Origin: Candidatus Kaiserbacteria bacterium
GTDB taxonomy: Bacteria > Patescibacteriota > Minisyncoccia > Phycocordibacterales > Phycocordibacteraceae
Reading direction: 5' to 3'
Assembly (NCBI GenBank): GCA_963813065.1
Contig: CAWEXP010000008.1
Location: 73,289-137,288 of the forward strand
Length of the DNA stretch: 64,000 bases
Position 1 is the stretch's first letter, and every line of letters starts with the position of its first letter. The translations under genes and the position numbers were made by a program. Below are positions 1-64,000 of this stretch, piece by piece. The notes below the pieces were generated by a model, which saw nothing but the letters and a program-made list of their open reading frames with translations, was not told the DNA's origin and did no database searches.

Positions 1-2536
1 GAGTGGTTGTGGCCAATTCGTCACTCGTACTCGCCACTTCTTGCTGAATCACCGTGGGAATAGAAATACTCCCGCTCGGCACTGACGAGGTTGGCGGCAA
101 GGTCGAACCGGCACCCGAGGAAGACCCGGTCGACAGCGGGGGAGGAGTATCGGGGACCGGCGGCACGTATGAAGTTATTGCGCCAATTTGCGGAGTAATG
201 CTGATAACATTCTGCCCGTCACCATTTTCGTCTACCGAGAGCGGGGAGGACGTATCGAGGCCATTTGAAATAGTGAGCGTTGCGAGAGTATTCGCAGTGG
301 TCGGGACATTCGCGATGGTGCTCGATGCGAGAATTGAATCGTCGTCACTGAGCTCCTGCAGATCAATTGAGAAAGTTCCGTCGGCGAGACCATTCATCTT
401 CAGCGTGTACTGCGGGCCCTCGGGGGCGATAATATATTTCACGTCACCGAACTGGTTGTAGGTCGCGCCGGGGATTTGTTCGTCGGTGGTGCCGTCTCCC
501 GCGGGGCCAGTATGGTTGCCGGTAGAGTCGTACAGGCCGAGGGTGAGTGGGGAGTGGAGGATGAAGAGAAGTTTTTTGCTCGCATCCAGTGTAGGAGGTT
601 CAGAAATGGTTATGTATTCTGGAAGTGTGCTTGTGCTATTTTCAATCAAATTAGTGACGATTTCTTGCGTTGGTTGTGCTTCAAGAATATTTTTGTGCTG
701 ATATGACGCGTGTTGGTCACGATTGTATTTTGCAAGATTGAGCCAGTAGTGCGTTACATCCATTGTTTTCGCCATCATTAGTGCGCTCGGGACGGGCACA
801 ACACTATCTCCATCCTCGGTGAAAATTGGGCGATACTCGCGAATGGGGTGTGCATCGTTCAGCGCGACTGCGGCGATTGGGGGGAGCGTATAGAAATCTA
901 TCCCCGCCACGGTGTCCACGCCCCAGCCCGCGATCTGGTCGACTTCGATGCCAGCAGGCGGCATCCAAGCGTCGAGGAGGCTGTGCTCGGCGTTGGTATA
1001 GGCGATCAGCGTCGGGTTAATCGGCGCGATGGTGGTGCCGAGGAGGAAACGGTCGAGCGTTGCTTGGTCAGAGATGGTAGAGCCGTAGGCTGATTCTTCA
1101 TTCTCATATGCGTCGCCCTCGAAACGAATGATGGGGTGGTGCGGATCGCCGGCGATGCTCGCGAGATACGCAGGAGAAGGGAGCAGGTGATACGCAACGG
1201 GCGCATTGAGCGCGAGACCTTGCGCCGTTTCTTCTGAGACGATGCGAGGGAAGTAATCGGGAATACCCTGGTCATAGCCGTAGAGGAGCGCACCGAGGTC
1301 GAGTGGTACGCCGGATTGCGGCACGCCGACAAAAATAACTTTATCCACCAAGGTCGAAGCTTCGGGGCCGAGCTCTTGCAAGAGCGCTTTCGCCACTAAA
1401 CCGCCATTGCTGTGTGCGACGATGGTTACTTTGCCAGTCTTCGAGCTTGCGGCGAGGCGGCGAAGCGTTTGTTCTATGTAGGGCGTGCTGGTCGCTTGGC
1501 CGTAATCGATGTGCGTACCGGTCTGGGCGCCTTTGGTGAGCAAGTCGTTGAGGGAAAGTCGCCAATCGTAGGCGACCGGCTCCCAGTCGTTGATGGTGCC
1601 GTTCTGTTTTAGCGTGTTCATCTGGCTGATGAAGGAGGCGTAATAGTCGGTGCCGCGCACCGAATCGACGAGCGAATCCTCCTTCGCGTAGACATCGTTT
1701 ACACTCGCGCCGCTCGGGTCGAGAAATAATTTTCGTATCGTGTCGTTCGCAGTGTTCCAGAGGAGCGAGGCCAAACTCTGCTCCGCGCCAGGTTCCCAGA
1801 GCTGGTTCTCGCAAGAGTCGTCGCCACACGAGCCCGCCTCATACAGTCGACTCCCTTCGATACCGGGCAAGAAGAGCACGTTCGAGACCAGTGGTGTCGC
1901 TGGCAGGGTAGGCGAGGTCGTAGCGGCAGTAACAGTGAAATTCGTCACGCCATAATAAAAGAGCGGGTCAGTTGAAGCGGGCCTCGGGCCCTGCGAGAAG
2001 GTTGACGTAACCCAGTCGGGACTCGCCATGCATCCTTCCATATAATTTGAATTGCACCCGCTGACGCCATTCGCCACGCGCATGAGATTTGATTCGTAAT
2101 AGACGGCCGAGTAGTTGCCGGGCTCAAAAAATTGAACCGACGAGGTTGCGCGCGGCTCTTCAGCACCAATGCCGTCATTTAATACGTCGCTCGAAAGAAA
2201 ATTTGCGTTCGAAAAAAGAGTTCCTTTGTAGAAGTCGAGGTGGTACGCAAGATTGGAAAAACTCAAGTCGCTGAGCGCATATTCATAATGGGTGAGTATC
2301 CCCATAAAATTGTTCTGGGGATAGTTGAACGTGACGGGGAGTACGGTATTGAGCGGAAGCGTCACCGTATCGCCATTAGAAATGGTCGTGCTCCCGATGG
2401 TGGTCTGCAATCCAAAGTTCGCGCACGGAGAGTCGGTGCCATCTTGGCAGGCGCTCGCGCGCGGCGGCACCGCGAGCGCGAGCAGGTAAAAAGAAAAGCC
2501 GAGAGCAATGAGCGTGCGAGCGCGCATTGCACACAT
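1..2536 (-). CDS. Secreted alpha/beta-hydrolase (lipase/esterase-like), partial; C-terminus runs off the window start
   Basis: Minus-strand frame is open from ATG (complement of 2534-2536) to the window start by hand translation. N-terminal signal peptide MCAMRARTLIALGFSFYLLALAVPPRASA. Nucleophile-elbow-like VTIVAHSNGG motif near 1380-1440. The frame is absent from the ORF track, consistent with no stop inside the window. The plus-strand ORFs listed here are antisense artefacts. Confidence 0.5.
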   Translation of the reverse strand, partial: MCAMRARTLIALGFSFYLLALAVPPRASACQDGTDSPCANFGLQTTIGSTTISNGDTVTLPLNTVLPVTFNYPQNNFMGILTHYEYALSDLSFSNLAYHLDFYKGTLFSNANFLSSDVLNDGIGAEEPRATSSVQFFEPGNYSAVYYESNLMRVANGVSGCNSNYMEGCMASPDWVTSTFSQGPRPASTDPLFYYGVTNFTVTAATTSPTLPATPLVSNVLFLPGIEGSRLYEAGSCGDDSCENQLWEPGAEQSLASLLWNTANDTIRKLFLDPSGASVNDVYAKEDSLVDSVRGTDYYASFISQMNTLKQNGTINDWEPVAYDWRLSLNDLLTKGAQTGTHIDYGQATSTPYIEQTLRRLAASSKTGKVTIVAHSNGGLVAKALLQELGPEASTLVDKVIFVGVPQSGVPLDLGALLYGYDQGIPDYFPRIVSEETAQGLALNAPVAYHLLPSPAYLASIAGDPHHPIIRFEGDAYENEESAYGSTISDQATLDRFLLGTTIAPINPTLIAYTNAEHSLLDAWMPPAGIEVDQIAGWGVDTVAGIDFYTLPPIAAVALNDAHPIREYRPIFTEDGDSVVPVPSALMMAKTMDVTHYWLNLAKYNRDQHASYQHKNILEAQPTQEIVTNLIENSTSTLPEYITISEPPTLDASKKLLFILHSPLTLGLYDSTGNHTGPAGDGTTDEQIPGATYNQFGDVKYIIAPEGPQYTLKMNGLADGTFSIDLQELSDDDSILASSTIANVPTTANTLATLTISNGLDTSSPLSVDENGDGQNVISITPQIGAITSYVPPVPDTPPPLSTGSSSGAGSTLPPTSSVPSGSISIPTVIQQEVASTSDELATTT

Positions 2537-2548
2537 GATACTATATGC

Positions 2549-2995
2549 ATGATGGAATATCAGGTTCCGCAGTTCATAGAAGTGGAGGATAAGATTGTTG
2601 GGCCGCTCACGCTCTCGCAATTCATCTACATCGCGGGTGCCGGCGGTCTCTGCATCGTATTCTTCTTCTATCTGCCGCTTATTTTCGCGCTCTTCTTCTC
2701 CGCGCCGGTGGTTGCGCTCTCTGCCGCGCTCTCTTTTTATCGCGTCAATGGCAAACCGTTCATCGAGGTGCTCGAAGCGGCGGTGAATTACTACACCTCC
2801 TCGCATCTCTTCATCTGGAAACACCAGGCTAAACCCGGCCCAGGCCCGGCCGGGTCGCCCGGCACTGCGCAGGACGCAGTGCTTAGGGAAAAACCATTGC
2901 GTGCCACGCCGCGACTCACGAGCGGGAAGCTCTCCGAGCTCGCGTGGCAACTCGACGTGAACAAGTCCCGCGCGCCGCAATCCTCACAATCCTGA
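2549..2995 (+). CDS. Small membrane protein, PrgI-like (T4SS-associated)
   Basis: ATG at 2549 (MMEYQVPQFIEV...). Hydrophobic segment LSQFIYIAGAGGLCIVFFFYLPLIFALFF. Position immediately upstream of the VirB4-like ATPase is typical of CPR/Gram-positive T4SS loci. The track ORF 2240.. begins at an upstream GTG inside the divergent lipase gene. Confidence 0.45.
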   Translation: MMEYQVPQFIEVEDKIVGPLTLSQFIYIAGAGGLCIVFFFYLPLIFALFFSAPVVALSAALSFYRVNGKPFIEVLEAAVNYYTSSHLFIWKHQAKPGPGPAGSPGTAQDAVLREKPLRATPRLTSGKLSELAWQLDVNKSRAPQSSQS

Positions 2996-2996
2996 T

Positions 2997-3638
2997 ATGG
3001 CTACCACCCCCGCCACCGCAACCCAAAATTTCGTCCCGGTCCGCGAGATTCGGAACGGCGTCATCATCCTCAAAGATGGAAGCTATCGCGGCGTGCTCAT
3101 CTGCTCCTCGGTCAACTTCGGGCTCAAGTCGGCGGACGAACAGCACGCCATCATCGGCGGCTTCCAGAACTTCCTCAACACGCTCGATTTCTCAATCCAA
3201 ATCGTCGTGAACTCGCGCAAAATGGACCTGCGACCGTACCTCGCGCTCCTCGCGGAGAAAGCGCCTGCGCAGAAGACCGAGCTCCTGCGCCTCCAGCTCC
3301 GCGAATATGAAGAATTCATCCGCTCCTTCGCTGAGCAATCCAATATTATGGTGAAGTCGTTCTACATCATCGTGCCGTACTCTCAACAAATCGAGATAGG
3401 GAAGAGTGCGTCGAGCCTCCTTTCGCGCAAACCGACGGCGGCCGCGAGTGCCGCGGCGCTCGACATCTCCTTTGAAGAAGACCGTGCTCAGCTCGACCAG
3501 CGCCTCGCGCTCGTCTCGAGCGCGCTCTCGGGCACGGGCGTGAGCGCCGTGCCGCTCGGTACCGAGGAAGTTATCGAGCTCCTCTATCGCGCCTTCAACC
3601 CCGGCGAATTGGAAAATCCCATCCGCCTCGACGCATGA
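2997..3638 (+). CDS. Hypothetical protein, T4SS-associated (possibly VirB4 N-terminal-domain-like)
   Basis: 213-aa ORF, co-oriented and 24 bp upstream of the VirB4-like ATPase. The intergenic gap is AT-rich (atttaaacatttaaacatttt). Confidence 0.35.
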   Translation: MATTPATATQNFVPVREIRNGVIILKDGSYRGVLICSSVNFGLKSADEQHAIIGGFQNFLNTLDFSIQIVVNSRKMDLRPYLALLAEKAPAQKTELLRLQLREYEEFIRSFAEQSNIMVKSFYIIVPYSQQIEIGKSASSLLSRKPTAAASAAALDISFEEDRAQLDQRLALVSSALSGTGVSAVPLGTEEVIELLYRAFNPGELENPIRLDA

Positions 3639-3662
3639 AATATTTAAACATTTAAACATTTT

Positions 3663-5483
3663 ATGTCACTCCTCGATTTTATTAATCGCAAGAAAGAAGA
3701 CACGCCGGAAATCGTGCCGATCTTGCCGAAGGATATTTATAAGCAGGGGGCGCTTGATCTCGTCGACACCATCGCACCTTCGGCGCTGAAGGTGGGTGCA
3801 CGAGAGATCGAGCTTGGGGAAAAGTTCGCCCGCAGTTTCTACACCATCTCGTATCCGCGATTCCTCGCCGACAGTTGGTTCTCGCCCGTCATCAACCTCG
3901 ACAAGGTGCTTGATGTCTCGATCTTCATCCATCCGGTCGAGACGCAGATGGCGCTCCGCAGTTTCCAGAAGAAGGTCGCCGAGGTACAAAGCCAGATTAA
4001 TGAGCGCGAGGCGAAAGGTCTCGTGCGTGACCCACTCCTCGACACCGCGTACCAAGATCTCGAAAGTTTGCGCGACAATCTCCAGCAGGCGCAGGAGAAA
4101 CTCTTTGATGTCGGCCTCTATCTCGCACTCTACGGCGATTCGAAAGAGGAAATTGACAAGACCGAAGGTGACATTCGCGGCATCCTCGATGCCAAGCTCG
4201 TCTACACCAAGCCTGCGCTCTTCCAGCAGGAGCAGGGCTTCCGCTCATGCTTGCCGCTTGGCACCGACGAGCTCTTGGTCAATTCAAAATTGAACTCATC
4301 GCCACTCTCATCAATCTTCCCCTTCGTTTCTTTCGACCTCACGAGCGACCGGGGAATTCTGTACGGTATCAATCGCCACAATTCGTCGCTGATTCTTTTC
4401 GATCGTTTCTCGCTTGAGAACTACAACTCCGTGACCTTCGCCAAGTCGGGCTCGGGCAAGTCGTACGCGACCAAGCTCGAGATTTTGCGCTCCTTGATGT
4501 TCGGCACCGACGTTATCATCATCGACCCCGAGCGCGAATACGAACAGCTCGCCGAGGCGACCGGCGGCCGCTCCTTCCATATCTCGCTCTCCTCGGAGCA
4601 CCACATCAATCCCTTCGACCTGCCACCCGTGCGCGAAGACGAGGACCCGAAGGATATTTTGCGTAACAACATCATCACACTCGTCGGGCTCTTCCGCATC
4701 ATGCTCGGCGGCCTCTCGCCCGAGGAGGACGCCATCATCGACCGCGCCATCAGCGAGACCTACGCGCTCAAGGACATCACCGGCGACGCCAATTTCACCG
4801 GCGCGGAGCCACCTTTGCTCGCCGACTTCGAGCAGGTGCTCTCGGGCATGGAGGGGAGCGAGTCACTCGTCCAGCGTTTGAGCAAGTACACACACGGCAC
4901 CTGGTCGGGCTTCATGAACCAGCCGACCAACATCGATATCAATCAGCAGTTCGTCGTCTTCTCGGTACGCGACATGGAGGATGAGCTCAAGTCGGTGGCA
5001 ATGTATATCATCACACACCATATCTGGAATGCCGTGCGCCACGAGCTCAAGAAGCGCCTCATGGTGATCGACGAGGCGTGGTGGATGATGAAGAGCGAGG
5101 ACACTGCCTCATTCCTCTTCACCCTGGTCAAGCGCGGTCGCAAATATTTCCTCGGCGTGGCCACCATTACCCAAGACGTCGAAGACTTCATGGGCACGCA
5201 GTATGGTCGCGCCATCGTCAGCAACTCCTCGATTCAACTCCTGCTCAAACAATCGTCGAGCGCGATCGATTCCTTGCAAGACGTCTTTAAACTCACGGAG
5301 GAAGAGAAATATCTCTTGCTCGAAGCGGGCGTCGGCGAAGGGCTCTTCTTCGCGGGATCGAAACACGTCGCGATCAAAGTCGTCGCGAGCTACACCGAAG
5401 ATCAAATCATCACCTCCGACCCATCGCAATTACTCGCGATAAAGGCCGAGAAGGATCGCTATGCCACCGCGGACAAGAAGTAA
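3663..5483 (+). CDS. virB4: VirB4/TrbE/CagE-family conjugal-transfer ATPase
   Basis: Walker A (FAKSGSGKSYATK) and the VirB4-type Walker B (LMVIDEAWWMM). 606 aa. Confidence 0.8.
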   Translation: MSLLDFINRKKEDTPEIVPILPKDIYKQGALDLVDTIAPSALKVGAREIELGEKFARSFYTISYPRFLADSWFSPVINLDKVLDVSIFIHPVETQMALRSFQKKVAEVQSQINEREAKGLVRDPLLDTAYQDLESLRDNLQQAQEKLFDVGLYLALYGDSKEEIDKTEGDIRGILDAKLVYTKPALFQQEQGFRSCLPLGTDELLVNSKLNSSPLSSIFPFVSFDLTSDRGILYGINRHNSSLILFDRFSLENYNSVTFAKSGSGKSYATKLEILRSLMFGTDVIIIDPEREYEQLAEATGGRSFHISLSSEHHINPFDLPPVREDEDPKDILRNNIITLVGLFRIMLGGLSPEEDAIIDRAISETYALKDITGDANFTGAEPPLLADFEQVLSGMEGSESLVQRLSKYTHGTWSGFMNQPTNIDINQQFVVFSVRDMEDELKSVAMYIITHHIWNAVRHELKKRLMVIDEAWWMMKSEDTASFLFTLVKRGRKYFLGVATITQDVEDFMGTQYGRAIVSNSSIQLLLKQSSSAIDSLQDVFKLTEEEKYLLLEAGVGEGLFFAGSKHVAIKVVASYTEDQIITSDPSQLLAIKAEKDRYATADKK

Positions 5484-6024
5484 ATCGCCGCCTCCGCCGG
5501 AGTGCATGACCTGGGGTGGGGCATTGCCGCTCCTAGTGATTGCTGGGATACTCGATGCGCTCCGCTATTTTTTTCTCTTCTTCTGGTTCTTCGGGCCGGC
5601 AATAGTTGCGTCACAAACGAATAGTGTCGTGGGTCTGGCCGTCGGCGTCTTTACGGGCCCTGCGCTCACCATCTTCGGCGTCATTATGTCGATTGCGGTC
5701 GCGATTGCCGGATTCCTCATCGTGTTCATCACGCTCGCCTTTACCGACTTCCGCATCTTCGAGCGCGAGACAATGGCGCCGCTCTGGTTCCTCGCTGGTA
5801 TCGGTGCCAGCCTCACCCTGATGACGTGGCGTCTCTACGCGACACAAATCAAGCAGGAAAAAGCAGAACTCAAAAAATGGGAGGCGCAGTATGCGGCCAC
5901 GAGTCAGCGCGACCGCACCGCCCAAGTTGCGTATCTTAATGCCCAGAGAGCCGCACAACAACAAGAAGCCGAGAGTGAACAGGAAAACGAAATCCCCGAT
6001 ACCGAACCTGAACCCGCATACTGA
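5461..6024 (+). CDS. Polytopic membrane protein (T4SS cluster), start uncertain
   Basis: Several hydrophobic helices (LLVIAGILDALRYFFLFFWFFGPAIV, GVIMSIAVAIAGFLIVFITLAF). Overlaps the virB4 3' end. An alternative ATG near 5506. Confidence 0.4.
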   Translation: MPPRTRSKSPPPPECMTWGGALPLLVIAGILDALRYFFLFFWFFGPAIVASQTNSVVGLAVGVFTGPALTIFGVIMSIAVAIAGFLIVFITLAFTDFRIFERETMAPLWFLAGIGASLTLMTWRLYATQIKQEKAELKKWEAQYAATSQRDRTAQVAYLNAQRAAQQQEAESEQENEIPDTEPEPAY

Positions 6025-6050
6025 CCGCGCCGAGGATATATACTATAGGC

Positions 6051-7040
6051 ATGGCTCTCTCTCGTTCGCGAGGCATCCTCCTCATGGTCGCGGCCAGCGT
6101 TCTCGCTCTGCCGTTGTCTGCGTTCGCACAGTCGGCACCTCCGGCGTTCACCATCTCCGCGAGTCCGCAGTATCCCGTGCCCTATGGCACAGTCAGCATC
6201 GTACCCGCATCAAACCTTCTCGATCTATCGAGCGGCACCTTTGTCGTCTCAGTCAATGGTGCTGAAATCTATCGCGGTAATGCCCAGCCGGTGGCCGTCA
6301 CCCTTGGTGCGGGGGGTAGTGTGACGAATGTTACAGGAACTTTCATTACGGGAAGCACCAATTACAGTCAGCAACTTACTATCATCCCACAGGACGTTGC
6401 GCTCGTCGTCGAGCCCATCGCCTCGGTGCCACCCCTCTATCTCGGTAAGCCACTGGAGCCACTAGAGGGTTCCTCACGCATCGTCGCGGTAGCCAATATG
6501 CGCACGAAGGACGGTACCGCACTCGACCCAACCACGCTCTCCTATGCGTGGACCATCGATGGCACCGCTATCACCAGCTCCTCGGGCATCGGTAAGGCTT
6601 CGATAATCGCCGCGAGCCCGCTCCAGTACCGCGCGAGTACGGTCTCGGTAGTGGTCACCAGCCCCGACGGCACCCTGGTCGGCGGCGATTCGGTCGCGCT
6701 CAATCCACAGGAAGCAAGTGTGCGCCTTTATGCAAACAATCCACTCATGGGTATCCGCTTCGACCGCGCACTCGCCGGCGCTATTGCTCTGACCGGCACC
6801 GAGGAATCGCTCTATGCGGCCACCTACTCACTCCCGACGAGTTCGGGGAATCCGCTTCTCCAATGGTTCCTCAACGGCACCTCCGCACAATCCGGCGCAC
6901 TCATCACCCTGCGGCCGACCGGGCAAGGGGCTGGCACCGCGAACGTATCGCTCACGGCGACAGCCGGAGCAACAACCGCCTCAGCGAATCTCTCCCTCTC
7001 CTTCGGCTCCAATTCTGGCACTAACTTATTTGGCCTATGA
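6051..7040 (+). CDS. Secreted hypothetical protein
   Basis: Signal peptide MALSRSRGILLMVAASVLALPLSAFAQSA. Thr/Ser/Gly-rich, no recognisable catalytic motif. Confidence 0.45.
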   Translation: MALSRSRGILLMVAASVLALPLSAFAQSAPPAFTISASPQYPVPYGTVSIVPASNLLDLSSGTFVVSVNGAEIYRGNAQPVAVTLGAGGSVTNVTGTFITGSTNYSQQLTIIPQDVALVVEPIASVPPLYLGKPLEPLEGSSRIVAVANMRTKDGTALDPTTLSYAWTIDGTAITSSSGIGKASIIAASPLQYRASTVSVVVTSPDGTLVGGDSVALNPQEASVRLYANNPLMGIRFDRALAGAIALTGTEESLYAATYSLPTSSGNPLLQWFLNGTSAQSGALITLRPTGQGAGTANVSLTATAGATTASANLSLSFGSNSGTNLFGL

Positions 7041-8575
7041 AAAAAACACTTCTAGCCCTCGCGTTCCTGGCCATCGCTCCTGTCGCTTTTGCGGAGAACA
7101 CTTCTTTTAGCAATGCCGGCACGCTCGGCGCTTTCTGTGACGGTGCCACGTTCGGTTGTCAGACCGGACTCACCTGCGACACCACTGTCGGCGACACGAA
7201 CTACCAGACCTGCCAGACAGATCTCAGCGTCAACCTCAACACCACGCCGACCGGCGCGAGTGGTGGTTGCACCACCAACAGCACGGCAGCCCAATGCAAA
7301 AACGCACAGCTCAATTCCGCGATACAAAATGCTACCAATAACGTCGTCAACGGCACCTACACCTGCAAGCCTGCTTGCACCACCGGGTACACCTGCACGC
7401 CGGGCACCCTCGGTAATACCTGCGTAGCGAGCCAGCAGGGCATCACCCAGAGCATCCAGACTTCGAATAGCGCCCCTAATAGTTTTGTTCCGCTCGCGCC
7501 CATCCCCGGCCTGACCCAAGGCGCGACGAGCGATAGCTCGGGTATCGCGAGCTTCCTCAACAATCTCTATAAATATCTCATCGGCCTCGCCGCCGCACTC
7601 GCCGTCATCGAGATTATCTGGGGCGGACTCGAGATCGCGACCCAGGACTCGGTAAGCAAGAAGAGCGATGGACGGAAGCGCATCACCGACGCCGTGCTCG
7701 GTCTCGTACTCATCCTCGCGCCCGTACTCGTCTTCACCATCATCAATCCGAGCATCCTTAATCTCTCGGTGGGTATGCCGGCGCTCAATACGCCGACGGG
7801 GACATGGGCGGGTGGCGCCACAACGCCCATCGATCAAGGAGTCGCCTGCGCCAGTGGTACGGATTGTTCTGCCGCGACCCAACAATGCAATTCAGCGACG
7901 GGGCAGGACCAGTCGGCGAACAATGAGCCTCATGCGTGCCTAAAAACAGGAGGAACTATCGATACTTCAATTGCAAAAAACTGCGTTATGTATCTGACGA
8001 AAGTCCCTGATGTGTGCCCCGCAGACTGTACTGCGGCTGGGGATACGTATGGTATCGAGTGCACTGGAAATTCTGTTGCGAATGGCGCTGGCCAAGCAGG
8101 GTTAACTACTGCTCAGATTCTCGCGGGCGCGGATTCGCGATTTAACGGAAGCTATGACACACTTGTCAAGTTTACGGGGGTGGACGCTGTGCATCAAGCA
8201 CAGAACTATCCGTGTCAGGGGGGTTCGTCACAAACGCATCAGTCATTTGCTTGCACGGGATCCGCGACTGATTGTGTGTATGCGCTGTGCACCACACCTC
8301 AACTGACATACTTAGGAATACAAATCGGATCGGTTTTTACACCAAGCATAGAATCGAATACTAATTATATTGCCTATTCAGGCCAGTGCCAATCGATCAA
8401 AGACGATCTCTCCGCGGATGGTGCCACGCGAGCCGATGGTGTCACGTGGACCACTGTATTCGATAACGGTGCCAGCAATGCGCCGGCCGGAGGAACCGTT
8501 CTTTGTTCAACCACCCAAGCGGCGGGTCAAAAACCCCAGTGTGTACAAGTTACCGCTACTTGTAAATTGCAATAA
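7037..8575 (+). CDS. Cys-rich secreted protein with central TM hairpin (pilin/VirB2- or VirB6-like candidate)
   Basis: Signal peptide MKKTLLALAFLAIAPVAFA. Many Cys residues. Two hydrophobic helices (LIGLAAALAVIEIIWGGL, LGLVLILAPVLVFTIINP). 4-nt overlap with the upstream gene. Confidence 0.45.
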   Translation: MKKTLLALAFLAIAPVAFAENTSFSNAGTLGAFCDGATFGCQTGLTCDTTVGDTNYQTCQTDLSVNLNTTPTGASGGCTTNSTAAQCKNAQLNSAIQNATNNVVNGTYTCKPACTTGYTCTPGTLGNTCVASQQGITQSIQTSNSAPNSFVPLAPIPGLTQGATSDSSGIASFLNNLYKYLIGLAAALAVIEIIWGGLEIATQDSVSKKSDGRKRITDAVLGLVLILAPVLVFTIINPSILNLSVGMPALNTPTGTWAGGATTPIDQGVACASGTDCSAATQQCNSATGQDQSANNEPHACLKTGGTIDTSIAKNCVMYLTKVPDVCPADCTAAGDTYGIECTGNSVANGAGQAGLTTAQILAGADSRFNGSYDTLVKFTGVDAVHQAQNYPCQGGSSQTHQSFACTGSATDCVYALCTTPQLTYLGIQIGSVFTPSIESNTNYIAYSGQCQSIKDDLSADGATRADGVTWTTVFDNGASNAPAGGTVLCSTTQAAGQKPQCVQVTATCKLQ

Positions 8576-8580
8576 TTATT

Positions 8581-9762
8581 ATGCGCCGCTACCTCATCAT
8601 CTCTGCGATAGGATTGCTCGTTATTGGAGTCTTGTTTGCGGTATATGTGTATTTCTTCACGGGTGGATCTGGTGTCGCGGTCACGCCGAGCGGCACTCTG
8701 CCGGTGGCGGGGCAGGGGAATCAAACGACGAATACCGGCACAGCCTCAGGCACTACTAATCCAGGCACGCCCGAGAAGGTCTCGGCGCGCCTCGTGCGCA
8801 TCGATGCGGGGCCAGTGGTGCCGGGCGAAGTCGCCACGGATGTAGGTACAAGCTCACCAGACATCAACGTGAGCTATATCGAACGTGAGAGCGGCAATGT
8901 TTTTTCGTACCTTGTGCACACCGGCGTTTTGACACGCACCAACAACACCACCGTCCCGCGCCTGCAGTCTGCGCTGTGGCTCCCCGACGCATCCTTCGCG
9001 CTCGTGCAATATCTCTCGGGCGATATTTCAACCCTCAATACCTACGCTCTGCCGGCGACGAACACGAAGAGTGGATTCTTCTTGCCCCAAAATCTCTCGG
9101 GGCTGGCGGTTTCCTCTTCCGCGATCCTGGCGCTCGCTTCAGGCGTCAACGGTTCAGTCGCCGAGATCGAACACACCGATGGTACGCACGTCGCGCAAGC
9201 GTTCACGACACCTCTTTCTGATGTTCGCGTCGGTATTGCCGGTAAGAATTATGTCGCGGTTACTAAATCTGCCGCCACACTCGAGGGCGACGCCTACCTC
9301 GTCGACGCGAGTGGCCGCTTCTCGCGCATCGCCGGCCCTTTGATGGGCCTCTCGGCGCTCGTGAGTCCTTCAGGAAAGTATGCCTTCGTGAGTTACACCG
9401 GTGCTGGCACTCTAAAAACTGAGCTGGTAACCGTGGCAACGGGTGTAGCGCTCCCTCTTCCACTCACCACCATCGCCGATAAGTGCGTGTGGGCGGCAGA
9501 TGATTCTGCGGTCTATTGCGGCGTACCGACTTCTGTTCCCGCAGGTTACGCATATCCCGACGACTGGTACCAGGGTGCGGTTCATTTCTCAGACAAGATG
9601 TGGAAAGTCGATGTTGCAGGTCGGTATGCCGAGCTTGTGCTCGATTTCAGTTCCGCCAACGCTGGCTCGCTCGACGCGACGAATCTCGCCGTCGATCCGG
9701 CGAATTCAGTGCTCGTATTTCTCAATAAAAACGACGGCTCGCTCTGGAGCTATCAACTTTGA
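8581..9762 (+). CDS. Membrane-anchored hypothetical protein
   Basis: N-terminal TM MRRYLIISAIGLLVIGVLFAVYVYFF followed by a Thr/Gly-rich linker. Confidence 0.45.
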   Translation: MRRYLIISAIGLLVIGVLFAVYVYFFTGGSGVAVTPSGTLPVAGQGNQTTNTGTASGTTNPGTPEKVSARLVRIDAGPVVPGEVATDVGTSSPDINVSYIERESGNVFSYLVHTGVLTRTNNTTVPRLQSALWLPDASFALVQYLSGDISTLNTYALPATNTKSGFFLPQNLSGLAVSSSAILALASGVNGSVAEIEHTDGTHVAQAFTTPLSDVRVGIAGKNYVAVTKSAATLEGDAYLVDASGRFSRIAGPLMGLSALVSPSGKYAFVSYTGAGTLKTELVTVATGVALPLPLTTIADKCVWAADDSAVYCGVPTSVPAGYAYPDDWYQGAVHFSDKMWKVDVAGRYAELVLDFSSANAGSLDATNLAVDPANSVLVFLNKNDGSLWSYQL

Positions 9763-10484
9763 GTTTGGCGGAGTGAGTGGCGAACGTAATATTCCTGGAC
9801 GATGCCCACAAGGTTCGTCGTGAGGAAATAGAGCGCGACCGCGCTCGAGGCGGTATACGAAATGACGCCAATCAGGAACGGGAAGACGAACTTCAACTGC
9901 AGACCCATCATCTTCTGGAAGTCGGCCTGCATGCCAGTGCCTCCCTCTGAGGGCTTCATGGTCCCTGCGAGCGCGGCGCGTGCTTGGAAGAATTGGGTGA
10001 TGCCCGCAAGCACTGCGAGAACAATTGATTTTCCTGCAACCGAGATGATGCCGAGGAAGAGGAGCGAGGCATGTGCGGGCACGGGTGTAAAAGGGTAGAG
10101 CCGTGCAATATCAATAGATGAGAACGGCTCGTAGCGGAAGACCCAGTAGAGCGCAAGGAGGACCGGTAATTGAATAAACGCGGTCAAAATACTCGCAAAA
10201 GGATTTACTTTGCGTTCTTTGTAGAGCGCCAGCGTCTCGATGGCTTCTTTTTCTTTGTCGTCTTTATGTTTCTCCTTCAGCGCCTTCAAGTGCGGCTCGA
10301 GCTCTTTCATCGCGCGCTGGGTGCGTGCCGCCGAGAGTGTAAAAGGGAGCAGAACGAGTCGGATGCCGATGGTGAGAATAATAACCGCGATGCCTACGTC
10401 GCCACCCGGCACAAAGGCGACGAGCGCGACGAGCGCGTTGTAGATTGGATTATAGAAAGCGGCGTGGAAGAAACTGCTGATCAT
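9753..10484 (-). CDS. yidC: Membrane protein insertase YidC (short form)
   Basis: YidC/Oxa1 core similarity. Sits in the canonical rnpA-yidC position. Confidence 0.85.
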   Translation of the reverse strand: MISSFFHAAFYNPIYNALVALVAFVPGGDVGIAVIILTIGIRLVLLPFTLSAARTQRAMKELEPHLKALKEKHKDDKEKEAIETLALYKERKVNPFASILTAFIQLPVLLALYWVFRYEPFSSIDIARLYPFTPVPAHASLLFLGIISVAGKSIVLAVLAGITQFFQARAALAGTMKPSEGGTGMQADFQKMMGLQLKFVFPFLIGVISYTASSAVALYFLTTNLVGIVQEYYVRHSLRQTQS

Positions 10485-10495
10485 GTATGTGTAGT

Positions 10496-10819
10496 CTACG
10501 GTCTCGGGGTGATTTTAGAAAGGAGGCCTACGAGCTCGGTCTTCAGGTCGCCAGGCGAGAGGTCGCTGGCACTGGCCTTGGGGAATACCACGAGCGCAGG
10601 CGGCAGAGTGAGCCCGCGCAGGAGCGCTAGGACGCGGCGTTTGAGCCGATGACGAGTGACCGAGAGCCGCGCCGTCTTCTTCGAGATAACGACCGAATAC
10701 CCACACACTTCGCCAGAGGGGACGACCAGCGAGAGATGGGTCGAGGATAGTCGCTTGCCTCGAATAACCGCGGGACTATCGAAATCGGCGCGGGTGAGGC
10801 GAGAGCGGCGGGGGAACAT
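10496..10819 (-). CDS. rnpA: RNase P protein component
   Basis: 107 aa, basic. Its start overlaps the rpmH stop. Confidence 0.8.
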   Translation of the reverse strand: MFPRRSRLTRADFDSPAVIRGKRLSSTHLSLVVPSGEVCGYSVVISKKTARLSVTRHRLKRRVLALLRGLTLPPALVVFPKASASDLSPGDLKTELVGLLSKITPRP

Positions 10820-10959
10820 TAGCGAGAGAGGGTCTTGCGGCCCTGGCGACGGCGCTTCAAGAGAATTTTGCGGCCGGCGCTAGTCTCACTGCGCTTGCGG
10901 AATCCGTGCGTCGTGGCGCGCTTACGCTTATTCGGTTGGTAGGTCTGCTTGGTTGACAT
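10819..10959 (-). CDS. rpmH: 50S ribosomal protein L34
   Basis: Hand translation: [45 protein letters not shown]. Too short for the ORF track. Confidence 0.8.
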
Positions 10960-11055
10960 GAAAAGATGAATTAAAAGTTATACCCACCATACTAACAGGT
11001 TCTCCACCTTGCGCCAGGGTTTGCAGACTTCGTGGGACGCGTATAATCAACCGAC

Positions 11056-12405
11056 ATGGATACCGGAAATCCGCGCGAACTTTGGGAATATGTACTCACA
11101 CAAGTCGAGCTCTCTATTTCCCCCGCGAATTTCAACACCTGGTTCCGCGACAGTCATGTCGTGAAGATAGAAGAGGGCGTTTTGTATGTCGGCGTGCCGA
11201 GTCAATTCTTCAAAGATTGGTATATCAAGAAGTTCCACGCACTGCTCCTGAAGATTCTCCGCGATCTTTCATACGAATTCCGCAATATTGAGTATCTGAT
11301 CGTGAAAGACGAGCGCCGGAAGCCGCCCAAGGAGCCACGACATGACCATTCTGTTCCCGAGCTCCCGCTCGGCGATTTCTATATCAATAAGAGCGACAAT
11401 TTGAATCCGCGGTATACCTTCGATGCGTTCGTGGTGGGTTCCTTCAACGAGCTTGCGTATACCGCCGCTCAAGCAGCCATCAATCGCCCCGGCATCACCT
11501 ACAATCCGCTCTTCATTTATGGTGACACGGGCCGCGGCAAGACGCATCTTATCCAAGCTATCGGCAATCAATTTAAGAAACTCTATCCGACGCGCAAAGT
11601 TTTTTATCTCACTTCAGAGAAATTCGCAATTGATTACACCGATTCTATCCAGGCAGGTAATGCAAACCGTTTCAAAGACAAGTATCGCCAGTACGATCTC
11701 CTGATTATGGACGATGTACAGTTCCTCTCGAAAAAAGAGAAGACTCAGGAGGAGTTGTTCCATCTCTTTAACACCCTCCACGACACCAACAAACAAATTG
11801 TGTTCTCTTCAGATCGCCCGCCGGTCGCAATTCCGGATATCGCCGAGCGCCTGAAGGGTCGTCTCGCGAGTGGAATGACTATTGATATCTCTGAGCCAGA
11901 CACTGAATCGAGAATGGCGATTGTGCACCGGAAAGCATCTCTCAATGGCATTATCCTCTCGGATGAGGTTATTGAATATGTCGCCACCAACACCACCGGT
12001 TCTATCCGCGAGCTCGAGGGGATGGTGAATAGTATTGTCTGTCACGCACAAGTGAAGGGTATGTCGCCTGATATCGCTGAGGTACGACAGTCGCTCCGCT
12101 CATTTACGCGACCACAGAAGACTATCTCGGTGAAAAATGTCGTCGGGAAAGTCGCAGAGTTCTATGGTATCGAGGAAGAAAGTATCTATGAAAAGACCCG
12201 GAGGAGGGAAGTCGTGCGTCCACGCCAGATCATTATGTACCTTTTGCGAGAGGATTTTAATATTTCATACCCCACTATCGGTACGAAATTGGGTGGGCGC
12301 GATCATACAACGGTTATCCACTCCTGCGAGAAGATAAAGCGTGAAGTAATTGTGGATAGTGACCTCGCGAAAGATATTCAAAGTATTCGTACATTGTTGG
12401 TCTAG
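11056..12405 (+). CDS. dnaA: Chromosomal replication initiator DnaA
   Basis: AAA+ Walker A (GDTGRGKTHL), Walker B (LLIMDDVQF), C-terminal DnaA-box-binding domain. Confidence 0.95.
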   Translation: MDTGNPRELWEYVLTQVELSISPANFNTWFRDSHVVKIEEGVLYVGVPSQFFKDWYIKKFHALLLKILRDLSYEFRNIEYLIVKDERRKPPKEPRHDHSVPELPLGDFYINKSDNLNPRYTFDAFVVGSFNELAYTAAQAAINRPGITYNPLFIYGDTGRGKTHLIQAIGNQFKKLYPTRKVFYLTSEKFAIDYTDSIQAGNANRFKDKYRQYDLLIMDDVQFLSKKEKTQEELFHLFNTLHDTNKQIVFSSDRPPVAIPDIAERLKGRLASGMTIDISEPDTESRMAIVHRKASLNGIILSDEVIEYVATNTTGSIRELEGMVNSIVCHAQVKGMSPDIAEVRQSLRSFTRPQKTISVKNVVGKVAEFYGIEEESIYEKTRRREVVRPRQIIMYLLREDFNISYPTIGTKLGGRDHTTVIHSCEKIKREVIVDSDLAKDIQSIRTLLV

Positions 12406-12514
12406 AACTTATGGAGACTTATCAACAGCATCAAAAGTGGGGTGGGGTTGAAAAAGCAAGTAAATACAAAGCTTATTTGCCTATCCCCAGTATCCACCGC
12501 TATAATAAGGGCGT
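12406..12514. promoter_or_regulatory. Candidate oriC segment with DnaA-box-like 9-mers
   Basis: dnaA-dnaN intergenic region contains TTATCAACA (12419-12427, 8/9 to TTATCCACA), TATCCCCA and TATCCACC (12482-12498). The rpmH-dnaA spacer (10960-11055) has weaker box-like motifs. Confidence 0.4.
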
Positions 12515-13615
12515 ATGATTGTTTCTCTAAATAAAAAAATATTCTCTGAAGCAGTGTTGATAAGTGCACGATTCGCCGAGCGCCGAGCGACCACCCTACC
12601 CGTTCTTGCCGCAATTCTTATCATTGCCGCTGATGAGGGAATCAAATTGCGCGCAACCAATCTCGAAACTGCCGTCGATTTGAAAGTGAAGGGTGAATGT
12701 AAATCGACGGGAGTGGTCGCTGTCCCGGCGAACATACTTCAACAAATTGCTTCATCGCTTGGTGGAGAAGGAGATATTACTCTTGAGCACACAGGGTCTT
12801 CTCTCACACTCAAGAACGGTTCGAGTAAAAGTGTACTAAAAACCATCCCGTACGACGATTTTCCTTCCATACCATTCCCTGAAAGTTCTAAAAATAGACT
12901 TCTCCTCTCTGGAGCGATGTTGAAATCTCTTTTCACCACTCTTGTTTCTTGTGCTTCGAATTCAACCGTCCGTCCTGAGCTCGCCAGCATCTATCTCTCT
13001 ATTGAAGGAGGAATGTTGACCGCAGTCGCGACTGACTCATTCCGTCTCGCGGAGAAGAAAATTCCACTCGCGAGTCGTGGTGCACAAGGGAAGATACTTA
13101 TTCCCGCAAAGAATGCCGCCGAAATTGCTCAAGCACTTCCCGATGAAGAGATTATTGTTTCCTTCGATGAGCATCAATGCGCATTTATCGGGAGTCATGG
13201 CATGTTCGTCACCCGCCTCACGAATGCCACCTATCCTGATTATCGCCAAATCATTCCAAAAGAATCGGTGGTTGAAGCAGTTGTTCTTAAAAAAGATTTT
13301 GAAAGCGCGTTGAAGCGAACTACTATCTTTGCTGATTCATTCCAGAAAGTAAAAATAACGTTTGAGCCGAAGACGCATAAACTCTCCTTCTTCGCCCACA
13401 ATGCCGATCTTGGAGAATCCTCAGAATCAATTCCGGCACAAATGTCGGGCACGAATCTCGACCTCTCGTTCAACCACCGCTACCTCTCTGCGGCACTCTC
13501 GCTGACGCATGCCGAGAGTATTTCAATCACTGCCGCAGGTCCGGGGCGTCCCGTGCTTATTAAAGGTGTTGGCGACTCATCATTCCTCTATCTTGTTTCG
13601 CCAATGAATAACTAG
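12515..13615 (+). CDS. dnaN: DNA polymerase III beta sliding clamp
   Basis: 366 aa, three-domain clamp architecture, located after dnaA. Confidence 0.9.
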   Translation: MIVSLNKKIFSEAVLISARFAERRATTLPVLAAILIIAADEGIKLRATNLETAVDLKVKGECKSTGVVAVPANILQQIASSLGGEGDITLEHTGSSLTLKNGSSKSVLKTIPYDDFPSIPFPESSKNRLLLSGAMLKSLFTTLVSCASNSTVRPELASIYLSIEGGMLTAVATDSFRLAEKKIPLASRGAQGKILIPAKNAAEIAQALPDEEIIVSFDEHQCAFIGSHGMFVTRLTNATYPDYRQIIPKESVVEAVVLKKDFESALKRTTIFADSFQKVKITFEPKTHKLSFFAHNADLGESSESIPAQMSGTNLDLSFNHRYLSAALSLTHAESISITAAGPGRPVLIKGVGDSSFLYLVSPMNN

Positions 13616-13620
13616 TCTTG

Positions 13621-13665
13621 AGTGAGATCAGACCTAAACAGCAACTGTTTAGGTCTGATCTCACT
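13621..13665. terminator. Perfect 21-bp inverted repeat (3-nt loop) between convergent dnaN and PBP1A genes
   Basis: agtgagatcagacctaaacag-caa-ctgtttaggtctgatctcact. Confidence 0.5.
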
Positions 13666-15818
13666 CATTCACTAGAAGAAAGAGGGACCGGGAGCATGAC
13701 ACCACCAGAGAAGAGGTTAGGGTGCGACGCATACCATGCTTGGACGCCATACTCCCAGTAGGAAAACTGTGGATCGCTTGCAGGATTCGAGGGTGGCGCA
13801 CCTTGCGGATTATTTTTATCAGTCCAGTAGAGCAGATCATGCGGAGTAAGTGAGCCTGAAGAATCGGGAATCTGCCAATTACCTTGGAGGAGTGGCGGCA
13901 CGCTCGAGAAAATCGGATCGGGCTCGCCGAAGTAGGTCTTCGAATATTTAGAAACGGCATAGGTCATCGCATCGTGCCACATCGGAGCGACAATGAAACC
14001 AGCAATCGACTTCACCATGGGGCTGTTGTCATTATTGCCTGCCCAGACGCCAAGTGCGATCGAAGGGGTGTAACCAATCGTCCAAGCATCGCGGGTGTCA
14101 TTAGTGGTACCCGTCTTCACTGCGACATCATAGCCAGGAATGGTGAGGGGAGAATCGAGTGCATATTCAGGTACCCGTGCCGGTGCATCAGAGAGCATCG
14201 CGGATACGTCACGCGCGATATTTGCGGGGATCACCCGTGTCGAATTCGGCGTGTATTGCTGGAGCATAGTCCCTGACGCATCTTGCACCTCAAGAATCCC
14301 GGTCGACGGATTGAGGACTCCATCGTTGCCGAAGGCGCCATACGCATTCGTGAGGTCGAGGAGTCGTACCTCGCCACCGCCGAGCACGAGTGTGAGGCCG
14401 TATTGCGCGGCATTGCCGAGCGACGAGAGACCAAATGATTCGGCGAGACCGATCGCATTCTGGATACCAACCAAATAGAGTACTTTGATCGCCGGCACAT
14501 TGATTGATTGTGCGAGCGCCGTCTCGAAGGTCATTGGTCCGCGGAAGGTCCCGTCGAAGTCCTGGGGCGCGTAGCAGGGTGGAGTGTCATTGGTGACGTC
14601 AGAAGGGGAACAGGCGGTAGAGAATTGGGTTGGAACATCGAAGACGACGGTGTCGCGGGTATAGCCGTGCATGAGCGCGAGGCCGTAGATAAAGGGCTTC
14701 ATGGTCGAGCCAGGCTGGCGAGAAGCAAGTGCCGCATTGTATTGGCCGTCAGTTGTGGTGCTGAAGAAATTGTTCGAGCCGACCATCGCTAATATCTGGC
14801 CCGTAGAGGGATCAGTCGCTACCAAGGCCTCGTTACTCGCTTTGAAATTCTTTAAATTACTTGCCGCGTAACTTTCCACTACTGATTCCATATGCACCTG
14901 GAGATCAGCATCGAGTGTAGTGGTCACTTTGAGTCCCCGCGCGAGGGCGCTCTCGCCGTAGGTCTGCTCAAGCTGGTCGAGAATGTAGAACACAAAATGC
15001 GGCGCGATAATGGAATGTTGACCCGCGGGATTCGTCGTCGCGAAAGAAACTTTCTCAACTTTTGCCGAAGCATAGTCGGCATCGGAGATGAATCCCAGTG
15101 TATGCATACGATCGAGTACCAAATCCTTCCGTGCATCGAGCGCGGCCCGGTGTTGGCCATAGGGCGAGTAATACGAGGGTGCTTGTATCATCGCAGAGAG
15201 ATATGCCGACTCAGCGATGGTCAGATCTTTTGACGACACTCCAAAGTACGCCTCACTCGCTGATTCGATGCCGTAGAGGGTGCCGCCATAGGGGATGGCA
15301 TTGAGGTAGGCTTCGAGTATCTGATTTTTTGAATACGCCTGCTCGAGACGAATGGCCAGAATCCACTCATGCACCTTACGTGTGATGCTTTTCTCGTTGG
15401 TGAGAATGGTGTTCTTCACCAACTGCTGGGTAATCGTCGAACCGCCCTGCGTCGAGCCGCCCGGTATGAGGTCGGCGAGTGCCGCACGAATGATGGAGGT
15501 GAAGCGGACGCCGCCGTGTTCGTAGAAACTCGAGTCTTCAATGGCAATAGTTGCATTAATTGCCTCGGGCGCGATTGACGCAAGAGGTACGACCTCACGT
15601 CGCGCGTCGCGATTGTAGTCATAGAGGAGCACTTGCCCCGTGCGGTCATAAATCTTGGTCGACTGATCGACCTGGCGCGCGGTGAAGGACGCGATGTCCG
15701 GCGTCGGCGTGAACGCCGCGCCAATGAGGAGGATTCCCGCAAACAAGAAGCCAAGGCCAAGGACGGCGAAACAGATAGTGAGCAGGATATGCTGAACCCG
15801 CTTCGGGTGCTTGCGCAT
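13665..15818 (-). CDS. mrcA: Penicillin-binding protein 1A (transglycosylase + transpeptidase)
   Basis: N-terminal TM. GT51 motifs (EDSSFYEHGG, GGSTITQQLVKN). Transpeptidase motifs STMKPF and KTGT. Confidence 0.9.
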   Translation of the reverse strand: MRKHPKRVQHILLTICFAVLGLGFLFAGILLIGAAFTPTPDIASFTARQVDQSTKIYDRTGQVLLYDYNRDARREVVPLASIAPEAINATIAIEDSSFYEHGGVRFTSIIRAALADLIPGGSTQGGSTITQQLVKNTILTNEKSITRKVHEWILAIRLEQAYSKNQILEAYLNAIPYGGTLYGIESASEAYFGVSSKDLTIAESAYLSAMIQAPSYYSPYGQHRAALDARKDLVLDRMHTLGFISDADYASAKVEKVSFATTNPAGQHSIIAPHFVFYILDQLEQTYGESALARGLKVTTTLDADLQVHMESVVESYAASNLKNFKASNEALVATDPSTGQILAMVGSNNFFSTTTDGQYNAALASRQPGSTMKPFIYGLALMHGYTRDTVVFDVPTQFSTACSPSDVTNDTPPCYAPQDFDGTFRGPMTFETALAQSINVPAIKVLYLVGIQNAIGLAESFGLSSLGNAAQYGLTLVLGGGEVRLLDLTNAYGAFGNDGVLNPSTGILEVQDASGTMLQQYTPNSTRVIPANIARDVSAMLSDAPARVPEYALDSPLTIPGYDVAVKTGTTNDTRDAWTIGYTPSIALGVWAGNNDNSPMVKSIAGFIVAPMWHDAMTYAVSKYSKTYFGEPDPIFSSVPPLLQGNWQIPDSSGSLTPHDLLYWTDKNNPQGAPPSNPASDPQFSYWEYGVQAWYASHPNLFSGGVMLPVPLSSSE

Positions 15819-15836
15819 CCTACGATGCTAACACAA

Positions 15837-16328
15837 TTAGACGTCGAGTTGCGAAAAAACTATTTTTTGTGCAAGTGCCGCAATCCCCAGGGCAATAGCG
15901 TCGAGCTCGTCGTCGCGGCGCTTACGGGGCGGAAGCGCAATAAGTCGAGGAATCATGCGGGCCACAGCCGCCTTGTCGGCATTGCCGTATCCGGTGACCG
16001 CGAGCTTGACCTGTTGGGGTGAACACTCGAGAACGAGAACCCCCGCAAGACCGGCGGCAGAGAGGATGACACCGCGCGCCTCGGCAACAGGCAGAGCGGT
16101 TTTCTTATTGTTCGTACTGAAAAAGAGTGTTTCGATTGCGAGGAGGTCGGGCGCATATTTTTTGAGCGCTCCCGCGACAGCGCGATGCACCTCGGCAAGG
16201 CGCGCAGGCGGAGAACCTTTCTTGGGCTCGACGCAATCACTCCAGACCAGTTGTGGCTTGCTCGCGTCGCCTTCGACGACCGCGATGCCGAGCCGGTCGT
16301 AGCCCGGGTCAATCGCTAGTACTCTCAT
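15837..16328 (-). CDS. ruvC: Holliday junction resolvase RuvC
   Basis: MRVLAIDPGYDRLGIAV... (RNase H-like fold). The track ORF is extended upstream; the real start is the ATG at complement 16326-16328. Confidence 0.8.
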   Translation of the reverse strand: MRVLAIDPGYDRLGIAVVEGDASKPQLVWSDCVEPKKGSPPARLAEVHRAVAGALKKYAPDLLAIETLFFSTNNKKTALPVAEARGVILSAAGLAGVLVLECSPQQVKLAVTGYGNADKAAVARMIPRLIALPPRKRRDDELDAIALGIAALAQKIVFSQLDV

Positions 16329-16866
16329 ACCCGCGTGCATTAGTGAAGATGATTTGGACATCTTCATGATCGTCGAGCGCTTCGAGGAGCTGAGAGAGCT
16401 TCTCCTCATCAGCGCCTGCGACCTCGGCTAGGGGCTCATTCGCCGCGTAGCCGCCCTCGGCCTTCTTCGAGAAGGCCCAGAGTGCGGAGCCAGGTGCCGC
16501 AAGCTCGACACCATGTTGGGAAAGAAGGTGCTTAATCTCCTGCGTCGTACGATTCTTGTTATCAGTCATCGCTTCGACGATAAGCGCCGCGCCTGAGGGA
16601 CCATAGGCCTCGTAGACGACCTGTTCGAGACTGCCCGCGTCCTTCGACATTCCCTTCGCGATAGCGCGCTCGATATTGTCCTTCGGCATATTTGCCGCCT
16701 TCGCGCGCGCGATAACCGCCGCGAGTGCGGGCGCCGCGACCGCACCGTTCGCCTTCTTCGATTCGAGCGCGATGTGGCGCGCGAATCGTGAGAAGACACG
16801 ACTCCGCGCGCCGTCGGTGACCGCTTTTTGTCGCTTTATCTGCGCCCATTTATTGTGTCCGGACAT
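16309..16866 (-). CDS. YebC/PmpR-family transcriptional regulator
   Basis: MSGHNKWAQIKRQKAVTDGARSRVFSRFARHI is the conserved N-terminus of the family. Confidence 0.8.
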   Translation of the reverse strand: MSGHNKWAQIKRQKAVTDGARSRVFSRFARHIALESKKANGAVAAPALAAVIARAKAANMPKDNIERAIAKGMSKDAGSLEQVVYEAYGPSGAALIVEAMTDNKNRTTQEIKHLLSQHGVELAAPGSALWAFSKKAEGGYAANEPLAEVAGADEEKLSQLLEALDDHEDVQIIFTNARGYESTSD

Positions 16867-17332
16867 GGTGAGAGTGTAAACAATAATGAGAGTACCAGCA
16901 CACAGCTAACAGGCTCGCGAGTATCAGCGTGAGATCCATAAAGACGAGCGGACTGAGGAATGTGACGCCGTTCGTCGCGACTTGCATCCAGAAATGAGTC
17001 GGCGATACGAACACGAATCTGCCTTGGGTGACGAGTGATACACCCGAGGGGAGCGCGAGCACTTCGCCAACAATGAAAGCGCCGCCAATCCGTGTCCCGT
17101 ACCGCCACACGTCGGGCACGAGGGCACCTGCCGCATATGCCAAGCAAGCACCCAGCGCCACATCAATCAGCAAACGGAGCACAAGGATGACGTACCAGAG
17201 AACTACGAAGCTCAGTGAAGGGGCGAGGTAGGGCAATACGACATAGTTCGCGATGAGCGGCGTGAGCGACCAGCCGAAAAAGCCCACTACGAGCGTTACG
17301 AGGAAAAAGAAAACGAGCGGACGCCAGGTCAT
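16850..17332 (-). CDS. Polytopic membrane hypothetical protein
   Basis: Four predicted TM helices, between yebC-like and ruvB. Confidence 0.4.
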   Translation of the reverse strand: MTWRPLVFFFLVTLVVGFFGWSLTPLIANYVVLPYLAPSLSFVVLWYVILVLRLLIDVALGACLAYAAGALVPDVWRYGTRIGGAFIVGEVLALPSGVSLVTQGRFVFVSPTHFWMQVATNGVTFLSPLVFMDLTLILASLLAVCWYSHYCLHSHHVRTQ

Positions 17333-18348
17333 AACAGTTTCTGCAGAGCTGATTGCAAATATTCGCGCCCTTTCTCGGTCAAGATGCGTCCGCGCGGCGA
17401 GCGCTCGACGAGGCCGAGGCGCAGGAGATAGGGCTCGTAGACGTTCTCGAGTGTCTCGACCTCTTCGTGGAGACCCGAGGCGAGCGCGCGGATACCTGCC
17501 GGCCCACCTCTGAAGCTGTGTTGAAGAGTTTCGAGATAGCGACGGTCATCTTTGGTCAGGCCGAAAGCGTCGACACCGAAGAGTTCGCACGCTTCATCGC
17601 AGAGCTCGGCCGAGAGCGGGCGTTCACGCACTTCGGAGAAGTCACGGACGCGCTTCAAGAGTGAATTCGCGACGCGCGGAGTCGCGCGACTCCGCGCCGC
17701 AATGCGATCAATGACGGCCTCAGGCGCATCGAGCCCGAGGAGGAGGGCCGATCGGCGAATAATATCGCGCAATTCTTTTTCGCTATAGAAATCGAGCTGG
17801 TACGTGCCGCCGCCGAAGCGTGAGCGTAGGGGGCCCGAGAGTTCGGCGACGCGGGTAGTCGCGCCGACGAGCGTAAAGGGTGGAAGCGGGAGCTCAACGG
17901 TTCGCGCTGAAGGGCCTTTCCCCAAGACGATGTCGAGATGACCGCTTTCGAGCGCGGGGTAGAGCAATTCTTCAATCTTGCGCGAGAGGCGATGGATTTC
18001 GTCGATGAACAGCACGGTGCCCGGTTCGAGATTGGTGAGAATGGCGGCGAGATCGGCCGCGCGTTCGATGGCGACGCCCGACGTATTCTTCAAATGGGCG
18101 CCGAGGGTGTTCGCGACGAGGTGGGCGAGGGTCGTTTTGCCGACGCCTGGGGGGCCATAGAAGAGAATGTGTTCGGGCATGCCGCCGCGCTTCTTGGCGG
18201 CGTCAATGGCGATGCGGACATTCGCCTTGATCTGTTCCTGCCCGACATACTCCTCCCAGCGCGCGGGGCGGAGCGCCGCATCGAGCACTTCCGTCACTAC
18301 CATTCCACCTTCTGCATCTTGTTTGACGGTCGGTCGAGGACTTGACAT
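17329..18348 (-). CDS. ruvB: Holliday junction branch-migration helicase RuvB
   Basis: AAA+ motifs FYGPPGVGKTTLAHLVA and LFIDEIHRL, C-terminal winged helix. Confidence 0.95.
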   Translation of the reverse strand: MSSPRPTVKQDAEGGMVVTEVLDAALRPARWEEYVGQEQIKANVRIAIDAAKKRGGMPEHILFYGPPGVGKTTLAHLVANTLGAHLKNTSGVAIERAADLAAILTNLEPGTVLFIDEIHRLSRKIEELLYPALESGHLDIVLGKGPSARTVELPLPPFTLVGATTRVAELSGPLRSRFGGGTYQLDFYSEKELRDIIRRSALLLGLDAPEAVIDRIAARSRATPRVANSLLKRVRDFSEVRERPLSAELCDEACELFGVDAFGLTKDDRRYLETLQHSFRGGPAGIRALASGLHEEVETLENVYEPYLLRLGLVERSPRGRILTEKGREYLQSALQKLL

Positions 18349-18360
18349 AAAAATGGGCTA

Positions 18361-18654
18361 GTGCTACCATCGTACCACAGAGTTTTGATCCTGTTCATAT
18401 TCCTCCTGGCAAGGCTTGACGGCTTCGGGCGTTACCCCAAGGACCTTCTGGTCCCGCATTTCGGTGCGGGTACTGGTCTCATCCTCAGGTGTCTCGTCCA
18501 CGCACCACTCCGGTGGAGCGATCGCCTGGAGGAATATGAACGGGATTGGCCCGTTCTTTCTACGGAGGAAGCTGTGGAGTTCATCAATCCATACAAAAAA
18601 CGCGTTTCAGGATTATTTCAACGCCACTCTGAACTGAATCCCAAGCCCCGCTAA
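18361..18654 (+). CDS. Small ORF (97 aa, GTG start) or structured ncRNA; identity unresolved
   Basis: About 320-bp interval between ruvB and pilB containing multiple stable hairpins (ggacc-ttct-ggtcc, cccgca-tttcgg-tgcggg, gaacggg-attgg-cccgttc) and ending in a plus-strand intrinsic terminator. Confidence 0.2.
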   Translation: MLPSYHRVLILFIFLLARLDGFGRYPKDLLVPHFGAGTGLILRCLVHAPLRWSDRLEEYERDWPVLSTEEAVEFINPYKKRVSGLFQRHSELNPKPR

Positions 18655-18672
18655 CCGCGGGGCATTTTATTT
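18645..18672 (+). terminator. Rho-independent terminator (plus strand)
   Basis: gccccgc-taacc-gcggggc followed by attttattta. Confidence 0.5.
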
Positions 18673-20377
18673 ATCTCGGCAAGTCGACGGTGGTAGCGAC
18701 TTCGGCGAGGGAGGTGATGCCGGAGAGCGCTTTGAGGATGCCATCTTGCGCCATGGTGAGGTAGCCCTGCTTGCTCGCAAGCTTTGCGATTTCGTTGGCG
18801 GGCGGGTTTTCACGGAGGAATTCGGCGAGCTCGTCGTCCATAAATATGGCTTCATAGAGACCAATGCGGCCGTGGTAGCCGGTCTCGCCCGTTTCTGTGT
18901 TGGGAACTGGCTCCCACACCGTTTCTACTTTTTCTGGTAGCAAACTTTTGTCAGTGAGCGGCTCGAATACTTTGGCAATCATCGCTTTCTCGGCGTCGGT
19001 CAGCGGACGTTCTTTTTTCTTATCCGGATCGAGTTTGCGCAGGAGGCGTTGTGCCATCGAGACGGTGATGGCCGAACCAAACGATTTCGGGTCAGCCCCG
19101 AGGTCGCAGAGGCGAGGGAAGGTGCCTGCGGCGTCGTTGGTGTGGAGGGTGGAGAAGACGAAGTGCCCGGTGAGCGCGGCTTGGATAGCGATATTGGCCG
19201 TGTCGGCGTCGCGGATTTCGCCGACCATGATGACGTCGGGGTCTTGACGCACAATCGAGCGGAGACCCTCGGCGAAGGTGTACTTGGTCTCGTCGACCTG
19301 GGTCTGCACGATACCTTCGAGGTGATACTCGATTGGATCTTCGATGGTGATGACTTTTATTTCCGGATTCTGAATCTCGCGGAGGAAGGAGTAGAGCGTC
19401 GTCGTCTTGCCCGATCCTGTGGGGCCGGTGGTGAGGAGCATGCCATTAGCGCGCCGAATCTCGTGCTCAAGCCGCTCAAGGAGCTTGGGGTGAATGCCGA
19501 GATTCTTGAACGAGACTTTCGTCGTTTCGGGGTCGAGGAGACGGAGAACGATCGACTCGCCGTAATTGCCGGGGATAAAGGAGGAGCGTACCTCCACTTG
19601 CACCGGGCCTCGCGCGATGCTGAAGCGGCCATCCTGCGCGCGATTCGCAATATTTAATTTCACCGCCGAGAGGAGCTTGATGCGCGAATTGAGCTGATGA
19701 TAGGTGGTGGGATCGAAAAAATAAGCATCGACGAGGAGACCATCGAGGCGTAGGCGCAATCGAGTCTGCGTTTCTTCCGGCTCGAAGTGGATGTCTGAGG
19801 CGCGGAGTGCGAGCGCACCTGCCAATACAATCTCGGTAATGTGCGAAACACGATCGAGCGACTTCAGCTCCACCGCCGCATCGAGCGCGGACTTGAGGCT
19901 CGCAAGTGTGGTGATTGGCGCATTCGCGACATCGGGCGCGAGCTCGAAGACGCCCGCGCGGCTCTCGGTGGTGAAGGGGAGGTCGGCATAGCGCGCGAGT
20001 GCTTTTTGAAAACTTTTTTCCGATACGAGGAACTGCGTAACCGAGAAACCATCGCTCGCGAGATCGGTGAGGAGTCCGGGCAACGCAGAATTCGCGGGAT
20101 TGTGAACCGCGAGCGAGAGGTTCTTGGCCGAGCGCGCGAAGGGGATTGCTTCGGCGGCCTCAGCCTTCTCGCGTGGTACCGCGCGCAGAGCCTCGGTATC
20201 TACTTGGAGCAGTGAGAGATCGGCATATTCCATGCCGTACTTCTCTGAGAGAATGTGCGCAACATCTTCTTCTTCGCGTTCACGCACACCAGCAAGCTCA
20301 GCATCTTCCTTTTCAAGATCAAACGGGGAATCCATACGCGGAATGATAGCACCCAAAAACAGGGCAGAGGGGGACAC
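18671..20377 (-). CDS. pilB: Type IV pilus assembly ATPase PilB/GspE family
   Basis: Walker A (LLTTGPTGSGKTTTLYS), Asp box and His box of secretion ATPases, tetracysteine motif absent. Confidence 0.9.
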   Translation of the reverse strand: MSPSALFLGAIIPRMDSPFDLEKEDAELAGVREREEEDVAHILSEKYGMEYADLSLLQVDTEALRAVPREKAEAAEAIPFARSAKNLSLAVHNPANSALPGLLTDLASDGFSVTQFLVSEKSFQKALARYADLPFTTESRAGVFELAPDVANAPITTLASLKSALDAAVELKSLDRVSHITEIVLAGALALRASDIHFEPEETQTRLRLRLDGLLVDAYFFDPTTYHQLNSRIKLLSAVKLNIANRAQDGRFSIARGPVQVEVRSSFIPGNYGESIVLRLLDPETTKVSFKNLGIHPKLLERLEHEIRRANGMLLTTGPTGSGKTTTLYSFLREIQNPEIKVITIEDPIEYHLEGIVQTQVDETKYTFAEGLRSIVRQDPDVIMVGEIRDADTANIAIQAALTGHFVFSTLHTNDAAGTFPRLCDLGADPKSFGSAITVSMAQRLLRKLDPDKKKERPLTDAEKAMIAKVFEPLTDKSLLPEKVETVWEPVPNTETGETGYHGRIGLYEAIFMDDELAEFLRENPPANEIAKLASKQGYLTMAQDGILKALSGITSLAEVATTVDLPR

Positions 20378-20419
20378 TTGACAATAGTGGTCTAATCTGA
20401 TACCCTACACACAGACTTT

Positions 20420-20845
20420 TTGAAGGAGAAAATCATGCGTTCCTTGATTCTCGCAATCGCCGCGCTGGCAGTAACTGCCGGTGCGGCATTGGCCGATAAT
20501 GTTGCTGTGCGTGGCACGACGTCAGTCATAAAGCCGACGTCAGGGCAACCGATCATCCTGCCCATGCCGGAGCAGGGCTCCCACTGGGCCTGCGTTGCCG
20601 TCTCGGGCACCGACACCGAGCAATGCACGGTGACAGAAGGTCCAGTGGTCCCGCCGCCTGCCCCACAGCCCATTGCACAGCTTGCACCCCCACCAGTCGT
20701 GGTGATGGCGAATCCCGCCTGCTACATGGTGCCCGTCCGCGTAGGCTTTGTTTGGATAAACGAACCCATGTGTCCGGGCGACCTCATGATCGGCTTCGAC
20801 CTCTTCGGTGGCCACCATGGCTTCCATGGAGGACATCATCATTAA
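20420..20845 (+). CDS. Small secreted protein with His-rich C-terminus
   Basis: Signal peptide MRSLILAIAALAVTAGAALA. C-terminal GGHHGFHGGHHH. Likely starts at the ATG at 20435. Confidence 0.45.
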   Translation: MKEKIMRSLILAIAALAVTAGAALADNVAVRGTTSVIKPTSGQPIILPMPEQGSHWACVAVSGTDTEQCTVTEGPVVPPPAPQPIAQLAPPPVVVMANPACYMVPVRVGFVWINEPMCPGDLMIGFDLFGGHHGFHGGHHH

Positions 20846-20854
20846 ACTCTTCAG

Positions 20855-20886
20855 GCGCCCCCGAGCAATCGGGGGCATTTCTTTAT
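20855..20886 (+). terminator. Rho-independent terminator
   Basis: gccccc-gagcaatc-gggggc followed by atttctttat. Confidence 0.5.
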
Positions 20887-20927
20887 GATGCGTTTTATTG
20901 AATCGTATTCGAGAGTACAATGGCCGA

Positions 20928-21377
20928 ATGGAACAGCGGATTGAAAATCTCGATGAGCTCGGGCTCGCGGCGCAGGCCTTTGTTGCGCAATTGGTGCCGC
21001 GAAGAGAGGGTGCGACGCTCGTCACCCTCTCGGGCGAGCTCGGGGCGGGGAAGACCGCGTTTACCAAGGGGGTTGCGAAAGCGCTCGGTATCGAGGAAGT
21101 GGTCACCAGCCCCACGTTCGTTTTGGAAAAAATATACCAACTCAAGAATCAAAAATTTACGCGTCTCATTCATATAGATGCTTACCGTCTCGAGTCTGCC
21201 GCCGACCTCGCGTCGCTCGGTTTCGACGAAAGTATGAAGGATCCGGGGAACCTCATTTTCCTCGAATGGCCGGAACGAGTTGCTGGGGGCTTGCCGAACG
21301 CCCCGGTCGAGCTCACCTTTTCCGTCCTCCCCGACCATTCTCGCCATCTGCGGATTACAGGTACAATAGGAGGGTGA
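20928..21377 (+). CDS. tsaE: tRNA t6A biosynthesis protein TsaE (YjeE)
   Basis: P-loop LSGELGAGKTAFTKG. Probable ATG at 20928 (the track ORF starts at an upstream TTG). Confidence 0.7.
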   Translation: MEQRIENLDELGLAAQAFVAQLVPRREGATLVTLSGELGAGKTAFTKGVAKALGIEEVVTSPTFVLEKIYQLKNQKFTRLIHIDAYRLESAADLASLGFDESMKDPGNLIFLEWPERVAGGLPNAPVELTFSVLPDHSRHLRITGTIGG

Positions 21378-23689
21378 CCAAGAAACGCCTCGTCCTCTTA
21401 GACGCCCACGCGATTATCCATCGCGCGTATCACGCCTTGCCAGACTTCACCGGCCCCACAGGCGAGCCGACGGGCGCGCTCTACGGCGTCGTCGCGATGT
21501 TGCTGAAGATTATCACCGAACTCAAGCCGGATTATATTGCCGCATGCTACGACTTGCCCGGCCCCACCGTGCGCCACGAGGCCTATGCCGAGTACAAGGG
21601 CACGCGTGCGAAAACGGATGATGCACTGGTCGCTCAGCTCAATAGTTCGCGCAAAGTCTTCGAGGCGTTTTCGATTCCGGCGTATGATCGTGCAGGATTC
21701 GAGGCTGACGACTTGCTCGGCACCATCGCGCATGAGATGGAATCAAAGAAAGATATTCAAGTCATCATCGCGTCGGGCGATATGGACACGCTCCAGCTCG
21801 TTGATGACAAGCGCGTGATGGTCTATACGCTGAAGAAGGGAATTAATGACACTATTTTATACGACGAAGCAAATGTGAAAGAACGGTTTGGATTCAAGCC
21901 CGCGCTCATTCCGGATTACAAAGGCCTTCGCGGTGATCCGTCCGACAACATCAAAGGCGTCCCCGGTATTGGCGACAAGACGGCGACCGAGCTCATTGTT
22001 AATTTTGGCACCATCGAACAGCTGTATAAAAAATTGAAGAAGAGCGAGACGGTGTTGGTAGAAAAAGGCGTCAAGAAACGCGTCATCGAACTCTTGAAAG
22101 CACACGAAGAAGACGCGCTCTTCTCGAAGAGTCTTGCGACGATTCGCACCGACGCGCCGATTGCCTTCGGATTACCGAAAGACTCATGGCGCGAGGGTGT
22201 TGATGAGAAAAAAATTCTCGCAATGTGCGACGAGTTCGGATTCCGGTCGCTCAAAACGCGTATTAAAATGACGCTCGGCGGGCAGAAGCAATTTGATGAA
22301 GCTTTGGATCCGCATAGGACGAACGGGGTTGGCGAGGGCGTTCCGCCAAAGCCTTCACAAATTCCTCCTACCCGCCTCGCGCAAGCACAAGTGATGCTTT
22401 GGCTCATCTCTTCTGAATTCACTGACGCAACACTCGACGACCTGCTTGCGTTTACCAAGAAAGAAAATTTCGACGCCGCATATGCCGAGCTCGAGAAACA
22501 GCTCGGCGAGCTGGGGCGCGTGCGCGACGTGTACGAGAACATCGAGAAGCCACTCATCCCGGTTATCCGCGGGATGGAGGAGCGCGGCATTCTCGTCGAC
22601 CCCGCCGTGCTCGCGGATCTCGCGAAGAAATATCGCGCCGAGCTTGAGTCAATCGAGAAGAAAATTTATAAAGCGGCGGGGCACGAGTTCAATATCGCCT
22701 CGCCCAAACAGCTCGCGGTGGTTCTCTTCGACGAGATGCACCTCGTGCCCGAGAAGCAGAAGAAGACGCCGGGTGGCGAACGCTCGACACGCGAGAGCGA
22801 GCTGGAAAAAATAAAAGAACTGCACCCCATCGTCGCGCAGATTCTCGATTATCGCGAATTGAAAAAGTTACTCTCGACCTACATCGATAACTTGCCGCCC
22901 TTACTCGACCTTGGGCACCGCCTCCACGCACGTTTCGTCCAGACGGGTACCACCACCGGCCGCATGAGTAGCCAGGACCCGAATCTGCAGAATATTCCAC
23001 TCCATTCCGAGCGCGGCAAGGCGATTCGTCACGCATTTGTTGCAACCGATGGTTTCGAGCTTGTCTCACTCGACTATTCGCAAATCGAATTGCGTATTGC
23101 CGCCATCCTCTCAGGCGACGAGAAACTCTGCGAGATATTCCGCCACGGGCGCGACGTGCACACCGAGGTCGCATCGATGGTCTTCGGCGTTGAGGCGGAG
23201 AAGGTGGATCAAGAAATGCGCCGCCGGGCCAAGGTGATCAACTTCGGCATTCTCTACGGCATGGGCGCCAATGCTCTGCGCGCTCAACTCGGCAGCTCGA
23301 CCGCCGAGGCACATCAGTTCCTCGAAGATTATTTCCACACCTTTAAAACGCTGGCCGAATATCTCGAGACAACGCGAGGGTTCGCGCGCAAGCACGGCTA
23401 CACCGAGACCCTCTTCGGTCGCCGCCGCCAATTCTCGGAGATGAAGTCGCCTCTGCCGTATGTCCGCGCGCAAGCCGAGCGCATGGCGATCAATGCACCA
23501 ATCCAGGGTACGCAGTCAGATATCATCAAGCTCGCAATGGTGCGCGCCGACGAGATGTTGAAAGAGAAAAAGCGTCTGATGACGCACATCTTTTGCTCCA
23601 AGTGCATGACGAACTGGTCTACGAGATACAAAAAGAGCGCGTCACCAATCTCTCGGCGCGTATCAAGAAAATTATGGAATCGGTGTTGA
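21374..23689 (+). CDS. polA: DNA polymerase I (5'-3' exonuclease + polymerase domains); 3' end frameshifted, continues to 23769 in the -1 frame
   Basis: GTG start at 21374 preceded by AGGAGG. Pol A motifs RRRAKVINFGILYGMG and QGTQSDIIKLAM. After ADEMLKEKK the frame is lost. The -1 frame reads HLLLQVHDELVYE...GPNWGNLKVV-stop (canonical motif C and C-terminus). Break at the A5 run 23567-23571. Confidence 0.85.
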   Translation: MTKKRLVLLDAHAIIHRAYHALPDFTGPTGEPTGALYGVVAMLLKIITELKPDYIAACYDLPGPTVRHEAYAEYKGTRAKTDDALVAQLNSSRKVFEAFSIPAYDRAGFEADDLLGTIAHEMESKKDIQVIIASGDMDTLQLVDDKRVMVYTLKKGINDTILYDEANVKERFGFKPALIPDYKGLRGDPSDNIKGVPGIGDKTATELIVNFGTIEQLYKKLKKSETVLVEKGVKKRVIELLKAHEEDALFSKSLATIRTDAPIAFGLPKDSWREGVDEKKILAMCDEFGFRSLKTRIKMTLGGQKQFDEALDPHRTNGVGEGVPPKPSQIPPTRLAQAQVMLWLISSEFTDATLDDLLAFTKKENFDAAYAELEKQLGELGRVRDVYENIEKPLIPVIRGMEERGILVDPAVLADLAKKYRAELESIEKKIYKAAGHEFNIASPKQLAVVLFDEMHLVPEKQKKTPGGERSTRESELEKIKELHPIVAQILDYRELKKLLSTYIDNLPPLLDLGHRLHARFVQTGTTTGRMSSQDPNLQNIPLHSERGKAIRHAFVATDGFELVSLDYSQIELRIAAILSGDEKLCEIFRHGRDVHTEVASMVFGVEAEKVDQEMRRRAKVINFGILYGMGANALRAQLGSSTAEAHQFLEDYFHTFKTLAEYLETTRGFARKHGYTETLFGRRRQFSEMKSPLPYVRAQAERMAINAPIQGTQSDIIKLAMVRADEMLKEKKRLMTHIFCSKCMTNWSTRYKKSASPISRRVSRKLWNRC

Positions 23690-23765
23690 CCAAAGAAGAG
23701 GCGCGCCATGTGCCCATCCTCGCCGCAGAAAAGATTGGTCCGAATTGGGGCAATCTGAAAGTCGT

Positions 23766-24374
23766 ATGATCTACCTTTTCCACGGTTCTGACGTCGAAAA
23801 AGTGCGGCGGCAGGCGTTCGCTTTTATCGAAGCGGCACGGAAGAAGCAGCCCGACCTCGCGTATGTGCGCCTCGCGCGCGAAGAAATGACTGCGGGCGCG
23901 CTCGAGGAAGTTGCGAGCGCTGGGGGGCTCTTCGTCAGCCGCTTGCTGGTGCTCCTTGATGACCCCTTCTCGGGCGACACCAATCTCGTCGAGGAATATA
24001 TCGAACCACTCGCGAAGTCCGACAATGCGATCATTGTTCTCGCGCCGAAATTGCCGCCTGCAAAAGCAAAAAAACTTTCCGCGAAGGCGGCGAAGTCGTA
24101 CGAGTTCAATGCCGCCGCGCGCGAGGACGCGCGCGGATTTAATTCCGCACTCGTCAACGCACTCGGCGCTCGCAATCCTCAGAAACTCTGGCTCGAAGTC
24201 GTCCGCGCGCTCTCGAAGGGTGATGCACCCGAACAAGTCCACGGCCTCTTGCACTGGAAGGCCCGCACCATGTCGCGCGAACTCTCCTTGTCGCTTATTG
24301 CGCTCCTTATGGATTCTCGCCGCGCTGGCATCGACCTCGCTGAATCGCTCGAGCGCTGGGCCCTTTCTATTTAA
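23766..24374 (+). CDS. holA: DNA polymerase III delta subunit-like (HolA-like, short)
   Basis: MIYLFHGSDVEKVRRQAFAFIEAA resembles the HolA N-terminus. Start overlaps the restored polA stop (ATGA). Ends 12 bp before repeat 1. Confidence 0.45.
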   Translation: MIYLFHGSDVEKVRRQAFAFIEAARKKQPDLAYVRLAREEMTAGALEEVASAGGLFVSRLLVLLDDPFSGDTNLVEEYIEPLAKSDNAIIVLAPKLPPAKAKKLSAKAAKSYEFNAAAREDARGFNSALVNALGARNPQKLWLEVVRALSKGDAPEQVHGLLHWKARTMSRELSLSLIALLMDSRRAGIDLAESLERWALSI

Positions 24375-24386
24375 ATCTCAGCTACA

Positions 24387-24423
24387 GTTGCACAATATCC
24401 TTTTTCCGAAGGTGGTGTGCAGG
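24387..24423 (+). repeat. Array repeat R1
   Basis: Exact 37-mer, 12 bp after the holA-like stop. Confidence 0.9.
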
Positions 24424-25041
24424 TAACTCTCGCGCTGACGGGCGCGCGAATATCGGAAGTACTGGCGCTAACCGGCGAACGTAGTGCAGAAATGTCATGG
24501 AGATGCTCGGTCAGAAACTACGCTAATCTATACAAATTTAACAATTCACTTAGAACCTCATCACGTTGACTCCGTTGAGAACACCCACCGCCTTGGCAAA
24601 GTTAATTAGCATCTAGTCGTTTCGATCAACTGAGACATTACCGGATGGGCGTCGTAATGGATCGGCCAATGAGGCTGACGCTGAGCCCGGTCTAACTCGT
24701 ATCGGCCCCGTCAACAGGGGCAAGCATTGGTCCTTTCAGCGCGGCCCGCGAGACGGTCACAGTTTGGCGTGAGATGCCGGGAGCGGACCCGCCCCATCGG
24801 TTCAGACGTAACGAGCCTTCGAGTTGCATCGGTGAAGCTATCCACACGCGGGCCTGGGCCCAATGAATACCCAAAAGTCAGAGCGCTTGCTTAGTGCGCC
24901 TAGTCGATTACATAATGGTTACTGTGTGATATTATCCACATGCGCGTCTCTGAACTTTGTGGGGAGATCGGATGAGCGTATATGTTGCCCCCAGATTACT
25001 CAGCCTTCAAGGCAAACATGAACCGAGGCCATAAGTAGAGC

Positions 25042-26265
25042 ATGTCAAACGAAGAGCGCTTAGATCAAATCCTGTCGCGTGGCGTTATCAAACAGATACT
25101 GCCGAGCGAGCAAGAGTTCAAAGAACGTATGCTCAGCGGCGCACCGCTGCGGTTTTACATCGGTGCTGATCCAACTAGTAATGCTCTCCACCTCAGTCAC
25201 GCCAAGAACTATCAAGTCTTGGAAGAATTTCGCCTACTCGGCCATGAGGTAATTGTCTTGTTCGGCGATTTCACCGCGCGTATCGGCGATCCCACAGACA
25301 GGACCGCGGCTCGATCACGTCTCACCGGCGATGAGATACGGAAAAACGTTGAGGATTGGATGAGGCAAATCCGTCCATTAATGGACTTCAGTGCCAAAGA
25401 AAACCCTCCGCGAGTTCTCTTCAATTCTGAATGGCTATCTCCTCTGACTTTCGAAGAGGTTGTGAACTTGGCATCCAACATGACAGTGCAAAGGATGCTT
25501 GAGCGAGATATGTTCGAGCGGCGCATGGAAGAGCAGAGGCCTATCTTCCTACATGAGTTCCTATATCCTCTTATGCAAGGGTACGATAGCGTCGCTATGA
25601 ATGTGGACGTTGAATTATGTGGGACTGATCAGATATTTAACGCTCTCGTTGGCCGCTCCCTTCAAAAGACGTACAACAATAAAGACAAGTTTGTAGTGGC
25701 CGTGAATCTAATGGAAAATCCGGTGACTGGAGCTCTGATGTCAAAGAGCCGAGGTACTGGAGTGTTTCTGGATGCGGAACCGTTCGATATGTACGGATCC
25801 ATAATGGCGCAACCTGACGAAATGATAGAGATAATTCTCCTCAACAATACGCGTTTGCCTAAGGACGAAATCGTCCGAGTGTTGGCCCTCGGCCCACGCG
25901 ACGCAAAAATGAGAACGGCATTTCTCGTCACCACTTTGTTTCATGGTGAGGAAGCTGCTTTCGCGGCCGAACAGAGGTTCGTTGAGGTGATACAGAAGAA
26001 AATGGCCCCCACCAGTATTCCAACCATCGGTGTTAGTAGAGAGACACCAGCTGCGTTCGAGATTGTCAGGGCGTGCCTCGACGCCAACGTATCAAATAGC
26101 GAAATAGGTCGGCTGTTCAAACAGCGCGCAATCAGGATCGATGGTGATGTCGTAGATGACCGCGACAAGGTGATCAGGCTGTCGGCCGAGGGAACGAAGG
26201 TAAATGTCGGGAAACGAAAATGGTTCAACGTCGTCGCAGCGCGTTGCGCTGACGGAGCTAGCTAG
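25042..26265 (+). CDS. tyrS: Tyrosyl-tRNA synthetase (class I, with C-terminal S4 domain) carried in cassette 1
   Basis: HIGH-type motif (ADPTSNALHLSHA), KMSKS-type motif (LMSKSRGTGV), C-terminal S4-like RLFKQRAIRIDGDVV. 407 aa. Confidence 0.8.
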   Translation: MSNEERLDQILSRGVIKQILPSEQEFKERMLSGAPLRFYIGADPTSNALHLSHAKNYQVLEEFRLLGHEVIVLFGDFTARIGDPTDRTAARSRLTGDEIRKNVEDWMRQIRPLMDFSAKENPPRVLFNSEWLSPLTFEEVVNLASNMTVQRMLERDMFERRMEEQRPIFLHEFLYPLMQGYDSVAMNVDVELCGTDQIFNALVGRSLQKTYNNKDKFVVAVNLMENPVTGALMSKSRGTGVFLDAEPFDMYGSIMAQPDEMIEIILLNNTRLPKDEIVRVLALGPRDAKMRTAFLVTTLFHGEEAAFAAEQRFVEVIQKKMAPTSIPTIGVSRETPAAFEIVRACLDANVSNSEIGRLFKQRAIRIDGDVVDDRDKVIRLSAEGTKVNVGKRKWFNVVAARCADGAS

Positions 26266-26533
26266 CGATTTCTTGAACGAAATTCTGCTCAGAACATCGT
26301 GGTTTGCTGGTCTGAACGCTCCATTGCCACTTTGGGATGTCCTATTTATTGGCGGCTCCCTAAAGTACAACATTGCACGTCCTGACTCAGATGTTGATCT
26401 GTTTCTCGTTATGCCAAGGCATATCCAGTTAGAGCGTCAGATCAACCCCGTTTACGAATTTCGATTTCGTCACCACATACAAGTCGTTTGCGTATGCATT
26501 TCTGCTGACGAAAAACAGGTGTCACACGAATAA
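26204..26533 (+). CDS. Minimal nucleotidyltransferase-fold protein (MNT-like)
   Basis: GS-x9-DxD signature (FIGGSLKYNIARPDSDVDLFLV). Overlaps the tyrS 3' end by 62 nt, so the start is uncertain. Confidence 0.45.
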   Translation: MSGNENGSTSSQRVALTELASDFLNEILLRTSWFAGLNAPLPLWDVLFIGGSLKYNIARPDSDVDLFLVMPRHIQLERQINPVYEFRFRHHIQVVCVCISADEKQVSHE

Positions 26534-26747
26534 ATGGTTGTCGTACGATCTTTGCAGATTTTCTCCGACTGTCCACGTTCTTCTATCGCGCCTGACGCAA
26601 CGAAATGGGTTGTCCAGTGACTTTTTTATACAGATGAACCAGCTATGGGGGCAACTCTTGTCTGAAGTTGGACTTACGGCAACGAAAGGCATATCATGGT
26701 CTAATCAAAACCTAGACTTGTTGCTCTTTCAATAGAGGGGCACCGCG

Positions 26748-27635
26748 ATGAACGACCACTTCGTAGCATCGTATTTTGACTTTTCTGCATTGCCGATTGA
26801 CTTTGTTGGCAAGCAGACTTTGTGGGGGGTCTCGCCGGTCTCGCCACTTCACTTGGGCTATGATGCGTTGTTTGGCATGCAGTCGCAGTTGTGCGAATTG
26901 GGTGCAAAACCTCGGACGCTGCTAGCCGACGTCCACGCGATGATGTCTCACGGGTTATCCAAGAACGACGTGGTAGTCCGTGCCAGCTACTACGATCACG
27001 TTTTGAGGGACGTGTTTTCCATAGACACAGAAGTAATTCTCGGTTCAGGGTTTGAATACACGGAAGGCTACACAGCAATTTTGTACAAAACCATGCAACA
27101 CTTTACCGTTGGTCAGTCGAAACAGGCTGCTGGAGCGACAAAGAAGAACACCCGCGACACCATCGACCGTTACGTTTATCCGCTAATGCAGTGTGTGGAC
27201 GCAGCAATTCTCGGTCCAGACATCATTGTGGCCGAGAGAAGTCAGGAAAAAATCTATAGGCTGATGAGATCGATGGCTGATGAGCCGGTTTTTGACTCAA
27301 TTTGTGCGTGGTTGTCGTCAGTACACATTGTCTATGTGGAATCAACGCACGATTTGAACGGCGAAAGGATGCAGAACAGCTCGCGGCACACCCGGATAAG
27401 CTACCACGACGAAGCTGATGTAGTGGAGGCGAAAGTGAGGAAAATGTTTGCGCCACCAGAGGCGAAACAACAAGGTGAGAAAGGGAATCCACTCTTGGTT
27501 GCACAATATCCTTTTTCCGAAGGTGGTGTGCAGGTCTTGGTTGCGGCAACGAATGGACGCGAGCCTCAATGGAGAGATATTGAAGGCCGAAAAATGGCAC
27601 TCATGCCAGAACCGCAATCTGCAGTGAGAATTTGA
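26748..27635 (+). CDS. Class I aminoacyl-tRNA synthetase-like protein (TrpRS/TyrRS family), 3' end replaced by array repeat R2
   Basis: HIGH-like region GVSPVSPLHLGYDALFG and a catalytic-core-like middle. The last ~46 codons are encoded by the repeat plus flank. Likely a truncated paralogue. Confidence 0.5.
   Translation: MNDHFVASYFDFSALPIDFVGKQTLWGVSPVSPLHLGYDALFGMQSQLCELGAKPRTLLADVHAMMSHGLSKNDVVVRASYYDHVLRDVFSIDTEVILGSGFEYTEGYTAILYKTMQHFTVGQSKQAAGATKKNTRDTIDRYVYPLMQCVDAAILGPDIIVAERSQEKIYRLMRSMADEPVFDSICAWLSSVHIVYVESTHDLNGERMQNSSRHTRISYHDEADVVEAKVRKMFAPPEAKQQGEKGNPLLVAQYPFSEGGVQVLVAATNGREPQWRDIEGRKMALMPEPQSAVRI
27498..27534 (+). repeat. Array repeat R2
   Basis: Exact 37-mer. Lies inside the 3' end of the aaRS-like ORF 26748..27635 (encodes VAQYPFSEGGVQ). 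Confidence 0.9.
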
Positions 27636-27683
27636 TGGGGAAAAGCACTTCCGCCCTAAATTTCGAGACTTTATCCGGAGGAG

Positions 27684-28712
27684 ATGATGGAAAATCGTGA
27701 TTTGGCAAGCCAAGAATTATCTGGGCTATTGTTTTCGGAGTTCGACGCGAACAAACCCATAGAGTGGAAGAATGATAGAATGTCGGCGTTTCTATTGCGA
27801 GCAGCATTTAATATTGTTCGCTGTGACGAATACCTAAGTACCATTCCCCTCACTCGGGTTCGTCCGAGCATACATCGCGAACTTTATGGCGCTCTGCGAA
27901 ACTACGCGTTGAAAGGTGACTTGGGGTTTGAAGAACATGACGAATGGAAGTTTTGGTCCATAAGTTGCTTGATCAACGACGCCCAATATCGAATCGCGGC
28001 AACGTTCGATCGATGCATAGCCCACTGGATTATTAAGTTCTTCCGTGACGTGGAGCCGTCGCATCCTCAAAAAGAAAGGGCAGCGCCCATAGAAGATCTG
28101 CTCCACTCCTGGGAGTCGGTAAAATTGATGACGCTCAAAATCTCTTTGTCGAGCATGAAACAAGTGTGCGATGCGATGCCAGACGAGAGTGGTTCGACGC
28201 TTTCTGAGTCACTCCACAAAAGCATGTTATCAATCGAAAGAATCTCTTCTGCTTTGTGGTTATCTGGAACAGATACTGCAGCAGGTGCTATTCGACATGC
28301 TCAAAATGCATACTGCAGACGCATCAGAGAGGTGGCCACATCAGGTGATTGCCTTTCGGCATACAGGCTAATCGACCAATTGTCGGTATGCAGACAGGAT
28401 GCGAAAGGGAAGATTTATGAGCGAGCGAATAACATGAACGATGAGGAATGTCTTGCTATTGTTATTGGGCGGGTAAACGATTTCAAACATCGAGCAATCG
28501 GACCAAATATTGAAGAGGAGCTGAAAGAGGAGGCGAAGCCGTACCTGCGTCACATCGAGCTTGCCATTACAATTCAGGCATTGCGCATAGTGACGCGATT
28601 TTTCAAAGCTATGTCTGCGTGTATAGAAAAAGCCTCCGAACTGGGTTTGGAGGCTTCAAAGAACAATCAAGCGCGCACTGGAGAAGTTGTACCGTTCAGT
28701 AAAGCATTGTAG
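27684..28712 (+). CDS. Hypothetical protein (cassette 2)
   Basis: 342 aa, no recognisable motif, AT-rich codon usage unlike the flanking core genes. Confidence 0.4.
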   Translation: MMENRDLASQELSGLLFSEFDANKPIEWKNDRMSAFLLRAAFNIVRCDEYLSTIPLTRVRPSIHRELYGALRNYALKGDLGFEEHDEWKFWSISCLINDAQYRIAATFDRCIAHWIIKFFRDVEPSHPQKERAAPIEDLLHSWESVKLMTLKISLSSMKQVCDAMPDESGSTLSESLHKSMLSIERISSALWLSGTDTAAGAIRHAQNAYCRRIREVATSGDCLSAYRLIDQLSVCRQDAKGKIYERANNMNDEECLAIVIGRVNDFKHRAIGPNIEEELKEEAKPYLRHIELAITIQALRIVTRFFKAMSACIEKASELGLEASKNNQARTGEVVPFSKAL

Positions 28713-29074
28713 CGCTTAAGACATTGAGGCGCCCAATGTTCCTCAAACGCCTTCGCACTTTCCTTCCCGACTCCTACGTGAAATGTCAAAATGCTGACTG
28801 CCGGTATCGCCAATGCGCGGCCTCTCAGTGCAACCGCCTTCTTAAGCAACAAGAGCTCACCTTTGGACTTTGATGTGGTGTGCTCATTCTCCAATTCGTC
28901 ATCAATTGCATCCAGCGCGCGGTCCACTTCGTCGATTGTCAGAAGTATACCGGCCGATCCTACAAACACATTAAGCAACGATGGATGCGCAAGAGCTTTC
29001 AATATAGGATGGCGAACTTCCCATTCAAACTGATCGCTGTCGCAGCATGATACCCTTGCATCTAGTGTCGTCAT
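28667..29074 (-). CDS. Hypothetical protein (only minus-strand ORF in the array)
   Basis: 135 aa, overlaps the 3' end of 27684..28712. Weak call. Confidence 0.25.
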   Translation of the reverse strand: MTTLDARVSCCDSDQFEWEVRHPILKALAHPSLLNVFVGSAGILLTIDEVDRALDAIDDELENEHTTSKSKGELLLLKKAVALRGRALAIPAVSILTFHVGVGKESAKAFEEHWAPQCLKRYNALLNGTTSPVRA

Positions 29075-29309
29075 TGCACTCTCCTGATTAGGTCAACCGA
29101 GTTCCGACGATCCAGAACCCGGCATTCGCCAACCAAGAAGCCAAGTGCTTGCACCTGAGATGTGGAGTATACGAAGTAATCAATGTAAAGGCAACTTGCC
29201 ATAGTGCTCAGTATACAGACTTAACACTATGAGCAATATTGTTCAGTATTTACTAGCCGGTCAACTACTTTCTTCTTGCTTGCTTTGAGTATGCCGCCAA
29301 CCTTGATTT

Positions 29310-29891
29310 ATGTTGTTTGATCAAGCAGGTACGCGCAAATACCTCACTGCCGATGAACGACGCGCCTTCATTCGCGCGGCAAAGCGGTTCGTTCCTCCGG
29401 TCGAAACATTCTGTCTGACCCTAGCGCTCACGGGAGGGCGAATTTCGGAGATACTCGCGCTCACGCCCGACCGCATCGACCGAGCGAGCCACACGATCAT
29501 CATTGAGAGCCTCAAAAAGCGGCGTAGCGGTGTTTTTAGAGCCGTTCCTGTGCCGGACTACCTCATAGACAAGCTGACCGCCGTTCATGGCGTTTCTAGC
29601 GGTACAGGCGACACGTCGTTACGCAGCGAGCGACTCTGGCGGTGGAGCCGAACAACGGCGTGGCACTACATAAAGACGGTGATGGTCGCTGCTGGAATTC
29701 CCCGAAACGTGTCGAAGCCAAAGGCGCTGCGCCATGGCTTCGGCGTCGCCGGTACGCAGTCAGGCGTACCACTCAATATCATCCAGCGCTGGATGGGCCA
29801 CTCTCGTCTCGAAACCACGGCGATCTATACCAACGCTGTTGGTGATGAAGAGCGCGCCTTGGCCAAGCGGATGTGGAACGGGATGCCGTAA
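29310..29891 (+). CDS. Small tyrosine recombinase / phage-integrase-family catalytic domain
   Basis: Box I Arg (LALTGGRISEILAL). Motif RHGFGVAGTQSGVPLNIIQRWMGHSRLETTAIYT (H-x-x-R ... Y nucleophile). Only 193 aa. Confidence 0.8.
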   Translation: MLFDQAGTRKYLTADERRAFIRAAKRFVPPVETFCLTLALTGGRISEILALTPDRIDRASHTIIIESLKKRRSGVFRAVPVPDYLIDKLTAVHGVSSGTGDTSLRSERLWRWSRTTAWHYIKTVMVAAGIPRNVSKPKALRHGFGVAGTQSGVPLNIIQRWMGHSRLETTAIYTNAVGDEERALAKRMWNGMP

Positions 29892-29911
29892 AGAGTCACA
29901 TAGAGAACCGC

Positions 29912-29948
29912 GTTGCACAATATCCTTTTTCCGAAGGTGGTGTGCAGG
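29912..29948 (+). repeat. Array repeat R3
   Basis: Exact 37-mer, 20 bp after the tyrosine recombinase stop. Confidence 0.9.
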
Positions 29949-30303
29949 GTATCCACTGCGACCATTATTTGCAGTGAGATTCAATTTCCAAAGCTGAAGT
30001 AGTTGTCGGCGACCCAAACATTAATTCAGTATACTGATTAAACAGAATGAAGGCATTCTGTTCAGTGTCAGCAAACTACATCCGTCTCGAAGGCGGGGCT
30101 TTGCTCCCAAAGATAGATAGGAATCTGTAGGCCGGGCACCGCGACGATTAGGGGAAAGTGCGGAAACGCAGCCGTCTTGGGACCAGAAACGACCAAAACA
30201 GCTCAATAACCGCGCCAATCCCTGGGGACAAACATCGTGGATCGATGGCGAAGCCACGGACATTGTTGCAATATTGCTCGCGGCGAATCAGTTGTAAGCT
30301 ATA

Positions 30304-31080
30304 ATGATCCTTGCACCTATGACACCTATGCGGGATGAGTGCATCTACTCGAAGTATGCGCGGTATTTCGATTTGCTTTATCCGCATGACAAGTACGAAC
30401 GGCAAGCCAACATTCTTGACGCTGTGTTTGCTCGATACAGCAACCGGAAAATATCGCACATCCTCGACTTGGCATGTGGCACTGGTTCGCTTGCGAACCT
30501 ATTGGTCAAACGGGGTTATGCAGTAACGGGTCTCGAATTGAGCAAAGAGATGATTGCTATTGCGCAAAGCAAGGTTCCCGAGTTGCATGCCGTGCAGGGC
30601 CGCCTCGAAGAATTTCCAATACGTGGATCATATGATGCCATTACGTGCGTTTCAGCGCTGAACTACCTAGAATCAGCAGGCGCTCTGGAAGAATTGTTTG
30701 CGCACTGTAGCGAGTCACTAGTCGATGGTGGGTTATTGATTATACAGAATGCGCTAGTCCGCGGACGGTCTCACAAGTTTGGGCAGCTTCACGTCAATAC
30801 TTTTTCCAACGGTTCGATTTCTCTTGCTAAGTTCGGCACCTGGGACCTGGATGAGGCAACGAACGAGTGTCAAGCAAAGTTCTGTATCTTGCTCAAACAG
30901 CACGGTCACACCAAATTCGACATAGACCTACACCGTCTTCGTGTGTTCTCAACGGGAGAAATTACGTCTGCTTTACAGAAGAGCGGTTTGCAACCGTACG
31001 TGCTTGATGAAAAGACACTTGCACCATATTTGAAATCTACGGCGCCTGCGCTCTTCGTGGGGCGCAAAATTGTATCGTGA
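30304..31080 (+). CDS. Class I SAM-dependent methyltransferase (cassette 3)
   Basis: Motif I ILDLACGTGSLANLLVKRGYAVTGLELS. Confidence 0.8.
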   Translation: MILAPMTPMRDECIYSKYARYFDLLYPHDKYERQANILDAVFARYSNRKISHILDLACGTGSLANLLVKRGYAVTGLELSKEMIAIAQSKVPELHAVQGRLEEFPIRGSYDAITCVSALNYLESAGALEELFAHCSESLVDGGLLIIQNALVRGRSHKFGQLHVNTFSNGSISLAKFGTWDLDEATNECQAKFCILLKQHGHTKFDIDLHRLRVFSTGEITSALQKSGLQPYVLDEKTLAPYLKSTAPALFVGRKIVS

Positions 31081-31288
31081 TAGTCAATTCGCTTTATTTC
31101 GGAAATTGGTATTTTCCTCAGTATCAGAGCTTGGGCGAGCGCTGCACTTTCGTTATCTGCGCGATGTATGGCATTTAATAGATATTTGCGGCCTCGAAAA
31201 AAAATCGGGGTTCTGACTCCAAACCGATAACGCAATGAAGACAGTGCGCACAGATGTGGTGCGGTGTGGTCTCCACACACAGCACGAA

Positions 31289-31325
31289 GTTGCACAATGT
31301 CCTTTTTCCGAAGGTGGTGTGCAGG
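31289..31325 (+). repeat. Array repeat R4 (variant)
   Basis: 37-mer with a single A>G change (CAATGTCC). Confidence 0.9.
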
Positions 31326-31647
31326 TAGCAGATGTCGAATACTTCATGCAGTTGGCGGCGGCGAATGGTGGTCGATGAACAGTATAAGAGTGTTCCTTCT
31401 CCGGCCTCGGACACATCCGAGGCCAGTTCGTACTTGCTGCAAGTATCGTTCTTGGGTCCCTGCTGTATTCTGTCGGCCGCATTTTCGTATATGCCCACGA
31501 TACGCGGCAGAACGATTCGTGGTCCACAAGTGGCAATGCGTTCGAAGTTCCTATGCTACAATTCCGTCATGGCTCACCAATATATGTCGCAGCAAGCAAT
31601 CACCATCCCGTTCTCAAATCAAATGACACGCGGCAACCCAGATTTTT

Positions 31648-32547
31648 ATGGAGTGGTTGGCTAGTTTCAGCTCAACCGGACTGCACTTCCTCCTGGCACT
31701 GTTCGTGGGGGTTATTTCGTTGGTCCATCCAACCCCGTCGCTGGTTTGGCAGACCGTTACTGTATCTCAAGCGTCGACCACCGCACTATCATCTGCCGTG
31801 CAGACGCAAGCTACCCAGCCGTCTGCTATGCAGACACAATCTGTTCAATGGGTGCCAATCGCAGCGGCTTCAAGCACGAGCTACTCGCAAAGCGGTTCGA
31901 TGATCTATTACGAAGGTCAGCAAATCGTCACGGCAGACCCGACTACATTCCATGTTTCGTATGACCCTTTCAGTCCAAACTCATACGCAAAGGACAAGGA
32001 TCAGGTGTACTTCGGTCACGATGCAGGTGTCGATGTTCCCTCTGTCGCAGCCGGAGCCGATGTAATTGCGGGCGCGGACCCGTCGACATTCACGCCGATC
32101 TATGACGCGGCCGGATACTTTACTTTCTATGCAAAGGACAAGAATCGCGTGTTTTATGGTGGTGGGCGTCTTTTCCACACTGAAGCGCTCCCTGCCACTT
32201 TCGTCGTTCTACCAAGCGGCGAGCCACCCGATCCAAACGTTGCTTTTTCAAAGGATCAAAATCATGTCTACACATGGGCCGGGATAGTTGTCGATGCCGA
32301 TCCGGCGTCATTTGTAGTGATTGGAACTGTTCCCTACGCACCAGAGTTCGGCAATAGTGGCCCTGTCTATGCAAAGGACAAGAGCCATGTTTTTGTATCG
32401 GATGGACGAACGCTCGCGAGAGTTATCCCGGGTGCTGATCTATCGAGTTTTGTAATCAGCCCTTATTCAGCAACATCCACCTATGACGCGGAGGACAGCA
32501 ACCACTTCTATCTCGATGGCAGGGTCGTGGCGAATGGCGCCCTGTAA
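31648..32547 (+). CDS. Secreted DKNYY-repeat protein (cassette 4)
   Basis: Signal/TM N-terminus. Repeated YAKDK(D/N)xVYFG...GADPSTF units (PF13644-like). Paralogous to 44221..45832. Confidence 0.65.
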   Translation: MEWLASFSSTGLHFLLALFVGVISLVHPTPSLVWQTVTVSQASTTALSSAVQTQATQPSAMQTQSVQWVPIAAASSTSYSQSGSMIYYEGQQIVTADPTTFHVSYDPFSPNSYAKDKDQVYFGHDAGVDVPSVAAGADVIAGADPSTFTPIYDAAGYFTFYAKDKNRVFYGGGRLFHTEALPATFVVLPSGEPPDPNVAFSKDQNHVYTWAGIVVDADPASFVVIGTVPYAPEFGNSGPVYAKDKSHVFVSDGRTLARVIPGADLSSFVISPYSATSTYDAEDSNHFYLDGRVVANGAL

Positions 32548-32576
32548 CGAGAAGTCGCGATCAACCCACGTGTCAA

Positions 32577-33176
32577 TTGACCTTTCGTTGTAACCCTAAA
32601 CTACGATTGCACGAAGGTCGCTCGTCATCCCGAAATGCTGACTTCAAAAAAGTCGGTTGCATAAAAGCCTTGAACGTCATTTGGTGCGAGGGAATTGTTA
32701 GGGCGTTGCACAATATCCTTTTTCCGAAGGTGGTGTGCAGGTTCGCTGGATCTCTAAATAGCGCTGGGCAACAGGTCGAGTCATTCATTGGTATTGTTGA
32801 AAATGGTTTTTTCGACTGGCTTAGCACATACGGCCAATCAGTTGGTGGCGGAGCGTTTGGGCAGGCCGCCGGGATTACAAATACGGCAATAGAGACAGCA
32901 AAGGTCGTAGCCGAAATTCTAGATGACGCCATAAAGTCAAAACCGGCGACTCGGCAATATCTCGATTACGAACTCCAATCATTCTGCAACGGCTCGACTT
33001 GTAGCGCGTCCCAGCTGGCCCAAGCTGCCAACGACCTCAATCAATACTCCGACGCAAAGGTTGGATTGAATCTCGTAAAACAAGGATTTGCATTGCCTAG
33101 CATGACCGAAGTCGAGTTCCTTCAGAATGCGCTAACGCAATACGCTCTTGAAAAGGGCTACAAGGTGGTAAACTGA
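32577..33176 (+). CDS. Hypothetical protein (cassette 5); true start probably downstream of repeat R5
   Basis: The track ORF reads through repeat R5 (LHNILFPKVVCR is an artefact). Downstream part is Gly/Ala-rich. Confidence 0.3.
   Translation: MTFRCNPKLRLHEGRSSSRNADFKKVGCIKALNVIWCEGIVRALHNILFPKVVCRFAGSLNSAGQQVESFIGIVENGFFDWLSTYGQSVGGGAFGQAAGITNTAIETAKVVAEILDDAIKSKPATRQYLDYELQSFCNGSTCSASQLAQAANDLNQYSDAKVGLNLVKQGFALPSMTEVEFLQNALTQYALEKGYKVVN
32705..32741 (+). repeat. Array repeat R5
   Basis: Exact 37-mer. Confidence 0.9.
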
Positions 33177-33244
33177 GTGGGCATTCACTGGGGAAGTTCT
33201 CAACCCGTGAGGCGACTTGCGCTACGTAATATCAACATCATTTT

Positions 33245-33895
33245 ATGTTTCTCATTCCGAAAGTCACATTTTATTCGTCCGCGGCATGTCTCGGCCTACT
33301 GGCGATAAGCATTGCGGTTTTTGCAATTCGCAGCGACCAACGACTACATACGCTTCCATCGGATCAGGATAGATTTGTAGCTGATTGCCTAGGGGCCAAT
33401 AGTCTCGTCACCGCATCAGATACGACCTTGTGGGCAACGTATCAAACAGCCGATGTTGTTGGAATTCCAGCGTTAAACTTCAAATATCCTAAGGGTTTCG
33501 GAATTCCGCAGTCCAAGGTGGCGGATGGTACTGAGGAAATTCTGTTTTATGACTCGATGGGAGCAATAGGTTCCCCCCTGCCATTTTGCTCCGCACTTGT
33601 CGTTGTTCCCATCAGGCTAAAACCGGATCAATCACTAGATTCGCTCGTTGCGGAACAAGCTCTCCCTATCGAAAAATTTAAAGTCACCAATCAGTTCGTC
33701 ATTAATGATTATCGCGTGGTAAGCCAAGCAGCAGCCCCTAATGCGTCAACAATTGACTACTACGTCCAGATGAATGGCGACCAAGTTTTGGACTTTGTCT
33801 TTTCGCGTTCAGGTCCCGACGGCAACTTAAATCAAATGTCAGAATACGCTGCGCTCAGCAAGCAAATCATGTACACGGTGCAGTTCACGCCTTAG
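33245..33895 (+). CDS. Membrane-anchored/secreted hypothetical protein (cassette 5)
   Basis: N-terminal TM MFLIPKVTFYSSAACLGLLAISIAVFAI. Confidence 0.45.
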   Translation: MFLIPKVTFYSSAACLGLLAISIAVFAIRSDQRLHTLPSDQDRFVADCLGANSLVTASDTTLWATYQTADVVGIPALNFKYPKGFGIPQSKVADGTEEILFYDSMGAIGSPLPFCSALVVVPIRLKPDQSLDSLVAEQALPIEKFKVTNQFVINDYRVVSQAAAPNASTIDYYVQMNGDQVLDFVFSRSGPDGNLNQMSEYAALSKQIMYTVQFTP

Positions 33896-34073
33896 CGTGC
33901 GGCTTCCCTGCCTAATCAGTCAGTGACTTCTGCTCAAGCATGTGACAAAGCGGCCTCGGTAACACCGAGGCCGCGGAAAAAACAGGGTTACAATCCTTAT
34001 TGACCAGCTTTCGCCGCCGAAAGCTGCATGAGGTATTCGACAGCCTCTTGCGCCTTGCTCGCGGCGGTGAAGA

Positions 34074-34110
34074 GTTGCACAATATCCTTTTTCCGAAGGT
34101 GGTGTGCAGG
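34074..34110 (+). repeat. Array repeat R6
   Basis: Exact 37-mer, 32 bp from the cas2 stop (34143). Confidence 0.9.
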
Positions 34111-34142
34111 GACAGGTGAATACTGGCTGGAATCGCGGATTT

Positions 34143-34439
34143 CTAGACAATTTCAAAAGACTTAGCATTATATTGCTCCTCAATAGTGGCGCTGGCAGTC
34201 GAGTTCGTCGCGCATGATTTGCAGGAGGCGAGTAGGTGCAGACGGTCTCGCTTTCCTGATAGCAATGATAACATTCGCGCCTCGAACTCCCGACGTTCTT
34301 TAAAGGAAAGGCGTCCGACGTAGAGTGTTGGTTGCAGCTTGGACAGAGCATAATTTTTGGAGAACTGCTCTGCCTGAGCCTGCCGCTTTTTGTTAGCGGT
34401 TCGCCACGCGGCGATAGTGAGGAAGCCTGGATCACTCAT
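34143..34439 (-). CDS. cas2: CRISPR-associated endoribonuclease Cas2 (divergent)
   Basis: 98 aa. 4-nt ATGA overlap with the cas1 stop. Beta1-basic stretch-beta pattern (FLTIAAW...KKRQAQ...LQPTLYVGRLS...RDRLHLL) matches the Cas2 fold order. Sequence is divergent, so identity rests mainly on size and coupling to cas1. Confidence 0.55.
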   Translation of the reverse strand: MSDPGFLTIAAWRTANKKRQAQAEQFSKNYALSKLQPTLYVGRLSFKERREFEARMLSLLSGKRDRLHLLASCKSCATNSTASATIEEQYNAKSFEIV

Positions 34440-35488
34440 GGTGCGTACTCGAAGGGTATATACATCGTCTCTTTCTCCATAAATATCCGCGCGAGGAGCT
34501 CGCTCTGCTCGGTAATCGCGGCTTTGAGCGTGCGGCGCTTGCCGCGATGGGGCACCTTGAGCTCAAGGTGCTTGAGTACCGCCTCGACCACTTTGCTTTT
34601 ACCTTGCGCCGAGAGCCGATATTCGTTTTTGCTGACCTGCTCAAAGTCGCCACGCTTGCCGAGCTCTTTGGAGATGAAAAGAGGAATGACGGCGGCATCG
34701 ACGGCTGGCACGCGAAACTCCTCGATGAGGTCCAAGACGAGCGCTGGCTTGCCATATCGTTCGGAGTGGTAGAGACCGAGGTATGGGTCGAGGCCGATAT
34801 AGAGGCAGGCGCGCTCAATCTCATTGTAGAGGATACCGTAGCCATAGTTGAGCGCGCTATTGAACTTGTCACGGCCCTGCGGGATGCGACCGGGGAACTT
34901 GAAGAGTAATCTCATGCTTTGCCAATAGCGTTCGGCGATAGAGCCCTCGAAGCCGAGCAGCTCCTCATTTGCGCGATTGCTCGGGAGCAATTTTGCGATT
35001 GACTCAAACATCGTCTCTGCCTGCATGCGTTCCTTGGCATTTTCCGCTCCGTACCGGTCGGTGAGGTGACGCATAAAGCGGATTTGGTTGCGGCACTTGC
35101 CGATGACAAACGTGCGCGCGAGTTCAAACGATTTGGTCGGGTCGGAGGAAACTGCCAGCTGTGCGCGGCGTAGCGTCGCGAGCCCCTTCGGGTCGCTGGA
35201 GAATATGCGCCCGACCGGCTTGCCGAACGCACCGAGATAAACGATGTCCACCTCATGTGCTAACGCGAGCTGTACCGCATGCATGGAGATAGAGGATGGG
35301 CGCAGTATGACAATTTTACTCAACCTACGAATTGGGTATTCTTTCTTCACGCGCGGCGGCTTCGGGAGCCCTATTGCTCGGCGTTTCCGGCCCCTCGGCA
35401 ATGGCGGTTTGGGCCCGGGGAGGGAGATGGTAATCCGCTCGCCCGTCGCGCCGATAAATGTGCCGTAGGTGTCTATCAGCAAATCCAT
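34436..35488 (-). CDS. cas1: CRISPR-associated endonuclease Cas1
   Basis: Hallmarks ERYWQSMRLLF, NSALNYGYGILYNE and GLDPYLGLYH...ALVLDLIEEFRVPAVD (compare S. pyogenes NAGLDYGYTLL / GLKH...DIMEPFRPLVD). Unusual Lys/Arg/Pro-rich insert near the N-terminus. Confidence 0.9.
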   Translation of the reverse strand: MDLLIDTYGTFIGATGERITISLPGPKPPLPRGRKRRAIGLPKPPRVKKEYPIRRLSKIVILRPSSISMHAVQLALAHEVDIVYLGAFGKPVGRIFSSDPKGLATLRRAQLAVSSDPTKSFELARTFVIGKCRNQIRFMRHLTDRYGAENAKERMQAETMFESIAKLLPSNRANEELLGFEGSIAERYWQSMRLLFKFPGRIPQGRDKFNSALNYGYGILYNEIERACLYIGLDPYLGLYHSERYGKPALVLDLIEEFRVPAVDAAVIPLFISKELGKRGDFEQVSKNEYRLSAQGKSKVVEAVLKHLELKVPHRGKRRTLKAAITEQSELLARIFMEKETMYIPFEYAP

Positions 35489-35630
35489 TGGCGAAAAAAT
35501 ACCACCGCACTTGACCGATAGTCAAGAGACTTGCTTTGTCCTCCGCGGGGGGGGGGTTCGAACCCGCGTATGCTATCATATAAAGGTAGTCGTCAAACTT
35601 GACTACAAGTGGTAGTGTTCGGCGAGACAT

Positions 35631-35702
35631 GCGCCCGTAGCTCAGCGGTAGAGCAAGAAGCTTTTAACTTCGAGGTCGGTGGTTCGATCCCACCCGGGCG
35701 CA
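35631..35702 (+). tRNA. tRNA-Lys (anticodon TTT)
   Basis: Acceptor GCGCCCG/CGGGCGC, D-arm GCTCAGCGGTAGAGC, anticodon loop CTTTTAA, T-arm GGTGGTTCGATCCCACC. No encoded CCA. Confidence 0.85.
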
Positions 35703-35703
35703 C

Positions 35704-36534
35704 ATGACTGTTTCTTTTCGAGAGCGGTGTCGAGCTCTGCGCCAGCAAGGCAAGAGGATCATTGAGATTGTGAAGATAACTGACCGGGCCAAATCTTCTG
35801 TCTATACGCACATACGAGACATGCCCCTTAGTGCGGACCGGATGCGGGCAGTGCGCGTTGCATCGGGGCGGCATATTCGGCTCTATGCGCTCGCGAGAAA
35901 GGGAAAGAGTGCGCGAAAGTTTAGGACATTCAAAAAATGGACGCCCGAGCTGGTGCTCCTCGTTGCCCACTTATTGTTTGACGGCGAAATATATCGCGGC
36001 GGAATCTACAACAACCGAAACACCGCGCTTATTGAACGCGTTGAGCAATACATGCGAATACTGTACGACTATGAACCGAAACGGTATACGAATCCCCTGA
36101 CGGGTGTGCATCGGATTAGTTATCATAATGTAGAATTCGGCGCGTTTCTAAAAGCAAAATCTCGAGAGTTACTTACGAAAGTAAAACGAATGCCGCCCGA
36201 GCTAAAACGAGAATTTTTGCGAGCATTTTTCGACGACGAGGGATGCATGGACTATCGGCCCAATGAAAATCGGAGAATGGTACGCGGGTACCAAAAAGAT
36301 GTCAGAATTCTCAAGCTCGTAAAAACGCTCCTGCAAGATTTCAGAATCTCCGCTCGTATAGTGAGACCGAACGAGGTGGTGATTGTGGGAAAAGAGAATC
36401 TAAAACGATTTCAATGCGAGATCAACTTCTCTCGCGGCATTTTTATGAACGGCGATCGCCCAAATAGTCGCTGGAAAAAACATATGGAAAAACGCGAGCT
36501 GTTGCGGCTCGCCATTGCGTCATTTAAAAATTAG
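35704..36534 (+). CDS. Double-motif LAGLIDADG homing endonuclease with N-terminal HTH
   Basis: Motifs LVAHLLFDGEI and LRAFFDDEGCM. ATG starts 2 nt after the tRNA-Lys discriminator base. Confidence 0.7.
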   Translation: MTVSFRERCRALRQQGKRIIEIVKITDRAKSSVYTHIRDMPLSADRMRAVRVASGRHIRLYALARKGKSARKFRTFKKWTPELVLLVAHLLFDGEIYRGGIYNNRNTALIERVEQYMRILYDYEPKRYTNPLTGVHRISYHNVEFGAFLKAKSRELLTKVKRMPPELKREFLRAFFDDEGCMDYRPNENRRMVRGYQKDVRILKLVKTLLQDFRISARIVRPNEVVIVGKENLKRFQCEINFSRGIFMNGDRPNSRWKKHMEKRELLRLAIASFKN

Positions 36535-37476
36535 TACGTGAATGCGTCCACGGTCTTACCCGAAGCGTCGAGGAGTTTTACTTCCTCGTGTTGTGGTCGC
36601 CACATACTAGAGCTACGACCAAGATAGATGCGCCAGGTGTTGCCCTCGAAGTCGGCGTCGGTACGGTGCTCCTGTACACAGCCGTTGTAATTGAGGTACG
36701 TGGTGAGGAAGGTCTGGCACGCGCCCGAGACGGTGGTGGGCGGCGTGAGTTGTGCCGAACAGCGCGAGAGCTTGTTTACGTAATTAATGCAGGCGACATC
36801 GCGCAGATAGTCAGGATAGTTCGCGAGGAGCTCGGTGGAAGGTGTGGGGCAGGTGAGGGGGAGTGCCGGTGAAAATTTCTGATACGTGCTGAAATAGCCG
36901 ATGCACTTATTCTCGCGGAAAGAGGCGCCGATGGGCGAGGAGCCGGAGACGATAATCGCAGTGTCACCGGGTTTGAGCGTAATATCCTGTACTGCTTGGA
37001 TGGTGCCCGAGAGCGGAACCTCGGTGCCCTCAGGGATCGTCGAGGCGTTACCACTCGCGGCACTCTCGATGGTCCAACCCGCGAGATTGACGGGTGCGCT
37101 CGCGGTCGAGGAGAGGCGGAATCTCAACCGACTCTTTTGCGGGAGTGCTCCCCGCGCCCGAGACATAGCCGTCGAGCAGAACGCTCCCGCGGTAGGGCGA
37201 CGGAGTGCCGAAGGCAATACCCGCGATTGGTGAGGGGGTGCCACTCGTGCTTCCACTGGTCTCAGTGCCAGCCGAGGAGCCGTTCAGGGTGATATTGGAA
37301 TTGCCGATGGTGAAAGGGGCCTGGGGGAGTGAGAGGTAGGTGCCGCCGCCGAGAACGCCCGGCTCGGAGAGTCGCGGGCCGCTGAGCGCGAGCTGATGGT
37401 TCGGGCCACCAGTAGCCGCCCAGATAAGGAACACGAATACGAATATGCCGATGAAGAAAAAGGCATCGTGTTGCAT
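36531..37476 (-). pseudogene. Lamin-tail-domain (LTD) secreted protein, split by a frameshift
   Basis: ORF 37048..37476 (N-terminal TM + Gly/Ser/Thr-rich) and ORF 36531..37256 (LTD-like NLAGWTIE...TLKPGDTAIIV) overlap in different frames. Confidence 0.4.
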
Positions 37477-37478
37477 AC

Positions 37479-38620
37479 CTAAGATGATAGCAGGCGTTTG
37501 AGCTCTTCGCGCACGACCGCGGCGTCGCTCCAGGGCGTTTTCTTTCCGTGCGCTTCCATGATGTACGGGTCAGTACCTTTGCCAGAAATGAGCACTGCAT
37601 CGCCCGGGCGCGCCGCGCGGAGCGCGGCGCGTATGGCCTCGCGGCGATCCATAATGATCTCCGGCTTTTTCTCTTTCATACCCGCAGCCATTTCTTGGAT
37701 AATTTTCTCTGGTGATTCGTCGTACGGGTCTTCGTTGGTGAGGATGACGTGCGCGCACTCGTGCTCGGCAATCTGCGCCATCAGGGGGCGCTTCCAGGTG
37801 TCGCGACCGCCACCCGTGTTCCCAAGCACGCAGATCTTGCGCTCGGTGGGGAAAGCGCCATACAGCGCCGTGAGTGAGTCGGGTGTGTGCGCGTAGTCGA
37901 CGACCGCGATGAAATCTTGTCCGGCATCAATGCGTTCGACGCGTCCGCGCACGACCGGGAGTTCTGCGAGCGCTTTTGCAGATATTTTCTGGTCAACGCC
38001 AAACGCGTTCGCCATCTTTATTCCCGCAAGCGCGTTCATTGCGTTGAAGGTGCCGGCAATCGGAAGGAGAAACTCTCATCAGAATATTTGAAATGTACAC
38101 GGTGATTGTCGCTCGCAAGCTCCGCAAGCTCGCTCCGCGAGAATCCGATTGTTTCGGAAACTGTGGCATCAAGAAATTTTTTCGTCTCGGGCACGTCCTC
38201 ATTTGAAACGAGTACGCGACGGCGTTTGGGCGAGTGTTCGAGGGTCGCGACAATCGCGCGTTTCGCGGCCACATACTTATCGAAGCCGCCATGGCTCTCG
38301 AGGTGTTCGCGCTGGATGTTCGTCACGATGAGCCCGTCGAGGTCGAGGAACCAGTGGCGATAATTCAACGTACTTTCAGAGGTGACCTCGACCACTACGT
38401 GTGTGCACCCGGCGCGAAGTGCTTTGCGCAGAAACTTTTGCGCGAAGCCGCGGCCCTGGAGCGTCATTTTAAATTTATTCGGCTCCGATTCGTCCTCAAT
38501 CGCGAAGCGAATGGTTGAAAGCAGTGCCGTTTTGTATCCTTTCGCGCGCAGGATGGCGAAGAAGCATCTCGGCGGTCGTCGACTTGCCCTTGGTGCCCGT
38601 GATGCCGATAACCGTCAGCC
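37479..38620 (-). pseudogene. Mur-ligase-family protein (MurE/MurF/FolC-like) broken into 3-4 reading-frame segments
   Basis: P-loop ITGTKGKSTTAEMLL (about 38560-38610). Central domain VVVEVTSESTLNYRHWFLDLDGLIVTNIQREHLESHGG (ORF 38036..38467). C-terminal domain NAMNALAGIKMANAFGV (ORF 37479..38039). Segments are in different frames; breaks near 38565 and 38060. Confidence 0.55.
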
Positions 38621-39311
38621 GGCGAGCGGGAAGCCGTAGGCGAGCGCCATGAGGAACGCAAGCGATGCGTGATACGCCGGTCGCAGTGGCCGCACCACCG
38701 ACTCCGGCACAATCTGCTTCAAAAAGCGCACGACGACGTCGACGAGTCCGTACATACCTGAGCCGCCGGAGGAGAGTGCCGCGCGCAGTCGCGCCTCTTT
38801 GCCGGCAATGTGCTCGGCGATGCCCGAGACTGCGCGCCTCGCCTCGCGTTCGGTGTAGCCGAGCGCGACCAACGTGTCGAAGACTTCGGCATCATCGCCA
38901 CTGCCGCCGCTCTTCGTATCGCCCATTTTCTCGGCAAGCTCGACCGCGAGCTTTTCTGCCGATTTCTTGCCGAGTCCGGCGACGCGCGTCAAATAAGTAA
39001 TATCGCGACGCGCGATGGCGCGTTCGAGCCCCTCGCGCGGAGAGCGGCGGAGAATCCCGAGCGCAGTCTTGGGTCCGATGCCCGAGACCGAGAGCAATTT
39101 CTCGAAGAAGTCGCGGTCGGCGACATCGCTGAATCCGTAGAGATTCATGCCGTTCTGCGAGATCGCGAGGTGTGTCGCGAGTGTTGCCTTCACTTCCCTC
39201 GGCCAGCCCTTCGGTTGAGGCAACGAAAACTTCGATACCGAAGCCTGCGACCTCGACCACCACGCTCGCAAGACCGAGCGAGAGCACCTTTCCGCGAATC
39301 TGCCGAATCAT
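38615..39311 (-). CDS. ruvA: Holliday junction DNA helicase RuvA, internal frameshift
   Basis: N-terminus MIRQIRGKVLSLGLASVVVEVAGFGIEVFVASTEG in one frame. Remainder KATLATHLAISQNGMNLYGF...ERDFFEKLLSVSGIGPKTALGIL...GYTEREARRAV in the +1 frame. Break near 39185-39200. Confidence 0.75.
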
Positions 39312-39369
39312 GCATCCATAGTACCGCAAACCTTGCATAATTGCCCCGCATCCCGTAAGGTAATCGCAC

Positions 39370-39615
39370 ATGGCAATCACCAGCTCAGCGAAGAAAGCAA
39401 TCCGCGTCAGTGCGCGGAAGCACGTCTTTAACCTCCGTCGCAAGGATGCGCTCTCGCGCACGACGAAATCTTTTACCAAGGCACCTACCACTGCCAGCCT
39501 CTCGGCCGCTTACAAGGCAATCGACAAGGCCGCCAAGCAGAACGTCATCACCAAGAACACCGCCTCGCGCAAGAAGAGCCGCCTCGCCAAAGCGCTCGCA
39601 AAAGTTTCTAAGTAA
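39370..39615 (+). CDS. rpsT: 30S ribosomal protein S20
   Basis: MAITSSAKKAIRVSARKHVFNLRRK... is the typical S20 N-terminus. 81 aa. Confidence 0.85.
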   Translation: MAITSSAKKAIRVSARKHVFNLRRKDALSRTTKSFTKAPTTASLSAAYKAIDKAAKQNVITKNTASRKKSRLAKALAKVSK

Positions 39616-39798
39616 TTGTGTGTCCCGCCTCGGCCTCGAACTTCGCCGCGTGCCGAGGGTTTTTGAACGAGTTAAATAAGACGGAGTCGAACCCCCGCAG
39701 TCGGGCACGATGCTATTGACACTTAGCATTCAACCTGCTAACATATAATCCAGATTGGGCAATTTGCTCGAACTCTGTCTGGCTATCGACAGCGATCT

Positions 39799-40185
39799 TT
39801 GGAGAAATCAATGAAAAAGCTCTTGCTCTCAGCGGGGCTGTGTGTGCTTCTGGCTCCGGTGTTCGCCTCAGCCCACGATGCCCCGAACTGGCTGGGCCAG
39901 TACAACCGTGAAGCGGTTGCGGACGCGCGAAATGCGGCCCGCAACACGCAGCCGAGTTATCCCTACTCGTCCCTCGCGCAGGAACGCCGGGCGCTCGACT
40001 ACGAGGTTGCGCACACGAACATTTCGCACTGCGCCTATCTCAATCAAGGCGAAGATTACGTGGGCAGTTCGTGCGACACCTACGAGATCGAATATCGCTA
40101 CAAGCGCATCGGCTACATCACCAAAGTGCTCGGCGACGGCGATACACGGGACTTTCTCTCGCGCTTCGGTTTCCACGACGACTAA
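39799..40185 (+). CDS. Secreted hypothetical protein
   Basis: Signal peptide MKKLLLSAGLCVLLAPVFASA. Confidence 0.45.
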   Translation: MEKSMKKLLLSAGLCVLLAPVFASAHDAPNWLGQYNREAVADARNAARNTQPSYPYSSLAQERRALDYEVAHTNISHCAYLNQGEDYVGSSCDTYEIEYRYKRIGYITKVLGDGDTRDFLSRFGFHDD

Positions 40186-40206
40186 GTGGCGAGATCATGA
40201 CATCAC

Positions 40207-40238
40207 CCGGCGGACCAATCATCCGCCGGCTTTTTTAT
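40207..40238 (+). terminator. Rho-independent terminator
   Basis: cccggcgg-accaatcat-ccgccgg followed by cttttttat. Confidence 0.45.
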
Positions 40239-40275
40239 GTAAAGTGTCTCGGTCAGTTGAACTAGTACTAGTGTG

Positions 40276-40347
40276 TGCTCTCGGTCGGAATCGAACCGAC
40301 ATTGGCCCCTTCGGAGGGGGCTATCCTATCCGTTGAATGACGAGAGC
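40276..40347 (-). tRNA. tRNA-Arg (anticodon CCG)
   Basis: Reverse complement folds as a cloverleaf: acceptor GCTCTCG/CGAGAGC, anticodon stem GCCCC/GGGGC with loop CTCCGAA, T-arm GTCGGTTCGATTCCGAC. Confidence 0.8.
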
Positions 40348-40391
40348 GAAGTGAGGCCAAACGAATTTGAGTAATCTGCTATCCTTGCGCA

Positions 40392-41065
40392 ATGGACGTT
40401 CCCGACTATCTCGAAAAGTATTATTGGTGGGCGTACGTGCGTCCCTGGGCCGTGCGGGTCTTCGAGCGCCCGTGGCTCATCAATCTTATCCTGTACGGCA
40501 ATTATACGAAACTACGCGACGTCACTGTGGCCGAGCTCGCACCGAACCTTGGCGGACGCACACTACAATCTCGGCGTGCTACGGCTCGCTCGTGCCGACG
40601 ATTGCCGAGCGCGCGCGGAGCGCCGGTGGTCACTACGAGCTCATCGACCTGTTGCCGACACAGATTGCGAATGCGCGACGCAAAGTTGGCGACAACTCTG
40701 CGGCACACATCCAGCAGATGAACGCCGTCGCACTCGATTTCCCTGACCATTCATTCGACAACGTCCTCCTCTTTTTCTTACTGCACGAACTGCCGCAGGA
40801 CTGGCGCGAGCGCGTTATGGCTGAGGCTCTGCGCGTCCTGGCGCCCGGCGGGAAAATGGTCATCACCGACTTCGGCAAGCCCGCAGGGTGGAATATCTTT
40901 TTCCGCTTCTTCTGGCTCCCCATGCTCGGCATTCTTGAACCGTTCGCGATACCGCTGTGGCGCCACGAACTCGCCGACATTCTCCCCGCGCAAATGGGCC
41001 AGCGCACCTGGCACCAACAAAAATATTTCGGCGGACTCTTTCAGAAACTGGTCGGAACAAAATAG
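40392..41065 (+). CDS. Class I SAM-dependent methyltransferase (type 11), frameshifted at an AA dinucleotide
   Basis: N-terminus in ORF 40392..40721. After GGRTLQ the continuation (I)SACYGSLVPTIAERARSAGGHYELIDLL...VLAPGGKMVITDFG is in ORF 40367..41065. Restoring one A at 40567-40568 joins them. Confidence 0.55.
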
Positions 41066-41067
41066 TG

Positions 41068-41139
41068 TGCCCCCGGTAGGAATCGAACCTACATTACAAA
41101 CTCCGCAAGCTTGCGTCCTATCCATTGAACGACGGGGGC
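41068..41139 (-). tRNA. tRNA-Arg (anticodon GCG by hand fold; verify)
   Basis: Acceptor GCCCCCG/CGGGGGC, D-arm GTTCAATGGATAGGAC, anticodon stem CAAGC/GTTTG with loop TTGCGGA, T-arm GTAGGTTCGATTCCTAC. Confidence 0.65.
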
Positions 41140-41172
41140 AATTCGGTGACTCTACACTCTTTTAATAATTTC

Positions 41173-41646
41173 TCAAAGCCCGAGCCATGCCGCGACGAGG
41201 TCGCTGATGGTGTGTTCGTGCGCGGCTTCATCGACCTGCGCGAGGAAGTAGCTGTAGACGGCGTCCGCGTCGACATTTTCGAGCGGGATGACGAGGTGCG
41301 GCGAGAGCAGGCTCTCGGTCTTGATTGAGAGTAGGGGAGGCTCGGCGCCCTCAATGTCCTCGAGGACCGAGAAGGAAGTCATGCGCGAAAAAGGGTGGAG
41401 CTCATCGCCAATCATCAGGCCTTGCTCAGTGAGCTGGAATTGGTGCACCTTGGGGTGCTTTGCCCCATGGAGCGCGAGGGCCGCGGCGGCGACGACAATC
41501 AAGAATGCGAGCAAATATTCGCTGAAGAGGAGTGCGGCTACCGCGAGCGCGACGGCCATGATACCGAGCGCCCAATACCAGTCGGCACTGCGGGGATTGT
41601 GCTCGTATTCTCGTCCTTCCCAGGTGAAAAGTGCAGAGCGGGGCAT
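41173..41646 (-). CDS. Membrane hypothetical protein
   Basis: Two N-terminal TM helices (WYWALGIMAVALAVAALLF, LLAFLIVVAAAALAL). Confidence 0.4.
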   Translation of the reverse strand: MPRSALFTWEGREYEHNPRSADWYWALGIMAVALAVAALLFSEYLLAFLIVVAAAALALHGAKHPKVHQFQLTEQGLMIGDELHPFSRMTSFSVLEDIEGAEPPLLSIKTESLLSPHLVIPLENVDADAVYSYFLAQVDEAAHEHTISDLVAAWLGL

Positions 41647-41736
41647 GGAGAAAGTATATCACCAGGTGCCGGTTGCACTCGCTCGAGCAGGGTATACTTA
41701 TACGAGCGGCACAACCGCTTTAGCATCTCTAACTAA

Positions 41737-41973
41737 ATGCACTGCATGAAGTCATTGCATATGATCGCGTTCGCGCTCCTCGTTATCGGTGGGCTCAACT
41801 GGGGCCTCATCGGTCTCGGTGGATTCGCCGGTGCGGACTGGAACGTCGTCCACATGATCCTCGGCGCCTGGCCGGTGGTCGAGTGGATTGTCTACGTCCT
41901 CGTCGGCCTCTCGGCAGTCATCCTTGCCTTCACTCACTGCAAGGACTGCAAGATGTGCTCGACAAAGATGTAA
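41737..41973 (+). CDS. DUF378-family small membrane protein
   Basis: IAFALLVIGGLNWGLIGLGGF signature. Confidence 0.55.
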   Translation: MHCMKSLHMIAFALLVIGGLNWGLIGLGGFAGADWNVVHMILGAWPVVEWIVYVLVGLSAVILAFTHCKDCKMCSTKM

Positions 41974-42020
41974 TCAACAGGATGCATCGAGAAACCGGCC
42001 CCACAAGGGTCGGTTTCGTA

Positions 42021-43130
42021 TTAGAAGCGCACCGTGAGTGGGGAACCGAGGCCCGTGATGTAATCGTAGTGCGCGCGGGCATCGCAGAGATACCCACAGT
42101 CGCCATTCGTACCGCTCGTGATGTCGCGGAAATATTGACGGGTGCTTGCCGACGACTTGTCGGCGTAGAAATGTGCATTCGAGGCGCCACTGCCAAGTGC
42201 GACGATGGCGGCCCACTGCGGTGCACCGGCCGACGTGCCACCCACCACGTACCATTTCCCGAGTCGTACCACCGAGAAGCCGCTCGCGGGGTCGGCATCG
42301 TAGCTGACGTCGGGAATGGCGCGATAGCCGCCGCTCTTTGGGATTTTGTAACTCGATTGGAATGCCGGTGCTTTTTCATAGGCACTCACGCCACCGCCCG
42401 AACCGCTCCACGCTGTCTCGTGCGCGACAGAGCCACCCGCGGTAAACATGAGTGACGTGCCGCCGACGCCAATCACATTCGGCGAAGCCGCCGGCCACGA
42501 AGCGCCCGAGCCTTTGTCGCCCGCAGACGCGAAGAACACGGCGCCATTTTTCGAAATGAAATGCGTATCGAGTATCGTCTCGTCAGAAAATTCTGCACCA
42601 CCGAAGGACATCGAGACAGCGACCACGTCCGAGCGGCTTGCGGCGTAGTCAACCGCAGAGAGCAAGTTCGCGCCGGAGGGCGTCGGTGCTTCAATCAGCA
42701 AAATCTTCGCCGAGGGCGCGATGGCGTGCGCCCATTCGACGTCGAGCGTTGTCTCCATAGGCCAGTTGCTATTCGCGGATTCGCTCGATTTCATTTTGTG
42801 CACTTCAAGACATCCATTTTTCGCGGTGCAGGGTGCGAGAGTAAATTGTGTATCGAACGCCGATAGGTCACTCTCAATCGAGGCATCGGCGTAGGCATCA
42901 ATAATCGCGATGGTGCCTGTGCCACCAGTCGCGGGGAGATTGTACGCGGATTTTATTTGTACCGGTGTCAGTCCGTGCGGCACTTTACTCGTGCCCGCAT
43001 TGATGTGGATAGGCGGCCGGCCCCGATAGTTTGAAAAATGATACGCGGCGCTCGCGCTCCTCGCGCCGCCGAGCGCGAGTATGAGAATGAAAACAATCGA
43101 GAGCGAGCGTGCGAGCATCGCACTCGCCAT
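42021..43130 (-). CDS. Secreted serine peptidase, S8/S53 (sedolisin/kumamolisin-like)
   Basis: Signal peptide, GTSAGAPQWAAIVAL serine motif, AGDKGSGASWPAASP region. Confidence 0.7.
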   Translation of the reverse strand: MASAMLARSLSIVFILILALGGARSASAAYHFSNYRGRPPIHINAGTSKVPHGLTPVQIKSAYNLPATGGTGTIAIIDAYADASIESDLSAFDTQFTLAPCTAKNGCLEVHKMKSSESANSNWPMETTLDVEWAHAIAPSAKILLIEAPTPSGANLLSAVDYAASRSDVVAVSMSFGGAEFSDETILDTHFISKNGAVFFASAGDKGSGASWPAASPNVIGVGGTSLMFTAGGSVAHETAWSGSGGGVSAYEKAPAFQSSYKIPKSGGYRAIPDVSYDADPASGFSVVRLGKWYVVGGTSAGAPQWAAIVALGSGASNAHFYADKSSASTRQYFRDITSGTNGDCGYLCDARAHYDYITGLGSPLTVRF

Positions 43131-43423
43131 TATACCTTATTGATATGGTGCTCCATCACTTCGCGCACGACATCCCAGTGGTGCGGGCCAACCATCGTCG
43201 TACCCGGGTGCTTCTGCATGTAGCCGAGCGTCGTGTCGAGCGTCTTCTGGTCGACGCCCGCCTTCCAGCTCGGGTGATCCGGATCACCCATGAGGCTCGA
43301 ATGGAACGCCATCTCGACTTGGTTAATCTGGTGCTCAGTGAATCCGCGATTCATCAAGCTCGGTCGCACCTCATGCATGAATTCGTGTGGCGTAACGCGC
43401 AAACGGCTTGCTCCGGTGTCCAT
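43130..43423 (-). CDS. Hypothetical protein
   Basis: 97-aa ORF translationally coupled to the peptidase gene. Confidence 0.3.
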   Translation of the reverse strand: MDTGASRLRVTPHEFMHEVRPSLMNRGFTEHQINQVEMAFHSSLMGDPDHPSWKAGVDQKTLDTTLGYMQKHPGTTMVGPHHWDVVREVMEHHINKV

Positions 43424-43492
43424 AGAATAAGAATTGCTGGTAACGGGACTATCGTACCACGGGCGAGCTACTCAGCATTCAACGCTTCGATT

Positions 43493-44062
43493 TTATAGAC
43501 CAACCGCACTAGCGCCGTACTCTGCTTGGGATTGTGTGTATTTATCGTATTCCAACTGTGCAATTAAGCTATCGCGCGAAAAAGCGGAATATGACATGTA
43601 CTGTTTGGCCGCCTTAGCCGCCTGCTCATTCCAGTTAGCACCGGAATTATCCGCACCATAAACCGCATCGGCAGGTGAGAATTGGTCGTACTCTAACTGG
43701 GCAATCAACCCGTCGTGAGAAAATGCTGTGTATTTTAAGTAAGATTGTGCCGCTCGAACTGCATTTTGTTGACTAACCGTTTCGTTTGAAACTGGGGGAG
43801 TGTTTTGACTGCTTGTTTGTATTGCTGTTGGAGTGGGCGCGGTCGAAGGTGCGGGTTGTTGCACCGGTTTGCTCGCCGCAGGTTTCTTCTGAACATCTGT
43901 GGTTTGTACGGATGTTGTTCCAGTGGCTGGGGCGGTAGTGGTTACGGCAGGGGAGGTGTTAGAACTGCCACTCTCTCCAATCACCACAATGACCAAAACG
44001 ACAATAATCCAGAACCACCATTGTTTATAGAACTTACCTTTTGTTTTTTCCTGCGAGTCCAT
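43493..44062 (-). CDS. Ltp-family surface lipoprotein-like (two Ltp repeats)
   Basis: N-terminal TM. Thr/Pro-rich linker. Two repeats AQSYLKYTAFSHDGLIAQLEYDQFSPADAVYGA and AKQYMSYSAFSRDSLIAQLEYDKYTQSQAEYGA. Confidence 0.6.
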   Translation of the reverse strand: MDSQEKTKGKFYKQWWFWIIVVLVIVVIGESGSSNTSPAVTTTAPATGTTSVQTTDVQKKPAASKPVQQPAPSTAPTPTAIQTSSQNTPPVSNETVSQQNAVRAAQSYLKYTAFSHDGLIAQLEYDQFSPADAVYGADNSGANWNEQAAKAAKQYMSYSAFSRDSLIAQLEYDKYTQSQAEYGASAVGL

Positions 44063-44220
44063 AAGGGGGTTTGTTACTATCCAACCCCATAATCGGGCTG
44101 GTATGGATATTATATATTGTTTGGCGGTGTCTCGGGGATTCGAATTTTTTAGGCAAGGCCTTGTAAGCGTTCTTTCGTGGGTTTTCGAGCAGCCAGCCGA
44201 GGTCTCGGGGTCGCTTGGGT

Positions 44221-45832
44221 TTACTGCACTACCTGCCCATTTAGATATTTATGGTTCTTGTCTTGGGCGTCGTATTTACAACTGATTCCGCAGGAAGGCC
44301 ATTGATAATCAGAAGGTTGAACAGTAGTGAAGGTCGCTGGATCAGCTCCAATCAGCAACTGACCGCCCCAATAAACATTGTTTTTATCTTTTGCGTATGA
44401 GGTGTTTGGTATGTAAGAGAAGGTTACTATATCAACGCCGGGAATCGGAGTAACAGGTTCGGTGCTGCCGTTTGTAAGGTTACCAAGGGCATATGCCTGA
44501 TTCTTATCTTTTGCATAACCTCCTCCCATATACACAAACGTGTTCGGATCGGCTCCCGGTATCGGATAATTACCGAAATATACGTGCACCCCATCCTTTC
44601 CAAGTTCGTAATTTACACCATCGCCAGCAATATAGACGAATGTCTGAGGATCGGCACCTGGTATCACTTGTGCTCCAGGATATGACGAGGGAAAATAGAC
44701 ATATTTGTCGTCTTTTCCGTACTCACTATTGTTGCCGGCAACCCAAGTGAAGGTGGTTGGGTCGGCCCCTTGCACTATTTGCCCATTTTCGTAAACAGCA
44801 GCCTTATCTTTACCGTACCCTTCACCTAAAAAGATAAACGACGCAGGAACCGCGCCCGGGATCTCGCTGTTTTCGAAGTATACATTTTGGGCATCTTTAA
44901 AGTATGGAGTTGTTGAGCTAAGTGAAATAAAAGTTGCGGGGTCTGTCCCTGCGACAACGTTACTCCCGTAGTAAACATTATTTTTGTCTTTGCCAAATAC
45001 ATTACGTAAAGCGTCTTCGTAGAGTATTTGAAAAGTGGTAGCGTCGGCTTGTGGCATGAGAGGGGAGATGCCCCCATCGATATATATAGGGAAACCGATA
45101 TAAACGTGCTTGGCGTCTTTAGAGTAAGAGTCGAGAGGATCGACTCCAAAACTTAAACTCTCGAACGTACCAGGATCGGCACCGTCCACGCGCCCCAGCC
45201 ATTCACCGTCGACGCCTACCTCATATGCGTAGACATACTCCTTATCCTTCGCAAACCAGGAGAATTGATTTTGCTTGTCGTATACTAACGTAAAAGTGCT
45301 TGGATCTGGATTCGCGACTTGGTTATTCGGACCATCATAAACCTCGATTATTGCGCCGCCTTCATAGATGTGTATTGTCTTTAGCAAAGTCTTCAGTTCC
45401 AAATTCTTGCGCGTCAGAGGAAACGACGAAGCTTGCCGCGTCGGCCCCTAGTATCGATGAAGTTGCGTTACCGTAGTAAATTTGACCGTTTCTTTCGGAG
45501 TAGCCCGATGGATTGCCTAAGGGGAGTTCTGTAACTGGTATCCAACGGAAAGGTTTGTTTTGATCCACGACTGTGCTTGAGGTGGCTGTTGCATTAGTCG
45601 ATAGAGGCGCTTGATTCGATACCAATAGATTTATCACTCCTGGTACCCATAGTTTGTATGTAGCAATAAGACCAAGGCCGATGATGATAAGCACAAGCAG
45701 GATGATTCTAACTACTTTTATCGCCATGCTTGGACCTGTTGGTATCAGAGTTGTCGGCGGCTGTGCCGGATTTTGTTGCTCAGGTGAAGGAGGCATACGT
45801 GCTTCAACTCTAGCAGGTTTCGACCGATTCAA
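44221..45832 (-). pseudogene. Membrane-anchored DKNYY-repeat protein, frameshifted
   Basis: ORF 45362..45832 (TM anchor + first repeat) and ORF 44221..45402 (multiple YGKDKxxVY...GADPxTF repeats) overlap by 41 nt in different frames. Confidence 0.55.
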
Positions 45833-45920
45833 AACTCGGTTATCAACTTGCGCAACTTAGGCCTCAAGGTCGCACTAACGCCTCAGGCCTCAGGGTTGGT
45901 CCGATACAAAAGTCTTCGGG

Positions 45921-46003
45921 CGGAGGGGGTGGGACTCGAACCCACAAGGCCTTTCAGCCGCTAGTTTTCAAGACTAGTTCCTTACCATTCGGAGCACCCC
46001 TCC
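45921..46003 (-). tRNA. tRNA-Ser (anticodon TGA)
   Basis: Acceptor GGAGGGG/CCCCTCC, anticodon stem CTAGT/ACTAG with loop CTTGAAA, long variable arm CGGCTGAAAGGCCTTG, T-arm TGGGTTCGAGTCCCA. Confidence 0.85.
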
Positions 46004-46004
46004 G

Positions 46005-46487
46005 TTACTGATGCTTTTTCGATTTACGCAACCAGCTGTGTTGCAAATAATGCTGTTCAGCGTGGCAATTCGGGCAAATCAACTCCAAGTTAGATAGGTC
46101 GTTATTATTTCGATTCTTATCTTTATGGTGCACATGCAGAATTTCAATCCTGTCGTAGCCACACCGCTCACATACTTCGCCTCTTTCGGCGATTAGTCGG
46201 AGTTTTAGGGAGCGCTGATTTTTAACTTTGTCTTTCTTCGGTCGCCCGAGATATGAAATCCCGGCCCTATGTTTATTTGCGCATGCCCGACTGCAGGTCT
46301 TTGCGTTGGCGCTAGCCAAAATCGGAGTCCCGCATACCACGCACGGAGTTTCTATCCTGTTCGCCTTTCCGTAACATGCCTGACTACAAAAGACCCGACC
46401 TTTCTGCAACTCAGCCGGCCGACGATATACCGGCGTACCGCAGATTAGGCATTTTGTATTCGGATTTCTTTTATAATACTCAGACAC
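46005..46487 (-). CDS. HNH endonuclease with Cys-rich zinc fingers
   Basis: ILHVHHKDKNRNNNDLSNLELICPNCH HNH motif. Stop is 1 nt from the tRNA-Ser 5' end. Confidence 0.75.
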   Translation of the reverse strand: MSEYYKRNPNTKCLICGTPVYRRPAELQKGRVFCSQACYGKANRIETPCVVCGTPILASANAKTCSRACANKHRAGISYLGRPKKDKVKNQRSLKLRLIAERGEVCERCGYDRIEILHVHHKDKNRNNNDLSNLELICPNCHAEQHYLQHSWLRKSKKHQ

Positions 46488-46520
46488 TCATCCAGTATAC
46501 CACTCACTACACCGATCAGT

Positions 46521-46793
46521 TTACGCCGGTACTGATGAATGATGCGCCGGCGTGTGAGGGAGGTCTTTGCGGAACCAGATGAGATAGACGATTTCGAGGA
46601 TGCCGAGGGTGTTGATGACGAGGAGGGCGACGAACCACCACTTCTGTCCGCTCCGCGCGGCGTGCCAGAGGGCAAAGCCTTTGAGGATAATGGTCCAGAC
46701 CAGCGCGGCGAGGAGGAATGGCATAAAGAGCCCGACAAACCCGGCAAAAGGGTAGGGGCCATAGATTGGCGAAAACGAGTGTGCGTACATCAT
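46521..46793 (-). CDS. Small membrane protein (DUF5652-like, common in CPR)
   Basis: LKGFALWHAARSGQKWWFVALLVINTLGILEIVYL. Confidence 0.5.
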   Translation of the reverse strand: MMYAHSFSPIYGPYPFAGFVGLFMPFLLAALVWTIILKGFALWHAARSGQKWWFVALLVINTLGILEIVYLIWFRKDLPHTPAHHSSVPA

Positions 46794-46815
46794 GCGGATA
46801 GGATAGCATGGGAGT

Positions 46816-47229
46816 ATGAAATATCTAGGGGTGGATTATGGGAGCAAAAAAGTCGGCCTCGCGCTCTCGGACGAGGGCGGCGCGATGGGATTCCCGCACA
46901 CCATTCTCCCGAACACGCCAAAGTTGATCGAAGAAATATGCGCGCTGATTGCACGCGAGAATGTCGGCGCAGTGGTGATTGGCGACTCGAAAGATTTCGC
47001 CGGCGTCGACAATCCTATTATGAGTGCGGCCCGCGCGTTCGGTGGGCAGATCGCCGAACGCGCGGGTGTGCCGGTCGCGTACGAATCCGAGGTGCTCACC
47101 AGCGCCGAGGCGCGCCGCAAGCCGGCGAAGGAAATGAAAACCCGCGCGCCCAGGGCGCGCGGGAACGTGGACGCCTCGGCCGCCGCGCTCATTCTTACTA
47201 GTTACCTTTCCCATACGCACCATGGATAA
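46816..47229 (+). CDS. ruvX: Putative pre-16S rRNA nuclease / Holliday junction resolvase-like YqgF
   Basis: MKYLGVDYGSKKVGLALSD... RNase H-like N-terminus. Confidence 0.85.
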   Translation: MKYLGVDYGSKKVGLALSDEGGAMGFPHTILPNTPKLIEEICALIARENVGAVVIGDSKDFAGVDNPIMSAARAFGGQIAERAGVPVAYESEVLTSAEARRKPAKEMKTRAPRARGNVDASAAALILTSYLSHTHHG

Positions 47230-47560
47230 ACCGCGCATCAGCATCGAAGAATTTTCTAAGATTGAAGTGAAGGTCGGTACCGTGAAGAGTGCCGAGCGTG
47301 TCCCCGAGACTGACAAATTATTTCGGTTAGTTGTTGATTTTGGTGAAACGGAACCACGACAAATTATTTCCGGCATCGCCGCATATGTGGCCGACCCACT
47401 GTCGCTTATCGATCGCCAGCTCGCCTTCGTGACGAATCTCGAGCCGCGCACCATCCGCGGGCTGGAGAGCAACGGCATGCTCTTCGCGGTCGGCGATGGC
47501 GACTCTTTTACGTTCATGGTTCCCGATCGCGCAGTTCCACCAGGAACTTCTGCGCACTGA
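47222..47560 (+). CDS. tRNA-binding protein (CsaA/Trbp111, Myf domain)
   Basis: KIEVKVGTVKSAERVPETDKLFRLVVDFGE...ISGIAAY is the OB-fold tRNA-binding signature. Confidence 0.75.
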   Translation: MDKPRISIEEFSKIEVKVGTVKSAERVPETDKLFRLVVDFGETEPRQIISGIAAYVADPLSLIDRQLAFVTNLEPRTIRGLESNGMLFAVGDGDSFTFMVPDRAVPPGTSAH

Positions 47561-47561
47561 A

Positions 47562-47616
47562 CGCAACCAAGGTTAAACCTTAAGAGTCTGACCCAAGGTT
47601 TAACCTTGGTTGCGTT
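47562..47616. terminator. Perfect 21-bp inverted repeat with 13-nt loop
   Basis: acgcaaccaaggttaaacctt ... aaggtttaaccttggttgcgt. Confidence 0.4.
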
Positions 47617-48716
47617 ATACTTATCAAATGCCTTCCGTATTTCGCGCACGATTGCACACCGCGTTTCGTCCGCCCCAGTATCTCGCGCCACCGGCGGTCG
47701 GCCTCGATCTCTCGGCGAGCAATTTGAAAGGGGTGCGCCTCTCGCGCGGAACGGGTGGCATCATCCTCGATGCGTATGCCGACGTCCCGATGACCGTGGG
47801 CGCCTTCGCGCGTGGCGAAGTGGTCGATCGTGTGGCGGTTGCCTCCGGCATTACGATTATCGCGGGAAAGCTCGGTGTCAGCTCTGCCGCGGTAGGTCTG
47901 CCCGAGGCGAAATCGTATCTCTTCGAGACACTCGCAAGTGGCAGTTCTAAAGAAGAATGGAAAGTTGCCGTTGAGCAACATCTCGGCGAACTCGTCCCCC
48001 TACCGCCCGTGGAGACTGTGTTCGATATTGTGAACACGGGCCAGGCGAGTTTCGCCGATGCACATGTGGTCGGTATCGGTTTTGCGCACCGCGTCATCGA
48101 AGAAGAGCTCGCGGCTTTTGATGCGGCATCAGTTTCCGTCACCGCGTTCGAGGGCGAACTCTTCGCGATGGCGCGAGCGCTCCTGCCAGCGGGGGACAGC
48201 TCGACGACGCTCATCGTCGACCTCGGCCGCGCGACCACCAAGCTCGGCATCGTCTCCGCGCGCGTGCCGCGCTTCAGCACCACGGTCGCGATCGGTGGCC
48301 ACGCCATCACCCTCGCGGTGCAGAAACACTTCGGCGTCACCGAGGAGGATGCGCGGCGCGTGAAAATTGACTACGGACTCACGCCACCATCCGGCAACGA
48401 GGAATATCTCTCGGCGATTATTTCGACGATTTCTGCAATTCGCGACGAGGTTGTCCAACGTTTTGCGTACTGGCAGAAGACCGCGGCAGTGGGCTCTCTG
48501 CATGAACCCATCACGCATGTCCTGGTCGTCGGCGGCAATGCGTCTATCCGTGGCCTCAGCGAATACTTCGAGAGTGAACTCAAGGTACCGGTTGCCACGG
48601 GTGATGTCTTCACCAATTTCGCACCGCGCGCTACCTGGCTCCCACCACTCTCATACGCCGAGTCACTCGCCTACGCCACCGCTATCGGCCTCGCACTTCG
48701 CTCCTATGATGTCTGA
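47610..48716 (+). CDS. pilM: Type IV pilus assembly protein PilM (actin-like ATPase fold)
   Basis: 368 aa. LIVDLGRATTKLGIV and VVGGNASIRGL segments. Confidence 0.75.
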   Translation: MRYTYQMPSVFRARLHTAFRPPQYLAPPAVGLDLSASNLKGVRLSRGTGGIILDAYADVPMTVGAFARGEVVDRVAVASGITIIAGKLGVSSAAVGLPEAKSYLFETLASGSSKEEWKVAVEQHLGELVPLPPVETVFDIVNTGQASFADAHVVGIGFAHRVIEEELAAFDAASVSVTAFEGELFAMARALLPAGDSSTTLIVDLGRATTKLGIVSARVPRFSTTVAIGGHAITLAVQKHFGVTEEDARRVKIDYGLTPPSGNEEYLSAIISTISAIRDEVVQRFAYWQKTAAVGSLHEPITHVLVVGGNASIRGLSEYFESELKVPVATGDVFTNFAPRATWLPPLSYAESLAYATAIGLALRSYDV

Positions 48717-49260
48717 CCTCACCAATCTCTTACCCGAGGAGCGCCGCCGCGCGCTCGATCGCGGCTATCTCCTCCGGCTCGGTACGGTCGCGATTCTCGC
48801 CGTGGTACTCCTCTTCGCCTGCGCGGCGGCGCTCCTGGTGCCCACCGAAGTGTTTCTCGCGGACGCCATCAATACAAAAAATGCACGGCTCACAGTTCTC
48901 AATAATTCGCTCGACTCCGCAGATGCCGCCGCGCTCTCGGCTCGACTCGCCACACTCGGCAACAATGTGTCTGCGGTCTCGACGCTCGCCACCGTGCCAC
49001 ATGCGAGCTCGGTGATGAGCGAGATACTCGCGATTGTGCATCCGAGCATTGTGCTCACGGGATTCACCTACGTGCCGCCCGTGAAGAAAGCACCCGCAAC
49101 GATCGCGGTGAGTGGTACCGCCGCGACGCGCGATGCACTCCGGTCGTACCAACTCGCGCTCCAGAGCGCACCGTTCGCGAGTGCGGTCGACTTGCCGGTC
49201 TCGGCCTACGCGCAAGATGCGAACATTTCGTTCACCATGACCGTCACCCTTGCGCCATGA
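48706..49260 (+). CDS. pilN: PilN-like pilus assembly protein
   Basis: ATG at 48706 (MMSDLTNLLPEERRR...) followed by a single TM. The track ORF is extended upstream in-frame inside pilM. Confidence 0.55.
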   Translation: MMSDLTNLLPEERRRALDRGYLLRLGTVAILAVVLLFACAAALLVPTEVFLADAINTKNARLTVLNNSLDSADAAALSARLATLGNNVSAVSTLATVPHASSVMSEILAIVHPSIVLTGFTYVPPVKKAPATIAVSGTAATRDALRSYQLALQSAPFASAVDLPVSAYAQDANISFTMTVTLAP

Positions 49261-49859
49261 GATCTCCCACCACCCAAGCATTTCTCGCGCTCGCACTCCT
49301 CGCGCTTACCGTCGTTGGGTACGGCGTGTGGTATGCGACCGTCTCTGCCTCGTCGGCGCAGGCCGCGAATCTCGAGACCCAGATCGAATCGAAAACGCAG
49401 GCCGAGAATCGCGTGGCCGCGGCGCGCGCGACACTCGACGAGATCGCGAGCGAAGAATCGATTGTCGACGGTTACTTCGTCTCGCAAGCGGGCGTGGTCT
49501 CGTTCATCAGTGCCCTCGAATCGCTCGGCACCACGCTCGGTACGAAAGTGACGATTCTTTCGGTGTCGACGGGCGGAACCAAGAACCAACCACAACTCAT
49601 CATTGTGCTCTCGGCCGAGGGCTCCTTTAGTGCCGTTATGCGCACCGTTGGTACCATCGAATTCGCGCCCTACGACCTCACCCTTGCGGGGCTCGCGGTG
49701 CGTAAGAATCCGACGGGCGATTGGACGGCGTCGCTCACGATTACGCTCGGCTCGACCGTGAGCAACCAGCCCTCAGGCTCGGCACCGGCACCAGTCATTC
49801 CGGCGGCGACGAGTACTTCATCGGTCTTCCAGCCTCTGCCGAACCCCCAAGCATCATGA
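49257..49859 (+). CDS. pilO: PilO-like pilus assembly protein
   Basis: N-terminal TM then coiled-coil (LETQIESKTQAENRVAAARATLDEI). Confidence 0.5.
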   Translation: MRSPTTQAFLALALLALTVVGYGVWYATVSASSAQAANLETQIESKTQAENRVAAARATLDEIASEESIVDGYFVSQAGVVSFISALESLGTTLGTKVTILSVSTGGTKNQPQLIIVLSAEGSFSAVMRTVGTIEFAPYDLTLAGLAVRKNPTGDWTASLTITLGSTVSNQPSGSAPAPVIPAATSTSSVFQPLPNPQAS

Positions 49860-50164
49860 AAAACTTTCCCTTCATCGAGCATCTTCGCGCCTGGCTTCGC
49901 CTGGGTGATCGAGCGCATCCCGAGCGAGACTGGTTCGCGCTCGTGACGGTCGTCGCGCTCGTACTCGCTGTTCTCGTCGTCTGGAATCTCTGGGCCTTCG
50001 ACACGGTCGCCGGCGGTGGCACTATTGGTTCGGCTACCTCGGCACCAGCACCAGTAGTGAATCGTTCCTCGCTCGACACCGTGCAAAAAATATTCAGCGA
50101 CCGCGCGACTGAGGAATCGAAGTATGCGACGGGTGTGTATCAATTCACTGATCCTTCGCAATAG
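49856..50164 (+). CDS. Small membrane protein of the pilMNO operon (PilP-like candidate)
   Basis: ATG at 49856. TM WFALVTVVALVLAVLVVW. Confidence 0.35.
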   Translation: MKNFPFIEHLRAWLRLGDRAHPERDWFALVTVVALVLAVLVVWNLWAFDTVAGGGTIGSATSAPAPVVNRSSLDTVQKIFSDRATEESKYATGVYQFTDPSQ

Positions 50165-50195
50165 AACACAAAGTGCGGTAGGGTTTAGCAGTCTC

Positions 50196-50267
50196 GCCTC
50201 TGTAGTTCAATGGATAGAACACCGGACTTCTAAGCCGGTTATGTAGGTTCGATTCCTACCAGGGGCA
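50196..50267 (+). tRNA. tRNA-Arg (anticodon TCT)
   Basis: Acceptor GCCTCTG/CAGGGGC, D-arm GTTCAATGGATAGAAC, anticodon loop CTTCTAA, T-arm GTAGGTTCGATTCCTAC. Confidence 0.85.
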
Positions 50268-50312
50268 CAGCGGTCAGGGCCCCAGTTTTCGTCTGCGAGG
50301 CCTCAAAAATAG

Positions 50313-50328
50313 TTCGCAACCGCGAGGG
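50313..50328 (+). repeat. Direct repeat copy 1 (TTCGCAACCGCGAGGG), candidate att site
   Basis: 18/20 identity with 53890-53909 (agtYcgcaaccgcgagggMt). The pair brackets the toxin-antitoxin plus serine recombinase element. Confidence 0.4.
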
Positions 50329-50454
50329 CTATTCGCGTTGCAGGAGGTCCAAATATGTCCTATAGTGCCAGTAACACTCTGTTCACACCCGCGTCATATA
50401 CACTGTTGTTTACTGGGCTAGATGCGCGACAATAGACACAGAAGACACATAAAA

Positions 50455-50961
50455 ATGGCCTCTACTCTCAACAAGGAAAAGTACACGAACGCGCTCCTGT
50501 ATTTCATTACGGAGTGTGGCAATGAGAAGTTGGGCATTATGAAGCTCAACAAGCTTTTCTACTACCTCGACTTCATCTCCTATCGTGACCGCAAGGCAAG
50601 CGTCACCGGCGAAACATACGTCCATCTTCCGAAAGGCCCACTCGCTTCCTCGCTTGAAACTGAAATCATCGCCTCCGCCCAAAAGGCCAAGCTCATCGAG
50701 CGCAAGGAGGACGAGAGCGAAAAGTACGGCAAGCGGAACCGCTTCCAAGCACTCAAGGAAGCCGATCTCTCATTGTTTGATGAGTACGAGCAAGGATTGC
50801 TCAAGTATCTCTCCTCGACATTCAAGGACTGGAGTACCGATAAAATGGTCGCCCAGACGCACAGCGAAGCACCGTGGGTTTTCTCGAACCCGAGTAAGCC
50901 GCTCGATTATAAGAATGCTGACGACATCGAATTCTTTACGGAACACGCAGTAGCGGCGTAG
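50455..50961 (+). CDS. Panacea-domain (SocA/DUF4065-like) antitoxin-type protein
   Basis: KLNKLFYYLDFISYRD motif. ATG at 50455. Confidence 0.55.
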   Translation: MASTLNKEKYTNALLYFITECGNEKLGIMKLNKLFYYLDFISYRDRKASVTGETYVHLPKGPLASSLETEIIASAQKAKLIERKEDESEKYGKRNRFQALKEADLSLFDEYEQGLLKYLSSTFKDWSTDKMVAQTHSEAPWVFSNPSKPLDYKNADDIEFFTEHAVAA

Positions 50962-50981
50962 GGATTTCGGCTCCTTCTCGT

Positions 50982-51365
50982 ATGGCTTGGCGCGTGGAGC
51001 GGACAGAGAGTTTCGACAGGTGGTGGAAGAAGGAAAAGGTTGAGGAGGCGAACTACAAATACCACAAGCAGGCTCTTGAGGATTTTCAACCGATCTCGCT
51101 CCCGCACAACGTGCAGAGCTGCATTTTCAAGAACACGAGCTTTGAGTGCTGGGTCACGCGGTTGCCGGATAAGATGCGGCAGCAGGGCAAGTCAGGCGGA
51201 TTCCGCGTCGTGCTCGTTCTCGACCTTGAAGAGAAGGTGCTCTGGCTCCAGGGCATATTCCGTCGCGGTCATCTTTCGTGGCAGGGTAGCAGCGGCAAAC
51301 ACGACGATGCATACGATGCTCTCGTGAAGGATTTGGCGCAACAGTTTGTAGAAGCTAAGCACTAA
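50982..51365 (+). CDS. Putative toxin partner (RelE/ParE-like fold)
   Basis: [24 protein letters not shown] resembles the RelE/ParE core. Adjacent to the Panacea gene. Confidence 0.4.
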
Positions 51366-52698
51366 CAATTTCCGCGTCAGCGAGTTTGATTATTCGATCA
51401 TTCAAGATAAGCCGGTCTCTCAGATGCTCCAGCAGCTCCCGCTTCTCTTCCCGGCTACCATTCTTCAGTAGATACTTAGCGTATTTGCGTATGTCCATCT
51501 CCTTGGCCTCGATGGTTTCTGAGGTGCCCTCAACCTCAGCCCGCAGCTTGTTGTACCTCGATACCTCGCGCTCAATCAGGTGTCGTGCCCCGATCTCGTC
51601 GAGGGATATACGGTCGATGAGGGTGACCAGCTGGTCGAGCACCTTTTCCTCGCGCAGATACGGGTTCTTGCACTGGGTATCCTTGGCGCGGGAACAGGAA
51701 TAATAGATGTACGATACCGGCTCTCCGGTACTGAGCAGTTTAGATTTTTCTTGCGCTGTGATGCCTGAGCCGCAGTACCCGCAGAGGAGGAGCTTGGTGA
51801 AGTTCCATTCCTTGAATCTGGTCTTTGGGCGATTCTCCTCTGCGATCTTTTCTTGTACCGCTTGGAATAATTCCTGAGTGATGAGCGGCGTATGCTTGCC
51901 GGTATACCAATTGCTCGAGCCTCGTGGATATTCGAAGACGCCACAGTAGAAGGGATTCTTGAGCATTTTGTATAGGGTAGATAGGTTCATGCTCTTGCCG
52001 ATTCGGGAGGCGAAGTGCACATCGCGCTTGAGCCACCCGTGTACCTTGCGGCCGCTCCAACGCTCGACACCAACTTTCTCAAACACTTGCTTGATGATAG
52101 GGGAGCGGACTGGATCAACGAGTACCTCACAGCGATGATCCTTTCGACCATCATTCAAGTATCCCGTTGGCGCGATGCCAGGCCAGAGTCCCATTTCGAC
52201 TCGCGCTCTGAGACCGCGCTTCACGTTGACGCGCTTGTTGTCGTTCTCGAGCTTGGCCTGCGAGCCGAGAATCATGAGCAAGAACTTCTCATTCGGGTTA
52301 TTGCCGAACCGCTGGCCGTACGTCCTAATGTCCACCAAGTGCTTGCTGTCCATTAAGTCCACGATGCGGCCGAGGTCTCCGGCGTTCCTGCTAATGCGGT
52401 CTGGTGCCCAGGTTAAGATGCCGTTGAACTTGCCCGCCCGCAGCTCGTCCACGATCTCGTTGAACACCGGCCGCGCCCCGGCTTCCTTGGCCGAGTGCGA
52501 TTCGCGCTTCATTTCGACAATCTCCAATTTCTCCTTCTTCGCCAAGGCGAGCATCTCCTTCACCTGGCTCTCGATGCTGAGCACCTGCTGTTCTTCGCTC
52601 TCGGTGCTCTTCCTCGCATACAAGCAGTACCGCACCGTCTGCACCTCCACCAAGGGAGGAGCCGCCCCGAAACCGCCCTGAATCATTGCTGTTTCCAT
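51355..52698 (-). CDS. Large serine recombinase (resolvase domain + recombinase + zinc-ribbon)
   Basis: Resolvase N-terminus [19 protein letters not shown] with catalytic Ser. C-terminal [11 protein letters not shown] zinc ribbon. 447 aa. Confidence 0.9.
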
Positions 52699-52862
52699 AC
52701 ATGTGCCGTTATTGCTAACGGTCTAAGGGATGACGCAACCCCTCACGGGTGTCCAGCGAGGGGCTGTTGGTATCTAAAAGGCCTGTCCCCATGAGCGCTA
52801 CCGCCCTACAAAATGTGAGGTAAAATGGGGGCGTACCCTTAATTTGATTACCACTCGTAATT

Positions 52863-53489
52863 ATGTCTGCTGAAAACCCGTTTGCGAAATCACCAATACG
52901 CGAGGTCACTGCTGAAGACCTTGGTATCCCACCGGAAGCCGAGGCGCTCGTTGCTGCCCCACCACCCGTCGCAGAGACCGCCTCTGAAATTCCTGCGGTT
53001 GAATCAGAGCGTGCTCAGCAAATCGGCAAGCAGATGGAATCCCTTAGCGCGACTGGGGGCAGGTCCGCAGAAAAACTGCGACGCATTGAGATGGAGGCCG
53101 ACCGGCATCCCGAATACTTCGGCGGGAATCCGGAACTGTCTAATCAGTTTTGGACGCGCGTGCAGGAAAAGGCCGCAGAACTCCGCACCGGGCCAGAGCT
53201 GATGCGTAAGAAAGAAGAGTTTTGGGATAAATGGAAGAAGGGTTCGATGATTACGGCTGGCGTAGGTGTGCTAGCTGGCGTTGCGGGAGCCGCTTGGAGT
53301 GCAAAATACGGCTTTGACCACACCTACATGAAAGAAGTTCTCGGGCAATCTCTGAATGTGCCAATGGTTGCCGGATTTGCAACCGCCGCCATTGCGGAGG
53401 GTTCAGCTGGTATTGGGAAGCTCATGGAGATGCTTCGAGGCCAAAAGCGCTCCGATCTCCAGGATAATTTAAGGAGGAATAAAATCTAA
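52863..53489 (+). CDS. Hypothetical protein with C-terminal hydrophobic segment
   Basis: 208-aa ORF. TM MITAGVGVLAGVAGAAW. Confidence 0.35.
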   Translation: MSAENPFAKSPIREVTAEDLGIPPEAEALVAAPPPVAETASEIPAVESERAQQIGKQMESLSATGGRSAEKLRRIEMEADRHPEYFGGNPELSNQFWTRVQEKAAELRTGPELMRKKEEFWDKWKKGSMITAGVGVLAGVAGAAWSAKYGFDHTYMKEVLGQSLNVPMVAGFATAAIAEGSAGIGKLMEMLRGQKRSDLQDNLRRNKI

Positions 53490-53495
53490 AGCACC

Positions 53496-53690
53496 ATGGA
53501 CAACAATCAAAATTTCAACTCCCTCGATTTGCAGCAGATTTTCGAGAGCCTGCCGGACGACAAGAAAGTCGAGTTCCTGAAAGACCTCCAAGAAATCGTA
53601 TCTCTCGGCGATCAGCAGATTTTCGACGTCGAGCGCATCATCGGCGAGACAATCAAGGAATTTGAAGATAAAAAGGCCGCTACAGCATAG
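53496..53690 (+). CDS. Small acidic hypothetical protein
   Basis: 64-aa ORF followed by an intrinsic terminator. Confidence 0.3.
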   Translation: MDNNQNFNSLDLQQIFESLPDDKKVEFLKDLQEIVSLGDQQIFDVERIIGETIKEFEDKKAATA

Positions 53691-53708
53691 TCACTCCCCA
53701 GGAGAAAC

Positions 53709-53739
53709 CCGCCGCGCTAGATAAACGCGGCGGTTTTCT
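53709..53739 (+). terminator. Rho-independent terminator
   Basis: ccgccgcg-ctagataaa-cgcggcgg followed by ttttctg. Confidence 0.45.
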
Positions 53740-53891
53740 GATTCTAGGTATTTGTAGGCATTTTGCGGCCTGCCGCATGAGTGTCTAATGTGTCTAACCC
53801 CTCAAAATGCAACACGCCACAAACGCCCTTTTGGCGTTGCATTCTATATCATTTTGACCCCCGACCCCCTGTCAGATTTGTAAGATTTCAG

Positions 53892-53907
53892 TCCGCAACC
53901 GCGAGGG
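53892..53907 (+). repeat. Direct repeat copy 2 (TCCGCAACCGCGAGGG), candidate att site
   Basis: See 50313..50328. Confidence 0.4.
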
Positions 53908-54135
53908 ATGCACTGGAAACAGGCGAGACACGCTCTAAACGTTAGAATACCCTTATTCTGCTTGCTGGAATCGCTAAAACGAGACAGTGTCCGATATACC
54001 CGACCCGTGTCTCATTTGTCTCATTTTGTACCCGACCGCGAGGCCTCGATCCGGGTGAGCGACTACTCGCCAAACGGCCCTTGTGTTGCCTCACCTGGTC
54101 CAGTTCAGTACAGTGAGGGGGCACAAATAACTGCG

Positions 54136-54232
54136 TGGTGCCGAGGGGGGGACTTGAACCCCCAATCCCTTGCGGGAACTACGACCTGAACGTAGCGTGT
54201 CTGCCAATTTCACCACCTCGGCTTTTGTTGCT
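54136..54232 (-). tRNA. tRNA-Leu (anticodon CAG), CCA encoded
   Basis: Acceptor GCCGAGG/CCTCGGC, anticodon stem CTACG/CGTAG with loop TTCAGGT, long variable arm, T-arm GGGGGTTCAAGTCCCCC, then ACCA. Confidence 0.85.
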
Positions 54233-54247
54233 CGCGTATGCCAGCTG

Positions 54248-54321
54248 TGCGCGGTGAGGGATTCGAACCCCCGACCTTTCGCGTGTAAGGCGATCGCTCT
54301 AACCAACTGAGCTAACCGCGC
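54248..54321 (-). tRNA. tRNA-Val (anticodon TAC)
   Basis: Acceptor GCGCGGT/ACCGCGC, D-arm GCTCAGTTGGTTAGAGC, anticodon loop CTTACAC, T-arm GGGGGTTCGAATCCCTC. Confidence 0.85.
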
Positions 54322-54384
54322 GCACCGCTACACTAGCAAGTAATCAACAGTCCTCCAATGTTTCGAACCCCGGTATAGTATACT

Positions 54385-55092
54385 GTGTTGTATACATCTA
54401 TGAAACGGCAAGAGCGGGACAAGTCGATTTTACTTAGAAAACGTGGCATGTCTCTCGGTGAGATTGCGCGCAGACTCAAAGTCTCAAAAGCCATCGTAAG
54501 TGTATGGGTACGGAGCGTTCCTCTTTCCAAAAAACAACGAGAATCTTTGAATGATCGTGGGTTTAGTATTGGTGCGATAGAAAAAAGAAGGGAAGCGAGA
54601 ATCGCACATACTCAACAGAGGCACCGAAAAGTAATCGATACAGCGAAAACCAGCATCAAGGAAATCTCAAAAACAGATTTAAAACTAATTGGTACGGCCC
54701 TGTACTGGGGAGAGGGTGGAAAGTCTCTGCGAGGCGGTGCGCGCATTGCCAATAGCGATCCTCGCATTATTGTCATAATGATGCGTTTCTTCCGTGAAGT
54801 TTTCTCGGTGCCCGAAACAAAGTTTCGAGGACAAGTGCATACGTTTTCACACCTCAATGCTGGAAAAGCAGAACGATACTGGTCAAAAGTGTCGGGCATC
54901 CCAACTACACAGTTTTATAAGACGTATTCGAAACCAAGTATTGCGAGTCAGGGAAAGAAAGATAACTTGCCAAATGGAACTTTTGATATTTACGTCTCTG
55001 ACACAATCATATTTCTCACCATCCAAGGATGGATTGAAAGACTTGCAGAACTCGGGGCTGAAGTTCCGCATCGCGCGCTCAAGATGGAGTAG
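54385..55092 (+). CDS. LAGLIDADG-type endonuclease with N-terminal HTH (single motif)
   Basis: HTH MSLGEIARRLKVSKAIVSVWV. LAGLIDADG-like LIGTALYWGEGGKS. 64 bp from the tRNA-Val/tRNA-Leu pair. Confidence 0.55.
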   Translation: MLYTSMKRQERDKSILLRKRGMSLGEIARRLKVSKAIVSVWVRSVPLSKKQRESLNDRGFSIGAIEKRREARIAHTQQRHRKVIDTAKTSIKEISKTDLKLIGTALYWGEGGKSLRGGARIANSDPRIIVIMMRFFREVFSVPETKFRGQVHTFSHLNAGKAERYWSKVSGIPTTQFYKTYSKPSIASQGKKDNLPNGTFDIYVSDTIIFLTIQGWIERLAELGAEVPHRALKME

Positions 55093-55098
55093 TATAGG

Positions 55099-55938
55099 TT
55101 GATGAACGAAGTTGCTCGCTACTACGACTACACACTGCCATTTTACAAACTCTTTTGGCATGGCGCGACGCATGCGCTCCACTACGGCATCTGGGATACG
55201 ACAACGAAGACGCATGCCGAGGCGCTTATCAACAGTAATCGGACACTGGCGCAGAGGGCGCGGATAACGAACGCAGATACGGTTCTTGACGCAGGCTGTG
55301 GTGTTGGAGGGAGTAGCCTCTGGCTTGCCAAGCATACCGGAGCGCACGTCACGGGCATCACGGTCAGTTCCCGGCAATGCGAGAAGGCACAGGAGCTCGC
55401 GATGCGCGAAGGCCTTGCATCAAAAACACACTTTCTGGTCCGCGACTACCTCGACACCAAGTTTCCCTCGGAGTCATTCACGGTTGTGTGGGGACTCGAG
55501 AGCCTGTGCTATGCGCACGATAGAGTCGACGCTCTCGCCACCGAACTCTATCGCGTGCTCAAGCCAGGCGGGCGGTTGGTCGTTGCAGATGGATTCCTCG
55601 GTAAATCCGGCAATCTCTCTGAACACGAACGCCGACTCGTGCGGATATTTGAAGACGGATTCGTTCTGCCTCCGATGACTACACCCGAGGCGTTCTCGGT
55701 GGCGCTCGGGCGTGCCGGGTTTAAAAATATAGAAGTGACCGACGTGACAGCGTACATTCTCCCAACGGCCCGCAGGATGTGGCGACTGTGCTTCTGGACA
55801 TATCCGCTCGCGGTTCTGCTGGCGTATCTGCGATTCGTTCCCGAGTTGCTACGAAAAAATCATCGGACTGCCATTGTCCAACGTGAGCTTTTCGAGAAGC
55901 GATCGTTGGTCTATTGTGTTCTCTACGCTGAAAAGTAA
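55099..55938 (+). CDS. Class I SAM-dependent methyltransferase
   Basis: Motif I VLDAGCGVGGSSLWLAKHTGAHVTGITVS. Motif post-I LKPGGRLVVADGF. Confidence 0.8.
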   Translation: MMNEVARYYDYTLPFYKLFWHGATHALHYGIWDTTTKTHAEALINSNRTLAQRARITNADTVLDAGCGVGGSSLWLAKHTGAHVTGITVSSRQCEKAQELAMREGLASKTHFLVRDYLDTKFPSESFTVVWGLESLCYAHDRVDALATELYRVLKPGGRLVVADGFLGKSGNLSEHERRLVRIFEDGFVLPPMTTPEAFSVALGRAGFKNIEVTDVTAYILPTARRMWRLCFWTYPLAVLLAYLRFVPELLRKNHRTAIVQRELFEKRSLVYCVLYAEK

Positions 55939-55962
55939 CCAGTACGTTACCTTATTCTCTTC

Positions 55963-56682
55963 ATGCCCGTTCCCATTACTATGGCTCAAGGACCACTTTC
56001 AGTCGGCATCATCATGGACGGCAATCGCCGCTGGGCGAAAGAGCGCGGGCAGAGCTCCCTCGATGGGCACGAGGCGGGCGCACGACTCCTGCTTACACTC
56101 CTCGACGAGTATCGCGCGATCCGCGACGAGTGGGGCACCGCGCACTATATTTTTTATGCATTCTCGACCGAGAATTGGAGTCGGACCCAGGAGGAAGTTG
56201 CGAATCTGCTCGGCATCTTCGAACGCGCGTTTAAGAGTATTGAAGAGCGACTACCGAAACTGCTCGAAGACGGTGTGCGCGTCCGTTTCATTGGCGACCG
56301 CTCCCGCTTCTCCCCACAACTGCAGGCACTGATGCGTGGCGTGGAAGAAAAAACAAAAGAGGGCACGCGGGGCACCATCGCCATTGCGGTCTCGTATGGC
56401 GGCCAAGCGGACATTCTGCAAGCGAGCAGTCGGCTATTGAAAGAGGGCAAGAAAGAAATGTCTGCCGAGGATCTCTCCTCGGTGCTCTGGACTCACGGCA
56501 TCCCCGCGCCGGACCTCATCATCCGCACCGGCGGCGAACACCGGCTCTCCAATTTCCTCACCTGGGAATCGGTCTACAGCGAACTCTTTTTCATCGACAC
56601 ACTCTGGCCGGACTTCTCTCGCGCCGAACTCGAAAAAATCTTTACCGACTTCAGGACGCGCGAGCGCCGGCACGGGAAATAA
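55963..56682 (+). CDS. uppS: Undecaprenyl pyrophosphate synthase
   Basis: SVGIIMDGNRRWAKERG and FSTENWSR motifs. Confidence 0.9.
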   Translation: MPVPITMAQGPLSVGIIMDGNRRWAKERGQSSLDGHEAGARLLLTLLDEYRAIRDEWGTAHYIFYAFSTENWSRTQEEVANLLGIFERAFKSIEERLPKLLEDGVRVRFIGDRSRFSPQLQALMRGVEEKTKEGTRGTIAIAVSYGGQADILQASSRLLKEGKKEMSAEDLSSVLWTHGIPAPDLIIRTGGEHRLSNFLTWESVYSELFFIDTLWPDFSRAELEKIFTDFRTRERRHGK

Positions 56683-56698
56683 GTGATAGGGTAGAGCC

Positions 56699-57418
56699 AT
56701 GAATCTCCCGATTCTCTATGAGGATGCCGACGTGGTCGCGGTCAATAAGCCTGCGGGACTCGTCACGCACCGCGACGGAAGAACGATAGAAGAAAGCGCC
56801 GACGAGTGGTTCAAAAAGAAGTATTCCGAGGTGACGCTGGAGCGGCCGTACGTGCATCGGCTCGACCGCGATACCTCGGGTGTGTTGGTGTTCGCAAAAA
56901 ATGAAGCGGCGTACGATTTTCTCCGCAAAGCATTTACGGATAGGGACGTGAAGAAAGAATATCTCGCCTTTGTATACGGCGTGCCGAAAGAGAAAAACGG
57001 CACGATTGATTTCGATATTGGCCGCTCGCGAAAAGATTTCCGTTTGCGCAGTGCCCAGCCAAAGGCGCGCGGCACGCTCCGCTCTGCGGTGACGAAGTAC
57101 ACTGTGCTCGATACCGACGAGGGAGGCCAGCACGCCCTCTTGAAGGTGGAGCCCGAGACCGGTCGCACGCACCAGATCCGCGTGCACCTGAAGGCGATTC
57201 ATCATCCAATCGTTTCTGATCCACTCTATGCGCCGAATCAGCCGCACGACCTCGGCTTGAATCGTCTCGGCCTACACGCGTATCAGATTGAGCTCCCGCT
57301 CCCATCCGGTACTCAAAAAATAATCACCGCGCCCATTCCCAACGATTTGAAGATCGCGTTTGCGCAGTTTCCTCAGCAAAGGTATCTTTCAGGACAGGCA
57401 CTGAACGGAGTGAATTGA
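56699..57418 (+). CDS. RluA-family pseudouridine synthase
   Basis: HRLDRDTSGVLVFAKN catalytic Asp motif. Confidence 0.85.
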   Translation: MNLPILYEDADVVAVNKPAGLVTHRDGRTIEESADEWFKKKYSEVTLERPYVHRLDRDTSGVLVFAKNEAAYDFLRKAFTDRDVKKEYLAFVYGVPKEKNGTIDFDIGRSRKDFRLRSAQPKARGTLRSAVTKYTVLDTDEGGQHALLKVEPETGRTHQIRVHLKAIHHPIVSDPLYAPNQPHDLGLNRLGLHAYQIELPLPSGTQKIITAPIPNDLKIAFAQFPQQRYLSGQALNGVN

Positions 57419-57419
57419 T

Positions 57420-57683
57420 TTGGAACACGGTCAAAAAGTTCTGCTGGAGCGACTTGTCACGCATCTCGTTATCACGCACCCGTTGCCCTGGCGTATCGAG
57501 TCGGATTGGACGCAAGAAGTAACTGCCGCCGACGGTACGATCATTGTGAAGTGTCTGACTACGGAAGAAGCACAAGCACTCATCGACTTGGCCGAGAAGA
57601 AACGGAAGGAACTGGACGAACCGAGCGAAGCAGAGCTCATTAGTCAATTCCGCGCAGTATTTCCTCGGCAGAAGTGTCGATAA
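57420..57683 (+). CDS. Hypothetical protein
   Basis: 87-aa ORF immediately following rluA. Confidence 0.3.
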   Translation: MEHGQKVLLERLVTHLVITHPLPWRIESDWTQEVTAADGTIIVKCLTTEEAQALIDLAEKKRKELDEPSEAELISQFRAVFPRQKCR

Positions 57684-57752
57684 ACCAATCACGGCGGGCC
57701 AAGTGCCCGCCGTTTTGCTTTTTTATGAGGCCAGTGCTACAGTGCGCGGACT

Positions 57753-58220
57753 ATGAAGGTGATGACGCCAGTCAATGTCGAGGGGCGCGCCAAGCTCGGG
57801 ATCCGCCCGGGTGACACTGTGCGCGTCACCCAGAAGATTGTCGAGCTCAAGAAGGGCAAGGCCGCCAACAAGAAGGAGGTCTCGACCAAGACCGCGCGCA
57901 CCCAGGTCTTCGAGGGCCTCGTGCTGGCGGTCAAGCACGGGCGGGAAGCGGGCGCGATGTTCACCGTCCGCGCGACCCTCTCGGGCGTCGGCGTCGAGAA
58001 AATTTTCCCGCTCTATTCGCCCGCCATCGATTCTATCGAGATTGTGAAGCGTTCCAAGGTCCGCCGCGCCAAGCTCTACTTCATCCGCGAGAAGGCGGCC
58101 AAGGTGGTCCGCCGCCAGCTTAGGAACGCGCGCATGATGCACGTGAAGAGCGACGAGGAGATGCCCGTTGCTGAGGTTGCCGAGGCAGAGGCACCAGTCG
58201 CCGCAGAGGTCGCGGCATAA
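57753..58220 (+). CDS. rplS: 50S ribosomal protein L19 with Ala/Glu-rich C-terminal extension
   Basis: IRPGDTVRVTQKIVELKKGK...FEGLVLAVKHG...FTVRATLSGVGVEKIFPLYSP...KVRRAKLYFIR. Confidence 0.85.
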   Translation: MKVMTPVNVEGRAKLGIRPGDTVRVTQKIVELKKGKAANKKEVSTKTARTQVFEGLVLAVKHGREAGAMFTVRATLSGVGVEKIFPLYSPAIDSIEIVKRSKVRRAKLYFIREKAAKVVRRQLRNARMMHVKSDEEMPVAEVAEAEAPVAAEVAA

Positions 58221-58285
58221 GAGAAACATCCGGTTATCCACCGGATTTTTGTTAAAATAAACTGGTATACGCTTATACTTGAGGT

Positions 58286-58990
58286 ATGGCGAAACGCGGG
58301 GCAAAGCCGAAGGGGAGGGAAGTGAGGTGGTCATCAGAATTGGCATATGCAGTTGGGTTGATGGCCTCGGATGGATGCTTATCAAGTGACGGAAGGCATC
58401 TCCTCTTCGTTTCAAAAGATATTGAGCAAATCCGGAATCTTAAGAAGTGTCTCGGATTAAAAGCGAAAGGTGAAAATCATCGACCGGGGCGGAAACGAGG
58501 AGTCGGCATTTGTTACCGCATCCAGTGGAGCGATGTCATTTTGTATAGTTTTTTGTCAGATGTTGGACTTACTCCACACAAATCACGCACTCTCGGGCCA
58601 CTCAACATACCCGATGCATATTTCTTTGATTTCTTGCGCGGAAGCTTCGATGGCGATGGTTCTTTTTATAGTTATTACGACCCGCGCTGGAAGTCGAGCT
58701 TCATGTATTACCTGTCTTTCAATTCAGCGAGTCTCGCCCATACGCTCTGGATACGTACAGTGCTCAAGCGCCTCATCGGAGTTCGAGGGCATGTTTCAAG
58801 AACGAAGCCGGACACACAAAAAAAGAATCCCATAGCAAGTTTACGCTATGCAAAAAAGGAGGCCTTGGTTGTTGTGCGCGCGATGTATGCGATGCCAGAT
58901 GCGCCACACCTCTCGCGTAAGAAGTTGAAAATCAAGCGTACATTGCGTATAGTGGGAAAGTCTTTGCTTGCACAGTCAGCAAGAGATTGA
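58286..58990 (+). CDS. Double-motif LAGLIDADG homing endonuclease
   Basis: Motifs LAYAVGLMASDGCL and FLRGSFDGDGSF. Stop 9 nt before tRNA-Leu(GAG). Confidence 0.75.
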   Translation: MAKRGAKPKGREVRWSSELAYAVGLMASDGCLSSDGRHLLFVSKDIEQIRNLKKCLGLKAKGENHRPGRKRGVGICYRIQWSDVILYSFLSDVGLTPHKSRTLGPLNIPDAYFFDFLRGSFDGDGSFYSYYDPRWKSSFMYYLSFNSASLAHTLWIRTVLKRLIGVRGHVSRTKPDTQKKNPIASLRYAKKEALVVVRAMYAMPDAPHLSRKKLKIKRTLRIVGKSLLAQSARD

Positions 58991-58999
58991 CAAGATAGC

Positions 59000-59084
59000 G
59001 CCCGGGTGGCGAAACTGGCAGACGTACCACCTTGAGGTGGTGGCGCCCGTTAAGGGCATGGAGGTTCGAGTCCTCTCCCGGGCA
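59000..59084 (+). tRNA. tRNA-Leu (anticodon GAG)
   Basis: Acceptor GCCCGGG/CCCGGGC, anticodon stem CCACC/GGTGG with loop TTGAGGT, long variable arm, T-arm GGAGGTTCGAGTCCTCT. Confidence 0.85.
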
Positions 59085-59165
59085 CAACAGTCAGCACGCG
59101 GTCTTTAGACCGTTTGGCCCTAAGTAGGCCGTAGTTTTGGTGCGGTACCTTTAGGGGTGTTTGAC

Positions 59166-59200
59166 GACAAAACCGCGCGATATTCATCGCGCGGTTTTGC
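59166..59200. terminator. Hairpin terminator (aaccgcgcga / tcgcgcggtt) flanked by A- and T-runs
   Basis: acaaaaccgcgcgatattcatcgcgcggttttgc. Confidence 0.4.
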
Positions 59201-59210
59201 TATGGTCGCT

Positions 59211-60032
59211 CTAATTCTCGAGTGCGATCTTTCGGTCCTTCATAATAATCTTTCCTTTCAGATGTCCGAGCAGTTCTCGTTGCTCGGCTGGCGATCCGTT
59301 CTCAAGCAGGTACTTCGCATATTTCCGCACGTCCATCTCATCCGCTTTCACCTTCTCGCTTTTATCCTGCATCGCCGCTCGCAGTTTGTTGTATCGGGAT
59401 ACTTCTTTCTCGATAAGATGCCGCGCCCCTATCTCGTCGAGATTGATGTTGTCCAAGAGAGCCAGCAGTTGCTCGATCAATCGATCCTCTCGGATATAGG
59501 GATTCTTGCACGCACGATTCTTGGACTTGGAGCAGGAGTAGTACACGTAGAAGTGGAAGCCACCATCAGCGGCATTTTTGTGTTTCTCTTGAGACGTAAT
59601 GCCACTCCCACATACTCCGCAGATCATGATCTTAGTGAAGGTCACGTCGTGCGTCTTGAGCTTTGGACGGCTCTCCTCCGCAAGCTTCTCCTGTACCGCT
59701 TGGAAGAGGTCGCGCGTGATGAGTGGGGTATGCTTGCCGGTATACCAGTTGCCCGAGCCCTTGGGATACTCGAAGACGCCACAGTATAGGGAGTTCCTGA
59801 GCAGATTATAAATATTGCTCAAGCTCATGGTCTTATTCGTGCGCGATAAGAAGTGCAGGTCGCTCTTGAGCCAGTGGTATATCTTTCTGCCGCTCCACCG
59901 TTCATTGCCCACCTTCTCGAACATCTGTTTCATCACTCCCGAGCGCAGAGGGTCGACGAGCATTTCGCATTTGTGGTCACTCCGTTTGTCATTGAGGTAT
60001 CCGCAGGGCGCGAGTCCTGGCCAGAGGCCCAT
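59211..60032 (-). pseudogene. 5'-truncated large serine recombinase remnant (paralogue of 51355..52698)
   Basis: 273-aa ORF alignable to the C-terminal ~270 aa of the intact recombinase ([27 protein letters not shown] vs [27 protein letters not shown]). No resolvase catalytic domain upstream. Confidence 0.7.
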
Positions 60033-60118
60033 CTCGGCCCGTGCTTTCCCTTCAAGGGGCGGGGTACGGTTAATAAAAATAGGCGTAGCCGCCGTGATAC
60101 GATACTAGTAATTGCTCT

Positions 60119-61516
60119 ATGCGCAGGATTATTTTTGGACGGGGAATATTACTCGTATTGCTCGCGGGTGTCGTATTTGATACTTCGCGCGTTACATTCG
60201 CGGCGGATACTGCATCGCAGAATTATCAAGTACTCGCACCGGTTATCACAACTGGTGGAGGATACGCGAGTTCAAACAATTATTCCGTCCTTGGCGTTAT
60301 TTCCGAATTTTCTCACGACCTTTCAAATTCAACATCTTTTAATCTCGTTCCCGGGTTTGCGGCTTACCCGTTCGTTTCAACGCCGGTCGTAAGTGTTACT
60401 GCTGGAGATGGCTCGGCAAGCCTGTCGTGGACCGCCGCAACAGGCGTCCTCGGCTATTCCGTCTCCGGATATTCTATTGGGAAATCGAGCACTTCCGGAG
60501 GTCCGTATTCATTTACTTCGATTGGGAATGTTCTCTCCAGTTCCGTTTCGAGTCTGACAAACGGCTCGACCTATTACTTCGTTATTCGCGTGCATGATCC
60601 CTACAGCATCGTTATCGCCACATCTTCAGAAGTTTCTGCAACGCCAGCTAACGCCTGCACTGGAGTTACTACCTGCGGTGTATGTGGCAATTCCGCGTGT
60701 GTCAACAACAATAATAATAATGGCGGCGGCGGCGGTGGCGGAGGAGGTGGTGGAGGGTCAATTGCACCGCCGACCGTTACTTCTTCCGGCAACGCGACCG
60801 TGAATTTTAGCGGGCGAGCGTATCCTCGCAGTACAATCACTCTGCTGAAAGATGCTCAAGTAGTGACATCGACTGTTGCGGATGCTAACGCAGCTTTCCA
60901 GATCTCTTTGTCCAACATGTCCGGAGGCAATTATATTTTCTCGGTTTATAGCGAAGATTCCGCAGGAAACCGCTCTAGCCTCCTTTCGTTCCCCGTCAGC
61001 GTTACAGCAGGGGCGACTACCAATATCGGCGGCATCTTTATCAGCCCGACGATTGATGTTGATAAAAGCCAGGTAAAACAAGGCGACAATTTAACCATCT
61101 TCGGACAGAGTTCCCCACAAAGTTCCATTACCATCACCGTCAATTCTACCAACGAGCTTTTCTTGCAGGCCAAGTCCGATTCTATCGGCGCATATCTCTA
61201 CAATCTCGATACGAGTCCTCTCGAAATGGGTTCGCACTCGACAAAATCAAAAGCGGCGTTATCAGGCGGGATAAGTGATTTCGGTCAAACAGTCGCTTTT
61301 GATGTAGGGACCCAAAATGTTCTGAAGAAAGCTACACAAAAAACTATTGTCGGTGATCTTGCTGGTCACGGGCGTGTCAATCTCGTTGATTTTTCTATCA
61401 TGGTGTACTGGTTCCATCGTCCGCTTTCAGGCAACGGTCTGAAAGCAGATCTCAACCACGATGGTAAAGTCGATCTCGTCGATCTCTCCATACTGGCGTC
61501 CCACTGGACCGGATAA
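60119..61516 (+). CDS. Secreted surface protein with Ig/FN3-like repeats, poly-Asn/Gly tract and C-terminal dockerin-like repeat
   Basis: Signal peptide. NNNNNNGGGGGGGGGGGS low-complexity tract. C-terminal DLNHDGKVDLVDLSILASHW resembles a dockerin Ca-binding repeat. Confidence 0.5.
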   Translation: MRRIIFGRGILLVLLAGVVFDTSRVTFAADTASQNYQVLAPVITTGGGYASSNNYSVLGVISEFSHDLSNSTSFNLVPGFAAYPFVSTPVVSVTAGDGSASLSWTAATGVLGYSVSGYSIGKSSTSGGPYSFTSIGNVLSSSVSSLTNGSTYYFVIRVHDPYSIVIATSSEVSATPANACTGVTTCGVCGNSACVNNNNNNGGGGGGGGGGGGSIAPPTVTSSGNATVNFSGRAYPRSTITLLKDAQVVTSTVADANAAFQISLSNMSGGNYIFSVYSEDSAGNRSSLLSFPVSVTAGATTNIGGIFISPTIDVDKSQVKQGDNLTIFGQSSPQSSITITVNSTNELFLQAKSDSIGAYLYNLDTSPLEMGSHSTKSKAALSGGISDFGQTVAFDVGTQNVLKKATQKTIVGDLAGHGRVNLVDFSIMVYWFHRPLSGNGLKADLNHDGKVDLVDLSILASHWTG

Positions 61517-61521
61517 TTACC

Positions 61522-62415
61522 ATGACCATAAAAAACAGATTCTCATTATTTCTTGCGGCGCTTCTTTTCTTACTGCCAGCAACGGCTTCTGCGGCGACAA
61601 TTTCGTTTCAGGCAGTACCAGTGCATGTCGGTGTAGGCGATGTCGTGCGCGTAAACATTCTCCTTGACAGCGCAATTCCGACTAATGCTTTTTCCGGCAC
61701 CGTGTCTTATTCCGCAGCGACAGTCGAACCAATTGCCATAAGTGACGGGAATTCAATCGTAAACCTATGGGTCACACATCCTACAGTACCGGCTACCGGC
61801 GTTGTAATCCCATTTGCAGGAATTACCCCGGGAGGATTTTCCGGTAACGCCGGAACGCTCTTTTCAATTTTGTTTCGAGCAAAAGCATTAGGACTCGCCG
61901 ATATTTCTATCGGAAATGTTGAAGTGTTGCGTAACGACGGTGCGGGAAGTAAGGAGCCAGTGACGATAAAGCAATTCGCTCTTTCTATAGGGTCGAAACC
62001 TTCTGGAGGATATGTAGAGCCCGCTGACACCACACCGCCAGAACCATTTACCGCATATCTGGGTTCCGATTCGCAATTCAGTGGCGAATCATATCTTGTC
62101 TTCATGGCGGTTGATAAGGGTTCTGGAATAGACCATTATGCGGTCGCCGAAAGTCGCCTACCGTCGTTCTTGTTCCCACTTTTCCCACTTGCGTGGCATA
62201 CAGCAGCAAGTCCGTATGTGCTTGCCGATCAAAATCTAACCAGCACGGTGTATATCAAAGCAGTAGACCGTGCCGGTAACGGGCGATTAAGCATTTATCC
62301 ACCCTCACATCTCTTTACAGTGTATGAAAAGGTTGTGCTTATAGTTATACTTGTGGGAGTCGTCTTTCTTTTCTGGCGGAGATGGGTAGGAAGGCGATTT
62401 AATAAGAACTTATGA
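61522..62415 (+). CDS. Cohesin-like domain protein with C-terminal TM anchor
   Basis: Signal peptide. TISFQAVPVHVGVGDVVRVNILLDSA...FSGTVSYSAATVEPIAISDG resembles a cohesin beta-sandwich. C-terminal TM VVLIVILVGVVFLFW. Confidence 0.4.
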   Translation: MTIKNRFSLFLAALLFLLPATASAATISFQAVPVHVGVGDVVRVNILLDSAIPTNAFSGTVSYSAATVEPIAISDGNSIVNLWVTHPTVPATGVVIPFAGITPGGFSGNAGTLFSILFRAKALGLADISIGNVEVLRNDGAGSKEPVTIKQFALSIGSKPSGGYVEPADTTPPEPFTAYLGSDSQFSGESYLVFMAVDKGSGIDHYAVAESRLPSFLFPLFPLAWHTAASPYVLADQNLTSTVYIKAVDRAGNGRLSIYPPSHLFTVYEKVVLIVILVGVVFLFWRRWVGRRFNKNL

Positions 62416-63890
62416 CATCGCATTCTCGAGCATGTGTGGTGGCGCTTACCGCCCTTGTTTTCGTGCTGCCGTCGGCGACACATGCGGCGACACTCGGCCT
62501 CTCACCAGCCAATGTTTCTGTTACTGCGGGCTCGAGCTTTACTGAAACAGTGATGGTATCGAGCGCAGATCAGGCACTGAATGCCGTTTCCGGGACGCTG
62601 TCATTTCCAACAAATCTTCTCCAAGTAGTCTCGGTTTCGAAAGCGAGTTCAATATTGTCATTGTGGGTCGCGGACCCCTCGTTTTCAAACACCGATGGCA
62701 CAATTTCTTTTAGCGGCATTGATCCAAATCCAGGCTACATAGGCAGTAGCGGCAGAATTTTTTCAATCCAATTCCGCGCGAAGGGAACGGGTACGGCGAC
62801 AATAGTTTTTTCTTCCTCGTCGCAAGTGCTTGCGAATGATGGCAATGGTACGGATATATTGCTTAATACTCAACCTGCAACTATAACCGTTGCCGCTTCT
62901 ACACCTGCTGCAACTCCTACCCCAACTCCTACACCAACACCGACGCCAACATCCTCTTCGTCAACAGTAGGCACCGATCTTCTTGCACAGATCACTTCGT
63001 CGACACACCCGGATCAAACACAATGGTACAAGCTTTCACACGCGATCTTTGACTGGACGAACGCTCAAGGTGTTTCCGCCGTTCGACTCGGATATGACCA
63101 AAACGCAAACGGCAATCCGATCGTTCTGTATACGGAACCAATATCACATAAAGAATTAGATCTGAACGACGGCATCTGGTATTTCCATGTGCAAGAAAAA
63201 GGTTCAAGCGGATGGGGTCCTGTGAGCACGTATAAAATACAAATTGATACTGTGCCGCCTTTGCCATTTACTCTGACATTCTTGAACGGCACGAGCACAC
63301 AATCCGGTAGCCCGATCGCTGTGCAATTTACCGCAACAGATGAACTCTCCGGCATAGATCACTACCAACTTGCGATTGACGGAAAAGAGTCAACGGCGAG
63401 TGCTGATGAAGGGAGTAAACCATATGCCATCACTGCTGATTCTGGCACACATGTGCTTGTCGTGCAGGTATTTGATAAAGCAGGAAATGTGACGAGTGCG
63501 CAAGGAAAGTTTTCGGTGGTAGGCGGAACACCGCCGCCCGCACCATCGCCGCTCTTTACTGTCGGATGGTTGGCGATCAATTATCTCTCTCTAGCTCTTA
63601 TAGCTTTTGCGATACTCGGCACGCTGCTTTTCGGAGCATGGTACATCCGCGTACATTTCTCGGCGTACCGCAGTAATCTCAATCGCCGACTCGGCCTGAC
63701 CCACGCGCATATTCATAAAGAATTCGATAATCTTAAAGATGCTATCACTGAAGAAGTGCTCAGACTCGAACAGGTAAAGTCGGCACGCGCTCTAACCCGC
63801 GAGGAAGAACATCTTGTCGCCCGCTTCAAAAAGCTATTGGACCAAGCCGAAAAAGAGATAGAAAAGGAAATAGAAGACATTCCGAGATAA
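62412..63890 (+). CDS. Cohesin-like domain protein with PT linker, TM and C-terminal coiled coil
   Basis: Paralogous N-terminus (TLGLSPANVSVTAGSSFTETVMVSS...). PT-rich linker TPTPTPTPTPT. TM. Charged coiled-coil tail. Confidence 0.4.
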   Translation: MTSHSRACVVALTALVFVLPSATHAATLGLSPANVSVTAGSSFTETVMVSSADQALNAVSGTLSFPTNLLQVVSVSKASSILSLWVADPSFSNTDGTISFSGIDPNPGYIGSSGRIFSIQFRAKGTGTATIVFSSSSQVLANDGNGTDILLNTQPATITVAASTPAATPTPTPTPTPTPTSSSSTVGTDLLAQITSSTHPDQTQWYKLSHAIFDWTNAQGVSAVRLGYDQNANGNPIVLYTEPISHKELDLNDGIWYFHVQEKGSSGWGPVSTYKIQIDTVPPLPFTLTFLNGTSTQSGSPIAVQFTATDELSGIDHYQLAIDGKESTASADEGSKPYAITADSGTHVLVVQVFDKAGNVTSAQGKFSVVGGTPPPAPSPLFTVGWLAINYLSLALIAFAILGTLLFGAWYIRVHFSAYRSNLNRRLGLTHAHIHKEFDNLKDAITEEVLRLEQVKSARALTREEEHLVARFKKLLDQAEKEIEKEIEDIPR

Positions 63891-64000
63891 ATCTCGGCGA
63901 GACGAGATTTCCTTTATATACAAGCCCGTTTGGCGAGATTATTGTCTGGAGCAGGCGTAGGTCGTGGTCAGTTTGTTTTGAACTATTTTCCTGAACCTCT

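Follow-up and report, generated by a model that had tools for sequence, protein, structure and literature searches.

Which part of this locus is the mobile unit, where does it end, and what placed it behind a tRNA gene? Few mobile elements with base-precise ends have been described from Patescibacteria, whose genomes are very small. The window, a stretch of 64 kb from a Patescibacteria (CPR) genome, had been read in a preliminary description as carrying an element of about 3.6 kb, enclosed by preserved att-like direct repeats. We propose, with a probability of roughly three in four, that positions 50269-54124 form an integrative element, measuring 3856 bp instead, and that it belongs to a family of such elements in Patescibacteria (Kaiserbacteria/Paceibacterota-like genomes). 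It sits precisely where a tRNA-Arg gene ends (3′ side), probably put there by a large serine recombinase (LSR). The edges of the element, its empty site, its copy at a second tRNA, the convergent layout of recombinase and tRNA, and the later arrival of a toxin-antitoxin (TA) pair are established by comparison of related loci.

The target gene, tRNA-Arg(TCT) (50196-50268, plus strand; ARAGORN, Rfam tRNA 69.6 bits), has been left intact; the base directly 3′ of it is the first of the insertion. A sister copy with the same ends was found in another genome (locus L196) at an independent site, tRNA-Gly(GCC). Its LSR is 92% identical to that of the window, its two small proteins, p208 and p64, are 94% identical at the amino acid level, and the two copies align with 85% nucleotide identity over 2787 bp (blastn). 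Because the homology spans exactly from the first base 3′ of the tRNA (the equivalent of 50269) to an invariant GGGGCAC (the equivalent of 54124), unbroken across the right repeat, these two positions delimit the mobile unit. Five further sister elements show homology over the same extent, from 50269, directly 3′ of the tRNA, to GGGGCAC (54124), and when the far ends of six elements were aligned, all stopped at this invariant motif. The far-end arm is unchanged between elements at different tRNAs. No long target duplication is present at the junctions, which have a common core, GCAC (GGGGCACA at 50262-50269 and 54118-54125). The host flank follows on the minus strand (54125-54222), with an 11-bp spacer (54125-54135) and tRNA-Leu(CAG) (54136-54222).

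The empty site, suggested earlier as something to look for in related genomes, is indeed present. In 39 of 67 related genomes, which are about family-level relatives (PilM 48-60% identical to that of the window), the next tRNA follows at most 71 bp after tRNA-Arg(TCT). The synteny pilM ... tRNA-Arg(TCT) - tRNA-Leu(CAG) - tRNA-Val(TAC) is conserved among relatives, and locus L052 has the gene order and orientation of the window without the element, with 58 bp from tRNA-Arg to tRNA-Leu. An empty attB in related genomes and the same element with the same ends at an independent site are both features by which an LSR integrative element is recognised. Together, the L196 copy, the conserved ends and the empty sites support the initial proposal of a mobile element adjoining tRNA-Arg(TCT) and driven by a serine integrase. 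In other genomes, unrelated inserts occupy the flank of tRNA-Arg(TCT), and the neighbouring tRNA genes change orientation among relatives.

The LSR (447 aa; 51355-52698, minus strand) is the sole recombinase within the element. It has the resolvase catalytic N-terminal, recombinase and zinc-ribbon domains typical of the recombinases of such elements (Pfam Resolvase, PF00239, 75.6 bits; Recombinase, PF07508, 48.9 bits; Zn_ribbon_recom, PF13408, 37.3 bits; all above cutoffs), a Y-A-R-K-S-T motif at residues 27-32, and a match to PHROG 95 integrase (E 5e-68). The protein search with this LSR yielded at least 8000 scored relatives. In all non-redundant related loci (58/58; binomial p = 7e-18), the LSR gene and the nearest tRNA downstream of it converge, and in 10 of 15 loci of the clade of at least 69% identity, 104-132 bp lie between the two. 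LSRs at least 70% identical are found at no fewer than 12 different tRNAs, and wherever they are present, the tRNA-proximal end of the element, module A (50269-50330, plus strand), directly follows the tRNA. The junction reads gcac/AGC[AG]GTCAG (the slash marking the tRNA-module boundary) at Gly-TCC, Gly-GCC, Gly-CCC, Glu-TTC, Arg-TCT and Arg-GCG, and is the same at Arg-CCT, Ile-GAT, Leu-CAG, Met-CAT and, in this window, Leu-GAG.

If the ends lie at 50269 and 54124, what are the direct repeats? The 20-bp pair R1 (AGTTCGCAACCGCGAGGGCT at 50311-50330 and AGTCCGCAACCGCGAGGGAT at 53890-53909, plus strand) is a direct repeat matching at 18 of 20 positions and resembling a tRNA 3′ end. The preliminary description had recognised this repeat, but its positions, 50310-50329 and 53889-53908, need to be moved one base to the right, and the left copy starts 42 nt, not 45 bp, after the end of tRNA-Arg(TCT). 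A scan of the 64-kb window that allowed up to 3 mismatches found these two copies and no others; a third, weaker one sits at 54028-54046. A direct repeat of 18/20 appeared in 2 of 200 dinucleotide-preserving shuffles of 50196-54222. Stronger evidence that the repeat is real is its recurrence as a pair, at the same positions just inside the ends, in the sister elements L001, L007, L089, L071 and L196; R1-right carries GTCCG in all elements, and R1-left mostly GTTCG. The repeats are confined to this element family and do not belong to a dispersed, unrelated repeat family, the finding that had been named as speaking against a mobile element.

R1 is one part of a conserved arrangement of non-coding sequence at both ends. 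Module A consists of AGCGGTCAG (50269-50277), a shorter motif R2-left (CTGCGAGGCCTC, 50293-50304), and R1-left. On the other side, the non-coding stretch inside the right repeat (53740-53889, plus strand), which includes GTGTCTAATGTGTCTA (53781-53796), is 92-95% identical to L001. Beyond R1-right follows the distal end, module B (53910-54124, plus strand), conserved in six elements and with its homology end matched in L196. It contains GAGACA/TGTCTC repeats (e.g. 54007-54025), R2-right (ACCGCGAGGCCTC, 54035-54047) and the tRNA-3′-end-like terminal arm CCAGTTCAGTACAGTGAGGGGGCAC (54100-54124). The short motif GCGAGGCCTC, noted before, does recur, at 50295-50304 and 54038-54047 and not at 50297 and 54049. 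R1 and the shorter R2 are sub-terminal, direct, tRNA-3′-end-like motifs that may serve as extra recombinase-binding (accessory) sites or be fossil att arms; the accessory role is possible, at somewhat less than even odds.

The repeats could be read differently. Were the R1 pair the true attL and attR, the unit would be about 3.6 kb, and the 42 bp to the left of R1-left and the 215 bp to the right of R1-right, which separate the repeats from the edges of homology, would be a pre-existing landing pad at the tRNA. The 18/20 match, which reaches 21/21 in L007, is consistent with such a role, as are private substitutions common to R1-left and R1-right in L001, L007, L089 and L071, which recombination between the copies would also fit. 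LSR-moved islands can moreover have flanking direct repeats of about 50 bp, for example ECC/SCC (PMC6222049). However, the homology of L196 and of the five other sister elements extends past both copies, and the supposed pad sequences stand at 12 or more tRNAs, always with an LSR or an LSR remnant, and diverge in step with the LSR; none of about 190 loci had a solo pad. L090 lacks R1-right and L003 has a degenerate copy of it, yet both retain the terminal arm. As two separate site-specific reactions would also be required, we consider it improbable that R1 represents the preserved att junctions.

A composite built by accretion seems similarly doubtful. Here, R2-left, R1-left, R1-right, R2-right and the terminal arm would each be the pseudo-tRNA 3′ end of one unit in a tandem stack, with genes left in the central unit only and the repeats as functionless fossil junctions. 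All five motifs are direct and resemble both the tRNA 3′ end and each other, and L001 and L026 hold genuine tandem arrays, the next element beginning directly after the tRNA-like terminal arm. On the other hand, motif order and spacing are kept in elements whose LSRs are just 72% identical, a clade of 57-63% identity has an analogous two-motif layout, and the motif sequence shifts along with the LSR clade. The conserved order and spacing, in motifs that change with the clade, therefore favour selection over decay. Least probable is that no LSR moved the region, and that it is a recombination hotspot between tRNA genes, filled otherwise, with the LSR as a passenger or a domesticated invertase or resolvase. 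The unrelated inserts and flipping tRNA genes near tRNA-Arg(TCT) in other genomes would suit such a hotspot, but not the consistently convergent LSR and tRNA genes, the base-precise junctions, the conserved ends travelling with the LSR, or the identical element type at two different tRNAs. Neither is there a second recombinase in the element to fill this role.

For the preferred reading, a 3856-bp element placed by its own LSR, the sequences suggest how integration may proceed. The LSR, the likely catalyst, would recombine a tRNA gene, at its 3′ boundary, with an attP whose reconstructed sequence is ...CAGTTCAGTACAGTGAGGGGGCAC/AGCGGTCAG.... All that attP and target would have in common is GCAC: the final acceptor bases, the discriminator A and the C that follows it. 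The crossover would fall after the discriminator, so that the tRNA would stay intact and just its 3′ trailer would be replaced. The attP arm that ends the element appears to imitate a tRNA 3′ end, with GTTC of the T-loop and then GGGGCAC, and after insertion this tRNA-like end would again face the downstream DNA.

Inspection by eye for dyad symmetry around the reconstructed attP and seven inferred attB sites revealed no clear inverted half-sites. Nor did the seven attB sites have a conserved sequence on their host side (B′), an unusual state among characterised LSR integrases. No small protein or recombination directionality factor conserved across the sister elements was found. A tentative model is that what the LSR family reads is in essence one half-site, the generic tRNA 3′ end (T-arm plus acceptor strand, with GCAC at its end). 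The element's own imitation tRNA end would regenerate the landing site, allowing islands to stack, and R1 and R2, as further recombinase-binding sites, would control synapsis or direction with no need for a separate directionality factor. On this model, near-identical elements would stand behind many different tRNAs because the generic end is a single half-site.

Not all genes of the element have the same history. The preliminary description listed a Panacea-domain antitoxin-like gene, a RelE/ParE-like toxin gene, the 447-aa serine recombinase and two small ORFs, and this gene content is as claimed. The segment with the TA pair (50334-51375, plus strand), however, is a gap in the blastn alignment of the window with L196. 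Because L196 has no TA pair, with a 38-bp terminator in its place, the segment is a secondary insertion between the left repeat and the LSR gene that replaced the terminator and added six residues to the LSR. LSR homologues have 441 aa and their homology starts at 51376; the final six residues of the window LSR are an extension that arose with the TA insertion. L190-L195 carry the same gene pair in three kinds of surroundings, adjoining xerC-like genes or in other places without an LSR, and the nucleotide homology covers exactly both ORFs (50455-51365). The addiction module is thus carried by the element, as proposed, but is not part of the conserved element. It may stabilise the island or defend against phage.

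The putative antitoxin (168 aa; 50455-50961, plus strand) is of the PanA type (SocA_Panacea, PF13274; E 2.6e-14, 54.5 bits against a cutoff of 25.7, covering profile positions 1-112 of 113). The putative toxin (127 aa; 50982-51365, plus strand) is encoded by a gene whose final 11 nt overlap the LSR stop region. Its AlphaFold (AF2) model (pLDDT 91.7, pTM 0.86) has a predicted RelE/ParE-superfamily fold: RelE, HigB/HigB2 or YafQ toxins made up 17 of the top 19 Foldseek matches in the PDB, with YoeB also among the best, and the first was 1wmi RelE (E 2e-4, TM 0.71 normalised to the target). By sequence, it scores 18.8 bits against Pfam RelE, under the cutoff of 27, and has no NCBIfam, PADLOC or PDB sequence match. 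In PanAT systems, the gene of a Panacea-domain protein lies immediately upstream of a small toxin gene (PMC8832971). The window pair appears to be of this kind, a conserved two-gene module in which a Panacea-domain (DUF4065/SocA) gene directly precedes an adjacent, conserved putative toxin gene, although the toxin, being below the Pfam threshold, is assigned to its superfamily from the predicted fold only.

Of the small ORFs, p208 (208 aa; 52863-53489, plus strand) has two glycine-rich hydrophobic segments near its C-terminus and is missing from all loci other than L196. The 64-aa p64 (53496-53690, plus strand) is acidic and is followed by a terminator-like hairpin (53703-53739). Profile searches gave no family match for either protein.

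Several known systems resemble the element in part. The three-domain architecture of the LSR is that of the phage large serine integrases (A118/LI, SPbeta SprA, phiC31, Bxb1), and among solved structures it comes closest to SPbeta YokA/SprA (E 1.6e-13) and the A118 integrase; its identity to phage integrases is below 30%. Phage large serine integrases usually use one specific site within a protein-coding gene, and half-sites can be recognised to either side of it, whereas here just the tRNA side of attB is conserved. Islander-type tyrosine-integrase islands share with the element a tRNA 3′ end as target, an adjacent integrase gene, a tRNA-3′-like far end and tandem arrays. In contrast to these islands, its far-end arm is element-borne, identical at Arg-TCT, Gly-TCC and Gly-GCC, and not a displaced local tRNA fragment, and the crossover would fall outside the mature tRNA. 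A tyrosine-integrase tRNA island was rejected, since none of the five ORFs has a Phage_integrase domain.

SCCmec and the Enterococcus cassette chromosome (ECC) have direct repeats at or near their ends and form tandem arrays (PMC6222049). Like these Ccr-moved cassettes, the element appears to be a small LSR-moved island with variable cargo that spares the 3′ end of a conserved host gene, and it too has direct repeats near its ends and tandem arrays. Unlike them, it belongs to a family targeting many tRNA 3′ boundaries instead of rlmH, has one recombinase instead of a CcrA/B pair, carries its repeats inside the ends and not at the junctions, and resides in a Patescibacterium. CcrB is the best NCBIfam match of the LSR (E 1.3e-28), but because its score, 99.9 bits, is far under the cutoff of 900 (CcrA, 49.6 against 700), the LSR is not a Ccr protein. 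An SCC-type cassette was also rejected, the insertion being at tRNA 3′ ends and not at the 3′ end of rlmH. Tycheposons of Prochlorococcus are tRNA-adjacent cargo elements, including at tRNA-Arg(TCT), that form additive islands; defined in cyanobacteria, they mostly have tyrosine recombinases, many have replication genes, and an LSR occurs in 27 of 937 (10.1101/2020.12.28.424599). The element is likewise a tRNA-adjacent cargo element with a site-specific integrase and tandem islands, a likeness in working and not in membership: it is from another phylum and has neither tyrosine recombinase nor replication genes, the LSR is the rule in its family, and closely related copies sit at many different tRNAs.

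One Patescibacteria element is hereby defined to the base, together with a whole family that ties large serine recombinases to many tRNA genes, at their 3′ boundary. The normal targets of large serine recombinases are single sites within protein-coding genes. Among the papers searched in full text, none dealt with this LSR family. Its sister elements carry varied cargo, namely a TA pair, a diversity-generating retroelement (DGR) or an ABC transporter. If the generic tRNA end is indeed what the LSR reads, the family could represent a main route of gene gain in these tiny genomes, and a naturally multi-target serine integrase. Confirmation of this target rule might offer an integration tool for genetically intractable organisms and, for integrase engineering, a new specificity class. 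For annotation, the lesson is that tidy direct repeats flanking an integrase gene are not necessarily att sites. A second, decayed member of the family lies at tRNA-Leu(GAG) in the same window (59086-60047).

The space between tRNA-Arg(TCT) (50196-50268, forward strand) and the tRNA-Leu(CAG) and tRNA-Val(TAC) genes (54136-54222 and 54247-54321, both on the reverse strand) holds five ORFs. They encode a SocA_Panacea protein (PanA, 168 aa, 50455-50961), a 127-aa protein (50982-51365), a large serine recombinase (LSR, 447 aa, 51355-52698, reverse strand) with Resolvase, Recombinase and Zn_ribbon_recom domains, and two proteins of 208 and 64 aa (p208 and p64) that had no match in family searches. 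PADLOC found no defence-system match among six proteins (the five ORFs and the adjoining 235-aa protein), and an Rfam scan of 45000-60000 retrieved tRNAs only. Judged by the taxon names on its LSR homologues, the window belongs to Patescibacteria (Minisyncoccia, Paceibacterota, Kaiserbacteria). An exact-protein look-up of the LSR, a PilO-like neighbour and the 100%-identical toxin P0121 returned no contig.

A sister copy, reached through a relative of p208, was found in the related locus L196, after tRNA-Gly(GCC) and beside a gene for a CCA-adding enzyme. Its LSR, p208 and p64 are 92%, 94% and 94% identical to those of the window. Two blastn segments connect the copies: window 50247-50333 corresponds to L196 2764-2850, and window 51376-54124 to L196 2889-5668, with 85% identity over 2787 bp. 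The L196 junctions read ...tatccgcac followed by AGCGGTCAG, and ...gagggggcac followed by CAGCTATTTG. Window 50269-54124 (3856 bp) is therefore a single unit that has been inserted at two tRNAs. The preliminary description was right in part: this is a mobile LSR element at tRNA-Arg with a toxin-antitoxin (TA) pair, but its edges and the role of its repeats had been misread.

The ends of the element are conserved. In the clade with LSRs at least 70% identical, the same tRNA-proximal module (module A, 50269-50330 in the window) begins at the base after the tRNA in every member. Its order is AGC[AG]GTCAG directly after gcac, about 15 nt, a short repeat (R2; GACCGCGAGGCC or a clade variant), 7 nt, a 20-bp repeat (R1), a terminator hairpin and the LSR stop codon. 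Since module A is found after a dozen different tRNAs, it is part of the element and not of the host, and the left edge therefore lies between 50268 and 50269, 42 bp to the left of the repeat previously taken as the boundary. At the distal end (module B, 53910-54124), the window can be aligned with the loci L001, L007, L089, L071 and L090 over lengths from 125 bp (L090) to about 240 bp. All six far ends stop at an invariant (G/A)GGGGCAC, at position 54124 in the window, beyond which the sequences are unrelated.

R1 had been read as an att-like bracket around the element. The repeat exists, with 18 of 20 positions matching, although its coordinates are shifted by one base: the copies are AGTTCGCAACCGCGAGGGCT at 50311-50330 and AGTCCGCAACCGCGAGGGAT at 53890-53909. 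Shuffling the region 200 times produced a repeat of this quality twice, and no further copy was present in the window at up to three mismatches. The short motif GCGAGGCCTC lies at 50295-50304 and 54038-54047. The homology with L196, however, spans 50269-54124 and is unbroken at the right copy of R1, so the R1 copies are not the junctions. R1 is also a direct pair inside the ends of sister elements, with copies separated by 4.7 kb in L001, 7.6 kb in L007, 9.8 kb in L089 and 5.0 kb in L071, and it is paired in L196 as well. In all of these the left edge lies 42-43 bp from the left copy, and about 215 bp separate the right copy from the right edge. Our conclusion is that both repeats, R1 and R2, are conserved sub-terminal motifs and not junctions.

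The repeats are most likely either additional binding sites for the recombinase or fossil att arms. R1 varies with the LSR clade (AGTYCGCAACCGCGAGGG in the window, AGTGCGATACCGTGTGG in L071, GGTTCGGTACCTTCCGG in L093), resembles the last 25 nt of the element as well as genuine tRNA 3' ends (e.g., GGTTCGATACCGTGAGGGGTG in L096), and its 3' half is similar to R2. Across elements, the left copy mostly carries GTTCG and the right copy GTCCG without exception; the T/C difference between the two window copies is therefore a family feature. A reaction between the two internal R1 copies may nevertheless take place. In L001, L007, L089 and L071, though not in L196, private variants are common to both copies; the right copy is missing in L090 and degenerate in L003.

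An empty site in related genomes had been suggested as a check on mobility. When species-representative genomes were scanned with PilM, a neighbouring protein, 80 loci were obtained, usually ordered pilM ... tRNA-Arg(TCT), tRNA-Leu(CAG), tRNA-Val(TAC), tRNA-Leu(GAG), tRNA-His. The empty site is present in these relatives, whose PilM is only 48-60% identical: among the 67 loci reaching a further tRNA, the gap after tRNA-Arg is at most 71 bp in 39, frequently 0-40 bp, and 28 have an insert of 0.1-5.4 kb at the tRNA-Arg 3' side. L052 has exactly the window arrangement, tRNA-Arg(+), tRNA-Leu(-), tRNA-Val(-) and then a homologue of the 235-aa protein (gene at 54385 in the window), with merely 58 bp separating tRNA-Arg from tRNA-Leu. 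In the lineage of the window, the empty site would read tRNA-Arg ...GGGGCAC and then AAATAACTGCG.

The same cluster is variable in other ways. The orientation of tRNA-Leu(CAG) and tRNA-Val(TAC) after pilM varies among relatives (L009-L087; +/+, +/-, -/+ and -/-), which points to repeated inversions of single tRNA genes. The tRNA-Arg(TCT) 3' flank is an insertion hotspot, where at least two further insert types begin, with CTAGTGCTAATTCAAATGACCGAG... and ACGCTAGTGAGACCGACCGAG... (L008, L023, L031, L053, L073 and L075, just after tRNA-Arg(TCT); L038, L157 and L165). The CTAGTGCTAATTCAAATGACCGAG type is also found beside LSRs of 57-60% identity at other tRNAs, and in L001 it comes after the element's terminal arm, as a tandem array.

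The final 25 nt of the element, CCAGTTCAGTACAGTGAGGGGGCAC, look like a tRNA 3' end, with GTTC at the T-loop position and a terminal GGGGCAC. About half of the positions agree with tRNA-Arg(TCT); the counterpart arm in L026 agrees with the tRNA-Arg(GCG) 3' end at 18 of 24 positions. A crossover inside the tRNA, in the style of tyrosine integrases, was rejected on account of LSRs 85-95% identical at tRNAs with differing, intact acceptor stems and of a far-end arm identical at different tRNAs. The attP would be GAGGGGGCAC joined to AGCGGTCAG, and the L196 attB a tRNA-Gly ending in ...ccgcaCCAgcta, with GCAC as the common core. The window junctions have GGGGCACA in common (50262-50269; 54118-54124 plus the next A). 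The crossover dinucleotide and half-sites are putative, and inspection by eye around both candidate crossover points gave no convincing inverted half-sites or dyad symmetry. Nor was a directionality factor found.

The window enzyme is a true LSR. Its closest solved structures are SPbeta SprA/YokA and the A118 integrase; it is less than 30% identical to phage integrases and falls far under the NCBIfam cutoffs for Ccr proteins. Relatives run to thousands (at least 8000 candidates scored; the top 120 have 59-95% identity). Around the closest homologues and in a set of 80 metagenome loci, the LSR gene converged with the first tRNA on its downstream side in 58/58 non-redundant cases (p = 7e-18), and for LSRs at least 69% identical that tRNA lay 104-132 bp from the gene in 10 of 15 cases. 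The targets are Gly-TCC, Gly-GCC, Gly-CCC, Glu-TTC, Arg-TCT, Arg-GCG, Arg-CCT, Ile-GAT, Leu-CAG and Met-CAT. Remoter LSRs (57-63% identical) are chiefly at tRNA-Ser and tRNA-Gln and have another end module.

A full-text literature search returned no description of this LSR element family in Patescibacteria. The element's behaviour most resembles that of SCC/ECC cassettes and tycheposons. The former are moved by LSRs, lie at a conserved gene's 3' end, carry direct repeats and stack (PMC6222049). Tycheposons are cargo elements adjoining tRNAs, as is the element, with an LSR in 27/937 (10.1101/2020.12.28.424599). Unlike both, the element uses many different tRNAs, crosses over outside the mature tRNA, brings its own tRNA-like terminal arm and has internal repeats.

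The TA pair arrived after the element had formed. L196 has a 38-bp terminator in place of window 50334-51375. LSR homologues are 441 aa long, and the six additional C-terminal residues of the window LSR are encoded by the strand opposite the 3' end of the toxin gene. Other Patescibacteria have the same PanA/127-aa pair with no LSR, converging on a xerC-like gene in L190-192 and in another context in L193-195, and nucleotide homology to TA pairs elsewhere covers exactly 50455-51365. Panacea-domain proteins are known antitoxins against many toxin folds (PMC8832971). The 127-aa protein is under the Pfam RelE threshold, and its AlphaFold model (39-sequence alignment, pLDDT 91.7) resembles RelE, HigB2, YafQ and YoeB structures. 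The pair may stabilise the island or serve phage defence. At 51355-51365 the toxin gene overlaps the LSR gene 3' end; in L190 (8001-9283), L191 and L192 its counterpart has the same kind of overlap with a convergent xerC-like tyrosine recombinase gene, likewise at the 3' end. Just upstream of the PanA start, TAGACACAGAAGACAC (50433-50448) is an 88% inverted match of GTGTCTAATGTGTCTA (53781-53796), in a conserved stretch close to the right end of the element.

RNAalifold on six module B sequences gave a positive covariation term (+0.78), and thus no support for a structured RNA. The single clear paired change, from GAGACA/TGTCTC to GGGACA/TGCCC-type TGTCCC in L007, would suit inverted protein-binding sites and RNA pairing equally well. 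In L007, these repeats all switch together to GGGACA/TGTCCC, as might the sites of a co-evolving binding protein. The module B 17-mer GTCTCATTTGTCTCATT (54007-54025) matches 22 IMG/VR contigs (L168-L189), usually with 19-21 identical bases; none of them has the LSR or additional module homology, so the matches provide no link to a virus.

A second, decayed family member lies at 59086-60047, directly after tRNA-Leu(GAG) (59000-59085). Its module A, which includes an R1-like GTGCGGTACCTTTAGGGG, is accompanied by a terminator and by residues 164-441 of an LSR (64% identical), a fragment without the catalytic domain. Ig-domain/dockerin and cohesin proteins come next (60119-63890). In L029, a 546-bp remnant (12633-13178) between tRNA-Arg(TCT) and tRNA-Leu(CAG) retains, besides module A and a terminator, a small ORF and the ~55 final codons of an LSR. 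We rejected it as a solo remnant; it is a decayed element with its far end deleted, and such elements therefore decay in place. L026 holds a tandem array, 3.9 kb after tRNA-Arg(TCT), in which the first element lacks an LSR of this family. Its terminal arm is tRNA-Arg(GCG)-like (CAGTTCGGTTCCTGCGGAGAGCAC), and module A and the LSR of a second element follow immediately. Cargo differs in sister elements, with a diversity-generating retroelement (bAvd and reverse transcriptase) in L003 (6288-7698) and an ABC transporter in L071 (15428-17212).
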